In this document: positions 1 to 64,000 of the stretch, piece by piece
Numbering within the stretch: the stretch's first letter is position 1
Layout: the number at the start of each line of letters is the position of its first letter
NCBI GenBank assembly: GCA_016190055.1
Contig: JACPRH010000049.1
Location: forward strand, 7,820-71,819
DNA length: 64,000 bases
Source of the DNA: Nitrososphaerota archaeon
GTDB taxonomy: Archaea > Thermoproteota > Nitrososphaeria > Nitrososphaerales > JACPRH01
Reading direction: 5' to 3'
Position numbers and translations under genes: made by a program
Notes under the pieces: generated by a model
What the model was told of the DNA's origin: nothing
The model's database searches: none
What the model saw: only the letters and a program-made list of their open reading frames with translations

Positions 1-718
1 GCAAACTATAGCCCAAAAGAGTCTTGGAAGGCTCCTCTGCAACAGGCGTGATTGCGAAGAACCCGTGCTTTCTTAAGCCCAGCAAAAGAACCGTCATCGC
101 TAAAGGAGATAGATAGGGCACAATATTGAGACCCCCCAGATACTGGGCTAAACCAAATGAGTAAAATGCCACACTTAAGATAACAATCCCAACAGATAGG
201 TATTGTATCTGCTGCTTTACTAATGGTGTCTTTGTTGACCGATAGTATCTAAACAGCGCTATGAAGATCAGAATGTCCATAGCGACGTATATCAGACCTA
301 TGCCAGCTGGATGTATATACGGGGTCAAAGACCCCCGCCCCCCTATCCAACCTGTCAGCGTAAGTCGAGCCTTTCCAAGAACAAGATCCGGATCAAATAT
401 TAACGACCCCCACCAAAAAAGCGCATACCCGTAAGCACCAAACAGTGTAATCAGTTGTGTTTTGCTTAGCCTTGGGCTAACAAAACTAAGAATGAAGTGG
501 TAAATCAATATCATCTGGATAGGAAACCCGAAAAAGTTCCCCCACCAAATTCTTGCAAGAAACTCCTCAGCGCTATTCGACAGCTGCGCCCGAAAAGATG
601 CAGAGAAAAGAAGAACCATTAGAATCAACCAAACTATGAAAATCCAATGATGCCTCTTCTTCCACGGCATACGGATAGCATACGCGACCACCAGCAGTGA
701 CGCTACTATTGCCACCAA
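1..718 (-). CDS. Multi-pass membrane protein, HisKA_7TM-like N-terminal sensor region; truncated by the window edge
   Basis: Not in the ORF track. Manual translation is open from the in-frame stop at 776-778 to position 1, with several hydrophobic segments, ...RYYRSTKTPLVKQQIQYLSVGI... and ...GLRKHGFFAITPVAEE... Start uncertain (TTG at 718 or CTG at 766). Confidence 0.6.
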   Translation of the reverse strand, partial: MVAIVASLLVVAYAIRMPWKKRHHWIFIVWLILMVLLFSASFRAQLSNSAEEFLARIWWGNFFGFPIQMILIYHFILSFVSPRLSKTQLITLFGAYGYALFWWGSLIFDPDLVLGKARLTLTGWIGGRGSLTPYIHPAGIGLIYVAMDILIFIALFRYYRSTKTPLVKQQIQYLSVGIVILSVAFYSFGLAQYLGGLNIVPYLSPLAMTVLLLGLRKHGFFAITPVAEEPSKTLLGYSL

Positions 719-908
719 ATACCCGATAGAGGCTGGGTTAAGGGAAAAAGTGTCCGTGTGGCGCAGTTGTAATGCCTAGCGTTTAAGGATTTCACCGATG
801 TCAGAGCATTCTGTTCCATTACCGAGTAGCCGCGCCGAGCAATAAGTATACGCACCTGAAGATGAAACATCACCATAATTTACAAATTTAATATCAATTT
901 GACGCAAT

Positions 909-953
909 ATATTTAATGCGGTCGACGGTTCTTGAACTCTATTAGGTTCAAAT
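909..953. repeat. att-like site 1 (tRNA-Gly 3'-end-like sequence plus inverted repeat)
   Basis: ATATTTAATGCGGTCGACGGTTCTTGAACTCTATTAGGTTCAAAT; shares TGCGGTCGACGG...TTGAAC with the tRNA at 49219. Confidence 0.9.
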
Positions 954-1037
954 TCATCTCCGTCTATTATTCTCAAGCCCCGTATCATAAGGAGTAAGAT
1001 TAGAGTTGCATAATGGAATTCACAGAGAATGTAATCC

Positions 1038-1295
1038 TTATTTCAGCAGACCGATAAACTCTTCTTTGGTCAGGCCTGAGTCTTTGATTATTTGTAGGAG
1101 GGTACCTGGCTTCATCTCATCATGCCTTGGAACGGTCACTAGTCTCTTACCATCGGTGACATAAATGTGGCTTCCGCGTTGATGGATAGGATTGTAGCCA
1201 CGTTCGTGTAGCGCCTTTAACACATCTCTCCAAGAAACGACGGGTAGGCGTTCACTACTGCCTTTCTTAGAGGGTGATTTCAACAGGCTCGGCAC
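1038..1295 (-). CDS. hicA: HicA-family toxin (mRNA interferase)
   Basis: RLPVVSWRDVLKAL...QRGSH...VTVPRHDEMKPGTLLQIIKDSGL pattern; start position uncertain. Confidence 0.85.
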   Translation of the reverse strand: MPSLLKSPSKKGSSERLPVVSWRDVLKALHERGYNPIHQRGSHIYVTDGKRLVTVPRHDEMKPGTLLQIIKDSGLTKEEFIGLLK

Positions 1296-1497
1296 CCTTT
1301 GCTTCCTTCTTCATCATAATTTGCCTTGCCTCTAGATAGCCTTTGATAGCCTCTCTGATGTTTGTTAAAGCTTCGTCTCTGGTCTCCCCTTGGCTGATAC
1401 AGCCAGGTAATTCAAGAACCCAAGCTGAGAATCCTCCAACACGCTCCTTGCTGAGCATTACAGTGAACTTACGACCTTCAACAGTAGCCTTTTTCAA
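1267..1497 (-). CDS. hicB: HicB-family antitoxin (short form)
   Basis: GGFSAWVLELPGCISQGETRDEALTNIREAI motif; adjacent to hicA. Confidence 0.85.
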   Translation of the reverse strand: MKKATVEGRKFTVMLSKERVGGFSAWVLELPGCISQGETRDEALTNIREAIKGYLEARQIMMKKEAKGAEPVEITL

Positions 1498-1704
1498 CCG
1501 GCCTCACCCACTACAATGGAAAGCCATCTCACTAATTAATTTGTTTACCCAAGCCGATAATTCTGTTGCGCTTTCATGCAGTATGTGCTCATCCATCTAT
1601 GGAACCAATCGATAGCGAAACAAAATCAAAATTAACAACCAATTAAAACAACCAAGAATGAGTATAACCGTAAGTTACATGGTATATTGCTGGTTTTATA
1701 CAAA

Positions 1705-1749
1705 ATATTTAATGCTGTCGACGGTTCTTGAACTCAATTGAGTTCAAAT
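1705..1749. repeat. att-like site 2
   Basis: ATATTTAATGCTGTCGACGGTTCTTGAACTCAATTGAGTTCAAAT; contains the perfect 20-bp palindrome TTGAACTCAATTGAGTTCAA. Confidence 0.9.
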
Positions 1750-2049
1750 CCATAATTCGTAGCCCGATCAGAGTGCGAAAGTTAAGTTAATTGTTTCCGT
1801 AAAACTAGAGCAGACCTGAGCGGCTGGCGCCCCGTACTCTTTAACAGATTCATGTTGCCTTTTTGAAATTGACATATCCAAACTAGGGCCCCTTCTCTAC
1901 GACTATCGAGTGTTAAGATAAAACCTTGGGAGAACATGTGCTATTTCGATTGTGCATGTGCAAGCTTATCTGCTCTGCGTGAATATCTGACAATAAACTA
2001 GGGTCGGTCTTAATATTTGCGATAACAAAACATCTAAAAAGATTTCATC

Positions 2050-3315
2050 ATGATAATTGGACAGAGATACATTTCTTCGCTAAATATATATTATAGTACT
2101 GCTCGACTATCAAACGAGAATTTTATGGCATCAGCGTCCCATGTTAAAGTCAAGAATACAACTGGAAAGAAAGCTTCTGACCTGCATATAACATTCGGTT
2201 TTACGGGAGGCTCGCTTAAAATTGACCCTTCGTCGATTTCTCCCCCTGACGGAAATAACCCGCCCAAAGTACCCTCAAACGACAAGAACTCGACCAATGA
2301 AGGTGTGATTGAGTGGTCATCACCAGTTGTACAACCTGGAGATACAGTAGAGTTTGATGCGACCACTGAGTTTGGGCCGCTGCAATTCATATCGGGCTAC
2401 TGGACTGGTCCCAACGGCAAGCGACAGCGAGACAATATTGGACCGGTGGACAAAGACAGTATAGAAGTCACCTCAAAAGAGAGTCATCAGCTGGAACCAA
2501 TTGGAGCGCTACGGGAAGTCAATGCGGTCTTGGCTGGGATTGATAATTTGACTCTCAGCCATACAAACGTGCCACTAGATGAACTCCCAGAGGGTGTTGA
2601 CCAAAGTGTGCTTCTCGCGAAGATGATGATAGATCTGGGTAGGTTCCTTGAGGGTGCGGGAGGAATCATTCTACTTCAAGGCAAACCCAAGAAACCCGCT
2701 GACGCGCAAGAGGCAAAGAAGAGGACGGCCAAACAGGACTTAAAGGATTTCCTAGACCGGGTCAAAGAGAAGATTGACGAATCTAAGCTGAGTGAAGACG
2801 AAAAGAGGAGGCTCAAGGAAAAGATAGATGAAGCAAAGCGGGAACTTGATGCGTGCACCAATGAAGGCCTAGAGGCAGCTGGTAAAGCGCTGAAAGAGGT
2901 ATATGACCAGCTAAAAGCAGCTAATGAGGAGGAGAAGGATAATGAAAAGAAAGAGCATACCAATGAGATTATTAACGATCTTGGGGTGTCTCAGACTTAT
3001 GCTACAATGATACTGATAAAATCCCAATGGAAAATAAGAAAACTTGGAGCTGATACCGGATACGGAGTACGTGATATAAGCATCATAGAAAGAGATGGAA
3101 AATGTTTTATCAGGGTCCAGGCAATCAAGCCAGAAGGCTATACTCTTGGTATACCACATGGGAAGGCGGACGCGTCTCCACCGCCAATTGAGGTCAAGAA
3201 TGACCAGTGTGGTGAAGCAAGGAGATTGATTGAGGAACTGAAAGCGAAGATAGAGCGATGCGACTATCCCAACCTCGATGATGCGAGGAGGATTTGGGCA
3301 CTCATAGACCCTTAG
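2050..3315 (+). CDS. Hypothetical protein (beta-rich N-terminus, charged helical middle)
   Basis: 421-aa ORF; true start may be the Met at ~2125; no family recognised. Confidence 0.6.
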   Translation: MIIGQRYISSLNIYYSTARLSNENFMASASHVKVKNTTGKKASDLHITFGFTGGSLKIDPSSISPPDGNNPPKVPSNDKNSTNEGVIEWSSPVVQPGDTVEFDATTEFGPLQFISGYWTGPNGKRQRDNIGPVDKDSIEVTSKESHQLEPIGALREVNAVLAGIDNLTLSHTNVPLDELPEGVDQSVLLAKMMIDLGRFLEGAGGIILLQGKPKKPADAQEAKKRTAKQDLKDFLDRVKEKIDESKLSEDEKRRLKEKIDEAKRELDACTNEGLEAAGKALKEVYDQLKAANEEEKDNEKKEHTNEIINDLGVSQTYATMILIKSQWKIRKLGADTGYGVRDISIIERDGKCFIRVQAIKPEGYTLGIPHGKADASPPPIEVKNDQCGEARRLIEELKAKIERCDYPNLDDARRIWALIDP

Positions 3316-3333
3316 GAAAGATGTCCGGATAAG

Positions 3334-5355
3334 TTGAGAAAGAAAGACAGTGGAGAAACAAAAGAATGGTCGCCCAACAAGTCAACTGAAGACACAAGCA
3401 GGCAGCCGGCGACCAGTATCGTAGAACAATCGATTTTCGATATGAGAGAGGGACTCCTAAAACATCTCAAGAATGAAATAAGAGCGCGCAAAGATTCTAA
3501 GCCGCGGCGGGGCGAACGATCAGTTCCCTGCATTAAGGAGCTGACAAGGACTATTGAGAAGGCTCCGCTAGAGGAATGGATTGTATCTGATTATCCTGGA
3601 GAGGATTGGCCGCCACATGTTCCCAGAGGGCCGCCACCACGGATAAGGTCAGAGAAGTTCTGTTATGTCACGCCGCTAGTTGATGGTGAAGAGATTTACA
3701 AGAGCTTGTATGATGATCTCGTCCAAGCTGCTCAGACTGCCAAGCACATCTTTATCGCTATGTGGCAGCTGGAAACAGATTTTGTAATAGAAAAGCCTCC
3801 TGAAAAATTACTGGCGCAGTTCATTACCGATGCGCTAGCTAACAATCCTGATCTCCAAGTCTACATACTGCTGTGGAGACCTCCTTGGGTTTCCCCCGCA
3901 GGTGTTTCCGTTGTGCCTGTCCCGAACCTCAGCGATCCATTGAAAAATTTTCTTGAGTCAACAATCGGACCCCAAGCTACTACCCAGCTGCTTGCGAGAT
4001 TCCGATTCCTAGCGAGGTTGAACCTAAATGGCATCCTAGGCGAGGTTCCTGGAATATTTGACTCAAGCAGGTTCAGCAATCAACAGACATCTAGCAGGTT
4101 ACACGTGGCTTGGAACGACAATATTGACCCTAAGCCGCCTAAAACTCTTGATGCTATCAGGGGTTCCCACCATCAGAAGTTCGTGTTGATGGATGTTCCA
4201 GGCGATGGTGCCTCGTTGCACTGTCTTGGCTTGAACTTCGCGAATATCTACTGGGATAGTATCAACCACGCTCCAACTCCCTACCCAAGACCACATCATC
4301 CCAAGGAAGAAAACTCTTGGCACGATACAGGAGTGCGAGTGGTGGGACAACCTATACATGAATTTGAGATGGAGTTCAGGAGGAGGTGGGAGAATGCTAC
4401 TGGGACTCCTCTACGCCCAACTTCAAGTCAGTACTTCTTCAACTACTCGCCTACACATGGGCATGTACCGACATTTTCAAAGTTCAACAAGGAAAGAGCT
4501 GGCTCTAAAGAAGTCAACACATGGTACTATGACGCAATTTCTTCAGCTGAGCGATACGTATATCTTGAGAATCAGTACTTCTCGATTGAAGCGCCCGCGA
4601 ATGCACTAGTTGACAGGTACCTTCGACTGGAAAGGGCTGGAAAGAAGCTAGATGTAGCTGTTGTTCTACCTCACCCCAGCGTTATGTCGCCCTTTCTGGA
4701 AGTCCCGAAAAGCCAAGAGAACGTCACGTACATGCGACTCGCCACCGCGAACGAAATCTGGTATCGAGATGTATTCGGCACGCTAAAGATGGTTAGGCGA
4801 CCCAAAGGCGGATGGCGCAGTATAAGGATTGGAACAATACTAGGGATCAAGTTTGTGGAACTTGGCCGGGGCGCCAATACAAAATATCTCTTCAAGGTTG
4901 AGAAAACAATTGGTGGGATAAGAGTCTACGCAATGGTTCGTCCAGGAGCCTTGAAAACGAAGAAAGTTCTGGGAAAGAAGATTGTTCTCCGGGAACCAGT
5001 ATGGGTGTACGTCCACTCAAAGGCATGCGTAGTAGATGACACTTACACTATCGGATCCTGCAACATCAGCAAACAGTCTTTCGAAATCGATTCGGAAGCT
5101 AACGTGGTTGTAGACGACAAGGAGGAGACAGCTAGACTGCTAACAAAACTCTGGCCGCCTCTACTAGGAAGTAAGACAACAAAGAATGTGACTACAGCCG
5201 ACACAGGAGTTTGGTTAAAGGAACTGGATAATTCAGCTCGCAGGAATATGCGGGATATAAAAAACAAGGTCAACCCGACCGGAATGCTCGTCGACTATCC
5301 CTACACTATACCTAGCCGCCTAACCCTTGACCTAATCGATGCTTTGGGAATATAA
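3334..5355 (+). CDS. Phospholipase D superfamily protein with two HKD motifs
   Basis: SHHQKFVLMD and YVHSKACVVDD motifs, plus WHDTGVRVVG, YVYLENQYF and TIGSCNI. Confidence 0.85.
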   Translation: MRKKDSGETKEWSPNKSTEDTSRQPATSIVEQSIFDMREGLLKHLKNEIRARKDSKPRRGERSVPCIKELTRTIEKAPLEEWIVSDYPGEDWPPHVPRGPPPRIRSEKFCYVTPLVDGEEIYKSLYDDLVQAAQTAKHIFIAMWQLETDFVIEKPPEKLLAQFITDALANNPDLQVYILLWRPPWVSPAGVSVVPVPNLSDPLKNFLESTIGPQATTQLLARFRFLARLNLNGILGEVPGIFDSSRFSNQQTSSRLHVAWNDNIDPKPPKTLDAIRGSHHQKFVLMDVPGDGASLHCLGLNFANIYWDSINHAPTPYPRPHHPKEENSWHDTGVRVVGQPIHEFEMEFRRRWENATGTPLRPTSSQYFFNYSPTHGHVPTFSKFNKERAGSKEVNTWYYDAISSAERYVYLENQYFSIEAPANALVDRYLRLERAGKKLDVAVVLPHPSVMSPFLEVPKSQENVTYMRLATANEIWYRDVFGTLKMVRRPKGGWRSIRIGTILGIKFVELGRGANTKYLFKVEKTIGGIRVYAMVRPGALKTKKVLGKKIVLREPVWVYVHSKACVVDDTYTIGSCNISKQSFEIDSEANVVVDDKEETARLLTKLWPPLLGSKTTKNVTTADTGVWLKELDNSARRNMRDIKNKVNPTGMLVDYPYTIPSRLTLDLIDALGI

Positions 5356-5605
5356 CAACGTCCCCACGCAATGTTTTCTCGATCACAGCACAACTCCATA
5401 TGGAGAGGAGTCGGGACATCATCTAGCCCGCGAGGCTTGTGCCCACAGTTACCTCAAGTATCTGCTGCTCACTTCCTTTGATAGTAGAAAATCTATCTCA
5501 GAATAGAAAGGTGCTCTTCTACTCATCTGACGTAGGCGAATAAAAAATAGCTGAACTAATAGTAATCATTCGCCTTTTTCAATTACTTCATTAATATTGT
5601 GTAAG

Positions 5606-5650
5606 ATATTTAATGCGGTCGACGGTTCTTGAACGCAATTAGGTTCAAAT
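5606..5650. repeat. att-like site 3
   Basis: ATATTTAATGCGGTCGACGGTTCTTGAACGCAATTAGGTTCAAAT. Confidence 0.9.
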
Positions 5651-6199
5651 ACCAAGCCAATCAGGCCCTCGTTAGTCGTGAAGGCTCAAAGCAGGAACTC
5701 AGCCCAAATATTTGGGCACAAACTCTCCTAAGAACGTTTAGATCTGGCTTCTCTAACCCCAATTTTAATGGGGATGGTGGGATATTCCTTCACGAAAAAG
5801 CGTGGAAATGGAAAGCTAATCCTGATGTAGGTGGTAGCAGCAAGTGGGAGTCGATGGACTTGAATCCGACTTATTCAAGTCACAAAGACTATCCCGATAT
5901 GAACAATTCTATGATACTTCTCTTTCTCGTCATTTCAGCAATCTCGTAGACTATAAAGTATGGTGAACTCTCGACAGGGTTGACGGATTTGACACATTGC
6001 CTAGGTTCACTGCTTGTAAAGACATCTTAGCTTGACTAGCTATACGTCATATTTCGAACCGGTGGTCTAGAACCAGTTAGCTTCGGTGGTCCTGCTGGGA
6101 CTCATGAAGTGCATTGATTGTCGGATTTGGATTTTGGAAGTAATCTTTTCAATAAGATGATCTTTGTGGATTCTTTCTATCAGTACCACCTAAAGGTAG

Positions 6200-7063
6200 C
6201 TAACCAATGTATAGACCTCCATTTATATCTATAACATGGCCTGTTATGTAATTTCCATCTTCTGAGACTAGATATGCCACCGCTCCTGCCACCTCGGATG
6301 GCTTCCCAAGTCTTCCGAGAGGTACTTGGGCAAGAATTTTTTCCATTATTTTTTTGGGAACCGATTTTAGCATATCTGTCTCAATGTATCCTGGTGCTAT
6401 TGCGTTCACCGTTATGCCAGTTCCTGCAAACTCTTTTGCCAGCGTTTGTGTAAGAGCTATCATTCCTGCCTTTGAGGCGGCATAGTTCGCCTGTCCGCGG
6501 TTACCTATTCTTCCGATAACCGAGGATATATTCACGATTCTACCATAACGCTGCTCCAACATGCCGGCTAAAACTGCTTTAGTGCAGTAAAAAGTTCCAT
6601 TTAGGTTCACAGATAAGACGTCTGTCCACATTTCGTCAGTCATTTTTAAAAAAGATTTATCTCGAACTATTCCGGCGTTGTTAACAAGAATATCTATTTT
6701 TCCGAACTTATTGATCACTTCATCTCGCATCCTGTTTACCTGCTTAAAGTCACTAACGTTTGCTTGACATATTATAGAATGCGTGCCCATGGAATCTATT
6801 AACTCTGATACTTCTTTCGCATGCTCTTTTGTTTCCATCTGATCTATGAAATGGTATAATATACCAATTTCGTCAATCGTGCCTATCTGGTCTACAATCT
6901 TCGACACTTTCTCAGCTTCCTCTTTGGTTGACTGATAAATAATGGCAATATCTGCACCCTCTTTCGCCAGTCGCAAAGCAATCGCTTGACCTATTCCCCT
7001 TGAACCTCCTGTAATTAGGGCGACTTTATTTTCTAACCCTAGATTCTTTCCCATATTATTCAT
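6200..7063 (-). CDS. phaB: Acetoacetyl-CoA reductase / FabG-like SDR
   Basis: [19 protein letters not shown] motifs; lies in the PHA cluster. Confidence 0.8.
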
Positions 7064-8247
7064 CTCTTTACTACCACGGCGATACCTTGACCTCCTCCGA
7101 TACAGAGAGTTGCTAAGCCATACGTGCCTTTCCTTCTTCTTAATTCATTCAGAAGTGTAACCAGTATTCTTGTACCACTTGCTCCTATGGGATGCCCAAG
7201 AGCAATTGCACCTCCGTTCACATTTGTCTTGTCGGGGTTCAGACCAAGTTCTCTAATAACAGCGATGCTTTGCGCTGCAAAAGCTTCGTTGAGTTCTATC
7301 AGGTCTAACTTATCTAGAGTTACGCCGGCACGCTCTATTGCTTTTTTGGCTGCATAAACAGGACCCATACCCATTATTTCAGGAGGGACTCCACAGTATC
7401 CATAGCTTTTGATTGTAGCCAAAGGTGTAAGTCCTTTCTCCTTCGCTTTTTCTTCAGACATCAAAAGAACTGCAGCAGCCCCATCACTTATGCCTGATGA
7501 GTTGCCAGCAGTTACTGTTCCGTTATTCTTGAATGCAGGCTTTAGTTTTGCGAGAATCTCTTTTGTTGTGCCGAACCGGGGGGACTCATCTGTGTCAAAG
7601 AGAATAGGCTCGCCTCTTGGTTGAGGAACGTCCGTTGGAATAATCTCTTCTTTGAAAACACCATCTTTGATTGCAGCTTCGGCCTTATTCTGGCTTTTTG
7701 CTGCAAATTCATCCTGCTCTTCCCTTGTAACATTGTATTTTTCTGCAACATTCTCTGCTGTAATTCCCATATGATAATTATTGAAAACATCCCACAGCCC
7801 GTCAGATACCATTAAATCAATAATTTCATCGTTGCCCATTCTCACTCCCCAGCGGGCTTTTTTCAGGGCATATGGAGTCTGTGACATGGATTCTACTCCG
7901 CCGGCCAGAATAACATCTGCATCACCAAGCATGATGGATTGAGCTGCCAGCACAACTGACTTCAAACCCGAACCGCATACTTTGTTCACGCAATAAGAGG
8001 GCACCTCTTTTGGAATTCCCGCTCCAATTGCAACCTGCCTTGCCATATTCTGGCCGTGACCTGCAGAAAGAACATTTCCTAAGACAATTTCATTGACATC
8101 ATCTGCTCCAACATTCGCCCGTTTCAGGGCGTCTTTCGAAACAACGGAACCAAGTTGTATAGGACTGAGATCCTTCAGAATTCCCCCGAATTTTCCAACA
8201 GCAGTTCTTGTTGCAGATACAATAACTACATTATTCATTCTTTTCAC
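7060..8247 (-). CDS. phaA: Acetyl-CoA acetyltransferase (bacterial-type biosynthetic thiolase)
   Basis: [22 protein letters not shown] and LCIGGGQG motifs. Confidence 0.92.
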
Positions 8248-8298
8248 CTATTTGATAGAGATTTTCTTCATTCATTCAGTCCATTTTTATCATAAATA

Positions 8299-9078
8299 TT
8301 ATATTGCTAGTCCTCCATCCACGCAAAGCACTGCACCATTAACAAATTTCGATTCATCTGAAGAAAGATACAGATATGCATAGGCTACATCTTTTGCTTC
8401 ACCCAGCTTGTGCAGAGGAGTTTTTTCTTTGAACATTTCAAGAAGTTTTTCAGGCACATTTGAGGTCATCGGGGTCATTATAAATCCAGGCGACACTGCA
8501 TTGACTCTTATCCCTTTTTTTCCTAGTTCCTTGGCCAGACTCTTTGTTAAGCCGATGACACCAGCTTTGGTTGCAGCATAATTGGTCTGGCCAATATTGC
8601 CGAATATTCCTGTTATAGAGGCTGCGTTTATAATTACGCCATTCCCCTGGTTTATCATGGCTTCAACCACTGCCTGGATGCAGTTGAAAACACCTTTAAG
8701 ATTGACGTTAATGACCTTGTCCCACTGTTCCTCTGCCATTTTTGTTACAAGAGCATCTTGAGTAATACCGGCATTATTTATCAGAATATCGATTCTGCCG
8801 TATTTCTCCACAATCTCTTTAGCCAGCTGTTTAGATTGTTCCCTGTTTGTCACATCTAATTTGAAGAAAAATGCATCGCCTCCTTTGTTCCTAATCTCGT
8901 TTACTGTTTCCTCACCACCCTTTTCAATTATATCGGCGACAATAACTTTAGCTCCTTCTTCTGCAAACAGAAGCGCAGTCGCTTTACCTATACCGCTTCC
9001 TGCTCCTGTAATAATTGCAATCTTATTTTCAAGTCTCATTATTATGTTCCCCTTGGGTTGTAGTTCTTTTTTGTTCAC
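8299..9078 (-). CDS. Second SDR, 3-oxoacyl/acetoacetyl-CoA reductase
   Basis: TGAGSGIG, NNAGITQD, YAATKAG; probable start at the Met near 9039. Confidence 0.85.
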   Translation of the reverse strand: MNKKELQPKGNIIMRLENKIAIITGAGSGIGKATALLFAEEGAKVIVADIIEKGGEETVNEIRNKGGDAFFFKLDVTNREQSKQLAKEIVEKYGRIDILINNAGITQDALVTKMAEEQWDKVINVNLKGVFNCIQAVVEAMINQGNGVIINAASITGIFGNIGQTNYAATKAGVIGLTKSLAKELGKKGIRVNAVSPGFIMTPMTSNVPEKLLEMFKEKTPLHKLGEAKDVAYAYLYLSSDESKFVNGAVLCVDGGLAI

Positions 9079-10192
9079 GCGACTTTGCTGATACGGGCTT
9101 CTCTTTTCCTGCTTCAGCGAAAAGAGACCTTGGTTTTAGCCACTCTGCGATCTTTGGGCAGACCTCTCTCTGGGATTTTGAGCCTACAAAGATACCTATA
9201 TGTCCAGTGTGAAAAACCAGTGTCTCTTCATCTGAACTTGATACCGCGTCATTCAGTGGTTTACTTGCGTCATTTGGAACAAGGTGGTCGAACTCAGCCA
9301 TGACATTAAGCAGAGGCATGGATATCTTTTTCAAATTAATCTTTTTTCCATCAAGAACCATCTTGTTTTTGATGAGGAGATTATTCTGGTAGCAGTCCTT
9401 GACAAACTGCCTCAGGGTTTCACCTGGCTGGTCTGGACTGTCGAATATCCATTTCTCCATTCTAAGGAAATTCTTGACGGTTTCTTCATTTCGAGACTGG
9501 CAAGCTGTATCATTCGGTTCGCATTCGATTCGATCAATAAGACCTACATACTTGTCAATCATAAGTCTGAATGGGTCTGTGAGCAGGAATCCTGCATTCA
9601 AGATATCTCCGGGTACTATCCCGTAGTAGTCCACGATTTTGTCCACATCTAAACTCTTTGCCCAGATGTGGAGAAGCCCTTTGTCCGTATCAAAGTTTAC
9701 AGGAGTCACTAGAGTGATAAGATTCTTCACCTTTTCAGGATTTAGTGCGGCATACATCACGGAGAAGGTTCCTCCCTGGCATACTCCGAGCAATGTGATC
9801 TTATCTACCCCAGATCTTTCCCTAATCTTATCCACTGCATTATTTATGTACCCATTCACATGATCGTCGATTGTAAGATATTTACTAATACCTGAGGGAT
9901 AACCCCAATCAATGATATAGACATCAAACCCATTATCCAGTAGCTTCTTCATCACACTTTTATCAGGCTGGAGATCCAGAATGTAGTACCGATTTACAAG
10001 TGCGTAAACTACTAGTATTGGAACGGGATATGGTTTTTTTACAGTTGGGATATAATGAATGAGTTTCATCTTGTCTTCAGTGTAGACAATCTCGGCGGGA
10101 GTTGTTCCAACCGAAAAATCAGGGGATTGCAAGAACAGTTCCGTACCGTGTTTGAATTTCTCAAAAAATTCAATTGATTCAAGTTTATTCAT
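9029..10192 (-). CDS. phaC: Class III poly(3-hydroxyalkanoate) synthase subunit PhaC
   Basis: YALVNRYYILDLQPD, lipase box GVCQGG (catalytic Cys), DHLVP (Asp), GHIG (His), RMEKWIFDSPD. Confidence 0.93.
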   Translation of the reverse strand: MNKLESIEFFEKFKHGTELFLQSPDFSVGTTPAEIVYTEDKMKLIHYIPTVKKPYPVPILVVYALVNRYYILDLQPDKSVMKKLLDNGFDVYIIDWGYPSGISKYLTIDDHVNGYINNAVDKIRERSGVDKITLLGVCQGGTFSVMYAALNPEKVKNLITLVTPVNFDTDKGLLHIWAKSLDVDKIVDYYGIVPGDILNAGFLLTDPFRLMIDKYVGLIDRIECEPNDTACQSRNEETVKNFLRMEKWIFDSPDQPGETLRQFVKDCYQNNLLIKNKMVLDGKKINLKKISMPLLNVMAEFDHLVPNDASKPLNDAVSSSDEETLVFHTGHIGIFVGSKSQREVCPKIAEWLKPRSLFAEAGKEKPVSAKSREQKRTTTQGEHNNET

Positions 10193-10760
10193 GGGGCTTC
10201 TCTACTGAAGTATTGGTTTTTTCAGACGTCTCTTTGATTTGTTTAGTTAACTCTTTTACTATTTTCTTAAGGGAATACAGTTCTTTGTTTATCTCATCGA
10301 TTTCTGTCCTAGTGGGTAGATTCATCGGTTTAAGATAATTCTCTTCAAGTATATCTCGGGTATATTTCTGGAAATCCATGAAATATGACATTAGTTTCCC
10401 GTTGTCCGAAGCATAATTGTCTGATTTCAGAAATTCCTTGAAAGTCTCGCTATATGTCTCAATCCATATTCTGTAAAAATCTCTATATTTTTCAGGACTG
10501 TTTTCCCCATCCATCTCGGTTGTTGTCTTTTCACTCATATTGTGCATTGCTTCCATGAATACGCTCTGGGAATTGATATTGGACTTCATCCATGCTGTAT
10601 AAAGATTGACAAAGGTTGAGAACCCCTTCATCATTTTTTCAGATTTTTCGCGCGTTGGACCTAAGGTAGGCATCGCAACTAGCTTACCGAAGGTATCTTC
10701 GTAGATTTTTAACCAAAGGTTGAAGAATTCTTGTGTGTTTTCAGATCCGGATTTTTCCAT
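10185..10760 (-). CDS. phaE: PHA synthase subunit PhaE
   Basis: DFYRIWIE and NLPTRTEIDEINKELYSLKK (PhaE box-like); overlaps the phaC start. Confidence 0.8.
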   Translation of the reverse strand: MEKSGSENTQEFFNLWLKIYEDTFGKLVAMPTLGPTREKSEKMMKGFSTFVNLYTAWMKSNINSQSVFMEAMHNMSEKTTTEMDGENSPEKYRDFYRIWIETYSETFKEFLKSDNYASDNGKLMSYFMDFQKYTRDILEENYLKPMNLPTRTEIDEINKELYSLKKIVKELTKQIKETSEKTNTSVEKPHE

Positions 10761-10763
10761 TTT

Positions 10764-11849
10764 TTAGGACTTCTTTGTGTGGCCGATATCAGATGTTAGC
10801 CACATATTGTATATCTTATTGAACGTGTCTGCATATATCTTGGCCATGTTCTTCACAGGCTCCATCATCTCTTTTACCGGTCCTACTACGGGCATATCCT
10901 CAAAGAAGTTGAGGAAAGCTTTTTCATACATTTGTACCCATAGATTGTAGAATTCTCCGTATGCCTCTGGATCGGTAGCTTGTTCTGATAGTTCTTTGGT
11001 TTTTTCCACCATTTTCTCAAGCGCTGCCAGCCAAGATTTGTACATGTTTAGATAGATGTTGGTACTCTCTACGAAGCTCTCGAACACATCTTTTGAAGGT
11101 CGTGCAGAGTGTGCATACTTGCCATAAGTCACCCTATATGTGGCTAGCCAGGTATCAAAGAATTCTTTGTAAACTTCAGGACTCGCTTCTCCTCGGGATA
11201 TTTCCATCATTTTTGCAGAAAGCTTCTGCATGGATTCAATCCAGGGTCTGTATAGCTTTGAGTATGTGTTCTTCCACAGTTTTGTCACCTGTGCAAAGCT
11301 CCCTAAGTAGATGTCTGGTATGCCTGTGTATTTTTCAAGTACTTCTTTTGTGCTTTCCATTAAGGGTGTTGTGAGAATTGCATCAAGTATTTTTTCATAA
11401 GACTTTGCCCATGTGTCAGAGATTTCTTTGAATTTTACAGGATCTGGAGTGCCTTGCAGTATTTCTTTTGTCTTGCGAGAATTCTCTTCTAACTCGGCTA
11501 TCCACGACATGTAGACTTTATTTGATTCCTCTGCACTTGATATGAATTTCTCAAGCACGTCTTTGTTGGGCGTTATTTGTTGTATTGGATAGAATTTACC
11601 AAAGGTATTCTGGTATTTTTTAGTCCATTCCTCATAGAATTCTTTGTATTTCTGAGGCGTAGCTCCTTTCAAGAGTTCAGCTGCCTTCTCAAACTCCTCT
11701 CCAGTAGATTCAAGCAAGGGCTTGTATAACGTGGAGTAGGAATCCATCCACATTTTTGAAACGTTTGTATAGCTGTCAGCCCACGTCTTGAAAATATCTT
11801 TCTTCTCTTCGTTCAAACCTTCTTTTCCTTTATCATTATTTTCTGCCAT
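10764..11849 (-). CDS. PhaE-like repeat protein (possibly granule-associated)
   Basis: Four P-x-x-Y/F-x-E-F/I-x-x-x-W helical repeats similar to a segment of the neighbouring PhaE; first gene of the operon. Confidence 0.55.
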   Translation of the reverse strand: MAENNDKGKEGLNEEKKDIFKTWADSYTNVSKMWMDSYSTLYKPLLESTGEEFEKAAELLKGATPQKYKEFYEEWTKKYQNTFGKFYPIQQITPNKDVLEKFISSAEESNKVYMSWIAELEENSRKTKEILQGTPDPVKFKEISDTWAKSYEKILDAILTTPLMESTKEVLEKYTGIPDIYLGSFAQVTKLWKNTYSKLYRPWIESMQKLSAKMMEISRGEASPEVYKEFFDTWLATYRVTYGKYAHSARPSKDVFESFVESTNIYLNMYKSWLAALEKMVEKTKELSEQATDPEAYGEFYNLWVQMYEKAFLNFFEDMPVVGPVKEMMEPVKNMAKIYADTFNKIYNMWLTSDIGHTKKS

Positions 11850-12073
11850 AATAAATCACTTGTTTTATGTAACAGTTGATGTAGAGGAGTCACTTATAAA
11901 GGTTTAAATTATTTTAAATATTTAAAAAAAGTGAGTGTATTTTAATGATGATTCTTTAACTATTTTTGTCGTTTTTTGGAGTTCGACAGCGACGTCGCCG
12001 AACCCGTCTCAGAAGGGTGATCCCGCAATCCAAGCCGTACAAAGCTGAAAAAGATGTGCCGATGGCTCTCAAA

Positions 12074-12118
12074 GGGTTAAATGCGGTCGACGGGACTTAA
12101 TCTCAATTGAGTTCAAAT
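12074..12118. repeat. att-like site 4; probable distal att of the 37-kb element
   Basis: TGCGGTCGACGGGA (12082-12095) is identical to the tRNA 3' end (49219-49232), followed by CTTAATCTCAATTGAGTTCAAAT as in sites 1-3. Confidence 0.9.
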
Positions 12119-12159
12119 CCACAATTTGTAGCTTGGTTAGTAATGTGCAGATTACGAAA

Positions 12160-12507
12160 TTAATCCGGCTTTATTATACCTGCATTGATTTTCTTTGCTG
12201 TATTATACGCGTCGTAAATATTGTATATCCAGAACAAGGGATATAATATAAGTCCAATGAGCACAAACATCGTCAATATAAAAATAATCCCAATTACGAT
12301 GAAGGCTATTCCTTTACCTATCTGCCCATTATAGATTTGCCCTAAACCAACAAAGAAAAATGACAAAACAGCTGCAATTCCTGTGCTTTTCCTTTCAACA
12401 TTAATTGGCGCCTCTTTAACTCTGACGCCGCACTTTGGACAGATCTCTGCGTCTTTATCTATTTCTGCCCCACAATGCTGACAGAATTTTGACGCCTTTT
12501 GAGCCAT
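12160..12507 (-). CDS. Zinc-ribbon plus TM2-like membrane protein
   Basis: FCQHCG...ICPKCG and AAVLSFFFVGLGQIYNGQIGKGI. Confidence 0.8.
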   Translation of the reverse strand: MAQKASKFCQHCGAEIDKDAEICPKCGVRVKEAPINVERKSTGIAAVLSFFFVGLGQIYNGQIGKGIAFIVIGIIFILTMFVLIGLILYPLFWIYNIYDAYNTAKKINAGIIKPD

Positions 12508-13133
12508 TTAGCTAAATGGCACACCGTCATCCATATAAACTTTTAATATTATGAGACCGACACCATTAAGTTAAGATACATGGAATTTGCTCGTTTTACT
12601 GGATGCCAAAGACTGTCCCGAATGGGGCATGGGAGAACCCACCCCTAATGAAATTGATACAGGGCTGAGAGGAATAGATTTACTGCATTTTGTTTACAAT
12701 GTTTGCAACACGTCTATTGTAAAACTAGTGGAGATGACGTATGCTACTTCTCCAAAGAAATAGAAGCCACCATATAGTAACCAATTAATTCTTCTGTGAA
12801 AGAGCGAAAACAAATTTCGTCAACTCTTCAGCAATACAAAAAATAGATTTATATATACACACAGAGGTACATAAAGCGTGTCAACGATCTTCCGTTAGAG
12901 AACCGTATAGGCGGACTAGGAAGATAGTTCTGACTTTTTTCATCTCAGCGGCGTGGATACTCCCTTCCCTGCTGTTATACATCGGATCATACAAGCCAGA
13001 ACCTGAAGGGGATATCGAATTATCACTGATAATGGGGTTCTCAATAGCGCTATTTGTTATTCACTTTTGCAGATTTATTTTTTGGATGAACCGAACCCTA
13101 TTTAGCTCTTTTGAGAATTGATTGCAGTTTATC

Positions 13134-13301
13134 TTACGCAAGCCTCAGCCAAGTTAACGCCTTCGCCACAAACTCCTCCGCATCCATCTCTTCAGGCTCG
13201 ACCAGCAAGACCTGTCTGAGAACGTGATTCTTCTCCAGCTTAAGTGCCATCTCTTTCAATGGTTTGATGTTCACTTTTTTCTTCGTTAGTGACTGAGCCA
13301 A
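13134..13301 (-). CDS. Small hypothetical protein (55 aa), last gene of the ced-like operon
   Basis: Below the track cut-off; manual translation MAQSLTKKKVNIKPLKEMALKLEKNHVLRQVLLVEPEEMDAEEFVAKALTWLRLA; starts 17 bp after the upstream stop. Confidence 0.6.
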   Translation of the reverse strand: MAQSLTKKKVNIKPLKEMALKLEKNHVLRQVLLVEPEEMDAEEFVAKALTWLRLA

Positions 13302-13318
13302 TCGTAAATCGCCTCTGT

Positions 13319-14620
13319 TCAGTTACCCTCCAGCATAGCCTCAGGCGAAACATCCACTACATCCGCCACCTTCTCGACTATCGGCCAGATCTTCTCTATC
13401 GACTTTTGTGTGATTTCCTCCGGCAGAGTGTATCGCGCTGCACTTGGTGAGTTGTCCTTCAGATGGAACAGTCTCTCCACTGATTGGATTCGTCCTTTGA
13501 TTGGTGCTATTCTTCCGACTGTTATTGTGTTGGATTTCGATGGCGCTGGAATTGCTTCTACGTTATGCGGAAGCTGGGTCTGGTCTAATGCCTCGTAGAA
13601 ATCTCTAGCCTTGAAGTTGCCTACAGCGAAGACATACTGTGGATATCCTATTTCAGCATCAATCAGTCGTGCGCTTGGATTGAACAGGACTTTCTGAAGC
13701 ATATTCGACAGCATGCTCACTGTTGATGTCCTGTCTCCTGTCTTCCTCCATGACCTCTTCCAAGTCCTCCGAACTATCATTGGCTCGTCAAGAACTGAAA
13801 TCGATAGGAATCCGTTCGAGGCATTGAGCAGCGTCTTGAGAATGTCGCCAGGCCCAGGTAGGCTAGAGTCATAGGTATAGGCAGTCATGGATGCAAGCAG
13901 AGTCTTCAGCGCCAGTTCGTCCTGCTTCTGCACCGGTCGATGCATTGTAGCCAGATTATTGTCAGTCAGTATCCAGCCTTTGTAGCCGTATTTCTTCGAT
14001 GCCAGCATCAACGGGAACGTTTGCCTGAATATCGGAATGGAACTGGGCTCCCTCGGAATAGCAGTGAACCCAAGCTTCAATCCCTCTAATCCTTGTGCTG
14101 CTTCTTCGTGGTTCAACACCCATTGATATGGCGGGTGTCCTCCTGACAGACTGGTGAATTTGAGGCGTATGGCAGTGTTTCCTCCGCACTTCATGTCGTG
14201 TGCTTTGGCTTCGGCTACCCCTTCCCTGATTATGCGGTAGTCTCGCTTGACGCTCTTCGCGCACTCTAGCAGGTCCCTGTTGAACCCCAGCCTGTCCGAG
14301 CCACGCAGAGGATGGAAGAATGCCTTGAACTGGTATCTCTGAAGCGGATGCCTCATCTTCTGCCGCCATTTCCTGTTCAATGCTCTAGTTGCTGCCACTG
14401 CTGTATGGATGCTGTTCAGGTTTGCATCGAAGGCGAGTGCGTATGATGCGTATCGGCTGGCTCCTGATTGGACAGCAAGCCTTGCAAGTTTCACCGATGC
14501 CTGTGTGCCGAGCGTTCCCATCGCACTTGAGGAATAGAACCTGAGCTGTTTCTGAAAGTCCATGCTCTCCATCGGCTTGGGGTCTTCATCCCTCACCACT
14601 AGGCTAGTCATCTGCTTCAA
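13319..14620 (-). CDS. Hypothetical protein overlapping the end of the cedB-like gene
   Basis: 433-aa ORF overlapping the ATPase stop; no family recognised. Confidence 0.7.
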   Translation of the reverse strand: MKQMTSLVVRDEDPKPMESMDFQKQLRFYSSSAMGTLGTQASVKLARLAVQSGASRYASYALAFDANLNSIHTAVAATRALNRKWRQKMRHPLQRYQFKAFFHPLRGSDRLGFNRDLLECAKSVKRDYRIIREGVAEAKAHDMKCGGNTAIRLKFTSLSGGHPPYQWVLNHEEAAQGLEGLKLGFTAIPREPSSIPIFRQTFPLMLASKKYGYKGWILTDNNLATMHRPVQKQDELALKTLLASMTAYTYDSSLPGPGDILKTLLNASNGFLSISVLDEPMIVRRTWKRSWRKTGDRTSTVSMLSNMLQKVLFNPSARLIDAEIGYPQYVFAVGNFKARDFYEALDQTQLPHNVEAIPAPSKSNTITVGRIAPIKGRIQSVERLFHLKDNSPSAARYTLPEEITQKSIEKIWPIVEKVADVVDVSPEAMLEGN

Positions 14621-17345
14621 CCTCCCAGTGAAGGTAAGAGGATACCTCTGTGACTAGGATTCTGCTGTCGCTGATATTATGCTCTCCGAGTTTCTTCCTG
14701 AACTTTTCCGACTGCCCCTTGCTCAAACACAGGATGATAACTTTCTCAAATCCGTGTTTCAGATTCTTGGTGATGTTCTCAATGTTGAAGTCTCTAGTCT
14801 CTAGCTCGATTGCAACTTTCTCGTCTACGACCATATCCGTGAGCTTTCCTTCGCCTAACGGGAACTCGATATCGACGGCGTGACCTTCTTCTCTGAACCG
14901 CTTGGCAATCACCGCGAGCAGATTCTCATGCAGGTTTCCTCCGAATCTCCGTGATTTGCTGGTTCCAAGGAATCGTCTGCCCTTGTCGGTCAATGCTAGA
15001 ATCTTGCCCCATCTGCCCTCGCCCTCGACCCTCGGCATCTCCTTGGCTTCAATCAGCTGAAGTTTCTCTAGTTCCTGTTTGGCTTTGTCACCTTGTGATG
15101 GAGATAATCCCAGTTTTGCGTAATGCTCAGTTACCTTTAGTGTTGGGTCTGATGCAGCGTTCTTGAGTAGTTTGGTGGCTGTTAGAGACAATATGGGGGA
15201 CTGTATATGGGTCTGTCTGGATGGGACTGGAGTATTATCGGGATTGGGCTGAGTGAGAATATTTTCGAATTTTCCAATCGGGGCTTGAGTTGGAACACTT
15301 TGGTCAGAATAATCCGATTTCATGTTATTTTGTACTTGGACAGTAAACGATGGTTCTTCTACTAGTGAAACATCTACTGTAGTTCCGCATGATGTTGATT
15401 CCACTGTTTCCATCTCGACTCTGACGAAGAAAGGGCGAGGGTCTATGCTCAGTTTCAGCAGCGCTTCTCCGACTGGCAGGTTCTTCAGCCGCATTACCTC
15501 TGATTCTGTCAGTCCGTACTTATGTCGGAAGAACTCGGTGTAGCGTGGGTTGTCTGTCCTGTGGATGACCGCTGTTCCAGCATTGCTCAGGATAGGTTCG
15601 GCTGTATCTCCCAAGTCCTGTGAAGAGACGAAAAGGCTGTATCCGTACTTCCTGCCTTCCTTGATTATCTTGACCGGGATGCTGTCTTCGTGCTTGCAGA
15701 GTTTCCAAGCCTCGTCAAGAACAAGTATCAGCTTGATTTGTTTCCTCTCGCCAGCGATTCTCATAGTGCTGTCAACATATTGAAGCACCACATACGCCAC
15801 TAGATTCTGCACCTGCTCGCTTGCTATTCCTGAAAGGTCTACGCACACAAACCCGTTCATCAAGTCTTGGTAGGATATCTTGGATTTTCCGAAGATTCCG
15901 AAAGTGCCTTCTGCAAGCGGGACAAGCTTGTCCACGATGGATGTCAGGATATTCTGCCGCTGCTCAGTAGCCTTGTACACGTCCGATTCGATTAACTTGA
16001 CAACTTCTGCTAATGTCGGGGTCGGGTTCTTCCATGTTGTCGGATCGTCTTTCCGGTAGCCTTTCTTCTCGTAAGCCCTAGCAACGTATTGTGCGAACAT
16101 TCTCTTCTGATTGGTGGTGTTAAAGTCGCATGCTCCTGCGAATGCGTCTGTAAGCTGCTGGATCTTGTTGGCTAGGCTGAGAGGACCTAGGTCGAATGGG
16201 TCGATGGTAACATTCTGCGCATCGATTACTTTCCCGCCTCTGCTAATTACCCAGTCCTTGTACTCGCCTGCAAAGTCAATGATTAGGATGTTTGTCTCAT
16301 GGAGGTCATGCTCTCTGGAAAGCAGGCTCTTGACTGTTGTAGATTTTCCTCCTCCAGTCTCACCTAGCACAGTTACGTGCGGGTTGATGTATTTCGAGAG
16401 TCCGATGAACACTGGTGCGTCACCGCTTGTCCTGCCGAGATATGCTCCTTCCAAGAGCTTGGATACGGGTGGCAGTTTTGGCTTGGTCAATGGTACGAGA
16501 TACGCAAGATCCCATGTCAGCATCCTCGACGGCTTGGAAACTTTGGTCATTCCACAAGCAGGAAAAAATTCCCTGACCGCCTTGAGCATCTCATGATTCT
16601 GTAACCTCTTTGCATCTATACCCAGCCCGGATTGCAGCGTGGACATCAGAGTCTTTACGTTTGAATCAATCTCTCGCGCTATTTCCGATTCATCCTTGCC
16701 TTCAGCCATCACGTGAAGAAGGAATCCAACATCTCTTGCACCCTCACCTTCAAGCAACCTTTGTGCGAGCTTTTCCAGCCGCTTCAGCCTAGCCTGTCTT
16801 GATGGGTCTGCTACGTTGCCTTCAGCCTCTAGGGTCAATCTGAGGTCGGATATCTTGCTGCTGATGTCTTTGAGATACCATTCCTTTGGAATCGGGGACA
16901 TGCGTGGGATGATTTCGAACGTGAAATTCAAGTTGCTGAGAAGTCGGACGAAGTTCTGTACAAAGTAAAATTTCCTGTCTTTATCCAGATCGTCTATCAC
17001 GTATGGGACTTCAGTGATTCTGACATACGCATGTCCGACCTTGGTGTTCTTCTCGCTTACAGTAAGGATATGGTTTCCTTTCGGCGTAATTGACTTTATC
17101 CCGAGAAGTTTAGCAAGTTCGTTTTCTGATTCTATCGGCTTTTCATGTTTGTTGATTTTGTAATTCAGCCATCCCCGAGATTTTACGAGCACTGCTCCTG
17201 TTACAACTAATGCAATCCCTAATCCTAGTAATGTTAGCGTGCGACCTTCGAATGTTATTCCTTCCCTGCTAGCAACTGCGGCTAGAGACGAAATCACTGC
17301 GAGCGACAGGGCGACTATGAACATGCCTTTGTATCCGGATATCAT
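14604..17345 (-). CDS. cedB: VirB4/HerA-type ATPase, CedB-like, with N-terminal TMs and a C-terminal HTH plus nuclease-like extension
   Basis: Two N-terminal TM segments; NPHVTVLGETGGGKS (Walker A), LVLDEAW (Walker B), KEGRKYG, SSQ; follows cedA-like genes. Confidence 0.75.
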   Translation of the reverse strand: MISGYKGMFIVALSLAVISSLAAVASREGITFEGRTLTLLGLGIALVVTGAVLVKSRGWLNYKINKHEKPIESENELAKLLGIKSITPKGNHILTVSEKNTKVGHAYVRITEVPYVIDDLDKDRKFYFVQNFVRLLSNLNFTFEIIPRMSPIPKEWYLKDISSKISDLRLTLEAEGNVADPSRQARLKRLEKLAQRLLEGEGARDVGFLLHVMAEGKDESEIAREIDSNVKTLMSTLQSGLGIDAKRLQNHEMLKAVREFFPACGMTKVSKPSRMLTWDLAYLVPLTKPKLPPVSKLLEGAYLGRTSGDAPVFIGLSKYINPHVTVLGETGGGKSTTVKSLLSREHDLHETNILIIDFAGEYKDWVISRGGKVIDAQNVTIDPFDLGPLSLANKIQQLTDAFAGACDFNTTNQKRMFAQYVARAYEKKGYRKDDPTTWKNPTPTLAEVVKLIESDVYKATEQRQNILTSIVDKLVPLAEGTFGIFGKSKISYQDLMNGFVCVDLSGIASEQVQNLVAYVVLQYVDSTMRIAGERKQIKLILVLDEAWKLCKHEDSIPVKIIKEGRKYGYSLFVSSQDLGDTAEPILSNAGTAVIHRTDNPRYTEFFRHKYGLTESEVMRLKNLPVGEALLKLSIDPRPFFVRVEMETVESTSCGTTVDVSLVEEPSFTVQVQNNMKSDYSDQSVPTQAPIGKFENILTQPNPDNTPVPSRQTHIQSPILSLTATKLLKNAASDPTLKVTEHYAKLGLSPSQGDKAKQELEKLQLIEAKEMPRVEGEGRWGKILALTDKGRRFLGTSKSRRFGGNLHENLLAVIAKRFREEGHAVDIEFPLGEGKLTDMVVDEKVAIELETRDFNIENITKNLKHGFEKVIILCLSKGQSEKFRKKLGEHNISDSRILVTEVSSYLHWEVEADD

Positions 17346-17530
17346 CGAACCGCCCTCCTAGAGCGCAGCGTCAGTAATGCCAACCCTGCAACAAGCACTG
17401 CAAAGACTGGAAGAACCAGGCTGGCCGCTTCAGATACCGAATGGATGCCTCCTTCTACTGCAAGAGCTGAGGTTGATACCGCTAGCGATGCTGCAAGTAT
17501 GATTGCGAATATTTGGTTGGGGTTCATCAT
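17342..17530 (-). CDS. Small two-TM membrane protein (CedA2-like by position only)
   Basis: 62 aa, two hydrophobic helices, between the cedA-like and cedB-like genes. Confidence 0.6.
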   Translation of the reverse strand: MMNPNQIFAIILAASLAVSTSALAVEGGIHSVSEAASLVLPVFAVLVAGLALLTLRSRRAVR

Positions 17531-17531
17531 C

Positions 17532-18404
17532 TCATCTCAGAAAGTCGTGGGAACCGATGTTGAAAGACGCAGGCGTTCCATAGCCCATGATCAGGCTGGC
17601 GACGCTCCTTGCTACAAGGGACATCATAAAAAGGAAGGATACAGGAAAGACCATGAGGCCAATGATGACTGCTGCCAGCAAGTTGCCAATTATCGAGAGC
17701 AGGAGTGCGGGCGCTGCAACATTCAGGGCTGTAGCAACGTTCAGAGGATCCTTCAGAATGTCAGCAACAAAGCTCTCTAGTTGAGTCAGCGAGTTCTGGT
17801 ATCCTATCTGCGCTTCGAGCCACAGTGCGATGGAAGGAAGTAATGGAAGAGATATCGCCGAGACTATTGAGATGCTCATCAGATATGCCCCGAGTCTTCT
17901 GCCTAGCTTGAACGGGATTGCGAAGAAGACTATACCCAATGTCCAGAACAGGAGCCATAGCTTGGAGATTTCGAGGATTACTATCTGAAGCATTGTCCAG
18001 AGGATTATCGTGTTTGTAACCCATCCTGCTGATGAGCCTAACATTCGGGCGAGCAGCTCTGCGAGCGGAGCGAAGACCACCGTTGCGTTTACAGTTGTGA
18101 TTAGGAGCATTATCGCCCCGTCTATCGCTATCAGCTGAGCCATGATCACTGCATAGGCTGTTCCGGGTTCGACTGGAATTGCGAGTGATGACGCAATCAT
18201 GGACTGTATCCAATCTGCAAGCAGCCTGACCGAGTAGACAGTTCCAATGGCGATTTCTGTGAGTACCGCATCCCACTGGAGAGAAGGAGCTTGAGACTTT
18301 AGGGAGCGCATGGGTATTGGGAGTGACTGGATAAACGCCCCGCACAGGAAAGTCATCGCTGCTAGAACGTGAACCAGGGAAACCAGTTCGGCTTCAGTTA
18401 CCAA
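17532..18404 (-). CDS. cedA: CedA-like polytopic DNA-transfer membrane protein
   Basis: N-terminal TFLCGAFIQSLPIPMRSLK...LQWDAV and C-terminal FAIPFKLGRRLGAYLMS...LPLLP resemble crenarchaeal CedA as I recall it. Confidence 0.7.
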   Translation of the reverse strand: MVTEAELVSLVHVLAAMTFLCGAFIQSLPIPMRSLKSQAPSLQWDAVLTEIAIGTVYSVRLLADWIQSMIASSLAIPVEPGTAYAVIMAQLIAIDGAIMLLITTVNATVVFAPLAELLARMLGSSAGWVTNTIILWTMLQIVILEISKLWLLFWTLGIVFFAIPFKLGRRLGAYLMSISIVSAISLPLLPSIALWLEAQIGYQNSLTQLESFVADILKDPLNVATALNVAAPALLLSIIGNLLAAVIIGLMVFPVSFLFMMSLVARSVASLIMGYGTPASFNIGSHDFLR

Positions 18405-18410
18405 ATCTTC

Positions 18411-18665
18411 TCACGCTGCCGAGTTAATTATCGTGACGATCCATGCTATGAGAGAACTCACCGCAGCCCAGATGCTTGCCTGAAAAAGGGCCTTCACCGC
18501 AGATTCCAGCAAATCGTTTGAAGCCATTTTGACTGAGCGGAAGGGCAATGGTACGCCGCGTAGCAAAGAGGCCACCAGCCACGTAACACCCGTCACCCCC
18601 ACCACTACTAGGGTCAGTTGGGTGGTCGCCCAAGCGATCTGTCGGGTTAGTTCTTCTATTGGCAT
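18411..18665 (-). CDS. cedA1: CedA1-like pilin (two TM helices)
   Basis: TWLVASLLRGVPLPFRSVKMASNDLLESAVKA resembles the recalled CedA1 pattern LRGSPIP..VK..G.DLIEDA. Confidence 0.7.
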   Translation of the reverse strand: MPIEELTRQIAWATTQLTLVVVGVTGVTWLVASLLRGVPLPFRSVKMASNDLLESAVKALFQASIWAAVSSLIAWIVTIINSAA

Positions 18666-18669
18666 CTTC

Positions 18670-19053
18670 TCACCACTCTACATTGACACAATCTGGGGAC
18701 ATTTGCGCGGGGCGAATGAAGTCCTTCAGGTCACGCCGCTCTCTTTGCTGCACCTTTGCTTTCGGCGGATTGCCTATTCCCCACTTTTGATCCAGTTCCT
18801 TGACCTTTCGTGCTACTGCATCGATATCCCAGTCCAGCTCGAACCTGCACAGGTCAACCTTCCAGATTCCTTTCCTCTTGACCCAGCCGTAGAACCGCGT
18901 CTGGATTCTTCCTTCTGCCTCAACGATGAGTATAGCGGACCACCTCGTATCTGACTTGCTGATGGTGAAACCGTCCTTAACTGAATAGAACTTTGAGACG
19001 GGGTAGGGCTCATCATTTTCTTCATGACTCTTCTTCACTTCTATTGATACCAT
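18670..19053 (-). CDS. Hypothetical protein, first gene of the ced-like operon
   Basis: 127 aa, basic and aromatic beta-rich; ends 4 bp before cedA1. Confidence 0.6.
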   Translation of the reverse strand: MVSIEVKKSHEENDEPYPVSKFYSVKDGFTISKSDTRWSAILIVEAEGRIQTRFYGWVKRKGIWKVDLCRFELDWDIDAVARKVKELDQKWGIGNPPKAKVQQRERRDLKDFIRPAQMSPDCVNVEW

Positions 19054-19187
19054 GAGAAACAGAAAGAAAGGATACTTACGAAAACTTGACTGGAATTCAT
19101 CTATTTATTGTTAGGATTTCGTCAATTGTAACATCAACAATGAGTGTAAGATTCACACTGGTGAGTTAGAGCCAAGAAAGAAGAAAT

Positions 19188-19739
19188 GTGCTGATATTGC
19201 ACAGCTATCACAGGCCGCTTGAAGTTTATGCTAGGGATGTTGCGCTTGAGATAGCCAAAAATCCACCTGAAGGAGTCATTGTGAGGGAGTCGCCAAGGAA
19301 ACGCAGTTTTGGGAGATTAACAACACAGTATAATGCGGCGTGGATACTTGATTTGCACTCTGACCCATATCAGACTCCAGCTGCACCTGAGGATCTTAAA
19401 CACCCGTATCTTCCCTTAGTCCTGATTGAGTATGGCGAAAAGTGGAAAGGCACCCTGCATGAATTAGCTCAGAAGAAACCCGACATTTTACTGGACAAAC
19501 CATTCACTCAAGAAGGAGAGTTTGTTAGGAATGTAATTGAGAAACATCTGAGGGAACGTTATACCGTAGAGAGGGGCGTTGTGGGCAATATTACTTATGG
19601 TGGTGCAGTACTCCCATATGTCAAGACACGTTCAAATCCTCATTTTATTAGGATGGGTTTGCTCTGGTATCGCACCAAAGAGTTTGGTGTACAGCTTGTA
19701 AATGGACTCGCGCAACATCTTCTTTGTTACCCTTTGTAA
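19188..19739 (+). CDS. Hypothetical protein
   Basis: 183-aa ORF with an ILDLHSD segment. Confidence 0.5.
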   Translation: MLILHSYHRPLEVYARDVALEIAKNPPEGVIVRESPRKRSFGRLTTQYNAAWILDLHSDPYQTPAAPEDLKHPYLPLVLIEYGEKWKGTLHELAQKKPDILLDKPFTQEGEFVRNVIEKHLRERYTVERGVVGNITYGGAVLPYVKTRSNPHFIRMGLLWYRTKEFGVQLVNGLAQHLLCYPL

Positions 19740-20136
19740 TTCATTCCGCTCTGGAATATCATTAACGTTAGTCAGTAGTTTCACAAGCCCTTGCTGTGTG
19801 AATTGATCTTCATATACAATACGGCGTTCAAAATGTTTTGTAATTCCTTCTTTAATGAGCTCATCCATGGTACGATAAACCATAGTTCGCCCATGCCTGT
19901 GGCCTGCCCAAATCTCCCATGAACGTAAAACGGCATTGTTACCTGAATCTTCGTCCACCTTACGGTTCGCAAGCTGGAGCATCGTGAGAATGACGTTCCA
20001 AGTTTCCCAAGCTCGTGGGTTCATGTTTTCAGAAATAGACATGATTATGGTTGTACATATACCGGATAGAACTTGAGGTATAACGGAACAATTCATATAT
20101 GTAGATAATAGCATATGTTGCACACAGGCATAAATT

Positions 20137-21030
20137 ATGTCAGATAGGGATAAACTTGCAAATACCAAAGATTCCAGTTATGGAAAGTTAGATTTACCTT
20201 TCGCAAGCTTTGATGATGGGGTTTTACGCCTAGAATTTGGTTCAGAAAGTCTATCCGCTTACGCTAAGAAGATTCTAGATATGCTCGCGATAAAAGGAGC
20301 GAAATCGAAATGGGATTTAAAAAAAGAGTTGAATCTTGACTATTCACTAGTCCATAAATGCATTTTCGCGTTCAGGGTAATGGGATTGGTTAAATTAACC
20401 GGTTCGACTATTTCGCAACACAATAAGCAGAGAATTGGTTTATACGGACTAACTAAAGCAGGTTGTATAAACTGGCTAAGTTACGCTCCAAGGAGCACGA
20501 CCGAAATAAATGAGATGGTTAAGCATAATTCGGATTCTTCTGTGATCTTCCGTGAGTGGGATTATATTCTCAGTATCTCAGAGCAGGCACCTCAAGTATT
20601 GTGTGAAGCAGCCAAGGAGGCTGGTTGCGGTCTCTTTTCAGAGACCGAGAAGCTCACGGGACCACTGAAGGAACGAGATTATCCTCGAAAGAGCGATAAT
20701 TTCGAGACATATGTTGTTACGGGGCTCTTCCTAGACCACTGGACGATAGTGGATCGGACTGCTATCTGGTTTGCCAAGGCAAAAGGCGGAGACGAGTTAC
20801 TACACGACCCAATATTATGGATGTTGAAAATGACACAGAATGACACTCTACGGCCGTTACTACTTGAAAGCGTTGAAGCCGATTACAAATTAATAATGAA
20901 GGTTGCGGCTATTCTCGAAGTTGTATTGAAACAATGCCATCATGAAAAGAATAATGTTGAGCATAAAGAAGGTCATATCGACGAAAGGCAACCCACATCT
21001 ACCAGTCAAAAAAAATTGGATAAAATATGA
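20137..21030 (+). CDS. Winged-HTH-containing hypothetical protein
   Basis: KSKWDLKKELNLDYSLVHKCI...GLV...YGLTKAG. Confidence 0.55.
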   Translation: MSDRDKLANTKDSSYGKLDLPFASFDDGVLRLEFGSESLSAYAKKILDMLAIKGAKSKWDLKKELNLDYSLVHKCIFAFRVMGLVKLTGSTISQHNKQRIGLYGLTKAGCINWLSYAPRSTTEINEMVKHNSDSSVIFREWDYILSISEQAPQVLCEAAKEAGCGLFSETEKLTGPLKERDYPRKSDNFETYVVTGLFLDHWTIVDRTAIWFAKAKGGDELLHDPILWMLKMTQNDTLRPLLLESVEADYKLIMKVAAILEVVLKQCHHEKNNVEHKEGHIDERQPTSTSQKKLDKI

Positions 21031-21160
21031 ACCTTTTTCAAATCTGGACTTAATTGTACCCGCCGGAGAGTTTAGAAACAGGTTCCATGGGAATAAAGTT
21101 GATATTCTATGTTATTGCGATTCGTCTGAATATACGATTAACTTCACTTTTTGACTTTAG

Positions 21161-21517
21161 CTAGGCGTCAGGAAAAAAGTTTAACAATTCGATCTTGGAA
21201 ATCTTATCAAGCGGCCACATAATGGGCTCACCTTTTGAAAGAATTCTCATCTCTCTCGACCACCCGTTCTCATCAGGAGACATCAAAAAACTATAGGATA
21301 TTTCCCCAAGATAAAGGGCCGGTGGTCGATAAGAGATAGATACAATGTTTGCTTCAATCGTGGGACCAAGCGTATCGACATCCCTGTGGTATCTATTAGC
21401 TAGGCGTTTAGCCTCAGAGCGCATCCATTCAGGAAATTCTGTGACCCGAATTACGACTCTACAATTTTTCAAGTCCTCCAAGTGTTTGTAGGGTTTATCC
21501 GGAGTTTGGCGGCGCAT
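21161..21517 (-). CDS. Hypothetical protein
   Basis: 118-aa ORF with an AT-rich upstream region. Confidence 0.5.
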   Translation of the reverse strand: MRRQTPDKPYKHLEDLKNCRVVIRVTEFPEWMRSEAKRLANRYHRDVDTLGPTIEANIVSISYRPPALYLGEISYSFLMSPDENGWSREMRILSKGEPIMWPLDKISKIELLNFFPDA

Positions 21518-21606
21518 TCGTTAATCATTAGACTCGCAGGGTCTTTAAATCCCTTCGCTAATCTTATTATATCTTATCAAGAATGAGTTAATCCAAACAA
21601 AGCTTT

Positions 21607-21888
21607 CTATGAATATACTCGTCCAGACAGCTCGTCCACTGCCCTAACAAATATCTCTCTGAACTCTTCATGGCTGACGACTGACCAGACATCAGAGCCT
21701 TCAGCCCTATCTGTTTTTACCACGCCCTCTCTCGCCAGACGGTTCAACGCCTTGTAGACCGTAGATTGTGTTACCTTCAGGTCAACAGATATCTGGAATG
21801 CTGACTTGCGCGGATGCTTGGCTAGGAAGGACAGTATTTGCAGTTCCCTATCGGTCAGTAATTGCAGAACCAATCTTAGCCCAGTCAA
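21607..21888 (-). CDS. HTH transcriptional regulator (TrmB/MarR-like)
   Basis: SAFQISVDLKVTQSTVYKALNRLAREGVV. Confidence 0.75.
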   Translation of the reverse strand: MTGLRLVLQLLTDRELQILSFLAKHPRKSAFQISVDLKVTQSTVYKALNRLAREGVVKTDRAEGSDVWSVVSHEEFREIFVRAVDELSGRVYS

Positions 21889-21983
21889 TCTCTACTCCAA
21901 AGGCTTAATCTTACTTTCCTTATTATACTTGCTTTACTCCACTTGGAATACTCTACAGATAATCTTATACGACGCGCCTTACA

Positions 21984-22541
21984 TTGTTCGCGGTCATGGA
22001 TATCCAGAAAACATCAAAACAGATGGCTGAGGATATTGTCAACGCCTATATTCAGCACGATAAGAAAGACTATGCACGCTCAGCACTCTATTTTGCCAAA
22101 GTCTTTCGGAACCTCTTTCCAAAACTGCCCGAAGGAAGTATCCAGAGAGCGGCTCGCGCGTATGTCGATGCGCTGAGAAATCATGATGGAATAGAAGAGG
22201 GTGGGTACTCGAAGTATGACCAATTCAATCATGGCAAATGGAGTCATGTGAAGGACAGATTGCTTGAGATGTGCAAGGCTCTGGGTCTGCCTGATGAGTA
22301 TGCCGTGGAAACAACCGAGTTCTTCAGGTATCATGGAGTTGGGGATATGCAGTTTGTCACTCACATGCTGAATGCAGATAGGATATTCACAAGCTCAATC
22401 TTAGAGAACACAAATCTCTCGTTAGTTCTTGGAGGTCTATACCTTGCCTGCGTTAGTTGCCATGACATGCACAACAATTACGGCGTTAGCTTGGGCAAGA
22501 ACCTGATATCGATATACTATTTCATACTATTGGAGAACTAA
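21984..22541 (+). CDS. Hypothetical protein
   Basis: 185-aa helical ORF divergent from the HTH gene. Confidence 0.6.
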   Translation: MFAVMDIQKTSKQMAEDIVNAYIQHDKKDYARSALYFAKVFRNLFPKLPEGSIQRAARAYVDALRNHDGIEEGGYSKYDQFNHGKWSHVKDRLLEMCKALGLPDEYAVETTEFFRYHGVGDMQFVTHMLNADRIFTSSILENTNLSLVLGGLYLACVSCHDMHNNYGVSLGKNLISIYYFILLEN

Positions 22542-22576
22542 CCTATTTACTTTCAAAAACCCAATTCGATTAAGGT

Positions 22577-23092
22577 ATGGTATCGTTCGTAGACAAGCTT
22601 CTGCTCGGCAGGGAGTTGAAGTTCGAAGAGGGCAGGCTCTCGATATTCGACCAGCGTGTCCTCATAGTGCCTGTGGAGCTGATACTGCTGCTCATCGAGA
22701 AATCGGTTGCGGATGAAAAGTTCGAGCAGGCAATATACGATGTGATGAAGAAATCTGTTTATGGCTTCTGCCAGACGCTAGCCAAGCGCAGAGGCATCGA
22801 GCCCAAGAAGATGGTTGACCTTCTGATTAATCTCGCTGAGATGAACGGATATGGCAAGCTCCAGCTGATCAATCTCGATTACGACAAGAAGCAGGCTATC
22901 TTCCACATGCGCAGTCTGCCTTCGGAGGCGCTACTGGAGAAGAAACTGGGAAAGAGAATTGTGGACAGGTACTGGGCTGGGATGCTTGCAGGAGGGGCAT
23001 CTTGGATTTTCGGTGAGGATGTTGATGCGGTTGAGACTAGGTGCGTGGCTGATGGTAAAGAGTCATGCGAGTTTGTTGTTAGGAAAGTATGA
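22577..23092 (+). CDS. V4R-domain protein
   Basis: GYGKL...AGMLAG...VETRCVADGKESCEF. Confidence 0.8.
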   Translation: MVSFVDKLLLGRELKFEEGRLSIFDQRVLIVPVELILLLIEKSVADEKFEQAIYDVMKKSVYGFCQTLAKRRGIEPKKMVDLLINLAEMNGYGKLQLINLDYDKKQAIFHMRSLPSEALLEKKLGKRIVDRYWAGMLAGGASWIFGEDVDAVETRCVADGKESCEFVVRKV

Positions 23093-23233
23093 GGAGGGAC
23101 TATCGAAGCATATCACGTAGTATTCCTAATAATTTTCTACCCAAAAGCTTGGATTTAGGAAGAATAACAGGAAAAGCTAATCACATATAAATTCATGTCT
23201 AATTGATGGAGCAATAGGCTAGAGGAATGCCGG

Positions 23234-23803
23234 TTGACAGGGCAATATAGTGATGAGGAATTAAGCCGACTAATCAATGACGCCAATGAACGTGCCTTTG
23301 AAGGACGTTTAGAACGTTTGCGGTTCATGTTCTCTGTGGAAGACCCTAACCCAGCTCCGGCTAGCTCGTTGTCTTATGCATACTACGAAGAAGCGAGACT
23401 CTGCTGGTTTATAGGAGCATTCGTAGCAACAATTCTAATGAGCCAACTAGCATTTGAAGAAATGTTGCGCTCACTGTTCAGAGTAGCGAATGGAGTAGGA
23501 GGCCAGATATCTACAAAGAAGAATGTAAACGATGCGGGCTTTTCTGACCTTATCAATCAAGCTAAGCATGAGGATCTGATTACGCTAGAGGAAGCCAATG
23601 CATTGCATCTGATACGTAAAAGTTACCGGAATCCATACGTTCACTCCCACGATGTGAATGTCAAACCCAACTTTTCTACGCAGGAAATGAAGATTTTTGC
23701 CCCAACACTGGTAGAAGCCAGCGTAGAAGACGAAGCTAGGACCACAATTAGAATACTGGTTAACTTGTTCCCAAAAATCTCGCGTCGCTTCTGGGGTCAA
23801 TAA
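23234..23803 (+). CDS. HEPN-like protein
   Basis: YYEEARLCWFIGAFVATILMS and an RxxxxH motif (RNPYVH). Confidence 0.6.
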   Translation: MTGQYSDEELSRLINDANERAFEGRLERLRFMFSVEDPNPAPASSLSYAYYEEARLCWFIGAFVATILMSQLAFEEMLRSLFRVANGVGGQISTKKNVNDAGFSDLINQAKHEDLITLEEANALHLIRKSYRNPYVHSHDVNVKPNFSTQEMKIFAPTLVEASVEDEARTTIRILVNLFPKISRRFWGQ

Positions 23804-24627
23804 CCTAAAGCGAGCTGATCTAGCATATCGGGCCCTTTTTCTTTGCCTACTTCTCTGTAGATTTCCAAAACCTCTTCATATGTGCCTGGTCCACCCACGA
23901 TATCCCAGAACTCCTTTCCGATCAAGACCTGATTCTTGATATCGAGATAGTTCAAGGTGAAGCTGTGCTTGTATGAGGATTTATTATCGCCATAGGGATT
24001 GTAAGCCATCGCAAAGAATGTCCTCACCTTAGGAGGACCCTGTTTCTTAATCGCGTGTATCTGAAGCATCCTATCAGTTACTTCAAGGCACTGACCTTTG
24101 TTCGGCTTCGGGCTCTTAACCTCGATGAAAATTTCGTTGCCATCCTTATCGCACAGGTATACGTCGGCGATACGGGTTCGTTCGACTGTTTTACCGTCCG
24201 ACACCTCAAGAACTCGCTGGATCATTTCTGGATAAGGTATCATTCGCTTTGAACCGAGGTCGTTGACTACGCCTTCAATTGTGCGTAGCGCCTTGAGCGA
24301 AATCTTGCCTGTTAGTCGGTGACCTCTTTCAGCTTTTGCGAAACGATCCTTCGCAATCAGTTTGGCGCACTCTTCAAACGTGGTGCCAAGCCTAGTTGAG
24401 AATGTTCGCTCAAACTCATTGATGAGCAGAATCCCATTGGGGAGCAGTGCTTCGTGAAACGGTTTGATATCTCCTGTAGATGAGAATGTCTGTGTGGGGC
24501 GCAGCTCGTTCGGCTTTAGACCGCTTGACTGCTTGTGCTCTTGTATCATCCCCTGTATGAAGCCTTCAAGGTATCCTTTGATCTTCATCCGTGTTTCTGG
24601 CTTTATCATCCTTACGCAGCTCTCCAA
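23797..24627 (-). CDS. Type II restriction endonuclease, TdeIII-like
   Basis: FERTFSTRLGTTFE, IADVY...EVKSPKPNKGQC, AMAYNPYG, GKEFWDIVGG. Confidence 0.8.
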   Translation of the reverse strand: MESCVRMIKPETRMKIKGYLEGFIQGMIQEHKQSSGLKPNELRPTQTFSSTGDIKPFHEALLPNGILLINEFERTFSTRLGTTFEECAKLIAKDRFAKAERGHRLTGKISLKALRTIEGVVNDLGSKRMIPYPEMIQRVLEVSDGKTVERTRIADVYLCDKDGNEIFIEVKSPKPNKGQCLEVTDRMLQIHAIKKQGPPKVRTFFAMAYNPYGDNKSSYKHSFTLNYLDIKNQVLIGKEFWDIVGGPGTYEEVLEIYREVGKEKGPDMLDQLALGY

Positions 24628-25826
24628 ATTAGAATCTGCTCGAAAAAGTCAGCACCTCTCCTGCCTGTCCGGCGGTTAACATTCCTCACCAAGACCTCTT
24701 CTGTCTTAAACCCAATGTTGCTCGCCATGTCTGCAAACAGCTTATCCTTGTCGTGCACAACTATAACTACGACGCCATTATCCTTGATACTGTTCCGCAC
24801 ATTCGCGAACACCTCACCGATTCCCTTCACATAATCTGCTCGCGACTTCTTCGAGTTGCCGTTAGAGGCAGCGCCTATCTCCAAATCTTTCCTGTCCGGC
24901 AGACCAAGCAGCTCATAGGCGTAGCGATGCTGTTCATGGTAATCAATTAGGCCCACGTAAGGTGGAGAGGTTACTACCGTATCAAACTGTGGAAGCTCGA
25001 CCTTACGCGAGTCGCCGCATATTACCTTCACAGGCGCATCTGTCCTTAACTTTGAGAACTCAGTTATTCTCTTGATGGTGTCCAAGCTGTAACGTGATAG
25101 GAATGTTAGCGCATCGTCAGTTGGTCTGCAAGTCCTTTGGTGCTTATGGCAGAAGTATGGTTCTGTCTGAGGCTTCTTCGGGAAATCCAAATCAAAGTGC
25201 GTGGTCAATCTAGCCGATCTAGCTGACCTTGACAAGATGATTTTCAAGACATCCGAATACTCATAATTCTCGATAAAGGAACGGTATAGTAACATCTGGA
25301 ACAATGCTTTAGACGAGAACCATTGCTTAAGGAAGGGCGTTGCTTCTTTCTCTACAAGCTCTTTCCTGATGCCCGCCCGATTTATCTCGGCAACAGTCCT
25401 GGAAAGAATGTCCTTAATTTCGGACTCTAGCTTCCGAACATCGTACTTGTCTGTCTTGACCTTGCTCAGCAGACAGTTGAACGATGAGACATCACAACCG
25501 ACCGAAGCAATTCCCAAGCTGTTCGCCTCGACAAGGGTGGTGCCTGAACCGCAAAAAGGATCTAATACAGTCTGCGGCTCAAATTTTCTAAGAAATATTT
25601 CAACCAGTTGAGGAACATATTTGCCTAGATATGGATGAAGCCTGTGAACGTGTTTGGTGCGCAGTCTCTCCGGCAGCTCTCTCTCACGCCAGTTTAGATT
25701 GATGCTAGACAGTGGGGTTGAAGGAGTTACCCAGTTGAAATTCCCAATAATCGGTTGTTTTCTTTCCATAGTCGAGCCTGCATAGTCATCCAAGGTTCTA
25801 ATTGCAGATTCTCCTCGTAACTTCAT
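24612..25826 (-). CDS. DNA methyltransferase (N4-C/N6-A type), cognate of the REase
   Basis: HPYLGK, DPFCGSGTT (motif I), then TSPPY (motif IV). Confidence 0.88.
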   Translation of the reverse strand: MKLRGESAIRTLDDYAGSTMERKQPIIGNFNWVTPSTPLSSINLNWRERELPERLRTKHVHRLHPYLGKYVPQLVEIFLRKFEPQTVLDPFCGSGTTLVEANSLGIASVGCDVSSFNCLLSKVKTDKYDVRKLESEIKDILSRTVAEINRAGIRKELVEKEATPFLKQWFSSKALFQMLLYRSFIENYEYSDVLKIILSRSARSARLTTHFDLDFPKKPQTEPYFCHKHQRTCRPTDDALTFLSRYSLDTIKRITEFSKLRTDAPVKVICGDSRKVELPQFDTVVTSPPYVGLIDYHEQHRYAYELLGLPDRKDLEIGAASNGNSKKSRADYVKGIGEVFANVRNSIKDNGVVVIVVHDKDKLFADMASNIGFKTEEVLVRNVNRRTGRRGADFFEQILIWRAA

Positions 25827-25921
25827 TCAATCGGCCCCGACGCTTGCGTTTACGTCCCCATCTAAATATAGCAAGTCTTTGAGTTTAAATATATTAGCAA
25901 GTTCTAGCCCCAATCACTTGA

Positions 25922-26239
25922 AGGACATTTCAATGCCATTCTGAGGATTTCACAAGATGTTTACTTTTCGAGCACTTGCTTCGTAACGCGGATACCCTCG
26001 GAGAAGATACGTTAAGGCCAAGATACCAAGTCAGAGCAAGAAGAAGCATCATCGAGGAAGACCCTCAGCCTTCGATGAAGCTACCTACATGAAGAATCGA
26101 AGCACAGTGGAACGTTTCTTCTCGATGCTGAAAGGAGGCTTCAGAAGATTCACAATCAGATACGAAATACCTGCATCAATCTATCGAGCACTCATCCATC
26201 TCGCCTGCTTCATAATACATGAGAGTTTTGAAATGACCT
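25922..26239 (+). mobile_element. Internally deleted IS5-family remnant (MITE-like, ~318 bp)
   Basis: Imperfect terminal IRs AGGACATTTCAA / TTGAAATGACCT; encodes only a transposase C-terminus (RSTVERFFSMLKGGFRRFTIRYE...HLAC). Confidence 0.7.
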
Positions 26240-26277
26240 AGTTACAGGAAACGGTTTTATGGGTGAGTTGTACCTAA

Positions 26278-26949
26278 CTATTGGTATCGTTGCACAGTAA
26301 TGCGCCAATCCCAGACTCCATTTCTCTCAAATGAAATATCTAAATTTTTAGATAAAGCACTTTTAAGACTGCTTAGGTCTGCATAATATTCTGTTTCAAT
26401 CTCTTTTTTAATGTGATAATTTCCTAATTTAATTTGCTCTTCAAGCAGAAGGCTTCTTTCGGAGTTATTTATAAAAGCATAATCTACTATAAAAAAAAGA
26501 AGATCATGTCTTTTGCTTTTAGTAAAAATGTTGTTTATTAGATAGATTTTTTCTTTGTCATTAATATGATGAAATGAATAAGAACTCACGACTGCACAGT
26601 TATATTCGTTGTCAAGATATGTTTTCCAACGGTCAAGATGTCTAAAATCTGTTTGTACAAAGGTAGAGTTTGGAGATTTTCTTTTCGCAATATTAAGCAT
26701 TTTATTGCTAATGTCTATTCCGATATATTCTATCGATGGGGCAATTCGCTGAAGCATCCCAGCAAATACACCCGTGCCACATCCTAGATCAATTACCTTA
26801 GTACACCGACTTTTATGTATTTGATTACATAACCAAATGATTCCATCGTGATAGTGGTCGAATCCCCAGTCGGCCATAGCAATGCTGTCGTCATATGTTT
26901 CTGCCCATTTATTGAATGTTTTACAAAGTTTCGAAGTATCTATAGCCAT
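26278..26949 (-). CDS. Class I SAM-dependent methyltransferase
   Basis: VIDLGCGTG, GIDIS, SYSFHHI. Confidence 0.85.
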   Translation of the reverse strand: MAIDTSKLCKTFNKWAETYDDSIAMADWGFDHYHDGIIWLCNQIHKSRCTKVIDLGCGTGVFAGMLQRIAPSIEYIGIDISNKMLNIAKRKSPNSTFVQTDFRHLDRWKTYLDNEYNCAVVSSYSFHHINDKEKIYLINNIFTKSKRHDLLFFIVDYAFINNSERSLLLEEQIKLGNYHIKKEIETEYYADLSSLKSALSKNLDISFERNGVWDWRITVQRYQ

Positions 26950-28319
26950 AACATGTCAGCCCTAAACTTATTCCCTAAACGAGCACAATCAGAAAATATT
27001 TCTTGACCTAAAACATCTTTGTCTTTTTTTGGTAGCAAGTAGAACATTAAAGTTGCATATTGAAGTCGAGCAGTGTCGGAAAGCACTAAATCAGAAGAAT
27101 TGCGTTGAACAACTCCCGCACTAATTAACTCGGATAACCGATTTGAAATCTCAGGAATAAATTCTACACCCTCTATATTACAAGAGCCATAATAAGGAAG
27201 CTCGATAACAATCTTTTTTAAAAGACGTTCATAATCAAAAACTCTACGTATCTTAAATGTCGGCATAGATTGTTTTTGCATATCGCTCATGTATTGAGCA
27301 ATACTTGGATGGTTCCATTTGATGTATTCAGAATTAAATGAAACTGCACCTGGACCAAAACCTATAATTCCACCAAGAGTACCATATACACATCTGTGAT
27401 AAATCAAGTCAAATTCTGGTGAACGAGAAAAACCATGTCCACTCCATTGATGATATCCAAGCTCCAAAAGACGATCACGTCCAGCCTTGAAGCACTTTAA
27501 ACGTGTTCGAGCATTTAATCCCTTCAAACCAAGGGATAAAACGGAATTCCAGTAGCGATCGGGAACTGCTAACAGGTTAATTGGGTATATTTCTATTGTG
27601 TCTGGGTTAAGCTTATTAGCTTTTTCGATATCTACTAAAAAGGTTTCGAGGCTCTGACCATGGTGACCAAACAATAGATCAAAAGATACTTGTAGATCGT
27701 AACTGTGGGCCAATTTAGTAGAATAGACGATGTCATCCACTGTCGCTCTCAGTTGATATAACTCCCGAGAACATGGGTCAAATGATTGAACACCTATTCT
27801 GACCTTGGATACATTGTAATCATAAAAAGCTGAACATAATTCCGGTTTTAAGCTCATGGCATTTGTTTCAACACAAATTTCGCATCCGGATGAAATGTGG
27901 AAAACAGTTTTAATTGCTTCCATGATTTCAGAGAAATTATTTGGGCTCATGAGAGAAGGCGACCCCCCTCCAAAAAAAACGCATTGGATTTCAGGCTTCT
28001 CTTGTCGCTGATATGATTTTATCTCACATATAAGTTGCTGTACGTATCTATTGCGTAAATTAGCATCGTGAATATTAGTCCTGATGTATGGACAGAAACT
28101 ACATAGTGAACTGCAAAAGGGAAAGTGAACATACACACCCTTTACTTCATTAAGAGATATGGTTCCAGGAGAAAATGAGGTTAGATCTTCCTCACCATAT
28201 TGAAGCGGGTAAAACCAATTGTAGTAAGGAACCTCAATATTGAAGGTGAATATGTCATTTAGTTTTACTGCAATTGGCAACATCGCGAACTTTCCTCTAA
28301 AGTATCCAATTTTGAACAA
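26940..28319 (-). CDS. HemN-like radical SAM enzyme
   Basis: YVHFPFCSSLCSFCPY, FFGGGSPS, IGVQSF, IGFGPGAVS. Confidence 0.85.
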   Translation of the reverse strand: MFKIGYFRGKFAMLPIAVKLNDIFTFNIEVPYYNWFYPLQYGEEDLTSFSPGTISLNEVKGVYVHFPFCSSLCSFCPYIRTNIHDANLRNRYVQQLICEIKSYQRQEKPEIQCVFFGGGSPSLMSPNNFSEIMEAIKTVFHISSGCEICVETNAMSLKPELCSAFYDYNVSKVRIGVQSFDPCSRELYQLRATVDDIVYSTKLAHSYDLQVSFDLLFGHHGQSLETFLVDIEKANKLNPDTIEIYPINLLAVPDRYWNSVLSLGLKGLNARTRLKCFKAGRDRLLELGYHQWSGHGFSRSPEFDLIYHRCVYGTLGGIIGFGPGAVSFNSEYIKWNHPSIAQYMSDMQKQSMPTFKIRRVFDYERLLKKIVIELPYYGSCNIEGVEFIPEISNRLSELISAGVVQRNSSDLVLSDTARLQYATLMFYLLPKKDKDVLGQEIFSDCARLGNKFRADMLWL

Positions 28320-28509
28320 CTCTATTGTTCTTTCAGATTAGTTTATCATGGTCTACAATAGCGTCACTGTCAAAAGAAACGGTCCTAATGAATAAACCTG
28401 AAGAATTGCTTACGATTTATACAATAACATCCTCATTAAATACCTGTAGCTTTAGCAACAACAAGGGAATATCCACTAGGACTCAATTTCCTTAATCGAC
28501 AACAAACCT

Positions 28510-28947
28510 CTACCATTTCATAGCACTCGCGGCGAAAGATTCATTACTCGCAGAGACCTTGCTCTCACCGACAGCAGTAATCTTAGACTTCAGCGTTTCT
28601 AGCTCAGTAATCCAGTTTTTGGCTACATCATTTTTTCCAGAAAGTCGACTAGCCATTTCAGAATATTGGGCTTCTATGATGGATGAAACGGCATCCTCTT
28701 CCCTGTCGAGAGTTGAGAGTGACCATGCTCTTGCTTTAAGAAAATGCGGATTGCTTGGATTTGTGGTACAGAGCTTATCCAGGATCGCGAGAGCTTTTTG
28801 CTCATCTGTTTTACTAGCTTTTTCAGTACTTTGCACAGCCTTCTCCTGAAGGATGCGCGCCTCGATAAATTCCGACCATTCATTTAAATTTGGCATAATT
28901 GATCGTCTTGTTATAATACGAAGATGTATAAATAGCTTTCGTTTCAT
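28510..28947 (-). CDS. Small TPR-like helical protein with a low-complexity C-terminal tail
   Basis: ALAILDKLCTTNPSNPHFLKARAWSLSTLDREEDA; ends SASNESFAASAMKW; probable start at the Met near 28896. Confidence 0.6.
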   Translation of the reverse strand: MKRKLFIHLRIITRRSIMPNLNEWSEFIEARILQEKAVQSTEKASKTDEQKALAILDKLCTTNPSNPHFLKARAWSLSTLDREEDAVSSIIEAQYSEMASRLSGKNDVAKNWITELETLKSKITAVGESKVSASNESFAASAMKW

Positions 28948-29085
28948 AATTAAGTAAACTCATCTATTTTGATTTGATATATTGGATACCCATTATTTGT
29001 TGTCTTCAATCTATCAGTAAAGTATTTTTCCGTTTATCTAAAGACTGAATTAGTGGACTATACATGCCAATGATACTGGTAGGTT

Positions 29086-30102
29086 TTGTCGGAAGATAGA
29101 AAACCAATCGGAGTTACATATGGAGGGCCGGAGTCCTCTGGAGAAACAGAACCGTCTCCAATCTCGATACGAGCCCAAATTTCAAAAGTGTGGCCACCTG
29201 GACAGGAGCGCGTTAACATTCTTCACTATTCTATCCGCCAGATACCAGTTCTTCACAGCATACTCGATATCGGTCCATCAGAAATATTGGTAGAATTCTC
29301 TGATCGAACCTTCTTAGCCCGAAGTCAGTCAAATCCGGAAGAGGAAGGTAGACTTTTTCTGGATATATTCTCGCTCTTTTTACGGACCCAAGTGAAGCTA
29401 GTCGCGACCACCATTAATGAGGTACAAGTAACACCAGCACCGTTCAGAACTAATCAGTATAATTCCAAGATTGATAGTATCGACCAAACCGGCTTTGAAA
29501 ATATCCTTTCGAGACTTTTTCAATTAAAACCATCTGTATTTAGGAGAATGCTAAGGAGCTGTAGAATCTATAACACATCGCTAGGGTTTATCTTAACTGA
29601 TCCAACATTAGCGATATATCTCCTAGTAGCATCTTTGGAGTCAATTGCCCACATAGTCGAAAGCGGAGGCACTAAAGAGGATAGGTTTGTTAGATTCATA
29701 GAAAAGAATAGTGGCTTAGATTGGAACGCAGACGTAAAAGAAACACTTCTTAACGTTTACAAATTTCGTGGAGAAATCGCTCATAATGGAACTGAATTCA
29801 ACACTGAGATTGATCTCGTCGGCTCGATTAATATTCCAATGATGAAGATAGAAATTGATGGGCAGGAGAAGCCCATACCTAATGCAAAATGGTTTGAGAA
29901 ACTCGTACAACAAACATTATTGAACTTTTTAAAGAATCAACCAGCCGCATCTCTGCAAAATGACCTTGGCAAGGAAGCCGCAAAACGTGCTATAGTAACC
30001 ATACCACTGAAGGCGATGAAGGAACCAAATCTTATTACATTTGCAGACGAAATTGAAATGGCCGATCGAAATCAAGATTCGCAAAAGAAAAATACGATGT
30101 AG
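29086..30102 (+). CDS. HEPN-domain protein (ApeA-like)
   Basis: YLLVASLESIA and YKFRGEIAHNG (RxxxxH). Confidence 0.65.
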   Translation: MSEDRKPIGVTYGGPESSGETEPSPISIRAQISKVWPPGQERVNILHYSIRQIPVLHSILDIGPSEILVEFSDRTFLARSQSNPEEEGRLFLDIFSLFLRTQVKLVATTINEVQVTPAPFRTNQYNSKIDSIDQTGFENILSRLFQLKPSVFRRMLRSCRIYNTSLGFILTDPTLAIYLLVASLESIAHIVESGGTKEDRFVRFIEKNSGLDWNADVKETLLNVYKFRGEIAHNGTEFNTEIDLVGSINIPMMKIEIDGQEKPIPNAKWFEKLVQQTLLNFLKNQPAASLQNDLGKEAAKRAIVTIPLKAMKEPNLITFADEIEMADRNQDSQKKNTM

Positions 30103-30146
30103 ACCCCACCGAACTTTACCAAAGGAAACGTTTCTTCTCAATCGTC

Positions 30147-30380
30147 TCAGAACTGGTCCAGGCGAAGCTGAGCGCGAGGATCTGTCTCGATGTAATCCTT
30201 CATTATCTTCAGCAACCTATTGGTAAAGGAATTTCTCGTAGAACTATATTCTGAATCTAGCTTCCTGTAGAAACCGCCAATTATCTCTGTGAAGTCGTAC
30301 ATACCTCTATCTCTCGCTCCAACAGCATATTCAAACAACTGCTTCATCAATCGGTCAGCTTCCGAGTTGATTTGAAACAC
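30147..30380 (-). CDS. Small hypothetical protein
   Basis: 77 aa; overlaps the end of the MTase. Confidence 0.45.
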   Translation of the reverse strand: MFQINSEADRLMKQLFEYAVGARDRGMYDFTEIIGGFYRKLDSEYSSTRNSFTNRLLKIMKDYIETDPRAQLRLDQF

Positions 30381-31719
30381 CTCTCAGCCTCTCTGTGGCA
30401 ATCTTCACATACTCAGGATTGAGGTCGCATCCTAGAAAATGCCTACCTAGCCTCCTAGCAACAACAGCAGTGGTCCCGCTACCGATAAACGGGTCAAAAA
30501 CAACATCCCCAATCCTTGATGACGAGAGTATGGGCCTGCGCAACAATTCTTCAGGATATACTGCAAAGTGCGCGCCCTTGAAACCATGCGTATTGATGAT
30601 CCAAAAGTCTCCAGGGTTCTTACCCAACGGATGAGTAGTGTTAGGGTGACATTCCTTCCAAGCCTTCCAAGACATGGGTCCTGAACTGGATGCGTATCGT
30701 GGGTCGATGCCTTTCTCATTGGCTCTTGAGTATTTGCCTTCAATCACATCTCCCGGGTTCTTGCCTTTTGGGTTCCAAATTCTAGCAGGATTCTCTCTGT
30801 GCACGTTTGGCGGTGGTGTCATCCCCCCGGTCTTCATAACTCCGTCAGCCTTCGGTCTCGTAAAGTCTTGGACTGTAGTGAGAACATCCCCCGGATTCTT
30901 TCCTAGCGGATGATAGTCCCTGTTGCGAAATTGTTTTCTCGTTCTTCTGGCTCTCGGGCTTGCATACTGCTCTGAATTTTCTGAGAGCTTCCCTTCGTAG
31001 ATATCACCCGGATTTTTGCCCAGCGGGTTCAATCCTTTCTTCGCAGAATTCTCCATAACCTGCGCTGGAGATTGATGCATGCCTCGCGGATCTGTCTTGT
31101 GTTTGAGCGGATCGTAATGCTCCTTGTTCTCTATGTATCTCTTCATTCGCTCGACTGTGACAGACTTGTGTGGAACTCGGATTGCGTCGAGATTGTAGTA
31201 ATACTTCCTGCTCTTCACGAAATGAAAGACAAACTCATACGTATTGGTGAGCCTGTCCTTGACCGAGCATGGCATCGCGTTAGGCTTGTGCCAGATTATG
31301 CAGTTGCGCAGAATCCATTCATCATCGATGAGAGTCAGCGCAACCCTCCACGGAACGCCTAGAAGCGATTTGGCAACGATACCCCTATCCTTGTGTCCGC
31401 CAAACTTCTTGAAACCATCCAACCTGTTCTTCGAATGCCACTTCTCATATTGTCCTCCGCTACCGGTTGATGAGTAGGAGTCGCCCAAGTTGAGATAGAA
31501 ACTGCCATCACTCTTCAGAACACGCTTGAGCTCATGGAATAGTTGAACAAGTTTCTTCACATACTCGCGGAAGTCAGGCTCTAAACCAATCTGACCATCA
31601 ACGCCATAATCCCGCAAGCCGTAGTAAGGCGGAGAGGTAACACAGAGATTGATATATTCATCCGGCAGAGACTTCAGGAACTCCAACGCATCGTTGCAAA
31701 CAATCCTGTCAACCTCTAT
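30355..31719 (-). CDS. Orphan DNA methyltransferase (beta class, N4-C/N6-A)
   Basis: TSPPY at the N-terminus; HFAVYP and DPFIGSGTT at the C-terminus; frame extends upstream of the track start (IEVDRIVCNDALEF). Confidence 0.88.
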   Translation of the reverse strand: MEVDRIVCNDALEFLKSLPDEYINLCVTSPPYYGLRDYGVDGQIGLEPDFREYVKKLVQLFHELKRVLKSDGSFYLNLGDSYSSTGSGGQYEKWHSKNRLDGFKKFGGHKDRGIVAKSLLGVPWRVALTLIDDEWILRNCIIWHKPNAMPCSVKDRLTNTYEFVFHFVKSRKYYYNLDAIRVPHKSVTVERMKRYIENKEHYDPLKHKTDPRGMHQSPAQVMENSAKKGLNPLGKNPGDIYEGKLSENSEQYASPRARRTRKQFRNRDYHPLGKNPGDVLTTVQDFTRPKADGVMKTGGMTPPPNVHRENPARIWNPKGKNPGDVIEGKYSRANEKGIDPRYASSSGPMSWKAWKECHPNTTHPLGKNPGDFWIINTHGFKGAHFAVYPEELLRRPILSSSRIGDVVFDPFIGSGTTAVVARRLGRHFLGCDLNPEYVKIATERLRGVSNQLGS

Positions 31720-31723
31720 CTAA

Positions 31724-32014
31724 TCACCCGCGCTCCTTCCTTATTTTCTCCCTCGCTTCGCTGTAAGTGCAAGGCTTCCAAGCACGATCTAATTCAGCGC
31801 CATTCTCTAGGATTTCTTCAATGCTCACGTAGCCCCACTCGGCATTCTGATCGTCATTCAAATTTGCATACCCAAAGGCGAGATTCTCCTTCCTGTCAAG
31901 CTCGGCAATTAGCCAGTAGAATCCTACGTAACTGAGCTGATACCGTTGATGGATAATCTTCCTCTCGAACGGCACGCTTTCAGACTCATACAATTTTGGA
32001 ATTGAATCATCCAC
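31724..32014 (-). CDS. DUF2958-like protein (common on mobile elements)
   Basis: IPKLYESE...WLIAELD...AFGYANL...AEWGYVSIEEI. Confidence 0.7.
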   Translation of the reverse strand: MDDSIPKLYESESVPFERKIIHQRYQLSYVGFYWLIAELDRKENLAFGYANLNDDQNAEWGYVSIEEILENGAELDRAWKPCTYSEAREKIRKERG

Positions 32015-32537
32015 GGAATCACCTGTAGACTCTTACGAGTGAGAAGGAATGAGGGTTATGCGTACGTAGTGCCGCTACACGTTATGCAACATTCTCTCGC
32101 AATGCTACCCTGAAACAGATTAAGGTATATGCTCATACTTGGCCAAGAATTATTGGCGGAGAAATTACCTTGATTAGAGACTATCATCAAGATATAACGG
32201 CTATAACGATTATTATTTCATACATATAAATCCGTATAATCCAATATTTTGGATTGAGTGGATTGATATTAGAGAGTTTTTGCAGAAAGTCAGCAAGCCA
32301 GGCGGTTACTTTTTGCACGGTCTTTACGACGTTTATATAGGTAAAGTTAAGGATGATTTTGAGCGTGGAAATGGCGCCATACTTTCATATTTTGCAACTT
32401 TAGGTATCACCGATCTTCTTTCATACTATCTTGTGGAATCTTGTGGCATCAACCAATCTTATGGTGAAGCTCTACTTTTAACTGTGGCCAGCGCGCCGCT
32501 GATCAAACATGCTATTAGAAAGCAAATAGGCAAGTGA

Positions 32538-33332
32538 CTATGATTTCTTCGCTTTAGATGAATTACTACGTCTTTTGTTATTGCCTCTGTTAACGTATAG
32601 CTTGAGTGGTTGAAGTGCGAGAATATAAATTGCCACAATAATAAAAACCCACCCTGCTGTTCCAAAGTTATTCTTTAGTAGGATCGAAAGAAAAGAAGAA
32701 TCAAACTGCACGTCTCTTCCAATGACAAGTATGTAAATCCATACTAAATGGAACAGAACAAAGTATATCCCTCGATACCAGCTTTTTGAATGCTTTTTCA
32801 GCGTCTGGTCAAGTGGTTCCAAAAGGAATTTTTCAAATAACTGCCGTGCTGCAAACGGTAATGATATTGAAGCTGCTGCCAAGCCAATAGCAATGAAAAT
32901 GATAAGTGCATACGAACCCATCTGATAATCCATATTAGATGCCATTAGTGGAATGTTTGTTCCTTTAGCGTTAGCCGAAAGATAGATTAAACCAATTGTA
33001 TTCGAAAATGCGAGAATAATTCCCTGTACAGTAAGCCCGATATCTAATGCGATTTTTTCGCGAGGGACATCCTCGTTTCTGGCTAGTGTAGTCTTGGTAA
33101 AAATGGAGAATAAAATCGCCCAGAGACAAGTTAAGATATTTCCTAAGATACCCCCAGCCAAAAGCAGAAGACCGAATCTGGCAAATGCCAAATTTTCTTC
33201 ACTAAGTATAAAAGCAAAATAACTTCCAGATAAAACAGCCAGAAATGCAAAAGTTATTGAGTTTGTAATAATAAGATCCGAGGCTAACGACGATATAGCG
33301 TTACGATCTAAATTCGGTTGCGGCTGGCTCAT
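32538..33332 (-). CDS. Polytopic membrane protein
   Basis: About six hydrophobic segments; overlaps the upstream gene by 4 bp. Confidence 0.7.
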   Translation of the reverse strand: MSQPQPNLDRNAISSLASDLIITNSITFAFLAVLSGSYFAFILSEENLAFARFGLLLLAGGILGNILTCLWAILFSIFTKTTLARNEDVPREKIALDIGLTVQGIILAFSNTIGLIYLSANAKGTNIPLMASNMDYQMGSYALIIFIAIGLAAASISLPFAARQLFEKFLLEPLDQTLKKHSKSWYRGIYFVLFHLVWIYILVIGRDVQFDSSFLSILLKNNFGTAGWVFIIVAIYILALQPLKLYVNRGNNKRRSNSSKAKKS

Positions 33333-34408
33333 AAGGTAACTCCTAAGCTGTAGAGATTGCTCATTGTCGCCCTCAGCTTGGGATAATTTTCAGAGACATC
33401 CATTATTTGGTTCGTGTTTATATCAATCTCAGCGTTTCTTAGCCGACTTGAAAGCTTTCTGTATTCTGTGTCTTTCAATTCAGTTATATATTTGAAAGCG
33501 TTTGGGAAGAGGCTTGCGAACTCTTTGAAACTCATCTTCCTGTGTGATGGATTGGACATGAGTTCCAACAGTGTTTTCCTCTCGCTAGCACCGCCTTGCT
33601 GCAAAATGGCGGTTATGACAACTGTAGTTTGTCTTGCGTTCAAATCTTCCATTAGATCTGCTATATCGTCGTTTATTTGAAAAATCCGGGAAAACGGATA
33701 CACCGCCTTAATTATTTGTTCGACATTCTTCCTTTTGGTTGGTTCGTAATACATGATGGGCGCTACGGCCCAAGCAAAAAGGCCCCCTGCTATACGATCC
33801 ACATATTCTTCGAGAATCATGCGGGAGTCAGGGAGCGAGTCTGGAACGAAAGCATCGTCAAAATATCCATGTTTATCTTGCCAAGCAATACCGAGAGACA
33901 TCTCATTGCCATAATGATAATAGGTATCAATCATCTCAGGAACCACTTTGGGTTCTATGATGCCTTTTGCTACATGTCTAGACAAGGGATATATCCATGA
34001 TGTAGACAAGCTTACAACAGCGCCCAATTCTTGTCGTTTGTTTCCTGCTCCAGTGGCTTGAATATCCACCTGACTACTCACGGCCTCCCAATTTGAATCT
34101 ATCAAATCGTCTAGTAGCGAGATTAACCTACATGAAAGGTCAACGATGCTGGCACAAGCAACCCTTTTTTCCTGAGAAAGACCTAGTTCGTTTGACACAG
34201 CGATATTGACCATTGTGAAGGGTTTGATGCCTCTTAATTTGATAGGAACTGGAAGCGTGAGCTTCTCCAAAACCTTGAGACCATCTACGACTTTTGGGTA
34301 ATCATTTTTTACATATTCAAGGAGCCGGCTAGTCGTAGTAAGCATAAGAGAATACGGTATTCTGGTGAGATACTTAAACACTCCCTTTTGAACAAACGTT
34401 TCTTTCAA
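33329..34408 (-). CDS. Class I isoprenoid synthase-fold protein (polyprenyl/terpene synthase-like)
   Basis: Two aspartate-rich motifs: LLDDLID and FQINDDIAD. Confidence 0.7.
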   Translation of the reverse strand: MKETFVQKGVFKYLTRIPYSLMLTTTSRLLEYVKNDYPKVVDGLKVLEKLTLPVPIKLRGIKPFTMVNIAVSNELGLSQEKRVACASIVDLSCRLISLLDDLIDSNWEAVSSQVDIQATGAGNKRQELGAVVSLSTSWIYPLSRHVAKGIIEPKVVPEMIDTYYHYGNEMSLGIAWQDKHGYFDDAFVPDSLPDSRMILEEYVDRIAGGLFAWAVAPIMYYEPTKRKNVEQIIKAVYPFSRIFQINDDIADLMEDLNARQTTVVITAILQQGGASERKTLLELMSNPSHRKMSFKEFASLFPNAFKYITELKDTEYRKLSSRLRNAEIDINTNQIMDVSENYPKLRATMSNLYSLGVTL

Positions 34409-34631
34409 TAATTATGGCAAAAAAAGGTCTGCAATGATCCCTCAAGATGCTAGTTCCACTTTTTCTTTCAGATAGCCGAAACGTCTGCATTTAGCCGCTT
34501 TTTCTCAAACAAGGCTGAAACATCCTCTATTCTTGCGCATATACGGTCGCTTATCATCATCTTCTTGCTTCAACTCCTCCCTCCCTATCTTCTTCCTTCA
34601 CAAAATCGGAAACACTGCGCAAAATCTCCTT

Positions 34632-36542
34632 TCAACTGCATAAACCCGGAGCCTCCCAGCACAAACAGCACAAAACCCTCGGAGAACCGTGCTCCCTGGA
34701 CACATTCTTTACGAGCTCTTCATCGTCAGAACAGACTATGACCTTCGAGAAATCGTTCAGTGCAATCCAGATATTCCCTAGTATGTCCGAGTTTCCGGTC
34801 TCTACGTTGATAGCCGTGCGAGTAGTCTGGATGTCAGGGCCGACTCTCGAAGTAATGCACTCTATCCCCTTGTTTCTCAGCTGCTCAGAAATCCAATGGA
34901 CATAGAACTCATGCTTGATTCCGGGGTTCGCTCCTTTCTTCTGATACAGTATCCTGGGCTTTCCTTTCCCAAGCTTCACCTTCACAGCTTCCACTTCGCC
35001 TCTTCTGCTTAACCCGTTCACGACTCTGGAGTATCGCCTGTCATCCCAGCCTAGCAGATGCCTCCTTTCACGAGTCGGGATAAATGGCTCTTTGCTAATG
35101 CTTTCTAGGAACAGTCGCTCCTCATTATCATCCAAGTGTCGAGGCGCATCAATAGAAGGCGGCATTTCGAACTTTACTTTAGGCGTGTATCTTTCCAACT
35201 CTTGCGCGCTTAACTGACTCAGAAACATGTTCTGAGAAGTCATGATAAACGGCTCAAGCCCCTGAGTCTTGACTATCGCCTGCCTTTGCTTGAGGCTGGT
35301 CAGTTCCTGAGCAAAATGGTCGACCGAGACATAAGAGTTGAAACCAAAACTCCGCGCGATGAGGTCGATGTCCTTCGCATCCTGCAACTTGAACGTGAAG
35401 ACGTTCTGACAATTAGCTACAATATCCGGCTCTAAATTTGAAGGCCGTTGAGTGACGACTGCCAGTGATTGCCCTCGTTTTCTCAACCTTGCCGCAAATT
35501 CTGTGGTCGCCCAAGTATCAGTCACCAGCAGCTTGCGTAGAATCTTTGGTGCTAGTAGTTGCGCTTCATCTGCTATGAACAGGTTGGATATCCGCTCGGT
35601 CGGCTCGCGGTGCAGTGCTTGCTTGAGGTATGCTACTGCGATCGTGTTGTATATCAGCCTCAGCTCGGTTCCGTATGCGACCTTTGCTTCAAGGGGATGA
35701 AGATCAATCAGTACATTCCGGTCATCAAACTTTTCGAGATTGAAGCTGGATGTCTCGGTGTAGAAGATCTCGCTGAGCGCCGGATTGCTCCTGTATGGTT
35801 CGAGCCTTACAAGAAGCGCAGTTTTAGTCTTATCTAGTGAGTTGAGTCTAAACGGCAGATTATGCTCTTCGTAATTTGTCACGTTGTCAATCAGCGTGGG
35901 TATGCTTGTACTTTCCCTGATGCACTGGTCGAGGACATAGTTCATCTGCGGCGAGAGGTCTTGGTATTCTACTTCAATTCCGCGAAAGATTATCTCCTTC
36001 AGTAATGCACGGACAAGCCCATAGTCGTTGAGGTCGTAGGGGTTTATTTTGAGATTCGTATCTGTCGAGTAATATTCTGTCTTATGTTGCAGCCTTGGGA
36101 GAATGTTCTTCCATTCGCCTTCGACATCTAGGATCAACAGTTTGATTCCATTGTTCTCAGCCTTGATTGCTAGGTTCATCGCTTCACGTGTCTTGCCGCC
36201 ACCGGTAGCGCCGTAGAATGCGAAATGAAACCCGAATTGCGAGAGCGGCAAGTGAAACGGATTGCCATCACTCATCGTTCCCAGAAGTATTCCATCTCTA
36301 ACTTGGTTTGGTTCGGGCGAGTGCAGGAAATTTGGAAGAGGACTCTGGCAGTAGTCGCACAAACCTCTGAGCATCTTGGTCATGCTTCCACATGTGATAC
36401 ACACCCAGTATTCGTTCAATACCATCTGACACACCCTTCGCACAGTTTCATCCGTGTCATCACGCCTTGACGCCATACTTCTTTCACAGTGATGTGCAGC
36501 ATGCAGAAGATACGCAAGCAACCCTCGCAGATTCGCTGACAC
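34632..36542 (-). CDS. HerA/FtsK/VirB4-like ATPase with C-terminal HTH plus nuclease-like region
   Basis: HFAFYGATGGGKT, ILDVEGEW, FIADEAQ, LRKRG, TQRPS; probable start at the Met near 36476. Confidence 0.8.
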   Translation of the reverse strand: MSANLRGLLAYLLHAAHHCERSMASRRDDTDETVRRVCQMVLNEYWVCITCGSMTKMLRGLCDYCQSPLPNFLHSPEPNQVRDGILLGTMSDGNPFHLPLSQFGFHFAFYGATGGGKTREAMNLAIKAENNGIKLLILDVEGEWKNILPRLQHKTEYYSTDTNLKINPYDLNDYGLVRALLKEIIFRGIEVEYQDLSPQMNYVLDQCIRESTSIPTLIDNVTNYEEHNLPFRLNSLDKTKTALLVRLEPYRSNPALSEIFYTETSSFNLEKFDDRNVLIDLHPLEAKVAYGTELRLIYNTIAVAYLKQALHREPTERISNLFIADEAQLLAPKILRKLLVTDTWATTEFAARLRKRGQSLAVVTQRPSNLEPDIVANCQNVFTFKLQDAKDIDLIARSFGFNSYVSVDHFAQELTSLKQRQAIVKTQGLEPFIMTSQNMFLSQLSAQELERYTPKVKFEMPPSIDAPRHLDDNEERLFLESISKEPFIPTRERRHLLGWDDRRYSRVVNGLSRRGEVEAVKVKLGKGKPRILYQKKGANPGIKHEFYVHWISEQLRNKGIECITSRVGPDIQTTRTAINVETGNSDILGNIWIALNDFSKVIVCSDDEELVKNVSREHGSPRVLCCLCWEAPGLCS

Positions 36543-36640
36543 TGTGGGCAGGTGGAGTTATCACACGTTCCGCATCGACCGAGCAATCTCTCTTTCTCAG
36601 TCGTTGCGCCGCATACCTTGCATCTCAGCAGTCCTCGCAT
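36416..36640 (-). CDS. Small Cys-rich zinc-finger protein
   Basis: Multiple CxxC pairs in 74 aa. Confidence 0.6.
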   Translation of the reverse strand: MRGLLRCKVCGATTEKERLLGRCGTCDNSTCPQCQRICEGCLRIFCMLHITVKEVWRQGVMTRMKLCEGCVRWY

Positions 36641-36780
36641 TGCCTCACGAATCCTTGGTAGCAGTTCGGACAGAGCAGGTATCCGTTAATCTGTGCCAGA
36701 CATTCAGAGCAGCATCTCTTTCCGCATCTCGTGCATTTCCCAGCGCCGATGTTCCTGACGAATGTGTGACCGCACTGCAA
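36625..36780 (-). CDS. Small Cys-rich zinc-finger protein
   Basis: Not in the track; manual translation LQCGHTFVRNIGAGKCTRCGKRCCSECLAQINGYLLCPNCYQGFVRQCEDC. Confidence 0.55.
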   Translation of the reverse strand: MQCGHTFVRNIGAGKCTRCGKRCCSECLAQINGYLLCPNCYQGFVRQCEDC

Positions 36781-36791
36781 TGTGGGATAGT

Positions 36792-37238
36792 CTATCTCGC
36801 TGATTGTATCACCACTTTCTCTTCACCGTTCCATCCAATCTCGGTCCCGAATCTGAACAGGTATCGCCCTACGAGGCGCCTATCAGCATAGACCTGCTCG
36901 CACAGTGCCTTCAGCGAACGGTCCAAGCCGAACTTTTTCGAATACAGATGTGTTAAAGCGGCTACTCCTTCCAGTCTCCTCGCCCTGAACAGCAGCTCCC
37001 GGTTGTCAAGGTAGAATTGGAGGACCGATTCCCCAACATATCTCGGCAGATGTGACTTGTCGCAGACACGCTCTATCGTCCTATACCATTCTGCGTCGCA
37101 TCGCCTGATCGGATTGTTTAGATTCCTGAGGAATGCGTACCTCGTCCTTGTCCCGTCGTCAAGCCTCCTTCCCTTCCCGTCATACTCCGGGCTGAAGGTT
37201 GAGCCGAGAGTGAATTGCGAGTAATGTGCAATACCTAT
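36792..37238 (-). CDS. Truncated TFB/TFIIB-like protein (linker plus a single cyclin repeat)
   Basis: Not in the track (no ATG/GTG/TTG near its start). 148-aa open frame: LGSTFSPEYDGKGRRLD...RYAFLRNLN...TIERVCDKSHLPRYVGE...FRARRLEGVAA...RSLKALCE...RRLVGRY. Confidence 0.7.
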   Translation of the reverse strand: MGIAHYSQFTLGSTFSPEYDGKGRRLDDGTRTRYAFLRNLNNPIRRCDAEWYRTIERVCDKSHLPRYVGESVLQFYLDNRELLFRARRLEGVAALTHLYSKKFGLDRSLKALCEQVYADRRLVGRYLFRFGTEIGWNGEEKVVIQSAR

Positions 37239-37363
37239 TCCTCCCCGTCAACCACTGCTCCGCACTTTTCGCACTTCAGCCCAAACTCGCTGCGCGTGAT
37301 TCCCCACGCGTCCTCGCCTGTGTTGCTGCGGTATTCCCTGCATCTTGGGCAGTAGCCTCTCAT
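37235..37363 (-). CDS. TFB-type zinc-ribbon peptide (42 aa)
   Basis: MRGYCPRCREYRSNTGEDAWGITRSEFGLKCEKCGAVVDGEE; overlaps the TFB core frame by 4 bp. Confidence 0.6.
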   Translation of the reverse strand: MRGYCPRCREYRSNTGEDAWGITRSEFGLKCEKCGAVVDGEE

Positions 37364-37441
37364 TCAGAAGATTATGCAGAAACAAGGTAGAGTAGGTTAC
37401 GAGTGAAGGATGCCGATAGTGCGTCAGGTAAACGTAATCTG

Positions 37442-37870
37442 CTAAGGTTGTAGATTTATAAGAACTGGAACAGGAATATTATAGTTGAAGTAGTATAGGA
37501 GCATATTGCTTAGAAAACCGAAGATAATAATTGATAGACCAAGAAGTACAGAAGCGATCCTCAGGTCTTTCGCCACTTTCTCAAGAGTAATTACTTTATT
37601 GGACTCCCGATATATTATAGTGTCTTTATGCTTGTCTAGAATGTAGATGACCCCTAAAAACAACATTACAAGAGATGTCTTAACGAGCGCGCCTTCAGGA
37701 GTCAGATTCATCCAAGGGCGTGTTTCATGGCAAGTAGGGCAGTCTGGTTTACTTAATGCGATTATGGTGGATTGAATATCTAGGTATAATGCGAAGCTGA
37801 GAAAGCCAAATAGTGCGCGAATGTCTGCATTACTAATCTTTTGAAGTGTGTTTAACAGTATTGTTTTCAA
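37442..37870 (-). CDS. Membrane protein
   Basis: Three hydrophobic segments. Confidence 0.5.
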   Translation of the reverse strand: MKTILLNTLQKISNADIRALFGFLSFALYLDIQSTIIALSKPDCPTCHETRPWMNLTPEGALVKTSLVMLFLGVIYILDKHKDTIIYRESNKVITLEKVAKDLRIASVLLGLSIIIFGFLSNMLLYYFNYNIPVPVLINLQP

Positions 37871-38212
37871 TTATCTAAATCCGACATTGAAACGTAGTCT
37901 GCGGAACTTAAATAATGTTTCTGGGCGATTTTATCGGAATCTTACATACGCACTTTCCATAATAGTTGAATCACAATCTCAAACAATGAACTCGAAAAAT
38001 CTCAAGGAGCTATTCTCAGAAAAGATCGACGCCGATGTTCTCAACAGGATGCCTGAATGGTTCAAGCGATTGAGAGAAGCATACCTACGCAAAACCATCG
38101 CCTAATCGGAACATTATACCTAAATTGGTAATCTTTTTCATGAAATTATCACTTCAAGCTTTTCTAACGTGGAAAGATTTAAATCGATCCCTTGTAGAAC
38201 ATCCAAGATAAT

Positions 38213-38755
38213 TTGAGCCTAAAATTACCGGCTGGCTTCACTCTGCTTGAGGATGAAAAACCGCTCTGGCACGGGCGAATGAGTCTGCAATCTAATTGGT
38301 TCTTGATTCTGGTCGGGCTAATAACACTGGTCATTGGGATAGGGATTCTGCTCCTCATAGTCGTTGCGCTCAGGATGATATCATCTGAATACTTTATAAC
38401 AAACCGGCGGATATACGTGAAATACGGGCTAATCGGCAGAAGGACCCGTGAGCTAAAGAATGAGTGGGTCTCGAACTTCGCTATCTCACAGGGGTTAACC
38501 GGCAGGATAATGAACTACGGTAACATACTGATTTCCACCCCAGGCGAAGCCATAGGATACAACGTCATGGTTGGGGTATCCGGTCCGATGCAGGTCAAAT
38601 CACTCACAGAGGACATTATACAAAAGTACAAGAAGGCACAGGAGATAAAAACGTCAATACGTAGAATTGAGGAGGAATACGAGCTAGGACGGGTGGAAAA
38701 GACGAAGTATGATGCATTAAGAGCAAAGTACGAAGATGAATTGAAGAAGTATTAA
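38213..38755 (+). CDS. Membrane-anchored bacterial PH-domain (bPH_2-like) protein
   Basis: EYFITNRRIYVKYGLI...QGLTGRIMNYGNILI. Confidence 0.75.
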   Translation: MSLKLPAGFTLLEDEKPLWHGRMSLQSNWFLILVGLITLVIGIGILLLIVVALRMISSEYFITNRRIYVKYGLIGRRTRELKNEWVSNFAISQGLTGRIMNYGNILISTPGEAIGYNVMVGVSGPMQVKSLTEDIIQKYKKAQEIKTSIRRIEEEYELGRVEKTKYDALRAKYEDELKKY

Positions 38756-38855
38756 ACTGAATCAACTCATTTTTCGAATCCGCATCTTAATTAAATCATC
38801 TCAACCAAAGCTAGCAGAGCCTCATTTTGTGCGAACTAGGCTCTATAGGCTATCG

Positions 38856-39833
38856 TCAACGCTTACCAGCGCATATGCATTCGTGGGCCTGCTTGATCAG
38901 AGACACCGCATACTCCACTTCGTCAGGAGACTTTACTGTGAACACCTTGTCAAAGGTCCATGCTGGCGTCCTCTTCAAATCCCTTGTAATCCCTTTCTTG
39001 TCTTTGAAGGTCTTCTTGTCAGCCTTCAAGCTCACTTCCAGCCCATCTTTGAGTATCTTGATTGTGCAGAAGTTCTTTAGTGGAGATGTCTGGAAGGTTG
39101 TCCACCCCTTTCTTGTCACCTGCTTCGCATTCGGCAGGCAGCAAATCGCCTGGCTCAATTTCTCAAACACTTCCTTAACCGTTTCATCGGATTTCTCCAG
39201 ATGCTTCGCGATGGGCACCGTTGTCCATTTGAATGTCCATTTCTTGGCTTCTTGCTCCAGAGCCTCTCTTGTGAACGTGGTGAATTTGTGGACGAACTGG
39301 TTCCGGCTGTTCGCGTAGGTCTCGAATGGGATTGCCCTTACATCCGTCCCGTCCTTCGCCAGATGCTCAACCACTTCTCTAAGCTGTTCGGAAATGCTGT
39401 CAATGATTATGAATATCCCTACTCCTTTCTCGATGACCCGCGCCAGATAGCTCGTATCAGAAACCTTGCTGCCATCGCTGACTGTTCCGGCAAGAAACTT
39501 TGCCAAGTCATTCCTTGTCCCGGGACTGTCCATAGCCATCTTGAACTTGAAGAGTTGACTCATGATATGGCCGACAATATCATGCGAACTTAGCTCCACT
39601 TCGATGATGAAGAACTTGTCACTGGCTAAGTCGACCAGATATCCGTCAGGAATGCTTCCTATATCGGTCTTGCTGGCGATCTTCCTCTTGACATTGAAGA
39701 AATGGATGTTCTTTCCGAAAAGCTCCTCAGCGTGTTCTACAGCCAGCTTCTCTAATTCCGATTCTAGTTTGTAGGAGTGGGGGCTGAAAACCTCATCACC
39801 TAAAATGATAACTGGTACTCCTTCCTTCTGCAT
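38856..39833 (-). CDS. PD-(D/E)XK-type nuclease fused to a DUF5655-like domain
   Basis: ESELE...IPDGYLVD...FIIEVELSSH; C-terminal EVEYAVSLIKQAHE. Confidence 0.6.
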   Translation of the reverse strand: MQKEGVPVIILGDEVFSPHSYKLESELEKLAVEHAEELFGKNIHFFNVKRKIASKTDIGSIPDGYLVDLASDKFFIIEVELSSHDIVGHIMSQLFKFKMAMDSPGTRNDLAKFLAGTVSDGSKVSDTSYLARVIEKGVGIFIIIDSISEQLREVVEHLAKDGTDVRAIPFETYANSRNQFVHKFTTFTREALEQEAKKWTFKWTTVPIAKHLEKSDETVKEVFEKLSQAICCLPNAKQVTRKGWTTFQTSPLKNFCTIKILKDGLEVSLKADKKTFKDKKGITRDLKRTPAWTFDKVFTVKSPDEVEYAVSLIKQAHECICAGKR

Positions 39834-39905
39834 TTAACGCACTTCTTTGTATTGTTACTCTGGCTGTATAAATCTTCATCCATTTATGGAATACACGTAA
39901 GAAAA

Positions 39906-41078
39906 TCACTTCTCAATCAAAGCAAGTAACTTCTCAAGCTTCTCCGGGTCTTCGGTAAGCCTGTTGAGCAGTTCATCTATTTTCGATCTAGCCCTGTCCA
40001 TCTGCATTACGGTCGTATTATCCAGTGGCAATCCGCAGTTGTTGCAGAACTTGGAGTCGGCACTGCTCATAGAATGGCATTTGATGCATTCCTTGTGAGT
40101 AAGTTGCTGCTCCTCTTTCTTGGCTTCGATACCATTCAGCATGCGGTGAGCGTCGTCGATGTCTTCTCCCGCTAGCTTGATGTATACTGCTGGCATTCGC
40201 GAGCCTTGCCTCCATCCTGCAACTGCGCACAGCAACGAGTATGGGAGGACTTTGCTCGCTGGCGTCAATACTGAATGTCTGGTCAAGTAAGGGAAGAACC
40301 TTTTCTTTATTCCAGCCCTCTCAGCGCATTCCCTCAACATTGTTCTGATGGTATCGTAACTCATCACCCGATAATTGTCTCTGCGGTCTAGTGTAACCCA
40401 CACTGGTGCTTCAGGATTGTCACGCAAAGGATGCAGGTTGAGCCAGTTCGCAAGCAATGATGCAGAAGATATCACCCGAGCCGTGTCCTGCCCTACCTTC
40501 CCATCCACACGCAATCTCGCCCCCAGTTTATCAAACTCGATATCCTTGATCTGCAATCCCATTATCTCACCCAGTCTTCGTTTAGACTCTGCGAAGACAA
40601 GTATGAACGCCCTGTCCCGCATGTTGTGCGCAGCCTGAGCGATACTCGTGATTTCTTCGGCTGTCAGCAGGTCTTTCTTCTGCAACTTGTTCGCAGGCTT
40701 TTTCCCTTCCCTTATCCACTTGACTTCGGGCGGGTGTTCACCACTGTCACAGCCTTTCAGCCACTGGAAGAATTTCTTAAAGACCATCTTGTAATCGCGT
40801 TTGGTCCAGGCAGAAACATCGCGCTGCTCGATATTTGCCACGAGTTCTACTATATCATCCTTGGTCAACTCGTTAAACGGCTTCTTCGTTATCCTCGAAA
40901 TCAGTTTGAGAGTGTTGAGGCATTTCAGGATTCTTGCAGGGCTGATTCCGTCAGCCACACGTCGCCTGTGGTACTTTACCAGAACTTCCGCATCTTCTCT
41001 TCTGAGCTCTCCCTGTATCGACTGGAGTTCCTTCTCTATCTTCTCCGGATAGCGGTAGATTTGTGCTGCAAGGCTCAT
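39906..41078 (-). CDS. Second tyrosine recombinase/integrase with C-terminal zinc ribbon
   Basis: ESKRRLGEI, DGKVG, PYLTRHS, AGW, VYIKL; CIKC...FCNNCG. Confidence 0.85.
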   Translation of the reverse strand: MSLAAQIYRYPEKIEKELQSIQGELRREDAEVLVKYHRRRVADGISPARILKCLNTLKLISRITKKPFNELTKDDIVELVANIEQRDVSAWTKRDYKMVFKKFFQWLKGCDSGEHPPEVKWIREGKKPANKLQKKDLLTAEEITSIAQAAHNMRDRAFILVFAESKRRLGEIMGLQIKDIEFDKLGARLRVDGKVGQDTARVISSASLLANWLNLHPLRDNPEAPVWVTLDRRDNYRVMSYDTIRTMLRECAERAGIKKRFFPYLTRHSVLTPASKVLPYSLLCAVAGWRQGSRMPAVYIKLAGEDIDDAHRMLNGIEAKKEEQQLTHKECIKCHSMSSADSKFCNNCGLPLDNTTVMQMDRARSKIDELLNRLTEDPEKLEKLLALIEK

Positions 41079-41280
41079 ACTTCACCTTTCTTTTCATTCC
41101 TAGAGTATGTTGGGGATATGTGCCCTGCCGCTAGCGCTGGGAAGGAGGGCTGTGGCGTAGACACAAGTCCCTAACAGACTCATTTCAAATGCTTTGATAT
41201 CATATTGTGTTTCAGTTAAGAAATAGTTAACGGTTGTAGCGGAATCATACTCACATACAAACTATTTCCATATCTACTTA

Positions 41281-42435
41281 TTACGGCTGAAGCTCAATGT
41301 CCAGCACACTCTGCGGAACCTTCGCAGCATTAATCTCAACTAAATTCTTAATGTAACTTATAGAGCTTCTTTCTCCAATGAATATGAATTGATAAGCTGC
41401 GGTCTTTCGTGATTCGCTCTTTACTCTCTCTGTTTTAACTATCCTCTTTACGAAAACTCCTTTGAATTTTTGAATGAAAATATATCCGACCACGCTCTTG
41501 GCATTACTATCAAATACGGTCAAGGATGTCCAACCATTTTGGTCGGTCGATTCTTCTGAACCAAATAGGTATGGGAATAGTTTCTTTGGGCTATCTTCAA
41601 CCAATGCTGTTAGCATATGCCCACGACTGCTGACGGTGAAAAGTTGTTCGATGCTCTCTCCTGCGTTATGCTTGAGAATCAGATTGTTCTTATCGTTTTG
41701 ACGTTTCTCATTTGAGAGATTTTTTATTTCACTTGTGAGCTCGGGTGTTTCATAGACAAGAAGCGTGTCAAATGTGAACTTGGGAACCTCGACGCTAACA
41801 AGTGGTCCGATTATCCTGCCCAGAAGGTAAAGAACACTTCCTGATACCGGCAATCTTCTGAGCGAATTTTTCATTGCATATGTTTCGAAAAAGTCGAAGC
41901 CTAACGGAAACTTTTCTTCTGCCTTTGGTTCTTCAATTATATGGGCACTCATTAAGTCGTATAAATGGTAGATGAGAACAATTGGAAGCAAAACCAGAGT
42001 AGCCTGTAGCCCCAACTGGGTATAGACGAGTGTGGCGAGAAAAACTGCAGTCAGGAGAACAAAGATTGAAACACCATTGGTAACCGCCCAGAAGATAGTC
42101 TGTTTGTTTTTTGCAAAGTCTAGATCATCAAGGAGAGAATTCTGCTCCACAAATACCGAGCGCATCTTTCCGAGGACCGCCTTGTAGTCCATGGCGCTGA
42201 AAAAGTTCTGCAATGGTCCGTTGAGGATATTATTGAAACGGATTGCTGAAATGATTAGGATGATTGAGGCAATTAATGGAATAGAAAAATACGTCACATC
42301 TAATTTGGTAGCGTTACCTCCTGTACTCCAGATAGCATAGATAAAGAGAGCAGTCGTCAAGCAATATGGTATCTTCTTGAGAATTTGCTTGTTGAGTCCT
42401 TCAGACATGTAGTATTTCAGTATATCAGTTAACAC
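41281..42435 (-). CDS. Membrane protein with soluble C-terminal domain
   Basis: About four N-terminal TM segments; 384 aa. Confidence 0.65.
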   Translation of the reverse strand: MLTDILKYYMSEGLNKQILKKIPYCLTTALFIYAIWSTGGNATKLDVTYFSIPLIASIILIISAIRFNNILNGPLQNFFSAMDYKAVLGKMRSVFVEQNSLLDDLDFAKNKQTIFWAVTNGVSIFVLLTAVFLATLVYTQLGLQATLVLLPIVLIYHLYDLMSAHIIEEPKAEEKFPLGFDFFETYAMKNSLRRLPVSGSVLYLLGRIIGPLVSVEVPKFTFDTLLVYETPELTSEIKNLSNEKRQNDKNNLILKHNAGESIEQLFTVSSRGHMLTALVEDSPKKLFPYLFGSEESTDQNGWTSLTVFDSNAKSVVGYIFIQKFKGVFVKRIVKTERVKSESRKTAAYQFIFIGERSSISYIKNLVEINAAKVPQSVLDIELQP

Positions 42436-42499
42436 ACGACTACGCCTCGAACAAAATTATAGGTCTTTGCTATTTAAAGAGAACACAATGATTAGGGCA

Positions 42500-43420
42500 T
42501 TAGGCGGGATTTGGAAAGACTATAGCTGCTGCACGCTTGAACCATTCTATAAATTGCGTAAAACGCGGGCTTTGCTCAATGATGCTTACCGGAATTGTAT
42601 GCATAAGGCCGTGACGTGAGTAGTATATTGACAGATGTGAAACTTTTGTTTGGCCGAGTGTACCGTCAATTCCTCCAATTTTAGATAGGATGTAGTAGCC
42701 GATCAGCTGGTTGTAGTGGTCTCGGGTGAACGCGAGGTTTTTGGTTGTCTTGATGTCTATGAGGTTACCATCTATCAGCAAATCCGCATCAGCAGCTCCA
42801 ACAAGTTTCGAACCTGCTCCAAATGTAGGGTTCAAGACACAGTAAGTCTTGGCTCGGAACTTCTCAGCGTCTACTACGTTCAACAGATTGCGCATATCCG
42901 CTATATCACCGTCAAGGACGTTGCCAAGATTCGGATCAACTACACCTGCCCTGTAGATAGGATCTAGTTGCGCTAGTAATATTGCCGCCCTGATAATGTC
43001 GTCATTGATTTCGCCGCATTTGACATAGTCTGCATGAATGGTTTTTGCCCGGGTTAGGATGTCATTCGTCTTCCTGAAGAGCTCTGCATCTTCCCTTATT
43101 TGTTCCGCATCTAACCGTTCTGAGCTTTCTTCGATAAGTTTACTTTCCGATATCGCTTTGATAAGTTCAACCGCATTTTCTGCGGTCGACCTGTACATTT
43201 CAACTGCCCCTTCTGCAATCCATGATCTTGTTACAGAATCCGGGTTCAATCGTTGAAGATAGAACCTCAGCAAGTAGTCGAATGCTGTTCCGATCAATGG
43301 GTAATTCTTCGTGATTGGTGGAGCACGCATGGGCGCAGAGAGTTTCGCGCTCGGCAGAGGAAATTCTGCTGCAAACATCTGTTTGACAGCGGGTATTGAA
43401 AGAAAGCTGGTTAGGCTCAT
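42500..43420 (-). CDS. PD-(D/E)XK nuclease-like protein
   Basis: IGTAFDYLLR, ADADLLIDGNLIDIKTTK, NQLIGY; start taken at MSLTSF (track ORF extends to 43600). Confidence 0.65.
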   Translation of the reverse strand: MSLTSFLSIPAVKQMFAAEFPLPSAKLSAPMRAPPITKNYPLIGTAFDYLLRFYLQRLNPDSVTRSWIAEGAVEMYRSTAENAVELIKAISESKLIEESSERLDAEQIREDAELFRKTNDILTRAKTIHADYVKCGEINDDIIRAAILLAQLDPIYRAGVVDPNLGNVLDGDIADMRNLLNVVDAEKFRAKTYCVLNPTFGAGSKLVGAADADLLIDGNLIDIKTTKNLAFTRDHYNQLIGYYILSKIGGIDGTLGQTKVSHLSIYYSRHGLMHTIPVSIIEQSPRFTQFIEWFKRAAAIVFPNPA

Positions 43421-43466
43421 TGTAACATCATCCTGCCTTGTAACTGTATACTCAACCAAGAAATAG

Positions 43467-44147
43467 TCAGTGGTTCTCAGTCGTCTCATTGTCGTTTCTT
43501 TTTCCACGGTTGCATTCGTAGCAAAGAGTCTGTAAATTATTGAGATTGTTGTTCCCACCTTTAGAAATAGGTATTTTGTGGTCAACTTCCAACTTGGCAC
43601 CGATGCCAGAGCGACCGCATAAAACGCACGTGAACTGGTCTCTCTTTAGCACAAGAAACCTTCTTCTTATCGAGATTTCCTTTCTATATGGTTTAGATTT
43701 GCCATCTTCATTGAGGTTCTCGTTTTGTTCTTGCGTGTCTTTTTTGTCTACGGAATTGTACGCAAGAATCAACGCCTTTTTCCAGCTTCCAAACCTTCTC
43801 CTGTATGTATCCTGACAGTAGGGGAAGCCATACCCTTTAAGATCGGAAGCAAAAGGTCTTCGCCCTTCTTTTTCAAGGGTTGTTGTCCATAGTTCAATAA
43901 CGGCGTTTATCAGTTCCTCATCAGTTGTGTTGACGCGTCTGCTTGGTTTCAAGCCTGCTTGCAAAAGCGCGTCGGAAAAGGAACCAAATTTTTTGAAATA
44001 AGTTGTCCATCCAGCTCGTCCATACTTGTCTATGTCAGACTTTGTGACAGACCTGTCTCCTACAATTTTTTGGATTCGTTTTAATTCCTCGATAAGGGAT
44101 TGCTTGTCATAATCTTCCAAAAAGTCGATTTGAAATTTCTCAGGCAC
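43467..44147 (-). CDS. HNH endonuclease with two N-terminal homing-endonuclease-associated repeats
   Basis: KFGSFSDAL and RFGSWKKAL repeats; RDQFTCVLCG...EVDHKIP...GG...NLQTLCYECNRGK. Confidence 0.85.
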   Translation of the reverse strand: MPEKFQIDFLEDYDKQSLIEELKRIQKIVGDRSVTKSDIDKYGRAGWTTYFKKFGSFSDALLQAGLKPSRRVNTTDEELINAVIELWTTTLEKEGRRPFASDLKGYGFPYCQDTYRRRFGSWKKALILAYNSVDKKDTQEQNENLNEDGKSKPYRKEISIRRRFLVLKRDQFTCVLCGRSGIGAKLEVDHKIPISKGGNNNLNNLQTLCYECNRGKRNDNETTENH

Positions 44148-44242
44148 ACTGTAGTGTTGTGTATGAATGTATATATTGTCTTCTTGATATTATTCGAAGA
44201 ACAAATAGTCTATATACGTTGGTAGGGCTGAATATTTGATAT

Positions 44243-44668
44243 ATGCCCTTAGAAACAGTCCTGTCGCTGTTAAGCCTTGTCGGTGTAGGCGGAATAGTAG
44301 CCGCCTTTTTCACGTATTTTTGGCAAAAGAGGAAAGACATTCTACTGAAAGAAAATGAGTTGAAAGAGAAGAGATATCTTTGCATCCTTCTTCTAATGTA
44401 TGCTCACATTGACCCAAAAGCGTTTGAAAGCCTGAAACCATACAGGCCAGACATAAAAAGCAAGGACGACTTAAAAAGAGAGTTGAATACAGAATGGGTA
44501 AACTCTTGGATATTTGCAAGTGATGACACAATAAAATCATTCAAAAAATTCCTTAATGAACCGACAGAGAATAGCTTCGCTGAAACTGTTCTCGCTATGC
44601 GTAAAGAATTATGGGGCAAAAAATCAAATCTACCTAGATCAACATTCTCGCTAGAGGCATTACACTGA
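44243..44668 (+). CDS. Hypothetical protein with an N-terminal TM helix
   Basis: 141 aa. Confidence 0.6.
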   Translation: MPLETVLSLLSLVGVGGIVAAFFTYFWQKRKDILLKENELKEKRYLCILLLMYAHIDPKAFESLKPYRPDIKSKDDLKRELNTEWVNSWIFASDDTIKSFKKFLNEPTENSFAETVLAMRKELWGKKSNLPRSTFSLEALH

Positions 44669-44762
44669 CCTACTGATTGATCTTCGGCTGGCCGATACCA
44701 AACATCTCTAGCGGAACTACACTCCCGTTAGCAATAAGCTACTCCAACCTCAACTCTTCATA

Positions 44763-45749
44763 GTGAAAGACCCGATTCTCGTTGATGAAAACTCGCTGCA
44801 CGAGGCGTTTATTCCCACGAACATGCCATTCAGGGAAGGGCACCTAAAGGAGATATTGCAGCATCTCAAGCCTGCGCTGCACAAACAGGACGCAAGGAAT
44901 GTCCTGCTGACAGGCCCGACAGGCACGGGCAAAACCACACTCGCCAAATGGATTCTCGCCGAGCACTTCCCACGCAGGCACGCCTATGTCAACTGCTTGA
45001 ACACGAGAAGCGAGCATAAGATATTGGAGAGCATTCTGATCCAGCTCGGACATGTCATTCCTGAAAACAAGCCTACTGATTATCTGGCACAGAAGTTTGA
45101 GAAGAAGGTAGAGAAGGGAACCATAGTCTGCTTGGATGAAGTGGACCAGATTAAGGATGAGCGCATTCTTGCAACCTTGTCATCCCAGCTGAGCGGCTTG
45201 GTGTTGATAACCAATCGGGGGAGGTTCTTCGATGGTCTGGATAGTAGGATTAGTTCGAGGTTGTTTGCTGCGGACATAGAATTCAGGAAATACGCTTCTT
45301 CAGAGCTTATGGAAATATTAGAAGAGCGTGCAGGTTGTGCGTTGAGACCCGATTCCATTACTCCAAGAATTCTAGAACTAATCTCAATGTGGGCTAATGG
45401 AGATGCAAGGGTCGCTCTGCAAACATTGAAAGCTAGCGCCAAACTGGCTGAAGCAAAGCAGCGGGAATGTATAACGCTAGATGAAGTGAAGGAGGCGTTT
45501 GGGTCGGCTAGAATCTCAAAGCGTGAGTACCTGAAATCAAAGCTGAATGAGCATCAGAAAGTTCTCCTGAACATCATTGAGAGGCGAAAGAATGTTCCGT
45601 CAGGTGAATTATGGCAGGAATATCAGGGTATGGTTAGTGAGCCTTTGGGAGAGCGAGCCTATCGAAACCAAATGGATGATTTAGTGAAGGTGGGACTTGT
45701 GAAGGACAGTGGAGATGGAAGATGGAAGAGATATGAGGTAAACGGATAA
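44763..45749 (+). CDS. cdc6: Cdc6/Orc1-family AAA+ ATPase with winged helix
   Basis: PFREGHL, GPTGTGKT, YVNC, LDEVD, LDSRISSR, GDARVAL; C-terminal wH. Confidence 0.85.
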   Translation: MKDPILVDENSLHEAFIPTNMPFREGHLKEILQHLKPALHKQDARNVLLTGPTGTGKTTLAKWILAEHFPRRHAYVNCLNTRSEHKILESILIQLGHVIPENKPTDYLAQKFEKKVEKGTIVCLDEVDQIKDERILATLSSQLSGLVLITNRGRFFDGLDSRISSRLFAADIEFRKYASSELMEILEERAGCALRPDSITPRILELISMWANGDARVALQTLKASAKLAEAKQRECITLDEVKEAFGSARISKREYLKSKLNEHQKVLLNIIERRKNVPSGELWQEYQGMVSEPLGERAYRNQMDDLVKVGLVKDSGDGRWKRYEVNG

Positions 45750-45753
45750 CATC

Positions 45754-47787
45754 CTATTTTGTCTTGGTTTTTTCTGGTAATGCAGTTTCATCAGTTTCCG
45801 GCGATGCGGTTATTCTCTTGAATATCTCTCTGATGTCTCCGGAGATTTCGGTTTCTCTCATGTTAAGTGCAATTTGCGCACCTAGATCCCCATTATAACC
45901 TTGTATACCTCCTCTTTTTAGCAGTAAGTCCAAAACAACCTTTCTATCCTTCTTCGTTTTGTAGGATTCAAGAAAACTTTCTATTTCCTTCTCTGAGAGA
46001 TTAAAGTTAGGAAACGCTCGTAGAATCGCGATGGGAACGAGTAGGTAGTCTTCGATAGAGTCAGCTTTCAACGTGTTTATGTTTTCTTCTCGGAGGTCAA
46101 GTTGTTTTACGAGTTTGTCCTTAACATCTTTCAGTTTTCCGTCTTCTGTATCTCCATCGAAGATTACAAATGGTGTTACCTTTATCCTGCGCGAACCTAA
46201 TATTCTCGCATTCGCATAGTATTCCATATTGTTCCAGCCCTCGGTGTCAATGAAGCCTATATTTCCGGAACTCTTAAAGCGCCTAGCCCAAGCATTGAAT
46301 ATTTTTACGTCGTCTTGTCCTTCGACAAAAACTACAGTATCGTAATCCAGAATGTCTGCGGGTTTTATCCCCAATTCATCAATGATTCTGTTTACATTTC
46401 CCTCATTAACTTGTTCCACAGTAGTCCTTCCTTCCTCATCCTTGGATACAATAAATACGCCCGCAAGATCGAGTTTAGACGCAAAAATCGGGCTGTGACT
46501 TGAAACCATAACCTGCGTTTTGCTGGATAGTTCTCGAAGGTAAGATAATAGCAGGCGTTGAAGCTTAGGGTGTAAATGAATCTCAGGTTCTTCAACAATT
46601 AGAATCGCGTTGACATCAAATGTTTCTTTTACAATCCCCATTATTGACTGCTCTCCTCCACCTATTTCCGATGGTTGTAATCCTAGGTCGCCCTCCTTCA
46701 GAAGGACTTGGTTTGGATTCGGCTCGACTCTGCGATTCAACAACTGCTGAAGATATGCCCTGTACTGTTCCCAACTTTTCTCTATCGGCCTTCGTCTATC
46801 GATAGACATTGCAGTGATATTTTGGAGAACGGTAGGTTCTACAAGAGAAACCCTTTGGCCAGCTGATGTCTTCACGTCTCTAGCCGCCGGAATTAACTTA
46901 AATTTGGTTCGTATCTGAGTTATTCCAGAAATGATCTTTTGTAAAGTTTCAGGCGATAAGATCCCTAATATTGGAACCTCAGAAGCTGAAGGTGAGGCGA
47001 TTAGTATTTTCTCCTTTTTCCCCCACTCTTGATAGTTTTGACCAGCATTCTCTGTTGAAGATTCTATCAAGCCTGCACTTACCAATTGGTCTATTTGGGG
47101 TGTACTTGTAAACGCCTTCTTGCGCTTAGTATCTACAAGTAACCTATCACCGCCAATATTTTCCTGTGAATTACCTTGAGTGAAGAAATACATCTTATAG
47201 TCCTTAAAGGATTCGGGCGCTAAGTAGTGAGATAACTTGTCAGGAGAAATCAAAACATCGTTCTCGACAAGCGGGATGTCACCCCATTGCAACAGTTCGG
47301 TCATCCAGCTTCCTTGTGCAGAAAGACTTCGTTTTATCTTGAGTTTATGCAGACTTGCATTCACTTTTTCATCTAAAGTATCAAAATACGACTTGTCCAA
47401 AGGAAGATATTGTCTTAATTCCGTCTTATCCATGACGAGGTCAATCTCAAACTTTATTGGCGATTCAGCTTCACGCCTGAACCACAACGAATCTGACAAG
47501 CCTGCTGAAGCTCCACCAGCGATTGGGTTAAAATCAACGAAGAATCTGTAAAGCGCTTCAAAAATCAACGATTTGCCCTGACCATTTGCACCTATCAAAA
47601 CCGAAAATGCTTGTGGCTCAAACGTCAAATTCTTCAAACTCGCGTAACCATCGATGGAAACAAAAGTTATTCGCATAATCGAGTATTTTTGAATTGAAAG
47701 ATTTAAGTATATCGGAAAATCTAATTTTCTAGTCAAGTTCAGAGATATATCCCTAAAATACGAACCGCGTCTCGTCTTTAGAAACAT
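45754..47787 (-). CDS. OLD-family ATP-dependent nuclease (ABC ATPase plus TOPRIM)
   Basis: GANGQGKS, EEPEIHLHP, SSHSP, VFVEGQDD, IFDGD, SIEDYL; probable start at the Met near 47676. Confidence 0.85.
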   Translation of the reverse strand: MFLKTRRGSYFRDISLNLTRKLDFPIYLNLSIQKYSIMRITFVSIDGYASLKNLTFEPQAFSVLIGANGQGKSLIFEALYRFFVDFNPIAGGASAGLSDSLWFRREAESPIKFEIDLVMDKTELRQYLPLDKSYFDTLDEKVNASLHKLKIKRSLSAQGSWMTELLQWGDIPLVENDVLISPDKLSHYLAPESFKDYKMYFFTQGNSQENIGGDRLLVDTKRKKAFTSTPQIDQLVSAGLIESSTENAGQNYQEWGKKEKILIASPSASEVPILGILSPETLQKIISGITQIRTKFKLIPAARDVKTSAGQRVSLVEPTVLQNITAMSIDRRRPIEKSWEQYRAYLQQLLNRRVEPNPNQVLLKEGDLGLQPSEIGGGEQSIMGIVKETFDVNAILIVEEPEIHLHPKLQRLLLSYLRELSSKTQVMVSSHSPIFASKLDLAGVFIVSKDEEGRTTVEQVNEGNVNRIIDELGIKPADILDYDTVVFVEGQDDVKIFNAWARRFKSSGNIGFIDTEGWNNMEYYANARILGSRRIKVTPFVIFDGDTEDGKLKDVKDKLVKQLDLREENINTLKADSIEDYLLVPIAILRAFPNFNLSEKEIESFLESYKTKKDRKVVLDLLLKRGGIQGYNGDLGAQIALNMRETEISGDIREIFKRITASPETDETALPEKTKTK

Positions 47788-47890
47788 CTCTAAAATGATG
47801 ATGGGCCAATGTCCCCGGCCAAATAGGGAGAGAGGATTGTTATATGGTATGGCAAGTGTTAGACTGTATTGAGCTACGGCGAAACATACT

Positions 47891-49165
47891 TTATGTTGGC
47901 AGTTTCACTATCGCTTCCCCGTCAGGCAGTTGGGCGACGTATTCCCATCCCTGACCGATGAAATCCTTTACCTGCGCCACAGGGACTACTTTCTGCCGGT
48001 TTCCGTTGTTTGTCAATGCGCCCAGCAGCCTTTCCCTAACCTTCTGTTGTACTTCTTCGTCGGCCATACTATCAAGGTTCATTTGTTCAATTTCCTCTTT
48101 CTTGAAACCTGCGATCATTAGCAATTGTTCTTTGAAGGCATGCTTGATCTTGTCATCTATCGGTTCTGATTTGGTGGTCTGAAGCAACTGCTCGCATCTC
48201 TTGTACGACGCACGCATCTCTTCGATCATATCTGGCGGGAGCCTTCCCTTATTCGTCGAATACCTAGCCTCAATGTCGCCCTTGTGTCCCATGAAGAACT
48301 GTCTCCATGGATGAGAAAGCAGGCCCTTGCTCTCACCTATGTCAAATGCTGTTGCACAGTATGAACGCAGAACATACGGCCTCCAGGAGTAACCCGCCTT
48401 CGTGATGGCGCGCTTGACATACGAAGTGAGTTTGGTTGTGCGCAGGAAGTTCAGCTTGTTGGGTCTGAGATGCCCGACCAGAGGGCTCTCACTGTTCAGC
48501 TCCTCTCCTTCTCTTATCCTTGCTTCTAAGTATTCCTTGAGATATTGGCATCCCTCTTCTGGCAGGAAGGTAAAGTATTGATGCCTTGCTTTGCTCAAGG
48601 TCTTCCTGACGGTAATCAGCAGTGGAGTTTTCTCTATGACGATCTTGCCTCCTTCAATGCGTAGCTCAGGGACATCCTTCAGCCTAATTCCATCATTTCC
48701 CAAGTAGTTGCCGATACTCTCAGGCCTCAAACCTGAAAAACCCATCAGCGACGCTGTCACTCTGCTCCTATTGTCACAGTGCCTCAAAATGGAGGCGAGC
48801 TCCTCCTTGCTCGGAACAATTTCATCCACGTAATCTGCAACAGGGAGCTTGATCTTGCTCTCAATCTTCAACCCATAGTGACCCAACCAAGACTTCACGG
48901 TCACCAAGTTGTTCTTTACCTGAGTTGGCTTGTCTCCCCTGACAAACGATTGGTCAACAAAATCCAAGATAAACTTCTCAAAGCCCTCAGGATCAGCCCG
49001 CTTCATCTCAATCAAGTCCTGCGGAGTTTTTCCGACAAGATCACAGAACCGACCCAACCGTCTGAGCCGCTCCTCAGCAGTTATCACGCTCCCCCGTGCC
49101 ACGTTGTTGAACCAGCGCTGGATGTCAGGTTGGTTCAAAAGATGCTTATGCCGACTTTTAGCCAC
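47891..49165 (-). CDS. Tyrosine integrase of the tRNA-Gly element
   Basis: SGLRPE (R), SKARH (K), RPYVLRSY, FMGH, ARYS (Y); intact and adjacent to the tRNA. Confidence 0.9.
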   Translation of the reverse strand: MAKSRHKHLLNQPDIQRWFNNVARGSVITAEERLRRLGRFCDLVGKTPQDLIEMKRADPEGFEKFILDFVDQSFVRGDKPTQVKNNLVTVKSWLGHYGLKIESKIKLPVADYVDEIVPSKEELASILRHCDNRSRVTASLMGFSGLRPESIGNYLGNDGIRLKDVPELRIEGGKIVIEKTPLLITVRKTLSKARHQYFTFLPEEGCQYLKEYLEARIREGEELNSESPLVGHLRPNKLNFLRTTKLTSYVKRAITKAGYSWRPYVLRSYCATAFDIGESKGLLSHPWRQFFMGHKGDIEARYSTNKGRLPPDMIEEMRASYKRCEQLLQTTKSEPIDDKIKHAFKEQLLMIAGFKKEEIEQMNLDSMADEEVQQKVRERLLGALTNNGNRQKVVPVAQVKDFIGQGWEYVAQLPDGEAIVKLPT

Positions 49166-49218
49166 CGTCCCGCCTCTGCCACCTAAGAGGCTCTGCGGTA
49201 TTTATACTTAGTTGAGAG

Positions 49219-49293
49219 TGCGGTCGACGGGATTTGAACCCGTGTTCTCAGCTTGGAGGGCTGACGTCCTGGACCAGGCTGGACGACGACCGC
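49219..49293 (-). tRNA. tRNA-Gly(TCC), no intron, CCA not encoded
   Basis: Cloverleaf: acceptor GCGGTCG/CGACCGC-A, D stem GTCC/GGAC, anticodon stem TCAGC/GCTGA with loop CCTCCAA, T arm ACGGG-TTCAAAT-CCCGT. Confidence 0.92.
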
Positions 49294-49326
49294 CGTAGGC
49301 ACCCTGAATCTTCGGTAGTCATAAAG

Positions 49327-50031
49327 TTATTTTTCCAGGACACGTTTTTCGTATTCGTAAAGGGCTCGTGCGATCACTACGTGAGCCTCCATTGCGAGGG
49401 AGCTTACCGAATAGGTGCGGTCAATGTGGGCGGCTGTTGCTTCGGTGAAGTGTCCTCGTGGGAAGCCTCCGATGACTAAGGCTGGGTCATCTATTGATGC
49501 TAAGTAGTCGGCGATCGCTTCGAAGCTGCTCAGCTTGCCTGTGCGAGACAACCCTATTGTGACAGACGCACCAATCTTGCTCAGCAACTCCTTGAAATTT
49601 AGATCGGTAACCTCTAGGAGTCGTTGTCCGTCTGAGACTACTTCGCCTTCTTTGAGGAGCTGCTCCATCAGCCCGATGAACCGGAGGTAGGATCTTGGGA
49701 GTCTCACGCCTTCTCCGAGAAATATTGCTTTGCCGCCGATTGTGTGGACGCATATTCTGAGCTGCTTCTCAAGGAATAGCGGGGTTGAAGCCGCTTCAAG
49801 CAGCGCAATGTGAACCATATCTGGCCGGCCTCGCCGGTAGTGTTCTTCGAGCCGCAGCATAGCTGCGTGGTGGTAGCTTCGGTCTAGAAGAATCTCTTCA
49901 GGCCGCTTCTCCCGTGCAGCTGCCGATCGTTTAACCGAGGGATGTTTACGCAGCTCCTTCGGTACAGTCTCCAACGCCGCATCAGCGATAATCAGTGTAA
50001 GCAAGGCAAACCTAGGTACAGGCTCAAACAA
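49327..50031 (-). CDS. nep1: rRNA small-subunit pseudouridine methyltransferase Nep1/EMG1
   Basis: LLDRSYHH, RGRPDMVH, RLPRSYLRFIGLMEQL, IGGFPRGHF. Confidence 0.92.
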   Translation of the reverse strand: MFEPVPRFALLTLIIADAALETVPKELRKHPSVKRSAAAREKRPEEILLDRSYHHAAMLRLEEHYRRGRPDMVHIALLEAASTPLFLEKQLRICVHTIGGKAIFLGEGVRLPRSYLRFIGLMEQLLKEGEVVSDGQRLLEVTDLNFKELLSKIGASVTIGLSRTGKLSSFEAIADYLASIDDPALVIGGFPRGHFTEATAAHIDRTYSVSSLAMEAHVVIARALYEYEKRVLEK

Positions 50032-50101
50032 CCAACCTTTTTATCTATCACGGAGAGCAGCGGAACACCCTAGAGGCAAGTGAGGGAGTGAGTCAGGTAG
50101 G

Positions 50102-50443
50102 TTGAAGGTTCCGCGTGCGCAGCAGAAGGCTCTTGCTAGGAGCAGGGTCAAGATTCTGTTAGCGAAGGCTGTTGAGACCGCTAAAGAGGATCCGGAGCTA
50201 GCTCAGAGGCAGGCGGCGATTGCCAGACGAATAATCCTGCGATACAACATTAGACTTCCCTACTCTGAGAAGCGGCTTTTCTGCCACGGGTGCAAGCGGC
50301 TCCTAATCCCAGGGGTCAATGCGCGGGTACGGCTGGGACACAGGCCGAAGGCGGTCAAGATTACCTGTCTTGAGTGTGGGCATGTTTACCGGAAGATGAT
50401 GTCGCCCAGGAATGGTACTGTTGCTGCGGCTGAGCAGCGCTAG
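50102..50443 (+). CDS. rnp4: RNase P protein component 4 (Rpp21)
   Basis: KRLFCHGCKRLLIPGVNARVRL...ITCLECGHVYR. Confidence 0.88.
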   Translation: MKVPRAQQKALARSRVKILLAKAVETAKEDPELAQRQAAIARRIILRYNIRLPYSEKRLFCHGCKRLLIPGVNARVRLGHRPKAVKITCLECGHVYRKMMSPRNGTVAAAEQR

Positions 50444-50453
50444 GTAAACGATA

Positions 50454-50513
50454 ATTTAGGTTAACCTAAATATTTATTAGGCAACCCTAACCTAAAAATT
50501 AGGTGAGCCTAAT
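50454..50513. promoter_or_regulatory. Three DtxR/IdeR-type operator boxes
   Basis: Perfect palindrome ATTTAGGTTAACCTAAAT (50454-50471); TTAGGCAACCCTAACCTAA (50477-50495); ATTAGGTGAGCCTAAT (50498-50513); all directly upstream of the DtxR gene. Confidence 0.8.
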
Positions 50514-51248
50514 ATGGTGAAGAGCGCCCAAAAAAGCATCGAAGATTACCTCAAAGCGGTCTACTCGCTTCAGCAGAACGGCAACAAGGTCAGCACCTCC
50601 GAAATATCGCAGACACTGAATGTAGCCCCTGCCAGCGTAACAGAGATGCTAAAGAAACTATCCGAGAAACGATACATCGAATACTCACCGTATCATGGAA
50701 CCACGCTTACAAGCAGCGGCCTAACCATCGCCGAGAAAACCACCCGCAAACACCGCTTATTGGAACGATTCCTCCACGATATGTTGAAGATCGACAAGGT
50801 GCAGGTTCACAGCCAAGCCTGCGAAATGGAGCACGCACTATCCGACGAGGCTGAGGAGTCATTGTGCCGCCTTCTGAAGCACCCGGACAAATGCCCCGAT
50901 GACGACAAAATTATTCCAGCCTGCACCCTGCCGTTCTCCAACTGCGAAGAATGCGTAGAGATGCACAGCAAAGGGTTGGAGCAGGTTGGGAAACGACAGC
51001 AGAACCTAGTCTCAATTTGCAACCTCAAAGCAGGCACCTCAGCAAAGGTCTCCTTCATCAGAGGCGAACACAGAGTCCTCCAAAGACTCCTAGACATGGG
51101 GCTAACCCCCGGCACCCCCATCAAAGTAGAAAGAGCTGCACCTATGAAAGGCCCAGTGGAGGTATGCGTAAGAGGCTCGAAGGTCGCGCTTGGACAAGAC
51201 ATAGCTGCAAACGTCTTCGTCGAAAACACAGGAAAAATGAAAATCTAG
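50514..51248 (+). CDS. DtxR/IdeR-family metal-dependent repressor with C-terminal FeoA domain
   Basis: EDYLKAVY, ASVTEMLKKL, RKHRLLERFL, ACEMEH; RLLDMGLTPG...GPVEV. Confidence 0.9.
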   Translation: MVKSAQKSIEDYLKAVYSLQQNGNKVSTSEISQTLNVAPASVTEMLKKLSEKRYIEYSPYHGTTLTSSGLTIAEKTTRKHRLLERFLHDMLKIDKVQVHSQACEMEHALSDEAEESLCRLLKHPDKCPDDDKIIPACTLPFSNCEECVEMHSKGLEQVGKRQQNLVSICNLKAGTSAKVSFIRGEHRVLQRLLDMGLTPGTPIKVERAAPMKGPVEVCVRGSKVALGQDIAANVFVENTGKMKI

Positions 51249-51270
51249 TTTGTCAGTTAGGTGAATTGCA

Positions 51271-53250
51271 GTGTCCTGCCATTCCAGCACATCTTCAACC
51301 GCTAAGAAACCTAGAGATAACGGTAGCATTACGATTGCGTTGGCGGGTAATGCGAATGTTGGAAAAAGTGTGTTGTTTAATCAGCTCACAGGTTCAAGTC
51401 AGATAATTGGGAACTGGCCTGGAAAGACGGTTGAGAAGGCTGAGGGGACACTCAAGTTTGAAGGTGAGGAGATAACTGCTATTGATTTGCCCGGTATCTA
51501 CTCGTTCTCCACCTTCGGTATGGAGGAGCTTGTTTCAAGAGATTACATTGCTTTGGAGCATCCCGATGCGGTCATTAACGTGGTTGACGCATCTATTCTT
51601 GAACGTAACCTGTTCTTCACTTTGCAGCTCATCGAGATGGATGCCCCATTAGTGATTTGCCTTAACCAAGTTGATGAAGCGAAGAAAAAGGGGATTGTGA
51701 TCAACAAGGAAAAGCTTGAGCAGGTTCTCGGCGCCCCGGTAGTCCCAACGGTAGGTATCAGAGGAGAAGGTATCTACGACCTAACAAAAACAGCGGTTGC
51801 AGTCGCGAAAAACGGCTGCAGAAGTGGGAAAGTGCAGATCAGATACGATGCAGAGATTGAGGAGCGAATCAGCAAACTGGACAAGGAGATACAGGCAGAA
51901 GAACTTGGACTCGAATATCCGTCTAGATGGGTCGCCATAAAACTGCTGGAGAACGATCCTGAGATCAAAAAGTTGATAGGCTCCAAATCTGGAAGCATAG
52001 TTAAGACGGCTGACGGCCTCGCCTCAGAAATCTCCTCCATCCATAACGAGCCGTGCTTCGCAGTTATAGCCGCAGAAAGATACTCGCTTGCAAGCAGCAT
52101 CGCAAAAGAGGTTCAACAGCAGCAAAGCGAGGTTGAAACAACCTTCTCTGAGAAGCTGGAATGGGTGACTACGCATCGAATGTTTGGTTACATTACATCT
52201 GCAGGTGTAATAGCAGGGCTGCTTCTCTGGACATTCAGCATCGGCGGGGTACTGTCCAACATATTTTCAAACGCATTAGCACTGTTTTCGCCAGTAGACC
52301 CGAGATTCAGCGGCTCTATTGAGGGGATTATTTGGAACGGGGTTTACGGAGGCTTCGTTGCCGGAGTTACGTTGGTCATACCGTATGTGGTGCCGTTCTA
52401 CATTATGCTGGCTATGATTGAGGACTCAGGTTTTCTCACCAGAGTAGCCTTCATGATGGACAGCGCGATGCACAAAATCGGGCTTCACGGGAAAGCGTTG
52501 ATCCCGATGATACTAGGCTATGGGTGCAACGTCCCCGCGATAGCCGCCTGCAGAATAATGGAGACGAAACGTGAACGACTGCTCGCAACCTACGTCATCA
52601 CCTTCGCACCGTGCGCCGCCAGAACAATCGTGATCCTAGGGTTAGTGGCCGCGTTCGTAAACCCATGGTGGGCACTAGCGCTCTACGCAATCGACATCGC
52701 GCTCATCTTCGTAATGGGAAGAATAGCACTCAAAGTTGTTCCAGGTCAGTCAACAGGGCTCATAATGGAGATGCACTCCTTCAAAATCCCCTCACTTTCA
52801 GTAGTGACCAAACAAACCTGGATACGCACAAAATCCCTGATCTACCTCGTATTCCCCCTATACATTATCGGAAGCGCAGGCATACAAGTTCTATACGCGC
52901 TCGGCGTACTACAGTTTCTCAGCAACGTGTTTACACCAGTAACAGTCGTCTGGCTGGGGCTTCCCGCCATAGCAGGAGTACTAATGATACTCGGATTAAT
53001 CCGAAAGGAGCTTACACTGCTCGGAGCAGTAGCAATATTCGGTACAACAGATCTTGCACCCTACTTCACACCGGTCCAATTCATAGTGCTAGCCCTAGTC
53101 TCGATCATCTTCATCCCCTGCATATCTACAGTAACAATACTCGCAAAAGACTACGGGTGGAAAACCGCCGCCACCATAGCAACCGCAAACTTTGTTACCG
53201 CCATCCTAGTTGGAGGAGTTGCCTTCAGAATCATCACACTAGTAATATGA
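51271..53250 (+). CDS. feoB: Ferrous iron transporter FeoB
   Basis: GNANVGKS, GNWPGKTVE, DLPGIYS, NQVD, EDSGFLTR, GYGCNVPA. Confidence 0.95.
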   Translation: MSCHSSTSSTAKKPRDNGSITIALAGNANVGKSVLFNQLTGSSQIIGNWPGKTVEKAEGTLKFEGEEITAIDLPGIYSFSTFGMEELVSRDYIALEHPDAVINVVDASILERNLFFTLQLIEMDAPLVICLNQVDEAKKKGIVINKEKLEQVLGAPVVPTVGIRGEGIYDLTKTAVAVAKNGCRSGKVQIRYDAEIEERISKLDKEIQAEELGLEYPSRWVAIKLLENDPEIKKLIGSKSGSIVKTADGLASEISSIHNEPCFAVIAAERYSLASSIAKEVQQQQSEVETTFSEKLEWVTTHRMFGYITSAGVIAGLLLWTFSIGGVLSNIFSNALALFSPVDPRFSGSIEGIIWNGVYGGFVAGVTLVIPYVVPFYIMLAMIEDSGFLTRVAFMMDSAMHKIGLHGKALIPMILGYGCNVPAIAACRIMETKRERLLATYVITFAPCAARTIVILGLVAAFVNPWWALALYAIDIALIFVMGRIALKVVPGQSTGLIMEMHSFKIPSLSVVTKQTWIRTKSLIYLVFPLYIIGSAGIQVLYALGVLQFLSNVFTPVTVVWLGLPAIAGVLMILGLIRKELTLLGAVAIFGTTDLAPYFTPVQFIVLALVSIIFIPCISTVTILAKDYGWKTAATIATANFVTAILVGGVAFRIITLVI

Positions 53251-53310
53251 TCATCAAGATAAGAAGACGGCGGGTAAGTTCTGGCGACTTTCCCTTTCTA
53301 TCAGAACCAA

Positions 53311-55008
53311 GTGATTCAGCAGAAGACTAATACGTGTGACTGTCAGTATACGTTTGTCCCGACTGATATGAGGGCTCATACAAGCCATGTAAAGCATCAC
53401 TTCGGCATCGGTCGATTATTGATAATCTTACTGAGTGTGCTTGCAATCTTCGTAGTATCGGGCTTGATCTATTTGGTCAGCTTTCAGGGAAACCAAGAAC
53501 CATCTTCAACCCCGCTTTTGCATGAAGTATGCGTTAACACCACAAGCGCTATTCCGACCAAGTATGCAGGCTGTTCAAAATTGGGTTCTACTTTAGGGAC
53601 GCTGCAGACCTTCAATATGACTGCTGTCGCGGAGGTTGACGGGAAGAATGTCACCACGATTTACAAGCATCTTTTCGGCGTGAGAGTTAATCACAGAACT
53701 ACTCTCCAGTTCTCCTTTTGGGATCCTCAGGGCGCCGAGTTCGTAGCCTATTTTGATAACCGGACTGGAGACGTAGACTCGCTGTTTAACGAAATTACAA
53801 CCCGCAGGTTAGAGACGCTTGAGAACCAATCCGCTATTCCTCCCAAGCAATTCAGCGGGCAGATACATGCCGATAAGCCCGGACTGTACATCTTCACCTT
53901 TTCGGCTCCATGGGCGCAACCCACTAATCAAGCCCGCTTCCTGCTACGAGACTCAACCGCATACGGTAATGGTATCAGGATAAGCTTGGATGCATCCGGA
54001 AAATACGGCAAATCGGGTCCTTGCGGGCCGGAGGGTGGCTTGGAGAAGTGGATGATCAAACTCTACTCTGACTCAGCTACAGACGTTAATATGAGCGCGC
54101 TGAGTGTTCAACCCGGCATCTGGGCAAAATTTACCCCTTCGTATATTCGTAATGTTGGTCCTAAGGGCGCGAGTACCACCTTACTTATAGCAGGCGCGAC
54201 TACGCTTCCTCCCTTCGTTCCAAACAGCTATAATATCTCGCTGTTCATTGACGCTCGGGGAGCAAACGATCTTAGCGGAGAGACATTTCTGCCAGTTGTA
54301 CAGACGGTTCCTGTGCAGGTACTGCACGCTCCCGGCCCAATACACTCGCTTATTGAAGCAAACCACGTGCTCACCGTCCTGACTACAGGCCAGACTGGCA
54401 GCGGCAGCGCAGTTTACGGAGTAGTATACGATCCGGTCAGCGCATCGGCAAACAAGTCTCTTTCAGTCAATATGACGGTGTCAGGCATACTTGAAAACGG
54501 CAAGATGATTCAGCCTGTGCCTAGCTGGCTGAAGATATACCTGCCTCAGCAAACCTTCCAGCTGGTTCCTGAAGAACCCTACTACTTCGGGTTCAGTGCC
54601 ACATTTGCCCCGGACGCGCCCTCTGGACGCTACACGCTGGTTCTGAAAGAGACTATCAACGGTCAAGACTTCAACGGATACTTCGAAATTGAGCTACAGG
54701 CTAACAGAACGGGGGAAGAACCATTATCACCCCCAAACCCGCCGAAAGATGTTTTACAAGGTGTGGTTGATGAAGCAGTACACGAGCTACAGCGTAGATG
54801 TTTGTGGGACAAAGTAGCGGAGTTAACATACGGATTGTTAAACAACGAGACGCGTATCAACGCAACCATCAAACATAGAGGTATTAACCTGGGATTTTGG
54901 AACAAAACAGATCCTGAAGTGGTCAAGATAGTGCAGTCAGTAATCGATAAGAGAGCACCGGGCACGCCACTCGACATATCCGAGAATATCACGTTTAGAC
55001 TTGATTAG
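53311..55008 (+). CDS. Membrane-anchored extracellular hypothetical protein
   Basis: One N-terminal TM helix, beta-rich body, several N-x-S/T sequons. Confidence 0.6.
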   Translation: MIQQKTNTCDCQYTFVPTDMRAHTSHVKHHFGIGRLLIILLSVLAIFVVSGLIYLVSFQGNQEPSSTPLLHEVCVNTTSAIPTKYAGCSKLGSTLGTLQTFNMTAVAEVDGKNVTTIYKHLFGVRVNHRTTLQFSFWDPQGAEFVAYFDNRTGDVDSLFNEITTRRLETLENQSAIPPKQFSGQIHADKPGLYIFTFSAPWAQPTNQARFLLRDSTAYGNGIRISLDASGKYGKSGPCGPEGGLEKWMIKLYSDSATDVNMSALSVQPGIWAKFTPSYIRNVGPKGASTTLLIAGATTLPPFVPNSYNISLFIDARGANDLSGETFLPVVQTVPVQVLHAPGPIHSLIEANHVLTVLTTGQTGSGSAVYGVVYDPVSASANKSLSVNMTVSGILENGKMIQPVPSWLKIYLPQQTFQLVPEEPYYFGFSATFAPDAPSGRYTLVLKETINGQDFNGYFEIELQANRTGEEPLSPPNPPKDVLQGVVDEAVHELQRRCLWDKVAELTYGLLNNETRINATIKHRGINLGFWNKTDPEVVKIVQSVIDKRAPGTPLDISENITFRLD

Positions 55009-55166
55009 AATCGTTAAGACTAGCTGATTGTTTGCGTTCTGTTCTTAGTTGAGTGCGTGGAACCACCTCTCGATGCTTACTAGGTCGCCCTTAAGTTGAC
55101 TTGATGAAACAGAGATGAGTCCTTTCACGTAGGTTTATATATGCCATTTTACCGTGGTTTTTCTGA

Positions 55167-55442
55167 GTGGCATTGGTGGCAGATGTTGTTGAGGTGGATA
55201 GCTCGGGCAGGATCGTTATTCCGAAGCATCTGCGTAAAGAGCTTAAGGTAGGAGCTAAAACTAAGTTTATTCTTGTCAAGAGAGGGAAGGGGCAGCTGCT
55301 TCTGCAGAGGCTGGATGTTGAGGAGATAGCTGAGAGGCTTGAGAAGGAGCTGTCTGGAAAAGATGTTGACGCAATAGTGGAGCAGGTTAGAAAGAAGGTT
55401 GACGAGAAGATCAAGTCCAATTACCAAGACCTTCTTACTTGA
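55167..55442 (+). CDS. vapB: AbrB/MazE-fold antitoxin
   Basis: VDSSGRIVIPKHLRKELKV. Confidence 0.8.
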   Translation: MALVADVVEVDSSGRIVIPKHLRKELKVGAKTKFILVKRGKGQLLLQRLDVEEIAERLEKELSGKDVDAIVEQVRKKVDEKIKSNYQDLLT

Positions 55443-55839
55443 CAACCACGTATTCATATCCGCAGTAAAGGACCCCAGGAAATCTACTGAAACGCTACGC
55501 TTAATCCTCCGACTCATCGAAGACCCACAGGTAAAGCTTGTTGCCAACGAGCTTCTAGTAGAGGAGATGCTACGCTACATGGAGCTATTAAAATCGGAAA
55601 TCGCAGCCACGATCCTAGCAGCTCTACTAAGCAAAATGAAGATAATGCTTGTTCAAGAAAAATACCGGAAGATATGCAAAGCCTACGTAAACACCCCTGA
55701 TAAAGCAGACATACTTCACGCAGCCACATGTCTACAGGCAGACGCTACAATGATAACTAATGACCATCACTTCGACAACATCCGAGACGAAGCAATAATC
55801 ACTGTATGGAGCATATCAGAAGCCATAAGCAAAATCTGA
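55399..55839 (+). CDS. vapC: PIN-domain toxin
   Basis: FLLDNHVFISA, DILHAATC, ITNDHHF. Confidence 0.82.
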   Translation: MTRRSSPITKTFLLDNHVFISAVKDPRKSTETLRLILRLIEDPQVKLVANELLVEEMLRYMELLKSEIAATILAALLSKMKIMLVQEKYRKICKAYVNTPDKADILHAATCLQADATMITNDHHFDNIRDEAIITVWSISEAISKI

Positions 55840-55954
55840 CACAGCCAATTAAATTCCCCGTAACTCTATGATTAGGAACATACAGTAACGTTTGGCCAGA
55901 AACGTAACTCTTGATGACGCAGAGTTAGTTTTTATCCTCAGTCTGTTAATTTCT

Positions 55955-56371
55955 TTAGCTGGCTTTTAGGATAGTCTGCAACTGTCGATAGAGGTCTTTG
56001 ATTTCTTTCGATGTGAGCCGGCCTTTGCCTTTGGGTTCGTCGATCAGGATTAGGTTGGTGAAGATGTCGTCGAGAACCTCGTCTTCTTCAACTATAGGTT
56101 CTGTGGCAATGTCTAGGAGGATTCGTCCGGCTTCTTTGCGAGTGATCTTCCCTCGAAGGTGGGCTTCGAGCGCGTCAACGGCTTTGGTTACATAGGCTTT
56201 TTTAGTTGGCATCAGGAGGACGCTTTTGTCTTCTTTGATGAGGAAGGTTATCTGACTGGGTCTGCCGAGTTCCTCTACAATGGGTTTCGGCAGGTATACC
56301 TGGGTTCCGCGCTTGGGATGATGCGCTGTCTTGACTGTGTATAGGGTGTCAGTCTTCTTCCATTTCGGCAT
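55955..56371 (-). CDS. Hypothetical protein with an AbrB-like N-terminus
   Basis: TQVYLPKPIVEELGRPSQITF; start taken at MPKWKK. Confidence 0.55.
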   Translation of the reverse strand: MPKWKKTDTLYTVKTAHHPKRGTQVYLPKPIVEELGRPSQITFLIKEDKSVLLMPTKKAYVTKAVDALEAHLRGKITRKEAGRILLDIATEPIVEEDEVLDDIFTNLILIDEPKGKGRLTSKEIKDLYRQLQTILKAS

Positions 56372-57363
56372 TTTGCTAAGCAGATATTTGTCAGGCGCGG
56401 TATTTAAACCTACTTTATCCACGTGGATATAATTGTGGAGGGTGGCAGCTGAACATCGCACGCATAAAGGATCAAACCGGCGACTGGGAGCGAAGAATCA
56501 AGACCCACCTAAACACGACGGATTCAGCATCATCCTCCGGCTGAGAGATATGGATAGACCCACGAAAAAGACCGTATACCTAGAACACCTCTTCATAGAT
56601 ACATCAGGCAAGGTTGTCCACCACCATACCAAATACCCTCCACTGTGAACTACACACCTCCTCATGCAAATAGCCTTACTCAACCTAATCCTATGAATGA
56701 ACGACTAAGCCAAAGCAAAATGGCTAAACGAAAAATTCCGCCCAGCTCAGAATAGGCCTTGAATACAAGCAAGTATTGTCTAATTTAAGACAGTTTAGCT
56801 CCTTCTTCTCAAAGCAACTATCGCTAAGACTGCTGCAACGACGGTGGTGCACCTGCAACAGGTCTCATTGTGAGATTTGAAATTGCCAGCGGCCCAAAAT
56901 TGATCTTGAAGGCGAACTTCATGCTCGCTTCTTCACCTGGATTCATCGTGTAGATGTAGTAAGCCCAGCCATTCACTTGAGACCCTTGGCCTCTCTCCAC
57001 GTTCGTAAATCCTCTGAGCGAAGACGCGTAAGGCTCTTCTGCCCCCAAATCACCTATACTAGGGTAGCAACGTAAAGCTGATACGGTCGGAACGTTTGAA
57101 GTTAATATGATAGTAATTCCCGATAGAATTAGCAGCGATACGACCCCCAAGAGATACAGCTAACTGATTAAGCTTCAAACCTCTTCGACGATAAAACAAG
57201 TCTCATCGCTTACTTAGTTCTTCGCTGCAGAAGCAGATCAACGACCGCTCTCGCGCAGAAAATTTGACGGTATCTGAATGACAGTTTGTTCTTTGATTAG
57301 ATTAAAGAGAAAAAGGGGAGGAAACGACCGAGTTTCCTCGAAGATGCCAGACAGCCCTTTAGC

Positions 57364-58692
57364 TTAGCTGTCATCGTCTTCTTCTTCATCATCATCGTGA
57401 TGATCGGTCGTTCTTGATTCGCATTTATGGTCGTGATCGCATTTGTCGTCGTGTCCGCGTTTAAGGCCGTGGTGATCGCCGTAGTGGTTGCCGTGGTTGT
57501 TATCGTGTCCGTTTGCGTGTCCTTCATTATGTGTCAATTGTAGTTGGATTACGACATTTCCTGTAACGTTAATGGTGCCGCTGATCTGGTTATGCTCACT
57601 TTCATCATCATCATTGTCGTCGTCGTGATCGTCGTCTTCTCTTGCTACTGTGTAGGAGTGGTTTCCGGTTGACACGTTGTTGAACGTGACTTGTCCGGTG
57701 CGGTTGGTCTCTTTTGTGACTCCGTCTAAGGTGACCTCGGCTTCTCGAACGGGTTTACCGGTCTTGTTGTCGATGATTGTGAAGGTTACCTGGGCGGTTC
57801 CTGCTGGTGAGGGTATCGATGCGGGTGCACCTACTGTAACTGTTGCTGAGCCGTTGATAGAGCCGTGAGTAGCTGTGATTGTGGTGGTTCCATTAGCTAA
57901 TGCTTTGAACTGTCCGGTGCTGTTGTTGATGGTTCCGACTGTTGTGTTGCTGCTGCTCCATGTTACTGTGGCGTTTATCGGGTTGCCGTACTGGTCTAGG
58001 GTGGTGGCTGTGAATGTTTGTGTTCCATTAATTGCGAGGGATGCGGTTGAAGGTGTGACTGTTATCGTCGTCAACACTGGTGGTGATAACATGATCACGG
58101 TTACGGTGGCTGTTCCATTGACTGATCCGCTGTTAGCTGTTACCGTCGCTATTCCGTTGACATCAGCTGTGAACAAACCTGTAGAGCTAACGGTTCCCAC
58201 GGTGGTGTTGCTGCTGCTCCAGGTGAATGTTGTTGAGAAGGGGTTGCCGTTCTGGTCTTTTGCTGCTGCGGTGAACTGTTGTGTTCCACCTATTGTGAGC
58301 GATTTTGTTGCTGGTGTTACCGTTATTGTGGTTAATACGGGGGCTGGTGCGGGGTGGTCGCTTGCGTTGCCGGGGAATGTTCTTGCTAATATTTCGGCGA
58401 TGTTGGAGTATCCGTCACCGTCTGAGTCCAGCGCCTCGATGTTGGCAAATGCTTGAGCCGGATCTGAAGAGTGCATAGACTGGTTTCTAAATGCTTGACC
58501 GTAGGATGTTCGCGATCCTCCGCCGGCTGGGTTAACGTGGCAGAGTCCGCATGTGTCAAGTCTTGTTCCAGATGTGCCGTACTTTGTGTTGAACTCGTTT
58601 TTGTAGTCGGTGATAGCGGTTGCTGCTTGTATGGTCGTTAGAGCTACTGCTATGAGCAGTATCCCAACGACTGCGTATTTTATTTTCGCCAT
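57364..58692 (-). CDS. Secreted protein: c-type heme motif, Ca-binding-like loop, two Ig-like (Big_2) repeats, His/Asp-rich tail
   Basis: Signal peptide; CGLCH; DSDGDGYSN; two VLTTITVTP...TWSSSNTTVGT repeats; C-terminal His/Asp runs. Confidence 0.8.
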   Translation of the reverse strand: MAKIKYAVVGILLIAVALTTIQAATAITDYKNEFNTKYGTSGTRLDTCGLCHVNPAGGGSRTSYGQAFRNQSMHSSDPAQAFANIEALDSDGDGYSNIAEILARTFPGNASDHPAPAPVLTTITVTPATKSLTIGGTQQFTAAAKDQNGNPFSTTFTWSSSNTTVGTVSSTGLFTADVNGIATVTANSGSVNGTATVTVIMLSPPVLTTITVTPSTASLAINGTQTFTATTLDQYGNPINATVTWSSSNTTVGTINNSTGQFKALANGTTTITATHGSINGSATVTVGAPASIPSPAGTAQVTFTIIDNKTGKPVREAEVTLDGVTKETNRTGQVTFNNVSTGNHSYTVAREDDDHDDDNDDDESEHNQISGTINVTGNVVIQLQLTHNEGHANGHDNNHGNHYGDHHGLKRGHDDKCDHDHKCESRTTDHHDDDEEEDDDS

Positions 58693-58981
58693 TTTTTACG
58701 TCGAACTCTGCTATTAGAAAATGTTATTTGAGGAACCCTCCGGAACGCTAGCGGAACGCCTGAGGAACACAAGTTCCACCTCACTGTTGCACCTTCCACC
58801 CCAATTCACAGCAACAGCAATCAACGCAACGATATCGACCAATTGATTTATCGAAAAAAGTTGCAGAACACTCGGTTCACGCTTAGGCAAAACGTGATAA
58901 TGGCCACAACAGTTCTGGCTGTTGCCACGTGCCTACAGAGAATATCTCTTAAATCGATTCAGCTAATAGATACGTGTAGAG

Positions 58982-59530
58982 TTAAAATTGCCCTTCCATC
59001 TCCTTCTCCTTCAACTTCCAGAGGAGAAGCAGGCTGATAGAGGATACAGCGAGCCAGAAGGGAAAAACAAAGATAGCCCATATGGTGGGCATCAACATGT
59101 TTACTGGCGCAATACCTTGGATAAGATAGGTCAGCCAAGGTAGTGGGAAACCGAGATCATAAGCCGTATAATCTATGCTGGTTACATAATGCACATTTAG
59201 AAGCGAGAGCAAGGTGAAAATGCAGCCCAGCAGGAAGACTGACCTAACTTTACCTCTATTTGTGACTAGCAGGCTCCTTGAATGCCAGAAACCGTGGATA
59301 GAAAGAAACAAACCTAAAGCTAAAACAACCGGGAAGAGGCTGCTCAACGAATCCGCATATGTAATGTCTACCCCAATAATCCCATTATTTTCAATACGCC
59401 TTGTAATGACGGGATACTCGAAGATTCGCATGTAAAGTAGTAATGAGAAAAGCATAGCGCTTATTCCCAGCATGCCTATCAGAAGCATTACACGCTCTCT
59501 TGCAGCCAATTCTTTCGCTATCTCACTCAC
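58982..59530 (-). CDS. Membrane protein
   Basis: Four hydrophobic segments; GFPLPW. Confidence 0.6.
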   Translation of the reverse strand: MSEIAKELAARERVMLLIGMLGISAMLFSLLLYMRIFEYPVITRRIENNGIIGVDITYADSLSSLFPVVLALGLFLSIHGFWHSRSLLVTNRGKVRSVFLLGCIFTLLSLLNVHYVTSIDYTAYDLGFPLPWLTYLIQGIAPVNMLMPTIWAIFVFPFWLAVSSISLLLLWKLKEKEMEGQF

Positions 59531-60026
59531 TCACTCGAAATTATCTCAATTACGCGCCAAGTTATTAATTTACTGTTACAACGCGGTGAAAAGTGGAGTA
59601 TCAGTTCAATCGTTGAAGTGCTAGATTAGCGGCCGGTAGTGAATGAGTGTGATCTAGTCACGCACCAACGCCAGCGAAACAGAACCACCTCTTGGCTGGA
59701 AGGAATTTTTATTATCTGATTATCAAAGGGTTACGTCTAATTAATCCACTAACTTTCTGCTAATAGAAAATCCCGAACTGTAACAAAGTAACGCCTAGAA
59801 ATTGGTTGCACATAGTCATGGCAAGGAATCCCCATCAATTTGATTATCGTGCACGGTCGATTCGAACTATTTTCTCGTCTTGCATGAATAGCACGGTGGT
59901 AAAGCCCGTTGAACTTGAATGGAGTAGATACCCAAGACCTGGATCAGACCGGATAACTTTTTCATGGAAGGACGAATCAACATTCAAGGCGCTATAACGT
60001 TACAGCACCCATAATCCATCGTAGAA

Positions 60027-60275
60027 TTAGTTCTCTAGGTGGGCCAGCAATACAACTAGCTCGTTTTCAGTTTCCTCGACTCTCAAGAGAATCTTTATCT
60101 TTTTACCGCCAAGCTTCCTAGGTATCTCGATAGTGAACCTATTCCCATCATAGTAGTTCCGCCTCTCACGAGGAGCCCACCTAACCACAGACATTATCCA
60201 GTATTGGTCAACGATATTCGACTTCTCCTCTAGCCATTCATAGACTTTTGGAGTAAGTCTTACCTGCTTATCCAA
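60027..60275 (-). CDS. Small hypothetical protein
   Basis: 82 aa, divergent from the wHTH gene. Confidence 0.5.
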   Translation of the reverse strand: MDKQVRLTPKVYEWLEEKSNIVDQYWIMSVVRWAPRERRNYYDGNRFTIEIPRKLGGKKIKILLRVEETENELVVLLAHLEN

Positions 60276-60393
60276 ACTGCATACGGCTACCGATATCCTA
60301 CAACGCTATTTATATGAAAGTCTTCGCTGGTCAACGATATGGAATATTCTAAATCCTTAAATACACACCCATCCCTATGATTAACAGAGAAAA

Positions 60394-61023
60394 ATGAGCC
60401 CAGCATCCACCACTCACTCACAGGAGAGGATAAGAGCGGCAACCGCTGCACGCCTACAAATGGGTCTAAATACCGACTCCGTAATACTCAACAAAATTAA
60501 GGAAAACCCAGGGATATCAACCTACCACATTGCAAAGATTCTTCACTTTAGCATCGGTCGAGTAGATGGAAGCATAAGCAGGTTACAGGAACGCAAGGAG
60601 ATCAATCTCCAATACGTCCTACGTGAGGGCAGGATGATAAAGGAGATTTACCCTAAAGGCTTCACTCAGCAGGAAGCTGAGGTGGTTAGGTTTGACAAAG
60701 AACTGCTCGAATCTCCAGATAAGTGGAAGAAAAAGGCCTATATCTACGCCTTGGATAGAATTACACTCGGTATTGCTCCAACCAAATCAGACGAGTGGGA
60801 GATGAAAGCGTTGGCCAAAGAAGATGTCGAAGTACAGGAGAGCAAAGACCAACTTCTCATCAGGATTCCTCCAAGGCTCGCTGACTTCTACATATGGAAG
60901 AACAGCACATCAGACCTCGCGATAATTGGGGACCTTGCCTTACTCACTCTGAAGACCAGTATTCCAATACATACTCCGGCTAAAGATGAAAGAGCAGAGC
61001 TGGAGACTCTTACAACATCATAA
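60394..61023 (+). CDS. Winged-HTH protein
   Basis: ILNKIKENPGISTYHIAKILHFSIGRVDGSISRL. Confidence 0.7.
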   Translation: MSPASTTHSQERIRAATAARLQMGLNTDSVILNKIKENPGISTYHIAKILHFSIGRVDGSISRLQERKEINLQYVLREGRMIKEIYPKGFTQQEAEVVRFDKELLESPDKWKKKAYIYALDRITLGIAPTKSDEWEMKALAKEDVEVQESKDQLLIRIPPRLADFYIWKNSTSDLAIIGDLALLTLKTSIPIHTPAKDERAELETLTTS

Positions 61024-61382
61024 GTCAACTACCCACAATGTATGTTACCCTACCTCTAACACCGTAGTCCAGACACCAGATTAACATAGAAACGAAGCCT
61101 GTTGTTGTTATCACCCAAAACAAGCAGTAGACATCAAAGGCAACCTATCAAGATCCGCTTCAAAAACTCCAGACAGAATTGTGAAAAGAAGACATCATCA
61201 ATCAAATGGGGAAGCATCGAATCTTGGTTTAACAGATCTTTGAAATGGCCCCTTAGGATAAGGGCTCGCCGCCTGTGCTTGCGAATACCGGGGGACGCAT
61301 CATCCCCGATGCAGAAAGAAGCACTTAAACCCTACCGCATCGAGCTATGTGCAGAAGTTAAACGAATTCAGGTTGGGAGGAA

Positions 61383-61928
61383 ATGGGGGAAAAAATTTTC
61401 GAGACGGATACTTCGAATATCAAGGTGCTGTCGAAGAGGAAGGAGGATGAAAACTGGGAGTTTCGTTCATTCCTCAAGGGATGTGACATTCCATCTGAAG
61501 AGATCGACAGAATCGTGCATAAACTGTATAAAGAGATATCTTCAGAGATAGATTGTACAATTTGCGGTAATTGTTGCAGAGAGGTTCAGCCTCTTCTGGA
61601 CGAGGAGGATGTTGAAAGGTTGTCTGCGGGTTCAGGTATATCCATAGCCCAATTCAAAAAGCAATATCTGGTCGAGGACAGAGAGTCTAATAAACATGTT
61701 TTTAGGGAGAAACCATGCCCATTCTTGAGAGATAACTCATGCCTATATTACGGGTATCGTCCGAAGGACTGCGCCTCTTATCCGCATCTTCACAAAGATG
61801 GGTTCATCTTCAGGTTGATAGATGTGATAGATAATTGTTCGGTCTGCCCAATAGCATTCAACGTTTACGAACAGCTTAAAGGGCTGGTTTGGCCGGAAAG
61901 AATGTTCACACCGTTGAGGAATAGGTGA
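61383..61928 (+). CDS. YkgJ-family cysteine-cluster protein
   Basis: DCTICGNCC...PCPFL...CLYYGYRPKDCASYP. Confidence 0.85.
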   Translation: MGEKIFETDTSNIKVLSKRKEDENWEFRSFLKGCDIPSEEIDRIVHKLYKEISSEIDCTICGNCCREVQPLLDEEDVERLSAGSGISIAQFKKQYLVEDRESNKHVFREKPCPFLRDNSCLYYGYRPKDCASYPHLHKDGFIFRLIDVIDNCSVCPIAFNVYEQLKGLVWPERMFTPLRNR

Positions 61929-61935
61929 GACAGTC

Positions 61936-62532
61936 GTGAAGATTCTGAGCCATAGGCAGCAGCTCCTTGCGGACCACAGTTCGACGAGCTACATGTTTTA
62001 CTCGCCTAAACCGCTGAATAAAGAGGCTCGGGCGATAGTGAGTAAAATGAGCAGCCACGTAGACGTTAGCGCTCACACGGCTGAGATCACTTACCATGGC
62101 GATTCAGCTGATCTAGGAGAGGCGCGACGGGAAAAGTTTCTGGAGCACTATGAAGTAGAGGTTCGCGAGAGTTACGATTGGTGGGACATCAGCATCATGC
62201 TGGAGGAAGCGAGACTACCCGATGTTGAAGCTGTGACGCAAAATGAGGAGACAGATAGTGAAGCAACGCTGACCTTTGATAGGATAGGAGATCGGCTCCG
62301 CTTGCGGTTAGAGGGTTGCCATTTAGACTACGACGCGTGCCATAGTGAATTCGGAGAGGACCTAATGAGGATGCTCGCAGAGTTTGCCATAGACATTCGC
62401 GACGAACTCTATGCCGGTAAGATAGATGCGTTGAAGGTAATGATAACTTACTGCCGAGAAAACAAGGTTCTCAAGAGCCGAGGGCTGTCACCAGCAGCAA
62501 AAACACTATCCACCATTTTAGAGTCGATTTGA
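61936..62532 (+). CDS. Hypothetical acidic protein
   Basis: 198 aa, same strand and close to both neighbours. Confidence 0.6.
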   Translation: MKILSHRQQLLADHSSTSYMFYSPKPLNKEARAIVSKMSSHVDVSAHTAEITYHGDSADLGEARREKFLEHYEVEVRESYDWWDISIMLEEARLPDVEAVTQNEETDSEATLTFDRIGDRLRLRLEGCHLDYDACHSEFGEDLMRMLAEFAIDIRDELYAGKIDALKVMITYCRENKVLKSRGLSPAAKTLSTILESI

Positions 62533-62549
62533 GAGGAAGGAACTGATGG

Positions 62550-63995
62550 ATGCCCCGACAGTCCGAGAGCATCTATGAACGAAACGTAAGTGTGCGGCTG
62601 AGGCGAACATCTTACGGAGGTGCAGCGTTTCTGCCGGAGAGTGCAGCGACAGTTGAGTTGGATGAAGAAGCGTTTACGTTGCTGTGCTGGCTGGCCCTTC
62701 CGATGACAGCGCGGCAATTGCGGCAGCGCTTTATCAAGCGGTTCACCAACAATGTCACCTTAGCCGAGGTGGATCGCGTTGTCAGTCGGCTAAAAGCGTT
62801 CGGCTTCGTGAGCCTAGCTCAGGGTGGAGTGATTCACCAACGTGTCACCAACTTGTCAGGAGAATACCCTGAACTAGCAGTAGGAGCCTTCGACGGAAAA
62901 GGTTTTCAAGAATCTACTTACGGGCGTGAGACTGCTCACATTGCGGCTTCGCCGTCGTCTTTCGCTCGCCACTCGTTGCTCTCTTCATCTTATTTGGAAC
63001 CCAAGGTTGTTCCCTTCGCGCCTGAGAGCGTCCATCTTCAGCTCAACAATGTCTGCAACCTGCACTGTCCATCTTGCTATGTTAACTTGCAGAGGGGAGA
63101 CGATGGCTCGCTACCTGTGGAGCGATGGATGACACTTGTGGACGAAATTGCGGATATGGGCGTCTCCCAGTTGGCGTTAGGCGGAGGTGAGCCGCTTATG
63201 TCACATCACTTCGTGGCCATTGTTCAGCAATCCCGACGAAGAGGGCTTCTCCCTAACGTCACGACCAACGGCCATCTGCTGACGGAGCGATTAGTGACTC
63301 GGATACGCGGCTTGATTGGTGAGGTACGTCTGTCATTCAACGACGGTCTATCTGTTAACTGGCGCCTACTAACAGAGAAGACTGCTTTGCTTAAGGCTTG
63401 GGGTATGCGGTTCGGCTACAACGTGATCGTCACCCGCCGCAACATCGGACAGCTTGAGGAGATTTTGCATGAACTCATTGCGCTTCATCCGTATTCCATC
63501 ACGCTGATTCGCCCCAAGCCAGCACCACACAACGAGCAATGGTATGCAGCCAACACCCTATCTGCACAGGACTCGATGCTCCTAGCTGAGCAACTGCGCC
63601 GTCTGAAGCCTTTGTTTGCAGATACACTGCTGACGGTGGACTGCGCCTTTTCCTACCTGCTCTGTAACCTGTCCGATGCAGAGCTTGCACTGCGCGGCGT
63701 GGCGGGATGTGCCATGAGGGAAAGGTTTGTGGTCGTGGCGTGGAACGGAGATGTTTACCCATGCTCACACCTGCACGGAAAAGAGTTCAAGATGGGTAAT
63801 GTCATGGAACAACAGTTCCGGACTATCTGGGAAACAAGCTCCGTCTTTACACACACTCACGCGGAACTCCGGCGCATAGAAGGGCACTGCGGGCGCTGCA
63901 TCAAGCGACGGTTCTGTGGAGGTTGCCGCGCCATCATGTGGCACACCACGAGCAACCTGCGGGCAGCAGATGCAGGTTGCCCTTTCAGGCCATAA
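62550..63995 (+). CDS. Radical SAM/SPASM protein with a PqqD/RRE-like N-terminus
   Basis: CNLHCPSCY, GGGEP, TTNG, GDVYPC, CGRC...FCGGCRA...GCP; N-terminal ELDEEAFTLL...VSRLKAFGFV. Confidence 0.85.
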   Translation: MPRQSESIYERNVSVRLRRTSYGGAAFLPESAATVELDEEAFTLLCWLALPMTARQLRQRFIKRFTNNVTLAEVDRVVSRLKAFGFVSLAQGGVIHQRVTNLSGEYPELAVGAFDGKGFQESTYGRETAHIAASPSSFARHSLLSSSYLEPKVVPFAPESVHLQLNNVCNLHCPSCYVNLQRGDDGSLPVERWMTLVDEIADMGVSQLALGGGEPLMSHHFVAIVQQSRRRGLLPNVTTNGHLLTERLVTRIRGLIGEVRLSFNDGLSVNWRLLTEKTALLKAWGMRFGYNVIVTRRNIGQLEEILHELIALHPYSITLIRPKPAPHNEQWYAANTLSAQDSMLLAEQLRRLKPLFADTLLTVDCAFSYLLCNLSDAELALRGVAGCAMRERFVVVAWNGDVYPCSHLHGKEFKMGNVMEQQFRTIWETSSVFTHTHAELRRIEGHCGRCIKRRFCGGCRAIMWHTTSNLRAADAGCPFRP

Positions 63996-64000
63996 ATGCA

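Follow-up and report, generated by a model that had tools for sequence, protein, structure and literature searches.

Tandem accretion at tRNA 3' ends has been described in bacteria for ICE and IME together with cis-mobilizable elements (CIMEs), att-bounded elements without integration and transfer genes that lie beside an autonomous element and that are taken, in the account given in PMC5704250, as decay products. In the same line, the ssrA islands of Dehalococcoides, as far as presented in PMC3146451, carry many direct repeats of the RNA gene 3' end, strain-specific cargo and a conserved element-side motif which, next to the repeat, marks the crossover; 15 of the 31 islands have no integration module, and the system involves a serine recombinase, a tmRNA, a 20-bp repeat and a 6-gene integration module. 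The tycheposon-seeded islands of Prochlorococcus, as outlined in bioRxiv 10.1101/2020.12.28.424599, combine tRNA-specific tyrosine integrase clades with partial tRNAs as separators, newcomers displacing older material outwards and transient elements being proposed as carriers of flanking DNA, while the leftover material is depicted as having no clear boundaries. Among Thaumarchaeota, integrated elements have att sequences with a median length of 17 bp, down to 8, and 3'-distal tRNA targets, and tyrosine-recombinase elements are reported to build arrays by site re-use (PMC6563490), the description there, as far as considered here, including neither an array of integrase-free att-bounded modules nor a palindromic arm of the kind reported below. 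Finally, integrons and CALINs, archaeal ones included, are outlined in bioRxiv 10.1101/2022.02.06.479319 as arrays of variable modules set apart by recurring recombination sites, in many cases without an integrase in the vicinity.

The window, i.e. the whole 64,000-nucleotide stretch that was analysed, comes from a Nitrososphaerota genome (G000), the source being a groundwater archaeon. The following sites and tRNA gene were delimited:

917..955, plus strand: site 1, a 12-bp tRNA-Gly 3'-end copy followed by TTC and a TTGAAC-N8-GTTCAA arm, 39 bp
1713..1751, plus strand: site 2, with one mismatch in the 12-mer and a perfect 20-bp palindrome
5614..5652, plus strand: site 3
12082..12120, plus strand: site 4, far attachment site of a 37-kb ICE-like element
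49218..49293, minus strand: tRNA-Gly(TCC), whose last 12 nt (49219-49230) are the core common to the sites

Each site thus consists of the final 12 bases of tRNA-Gly and a 27-bp element-side arm holding the 20-bp palindrome. The original prediction had described four tRNA-3'-end-like repeats in one orientation, each fused to the inverted repeat, and both statements were borne out. The 12-mer TGCGGTCGACGG is found without mismatch at 917, 5614, 12082 and 49219 (the tRNA end) and at 1713 with one, always on the plus strand; allowing up to two mismatches, 7 matches are obtained against 2.17 expected, a number reached in 0 of 100 shuffles, and the two-mismatch copies at 43181 and 58042 have no arm. 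TTGAAC-N8-GTTCAA matches perfectly at 932, 1728 and 5629 and with two mismatches at 12097, although this pattern by itself is weak at two mismatches (9 reached in 1 of 100 shuffles). As a correction to the original prediction, the inner TTGAAC arm corresponds to the T-loop sequence of the tRNA itself, at equal offset. The predicted flanks, ATATTTAA at sites 1-3 and CCAyAATTyGTAGC at sites 2 and 4, were both recovered, and the suspected continuation of the array past the left edge is supported by a fifth site at C32:786, 7950 bp further left. No further site was detected between site 4 and the tRNA, and no Rfam match in positions 1-13000.

The sites bound three intervals of 796, 3901 and 6468 bp, whose contents, together with the block to their left, are as follows:

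1..916, minus strand: end, on the side of the tRNA, of a 5.8-kb block (C32:2946-8735) that has no integrase and encodes DUF835 membrane proteins
1038..1295, minus strand: HicA toxin of the 796-bp module (PF07927, E 5e-16)
1267..1497, minus strand: HicB antitoxin (PF15919, E 1.6e-7)
1694..1712, plus strand: module-end flank, TTTTATAC plus 11 nt
2050..3315, plus strand: 421-aa ORF of the 3.9-kb module, no Pfam match
3334..5355, plus strand: 673-aa PLD-like domain protein (PF13091, E 6e-11)
6200..11849, minus strand: PHA operon (phaE, phaE, phaC of class III, SDR, thiolase, SDR) of the 6.5-kb module, 41% GC

Domain searches agree with the HicAB and PHA contents proposed at the outset, and of the "PLD pair" only the 673-aa member has a PLD domain. 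PhaC scores above the NCBIfam cut-off as class III and was not found in the 95%-complete genome of a genus relative (G001). As predicted, the intervals are devoid of a recombinase, all three being without a tyrosine-recombinase match at E<=1; Pfam scans of the window modules also gave no serine recombinase and no transfer gene. More generally, modules hold 1-7 genes, on both strands, and are often operon-sized (0.8-7 kb).

The 37 kb between site 4 and the tRNA turned out to be itself ICE-like, and to contain a second tyrosine recombinase which the original prediction had missed:

12121..49218: 37-kb ICE-like element, with a VirB4/CedB-like ATPase, a HerA-like ATPase, restriction-modification genes, HNH, Cdc6, an OLD-like ATPase and two tyrosine recombinases
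14604..17345, minus strand: VirB4/CedB-like ATPase, below all NCBIfam cut-offs
39906..41078, minus strand: IntB, the second tyrosine recombinase
47891..49165, minus strand: IntA, intact tyrosine integrase (R/K/YxxR/H/Y) of a tRNA-Gly-linked clade, candidate cognate recombinase
49199..49218, minus strand: TATA-like motif before intA, 11 nt past the end of the tRNA

The Cdc6 of this element likewise scores below the NCBIfam cut-offs. A thaumarchaeal ICE would combine an integrase with a conjugation ATPase and a replication initiator, for which the VirB4/CedB-like ATPase and Cdc6 are candidates. The TATA-like motif, a putative promoter and/or binding arm, has the same register as the flank at 1694..1712, which is also common to other module ends in G000, G001 and contig L092; besides, module ends have short flanks in common with the ICE-like element.

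IntA is encoded by an open frame of 424 aa that starts 53 bp from the tRNA end, so that the gene is intact after integration, and a 14-sequence alignment shows its catalytic residues to be preserved (R143, K188, Y260-x-x-R263, H290, Y298). It obtains only weak Pfam and NCBIfam scores and has no relative among solved structures by sequence, its structural model having the fold of a tyrosine recombinase. Archaeal integrases of the pNOB8 type, characterised in PMC8371274 by an R...YxxR...Y motif, resemble IntA in this motif, in the tRNA target and in the gene remaining intact after integration; IntA differs from these type II enzymes, as described there, by about 100 extra C-terminal residues, and its assignment to the family, for which the motif is the one basis, would be provisional. 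The Gly-linked integrases form one clade that includes IntA (3 full-length proteins, FastTree support 1.0). Since members of this clade adjoin tRNA-Gly together with the site in other genomes, IntA is the best candidate enzyme, as originally proposed. IntB was rejected in this role: in the other loci searched, no homolog of it turned up next to the site, and it is therefore not likely to be the cognate enzyme.

Among sampled genomes, the 39-bp site was found in 8 of 401 and in 12 of 150, and 21 metagenome contigs carry it as well; all site-bearing named records are archaeal, and viral contigs gave no exact match. A loose-pattern screen reached 14 of 61 genomes, several of which are chance matches without the tRNA-like 12-mer, and only G000, G001, G003, G004, G033 and G046 were kept from it. 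Conservation of the site, but not of its flanks, extends over at least six family groups and is inflated by the search patterns. Among 22 site-bounded intervals, a census biased to short modules because long elements do not fit on short contigs, no tyrosine-recombinase match was obtained in 19, and the remaining 3 hold recombinases which all belong to the IntA clade and all adjoin the tRNA; 9 of 12 tRNA-adjacent positions have no integrase. All recombinases found between a site and the tRNA belong to this one clade, including those of a 14-kb tRNA-Int-site element (G410) and of a 1.56-kb one whose integrase is frameshifted (G009). Four site-bearing genomes (G001, G003, G004 and G033) have no close IntA, the best full-length match being at 42%, and their arrays may therefore be inert; no autonomous IntA element was found in G001. 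In G000, similar modules also occur at four other tRNAs.

Comparisons between relatives support the view that the modules are stacked at the tRNA. A family relative (G002) has an empty locus, in the order EMG1, tRNA-Gly, 60 bp and gene X, a site directly adjoins gene X in G003, and run X5 shows the stretch to the left of site 1 passing through the 12-mer directly into tRNA-Gly. Identical order in relatives and integrase remnants inside the intervals had been named as observations that would speak against the original prediction; orders differ, and no remnant was found in the window intervals. At the same tRNA locus, G001, of the same genus, has two sites, different cargo and no integrase, and contigs from four studies connect the window modules to other neighbours. 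Contig L092 is 99.1% identical over site 3 and 2.4 kb of the PHA module and is joined, at the site, to a different module end, an arrangement that could come from misassembly at the repeat. Some module ends share 83-142 bp at 77-88%, and homologous recombination between these could account for part of the strain differences. In strains with about 95-99% identity, one and the same module end is found at more than one position of the array. The X6 joint 1549->5612 has unknown letters in between and a depth of 2.8, and a joint omitting the 5.8-kb block has just 28-30 letters on its short side; contig depth over the modules is uneven and was not counted as evidence of absence. The search, confined to contigs, revealed neither excised circles nor head-to-tail joints of whole modules.

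Most natural junctions break within the 12-mer: site 4 is left at base 11 in both X5 and X6, entry into site 3 is at base 5 in X6, and entry into the outer site is at base 7 in X5, one loose end being an X5 contig (L123:414) that exits the outer site inside the palindrome. The 12-mer tracks the local tRNA-Gly variant, and TTC stands in place of the GAT of the tRNA in 42 of 45 distinct sites, so that this part derives from the element. Taken together, the junctions and this constant difference point to an exchange within the 12 bp copied from the tRNA. The palindrome, initially taken as the crossover core, was rejected as core for insertion at the tRNA because of the TTC/GAT difference and of unrelated spacers. 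ATATTTAA was also considered as a left binding arm and discarded, with at most 0.41 bits per position over the 45 sites.

These data are probably best explained by att-bounded, integrase-free modules that accreted in tandem at tRNA-Gly through an integrase of the IntA clade, and that would still excise, reinsert or be co-transferred when the integrase is present. Each insertion of a DNA circle at the tRNA 3' end would leave a hybrid att site, strand exchange occurring within the 12-mer, probably in the 6-8 bp adjoining TTC, and the palindrome would act as integrase-binding arm of the donor site. The newcomer would restore the tRNA and displace older modules outwards, and later loss of sites by deletion would fuse and fix the old ones. 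Two routes could bring a module next to the tRNA without an integrase, namely joint travel in a composite whose ICE-like helper is afterwards lost by precise excision, or travel as a separate circle on which an integrase acts in trans. Transfer together with the neighbouring ICE-like element explains the data equally well as the mobilisation in trans that had been put forward. Three loci (L130, L101 and L105), where two different tRNA ends flank the palindrome, are not accounted for by such accretion of hybrid sites.

In the best reading, the closest fit is CIME-like tandem accretion as in the Dehalococcoides ssrA islands, in an archaeal variant and not as an integron. The array shares with CIMEs the att-bounded modules without integration and transfer genes, the 3'-end stacking with an empty site in relatives, and the nearby autonomous element of the same specificity, represented by the 37-kb element in G000 and by the elements of G410 and G009. 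As compared with the bacterial cases of PMC5704250, remnants are rare here and most tRNA-adjacent modules found are integrase-free, and, with respect to the islands of PMC3146451, a tyrosine integrase, tRNA-Gly, a 12-bp core and a palindromic arm are involved. Membership in the tycheposons, as these are outlined, is argued against by host and gene content, the integrase lineage apparently being another one and the modules being bounded by intact sites.

Such accretion offers a possible route for the gain or loss of whole traits in a little-studied archaeal lineage, including PHA synthesis, ammonium and potassium uptake, a sulfide-oxidoreductase-like module and toxin-antitoxin pairs. The intact integrase, the 12-bp tRNA core and the 39-bp site with its natural variants make up a directly testable enzyme-site pair, which bears on the question, raised for bacteria, whether integrase-less tRNA islands result from decay or work as cassettes; an integrase with so small a requirement for tRNA sequence, 12 bp, could also be of use as a genetic tool in archaea.

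The original prediction likened the array to an integron. As a purpose-built system, compact circles with dedicated ends would arise by capture of chromosomal genes, be kept without integrase and be reordered site to site, the palindrome serving as a second, orientation-free crossover core. This we regard as rather unlikely, even though it would fit the scarcity of recombinase traces (a clear integrase remnant, of 50 aa, in 1 of 93 site flanks), the operon size of many modules and the conserved, self-complementary N8 spacer (AATT centre 87-96%). Further points in its favour are a cargo block inverted relative to the sites in L091 versus L096 and L089, and one palindrome lying between two opposed tRNA ends. 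Related cargo is found at different tRNAs (ArsR-SQR-DsrE at 43-46%, HicA at 36%); a 131-aa cargo protein of G001, initially considered att-free in G000, has its homolog in a module at another tRNA. An ammonium-transporter block is att-bounded in G001 and inverted without sites in G000, diverged to the level of core genes, but the outgroup contigs, too short or paralog-bearing, gave no direction for its move. Furthermore, insertion junctions map to the 12-mer, and transfer with an ICE followed by excision, as presented in PMC5704250, yields the same picture with no new system needed. Content and order do vary between strains as in integrons, yet the modules are multi-gene and in both orientations instead of short, mostly single ORFs in one orientation, and entry is at the tRNA 3' end instead of at an attI beside the integrase. 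IntA has no match to the IntI model TIGR02249, and IntB reaches 25 bits against a cut-off of 265. The core motifs of attC are RYYYAAC/GTTRRRY, which the site arms, checked by eye, do not fit; eight folds (4 sites, both strands) gave short hairpins only, with z from -2.5 to 0. Stacks of att-bounded islands free of integration genes at tRNA or tmRNA genes being known in bacteria (PMC5704250, PMC3146451), the novelty had been overstated. A broader version, a genome-wide cassette system of deep-branching Nitrososphaerota in which a tRNA-specific integrase family would, independently of IntI, turn operons of host or foreign origin into circles that have standard ends and no integrase, stack them at several tRNAs and trade cargo between arrays, the palindromic arm being a second core that inverts and re-captures cargo, remains speculative and is considered doubtful.

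Alternatively, the array might be a series of dead scars, left by successive ordinary islands whose integrases were deleted and which have since become fixed, differences between strains reflecting homologous recombination and deletion. The integrase remnant beside a site in L125, the frameshifted integrase of G009, a missing site at C32:2945, degenerate sites in L096 and the long flanks common to module ends are in agreement with this. Nevertheless, the full arm is kept in sites 1-3, the site is conserved across families where its flanks are not (with the inflation mentioned above), close strains hold the same module end at different positions, and the junction with the tRNA has only 12 bp in common, too short for homologous recombination, which makes this explanation improbable.

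In pdif modules, a host Xer recombinase acts on dif-type sites. That the palindrome would be such a site, used by the host XerA, is very improbable: it does allow a reading with two 11-bp arms and a 6-bp spacer between them, and the top structural matches of the IntA model are archaeal XerA (18% identity), but IntA reaches 30 bits against a XerA cut-off of 220, site-bearing G001, G410 and G420 have no PF00589 match above cut-off, junctions lie in the 12-mer outside the palindrome, and the sites are always on a tRNA end in one orientation.

The exact 12-mer TGCGGTCGACGG, the end of the tRNA-Gly, occurs at window positions 917, 5614, 12082 and 49219, and a copy with one change lies at 1713; with up to two mismatches allowed, seven matches are found against 2.17 expected, as many being reached in 0 of 100 shuffles. 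Exact copies of the adjoining palindrome lie at 932, 1728 and 5629, and a degenerate one at 12097. The repeated sites announced by the original prediction, made of a tRNA-Gly end and a palindrome, are thus a real feature, and the array does extend past the left edge of the window, with a fifth site at C32:786 of the same contig, the window being C32:7820-71819 of genome G000. A matrix derived from these five sites scores them at 69-80 bits, a value which is circular for that very reason, and the next-best place in 2.2 Mb at 4 bits. The latter (C49:3179-3219, in stretch L002) carries the full arm without the tRNA 12-mer and probably arose by insertion into a secondary site; it adjoins DUF6998 and a nucleotidyltransferase-HEPN pair. 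No additional site was found in the 37 kb between site 4 (12082) and the tRNA-Gly. Three features of the window are referred to below:

2050-3315, 421-aa ORF upstream of a PLD-domain gene, no Pfam match
39906-41078, second tyrosine recombinase, inside the ICE-like element, with a C-terminal zinc ribbon
49218-49293, minus strand, tRNA-Gly(TCC)

Among 45 distinct sites, conservation is limited to 39 bp, TGCGGTCGMCGG TTC TTRAAC YCAATTRR GTTCAAATHC, the conservation figures being inflated by the collection of sites with similar patterns, in which the central spacer letters were unconstrained. Read in the tRNA direction, the site closes with a T-loop-like hexamer, whose offset is identical in site and tRNA, three letters, and the final 12 nt of the tRNA, this 12-mer matching the local tRNA-Gly variant in every locus that displays both. 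The three letters are TTC on the plus strand in 42 of the 45 sites, whereas the tRNA has GAT; they and everything beyond would therefore come from the incoming element, so that strand exchange would have to occur inside the 12-mer. A TTTA(T/A)AC motif lies 11 nt past the tRNA end, ahead of the integrase, in autonomous elements; it is also found at some integrase-free module ends and is not general. In some lineages (stretches L083:14695-14742, L091:4691-4737, L103 and L109), a second palindromic arm directly across the 12-mer yields doubled sites 42-43 bp apart, while at L096:4982-5174 a 190-bp insert separates two degenerate sites where the related L089 has a single intact one.

The modules between the sites of the window carry HicAB, the 421-aa unknown with the PLD-domain protein, and a class III PHA operon; the other modules compared contain no homolog of the unknown-PLD pair. 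Two tyrosine recombinases are encoded in the 37 kb between site 4 and the tRNA, together with Cdc6, defence genes and a VirB4/CedB-like ATPase. Further out, at C32:2945 (L001), a module-end flank is not followed by a site; since the site is present there in other populations, it was lost from the source genome, G000, thereby fusing two modules into an 8-kb interval.

A census of 24 same-orientation intervals from 17 sources, skewed to short modules by short contigs, includes two doubled sites of 42-43 bp. Among the remaining 22 intervals, 19 have no tyrosine recombinase at E<=1, as is the case for 9 of the 12 tRNA-adjacent positions, and all three with a recombinase hold IntA, the integrase beside the tRNA-Gly (window 47891-49165), or its relatives:

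G000, 37-kb interval, IntA itself
G410, 14-kb interval, IntA relative, 71%
G009, 1.56-kb interval, IntA relative, 69%, frameshifted

Recombinase sequence was likewise detected in just 3 of 93 flanks (<=1.5 kb each) of 47 sites: the G009 gene, a remnant of 50 aa in L125 and, in L052, a member of another family. Among 25 homologs, the full-length Gly-linked integrases (n=3) group in a single clade (FastTree support 1.0). In G026, an IntA relative (60-74%) sits at tRNA-Gly and the site on a different contig; G001, G003, G004 and G033 have sites and no close IntA. We consider it probable that the array arose by tandem accretion at the tRNA 3' end: IntA-clade integrases would stack arrivals there, and integrase-free modules would travel together with a helper element, or by its action. 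The structure of the sites, an empty site, neighbours that vary and the linkage of enzyme and site are observed directly; IntA would be the catalyst, the palindrome may take part, and mobilisation could operate in cis or in trans. Dead scars are an improbable alternative.

In the family relative G002, the site is empty, with EMG1, tRNA-Gly, 60 bp and the flanking gene X in succession, and in G003 a site directly adjoins gene X. In the genus relative G001, two sites at distances of 6.7 and 7.6 kb from this tRNA delimit a block with an ammonium transporter and an ORF of 131 aa; no integrase was found in this tRNA-Gly array, nor PhaC in this genome. Of 401 genomes of the class, pattern searches hit 8, none of them among the 223 and the 78 of its two largest families; the site was also located in 12 of 150 genomes of the order, in 21 distinct metagenome contigs (22 rows) and in no viral contig. 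Records of 11 site-bearing stretches are labelled Nitrososphaerota, Nitrososphaerales, Thaumarchaeota, Nitrosopumilales or uncultured archaeon. Two facing tRNA-Gly-type arrays occur in G410, their outer sites (L080:15846 and 16695) 850 bp apart, and tandem PQQ-dehydrogenase-like membrane-anchored proteins stand beside sites in three genomes (L002:5295-14806, L058, L059).

In G000, five further tRNA ends are likewise followed downstream by exact copies of their own final 12 nt, on C35 (two copies), C21, C45, C55 and C30, against 0.05 expected for about 30 tRNA ends within 30 kb. Such copies bound integrase-free modules:

C35:23326-29168, integrase-free module
C21:28014-31700, integrase-free module
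C45:1728-6943, integrase-free module
C55:128-4132, integrase-free module

Five modules at other tRNAs (0.7-5.2 kb) gave no recombinase match, a 26-kb one contains an IntA paralog, and most have a TTGAAC-like hexamer in the register of the tRNA-Gly sites. The cargo of the four listed modules comprises another HicAB, ArsR-SQR-DsrE-like genes accompanied by a TnpB-like ORF, a paralog of DUF835, an operon for a Kdp-like potassium ATPase and an AbiE-like pair, labels given by eye from translations except for HicA, DUF835 and ArsR-SQR-DsrE; cargo families repeat across different tRNAs and genomes. Three observations leave room for a dedicated cassette system, which we regard as unlikely. Firstly, the ammonium transporter/permease/Lrp/RHH block is att-bounded at the tRNA in G001 (its C14:86685-91807), and inverted, site-less and located at the island's far end in G000 (C23:17944-23171), the two copies being 84-89% identical, similar to core genes. 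Secondly, a cargo block is inverted relative to the sites in L091 versus L096/L089. Thirdly, at L130:6075-6125 (also L101 and L105, three near-identical contigs that count as one event), the palindrome lies between the 3' ends of two different, opposed tRNAs and looks as if exchange had happened inside it.

The array's content and neighbours vary, as originally anticipated: L092 matches G000 at 99.1% identity over site 3 together with 2.4 kb of the PHA module, but at the site it leads into the module whose end lies 10 kb further out in G000 (95%). Part of window 500-10400 is contained in 20 sequencing runs from 10 studies, 3 of the 20 being possible sources. Contigs of four runs (X5, X6, X8, X12) from four studies were compared with C32:400-20399. 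X5 contains a joint in which the DNA left of site 1 passes through the 12-mer (to window 928) directly into the tRNA; as only 12 bp are shared, neither homologous recombination nor misassembly would readily account for it. At base 11 of site 4, X5 and X6 turn off into another module end, and this is also where pieces of X8 and X12 stop; X6 joins site 3 at its base 5, coming from other DNA. Both X5 and X6 skip the 5.8-kb DUF835 block, the short side of the joint being 28-30 letters, and an X6 link at depth 2.8, whose intervening letters are not known, leads from the HicAB side to site 3 and omits the PLD module. One X5 contig departs from the outer site inside the palindrome. Among the loose ends listed from these contigs (24 of 114), no module circle junction was seen.

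CIME accretion (PMC5704250), the ssrA islands of Dehalococcoides, 15 out of 31 being without the integration module (PMC3146451), and tycheposon-seeded islands (bioRxiv 2020.12.28.424599) work similarly to this array, and short att sites at tRNAs with site re-use were noted in Thaumarchaeota (PMC6563490). The label 'integron-like' goes too far, the array failing four of five integron tests (bioRxiv 2022.02.06.479319). Given these bacterial precedents and failed tests, the novelty is lower than first thought; the lineage-wide site, the signs of recent reshuffling and a testable enzyme nonetheless make it more than an ordinary island. Among the matches listed in full-text searches of freely available papers, no description of the site or of archaeal integrase-free att arrays was found.

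Finally, IntA retains R, K, YxxR, H and Y, the pNOB8-type motif of PMC8371274. Its predicted structure (pLDDT 86) resembles those of XerA, IntI and Cre, at an identity of 15-18%, NCBIfam profiles assign it to neither XerA nor IntI, and Xer/dif modules are a very improbable account of the array. Elsewhere in G000, a long tRNA 3'-half repeat bounds an integrated element of 6.7 kb (C14:30043-36779) that has a tyrosine recombinase of its own.

Follow-up and report, generated by a model that had tools for sequence, protein, structure and literature searches.

The window, a stretch of 64,000 nucleotides from a genome of the Nitrososphaerales, contains two small overlapping reading frames on the reverse strand which raise the question whether they represent one split transcription factor or two genes, and what a TFB reduced to its middle part may do in the cell. 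A preliminary description had regarded them as a single, truncated factor of the TFB3 architecture. The best explanation of our results is that they are two independent genes, here termed ZnR and mini-TFB, in an operon of small zinc proteins belonging to an integrated element of the Cdc6/integrase/HerA type in Nitrososphaerales (Table 1).

Table 1. Positions of the ZnR/mini-TFB operon and of the associated features of the element in the window.
Feature	Position	Strand	Remarks
Small conserved downstream gene	31724..32014	-	DUF2958-like (weak); in 23 related loci
HerA/DUF87-type ATPase	34632..36425	-	N-terminal Zn finger; 45-64% identical in seven related elements
ZnF2	36416..36640	-	74 aa, Cys-rich
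ZnF1	36625..36804	-	59 aa, Cys-rich; overlaps the stop of mini-TFB; GGTGAT precedes the ATC start, in-frame ATG/GTG/TTG absent
Mini-TFB	36792..37232	-	146 aa from the putative start ATT 37232 (148 aa from the alternative ATA 37238); B-linker strand and helix, cyclin repeat 1, short tail; without ribbon, B-reader and cyclin 2
ZnR	37235..37363	-	42-aa zinc-ribbon gene, CxxC-x22-CxxC (CPRC..CEKC); core gene of the element family
GGAGG, Shine-Dalgarno-like motif	37240..37244	-	7 nt before ATT 37232; only 1 nt from ATA 37238
26-nt motif	37393..37418	-	29 nt upstream of the ZnR ATG; candidate promoter or operator
Tyrosine integrase of the element	39906..41078	-	
Orc1/Cdc6-like initiator of the element	44763..45749	+	
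Second integrase and tRNA-Gly(TCC)	47891..49293	-	tRNA 3' end recurs at 12082-12102

Two reading frames and their junction

Both frames were found where the preliminary description had placed them, the 42-aa frame at 37235-37363(-) and the second one, with 151 codons from stop to stop, at 36792-37247(-). The 3' end of ZnR and the 5' end of the second frame have the four nucleotides ATAG in common, and the second frame, which lacks any in-frame ATG, GTG or TTG at its 5' end, offers only ATA and ATT behind GGGGAGG, in agreement with that description. The frame offset is genuine and not an assembly or sequencing error, since contigs of X1, X2 and X5 keep the same junction. Among the matches listed, drawn from four of five runs, contigs of X1 and X2 (possibly from the source sample) cross it with 0 differences, and the X5 contig from another study, which covers 36713-37418, differs in 46 other letters in 709 and has gaps only at 36813-36815; the metagenome runs with matching sequence derive from groundwater. 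The suspicion of an indel at 37235-37250 was therefore not borne out. Further X1 and X2 contigs of low depth match either side of window positions 37233-37323, not inside, and possibly represent another relative with ZnR beside mini-TFB; joints at such likeness may stem from other organisms.

For the second frame either a non-canonical start codon or a -1 frameshift had been demanded, and only the former agrees with the sequence. No slippery heptamer of the type X XXY YYZ was detected in the 12-nt window available for a -1 shift, so that a frameshift joining ZnR and the core was rejected. The distance of the GGAGG motif to the ATT agrees with the 7-8 nt preceding the isoleucine-codon starts of ZnF1. 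The start is likely the ATT 37232, and there are strong indications that mini-TFB is translated separately from this codon, coupled to the termination of ZnR.

Isoleucine codons recur as apparent starts in this operon. ZnF1 has no in-frame ATG, GTG or TTG in eight of 30 loci, and in seven of these eight, the window included, ATC or ATA is located 7-8 nt behind a Shine-Dalgarno (SD) match of 5-7 nt. Loci of the ZnF1 operon with such isoleucine codons are the window (36625-36804), L050, L051, L052, L098, L104, L108 and L134. The full-length TFB in genome G128 has ATC as its first codon, and the ATPase of G023 shows an apparent ATT start. In many loci the stop codon of ZnR doubles as part of the SD of the next gene (TAGGTG/TGAGGTG). 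Genome-wide SD enrichment in the host was present before ATG, TTG and GTG only, and none was seen before ATA, ATT or ATC; AUH initiation as a general habit of the host was rejected on this ground. The SD consensus used here is the common one, as the assembly yielded no 16S anti-SD motif. Host candidates for a start at ATA, ATT, ATC or CTG behind an SD are located at G000:C8:106111(-), C30:11157(+), C21:59510(-), C49:34001(+) and C42:16295(+). One such gene, presumably QueC-like, begins at ATA, 84 codons ahead of the first ATG, GTG or TTG.

In the loci L084 and L178 the ZnR stop is followed by an in-frame GTG and by an ATT, whose distance from the stop exceeds that in the window by 7 nt. The window junction being 7 nt shorter from the stop to the first isoleucine codon accounts for both the missing GTG and the frame offset. 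For two truncated relatives of mini-TFB, P0002 and P0003, the called protein begins with a Met at the position of this GTG, and for another, P0001 (96%), with an internal Met. The lineage of the window has thus lost the GTG, whereas its ATT persists behind a new SD; this may be taken either for a start of low dose or for early decay.

Regarding the zinc ribbon, the frame and its CPRC..CEKC motif were confirmed, and its role as the ribbon of the adjacent TFB was not. The survey of the slot behind ZnR comprised 128 ZnR loci, namely the window, seven elements in genomes and the 120 metagenome loci among the matches listed, 40 of which extend only about 300 bases to each side. A TFB follows next after ZnR in four loci (window, L050 in G128, L084 and L178), and ZnF1 follows without a TFB in 27. 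Another layout was found in 28 loci, often with a different ATPase gene (checked for L071); 51 loci are short without a TFB match and 18 are too short to judge. L096, whose TFB is located 1.5 kb downstream and shows 39% identity to a host TFB, was not counted. The ZnR orthologue of G128 consists of 42 aa (62% identical), has its own stop and precedes a TFB of 271 aa that includes a ribbon and the two cyclins, and no TFB lies between ZnR and ZnF1 in six other genomes. L084 likewise encodes a full TFB with its own ribbon behind a separate ZnR, and the TFB of L178 begins with a ribbon as far as sequenced. Because a TFB lies downstream in only 4 of 128 loci and the full TFBs there bring their own ribbon, ZnR has to be considered an independent gene, and it is shown to be a core gene of the operon.

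The same follows from the Cys spacing, which amounts to 20-22 in ZnR (115 loci) versus mostly 14-15 in TFB ribbons, and from the profiles of ZnR and the element TFBs, which gave no alignment (hhalign, probability 0.1%); ZnR as the ribbon of the TFB was rejected on these two grounds. The TFIIB ribbon family PF08271 weakly matches 15 of 54 ZnR members (best E 6.5e-5) and other generic ribbon families match equally, so a distant kinship with the TFIIB ribbon is conceivable. An AF2 model of ZnR is all-beta (pLDDT 81); the fold search with this model was uninformative, with no match above Z 3.2, and the ZnR sequence was not found in the protein collection.

Taken together, ZnR and mini-TFB are almost certainly separate genes. 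That they form one TFB3-like protein by way of a -1 frameshift is extremely improbable: although the offset of -1 with its 4-nt overlap recurs in the X5 strain and, probably, at the locus of P0012, where, judged from the protein only, the called N-terminus corresponds in the shifted frame to a ZnR-like end and a stop, the shift window has no slippery heptamer, an identical ATAG junction links ZnR to ZnF1 in L098, ZnR stands alone in most loci and also precedes ribbon-bearing TFBs, no fused ZnR-core protein was found among relatives of 83-265 aa or among 1.84 billion representatives, and the core falls among element TFBs in the tree. A ribbon-encoding frame next to a truncated TFB is not necessarily the part that the latter has lost.

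A variable slot in the operon of an integrated element

The operon has the order ZnR, mini-TFB, ZnF1, ZnF2 and HerA/DUF87-type ATPase, with a tyrosine integrase and an Orc1/Cdc6 gene nearby. Close homologues of the ATPase were detected in nine of 401 genomes of the order, the own genome included, and none outside the order among 401 genomes of the phylum. Seven of the nine preserve the order ZnR-ZnF1-ZnF2-ATPase, and integrase and Cdc6 are syntenic in G128, G023, G294, G114 and G183. A Pfam search with the C-terminal part of the ATPase (window 34632-35120) gave no match; judged by eye it resembles a winged helix with a PD-(D/E)XK-like nuclease behind it, an arrangement of relaxase-like proteins. 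Neither the ZnR pattern nor the mini-TFB core was found in the viral contigs searched, and the plasmid collection contained only one weak match to the ATPase.

The slot behind ZnR is shown to be a variable cargo slot, which may be empty or hold a full TFB, a methyltransferase, small ORFs (L063, L065, L104, L108) or mini-TFB. The methyltransferase-like label of the slot ORF in L132 and L137 is our assumption from motifs. In the closest relative, L098 (82-86% DNA identity), mini-TFB is cleanly absent and ZnR is linked to ZnF1 via the same GGAATAG junction. Since ATAG flanks the extra DNA of the window at both ends and the acidic residue before the first Ile of ZnF1 is missing in L098, the comparison suggests that mini-TFB was lost there by deletion, the direction being our reading of the sequences. 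The 26-nt motif upstream of ZnR recurs in L098, where it precedes by 28 nt an unassigned gene X of about 120 aa, and less similar versions are present in L050-L052; located at the expected promoter position, it is not TATA-like. Gene X is cleanly missing in the window and present in relatives, and the homology of the X5 contig ends at 37418.

A second element subfamily (L061, L069, L071, L072, L079-L082, L085, L095, L097, L110, L114, L115, L119, L133, L138) has a long ORF behind ZnR, and a W-rich motif at the N-terminus is common to these ORFs; that of L071 comprises 549 aa with a C-terminal DUF87-like ATPase. The 3' part of a small ORF at 37848-38105(+) recurs in L098, L134, L052, L108, in many contigs of the same runs and at G000:C35:6571 beside the TBP locus. 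A second copy of the ATPase at G000:C55:22010-24547 is internally deleted and consists of pieces 86-96% identical; contigs with a similar internal skip have a depth like that of the intact form.

The element is part of a larger island, probably bounded by the tRNA-Gly and the copy of its 3' end at 12082-12102. This tRNA-Gly(TCC) adjoins the integrase at 47891-49165. A 61-nt repeat, whose core matches the tRNA-Gly(TCC) 3' end (49219-49239), was found in four copies (893-953, 1689-1749, 5590-5650, 12058-12118), which may be tandem att-like sites bounding units of 0.8, 3.9, 6.5 and 37 kb, that is, either accreted islands or a cassette-like array. Between two of these repeats lies a polyhydroxyalkanoate synthesis cluster (6200-11849; two PhaE, PhaC, thiolase, two reductases), which is for this reason probably mobile. 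The region 13319-18404 encodes a 913-aa DUF87/TraG-like ATPase (14604-17345) flanked by ORFs of 433 and 290 aa, for which there was neither a Pfam match nor a counterpart in related loci as far as these reach, and is a possible second transfer or defence module. Defence-like cargo was detected at 23797-25826, 30355-31686 and 43467-47787; besides a TdeIII-type restriction enzyme with its methylase it includes an OLD-like ATPase/TOPRIM protein, an HNH nuclease and another methylase, of the N6/N4 type.

The element resembles the cryptic integrated elements described for thaumarchaea, e.g. NitAQ6f-E1, with which it has the integrase, Cdc6/Orc1, restriction-modification cargo and tRNA-side integration in common (PMC6563490). 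As in this class, a tyrosine integrase and a replication initiator are present and no viral or full conjugation signature was detected. The ZnR-ZnF1-ZnF2-HerA operon does not appear in that description of these elements, and the supplementary annotation may include a member. Likewise, searches of the open-access literature revealed neither a natural TFB made of linker and cyclin 1 nor an account of this operon.

A truncated TFB and its relatives

The second frame is derived from a TFB, and its likeness is beyond chance. Mini-TFB shares 29% identity over 114 aa with one of the four host TFBs, G000:C29 (pairwise BLASTP, E 1e-11), and a phmmer search with mini-TFB detects it at E 1.3e-7 among 38,699 host ORFs. 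The proposed search against TFIIB families was positive for the NCBIfam profile PRK00423 (E 8e-4, profile 124-206, far below the family cut-off) and negative for Pfam, where the core matched no family, PF00382 included. The P. woesei TFB sequence matched weakly (E 0.08), and in the ESM Atlas the first matches were TFIIB-repeat clusters (0.90). AlphaFold predicts the helical core with confidence (pLDDT 85-95 at residues 51-130), and the top rows of the Foldseek search with this model were all TFIIB, TFB or Brf (best E 4e-3, none reaching E 0.001), with an rmsd of 2.0 A to P. woesei TFB. Beyond helix 5 the model shows a disordered tail, for which homologues have a different sequence or none. The match spans the B-linker and cyclin repeat 1, and no cyclin 2 is present in the frame, as the preliminary description had maintained. 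Mini-TFB thus has the cyclin-1 core preceded by a B-linker that is typical of the TFB/TFIIB family and lacks the Zn ribbon and the second cyclin repeat, both of which are present in the full-length members of its clade. The predicted complex of mini-TFB residues 1-135 (13-row alignment) with the host TBP (5-row alignment) had a score of 0.00 and was given no weight either way, and the codon score of the core against the host model was about 0.

In searches of 5.8 billion proteins and 1.84 billion representatives, plus cluster look-ups, four further proteins were detected that begin and end like mini-TFB, namely P0001 (96%) as well as P0002, P0003 and P0012 (62-67%). The five truncated proteins fall in three lineages about 60-67% identical, and in all five the TFB homology stops right after helix 5; most distant relatives have two cyclins and some a ribbon. 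A tree of 49 rows was built from the linker and cyclin 1, from which P0010, being a repeat protein, and P0004/P0011, being fragments from the P0012 cluster, were left out. Therein the window, P0001, P0002, P0003 and P0012 form one clade (98/96) inside a 14-row clade of element TFBs (96/99). The host TFBs and six short crenarchaeal TFBs (L181-L186) are located outside, the latter on long, unreliable branches and with unconfirmed TFB3 identity, and the phylogenetic comparison with TFB3 thus did not favour the earlier assignment. The stem is long (1.38) and the TBP-facing motifs have drifted from the cellular consensus.

TFB homologues on mobile elements as such are known: TFIIB homologues were described on thaumarchaeal ICEs, in Asgard viruses and other mobile elements, and in rudiviruses (PMC6563490; 10.1101/2021.07.29.453957). 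The full-length clade members L050, L084 and P0008 are of the same kind. Those on ICEs are located mostly upstream of ParB, and truncation is not mentioned in the available parts of these two sources, whereas mini-TFB occupies a slot in a Zn-protein/HerA operon and lacks both ends. Thaumarchaeal ICEs are characterised by a VirB4/VirD4 pair, VirB6 or pilins and a TFIIB upstream of ParB (PMC6563490). There is no ParB beside mini-TFB; the wider island contains the 913-aa DUF87/TraG-like ATPase mentioned above.

Several observations are signs that the truncated form is under purifying selection. Root-to-tip distances of 0.74-1.19 in truncated members versus 1.1-1.5 in full-length members give no sign of acceleration. 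The substitutions are more conservative than in a neutral simulation, in which only 1, 1 and 29 of 600 runs reach the values of P0002, P0003 and P0012. They are also unevenly distributed, with identities across the three lineages of 10/12 in the N-terminal B-linker segment, 13/16 in helix 5, the best-conserved long segment, and 4/17 in two middle segments. P0001 differs in 4 of 103 residues versus 13.7 +/- 2 expected at the 6.5% DNA divergence of X5 (0/5000 runs), assuming an X5-like strain of origin, with which P0001 has a one-codon insertion in common; with a mean BLOSUM of -0.5 these four differences are non-conservative. The result for site conservation was weak (Spearman p 0.025, Fisher p 0.18), and the chance that a neutral pair at 63% identity is still stop-free amounts to 8%. 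As all these tests use proteins from called, stop-free collections, they are biased towards intact and conserved sequences. The shared ends, the lack of acceleration and the conservative substitutions argue against pseudogene decay of the homologues, which had been named as a possible objection. On the basis of these comparisons mini-TFB is probably a real protein under selection, and we infer with some firmness that it has been kept by selection since a single truncation.

The main alternative is that mini-TFB may be a relic, in which the full TFB of the element was trimmed by deletions, lost its GTG start in the window and is barely or not translated, on the way to an empty slot as in L098. 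This would account for the in-frame GTG of L084 and L178, the Met of P0002 and P0003 at this position and its removal by the shorter junction of the window, for the absence of the gene in L098 with ATAG at both ends of the extra DNA, for the additional loss of gene X in the window and for the many elements without any TFB. Nevertheless we regard a relic as unlikely, given the identical, domain-precise ends in three lineages 60-67% identical, the unaccelerated rate with conservative and non-uniform substitutions, the few amino-acid changes relative to a close strain (P0001) and the SD at the operon-typical distance from the ATT.

Mini-TFB is dispensable, since L098 lacks it and only one of 128 ZnR loci has the truncated form. 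TFBs of the element clade were detected in two of 401 genomes of the order (G000, G128) and in none of 62 genomes of one other class; borderline matches in three of 381 genomes of a further class were read as ordinary full TFBs. A search for fragments of 30-63 aa found nothing. A first metagenome scan for DNA of the truncated homologues gave no result either, and a 20-residue match in the corresponding scan of genome contigs was judged spurious. For P0003 and for P0009, which has two cyclins, the longest contig comprises 11,398 bases in both cases, and they possibly belong to one element carrying both forms.

Possible roles of mini-TFB

In a complete TFB the first cyclin repeat touches TBP and downstream DNA. 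According to PMC7289017, docking on RNA polymerase is the role of the ribbon and BRE reading that of cyclin 2, and the B-linker extends into the polymerase. Mini-TFB would thus retain the parts directed to the polymerase clamp and rudder (B-linker) and to TBP and the downstream promoter DNA (cyclin 1), and lack those for polymerase docking (ribbon) and BRE reading (cyclin 2). Because the latter two are missing it should be unable to recruit polymerase, and no productive initiation complex would arise from it, but the sites of TFB could still be occupied.

By analogy with known inhibitors we tentatively propose mini-TFB to be a competitive decoy that lowers TFB-dependent initiation, a reading whose chances we place a little short of even; provided that mini-TFB is a real, selected protein, this mechanism would be somewhat favoured. 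It would compete with TFB at RNA polymerase or TBP, its target being either host promoters or promoters served by the full-length TFB of the element, and the weak start codon would keep its dose low.

The decoy is placed first because of these domain roles and of two precedents, RIP and a dominant-negative, ribbon-less TFB2. ORF145/RIP of ATV blocks TFB by mimicking the B-linker strand and helix on RNA polymerase (PMC8448823), and would be an analogue in the way it works, a small mobile-element protein at the B-linker site. However, RIP is a different protein that mimics TFB (compared with ATV ORF131 in PMC8448823), whereas mini-TFB is a true TFB fragment for which inhibition is presumed. The engineered TFB2 delta-N of S. 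acidocaldarius, without the polymerase-recruiting N-terminus, is reported to be dominant negative (10.64898/2026.09.06.749720). In contrast to mini-TFB, which also lacks cyclin 2, it keeps both cyclins and still binds promoters, and this speaks against the decoy.

The preliminary description had seen an element-encoded regulator, either an activator of the transfer genes or an inhibitor of the host TFB. A truncated, element-borne TFB is indeed present. An activator of the transfer genes is little supported, since mini-TFB has no polymerase-recruiting ribbon and the operon ATPase is only HerA/DUF87-like, matching CedD (E 4e-15) with 55 bits and thus far below the cut-off of 600; the inhibitor of host TFB fits the anatomy of mini-TFB best. 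A more specific version, which we consider rather doubtful, is a natural anti-TFB, i.e. a captured TFB cut to exactly B-linker and cyclin 1, set in its dose by an AUU start and competing with basal TFB for the polymerase. Together with a full-length TFB of the same element (possibly P0003 with P0009) it might constitute a switch, like a sigma/anti-sigma or a dominant-negative isoform pair.

Sulfolobales TFB3 activates the ced and ups genes after DNA damage. It is a chromosomal, damage-induced activator whose four-Cys ribbon belongs to the same polypeptide and is essential, and whose C-terminus has a coiled coil (PMC6101594, PMC6101591). Mini-TFB resembles it as a short TFB paralogue without B-finger/B-reader and C-terminal HTH cyclin, and hence without BRE reading. 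In contrast to TFB3, its frame has no ribbon in the same polypeptide, and it is element-borne in Nitrososphaerales and belongs to a separate clade. As it thus differs in both ribbon and clade, mini-TFB is, by sequence, not a TFB3; the coiled-coil motif of TFB3 might map on its helix 5.

A positive co-factor in trans could nevertheless be imagined, with mini-TFB activating element promoters in a TFB3-like manner together with a full TFB of the host or the element, or with free ZnR as a stand-in for the ribbon. TFB3 is described to work in trans with a canonical TFB (PMC7289017, PMC6101591), the weak PF08271 matches of some ZnR members (15/54, best E 6.5e-5) would suit a ribbon stand-in, P0003 and the two-cyclin P0009 are possibly on the same 11,398-base contig, and the motif located where a promoter would be expected does not resemble TATA. 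However, this role is distinctly unlikely, as TFB3 requires its ribbon covalently (PMC6101594), ZnR mostly has no TFB near it and is present next to ribbon-bearing TFBs as well, and the profiles of ZnR and element TFBs cannot be aligned while generic ribbon families match ZnR equally.

It is highly improbable that the cyclin-1 fold was repurposed outside initiation, e.g. for binding element DNA or the HerA-type ATPase via the basic, conserved helices 4-5, since, despite the conservation of helix 5 (13/16), the drifted TBP-facing motifs and the stem of 1.38, the B-linker segment with its known role at RNA polymerase is equally conserved (10/12) and the operon works without the gene in most elements.

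The analysis exposes a widespread element family, with at least 120 metagenome loci and its ATPase in nine of 401 genomes of the order, in which small Zn proteins are encoded by a hidden operon with a cargo slot of variable content, and in which ATC, ATA and ATT starts recur that gene callers miss. If mini-TFB is expressed and inhibitory, it would represent, after the viral RIP, a second route for archaeal mobile elements to attack the TFB-polymerase interface, in this case via a true TFB fragment, and would provide a natural minimal probe of B-linker and cyclin 1 without ribbon and cyclin 2.
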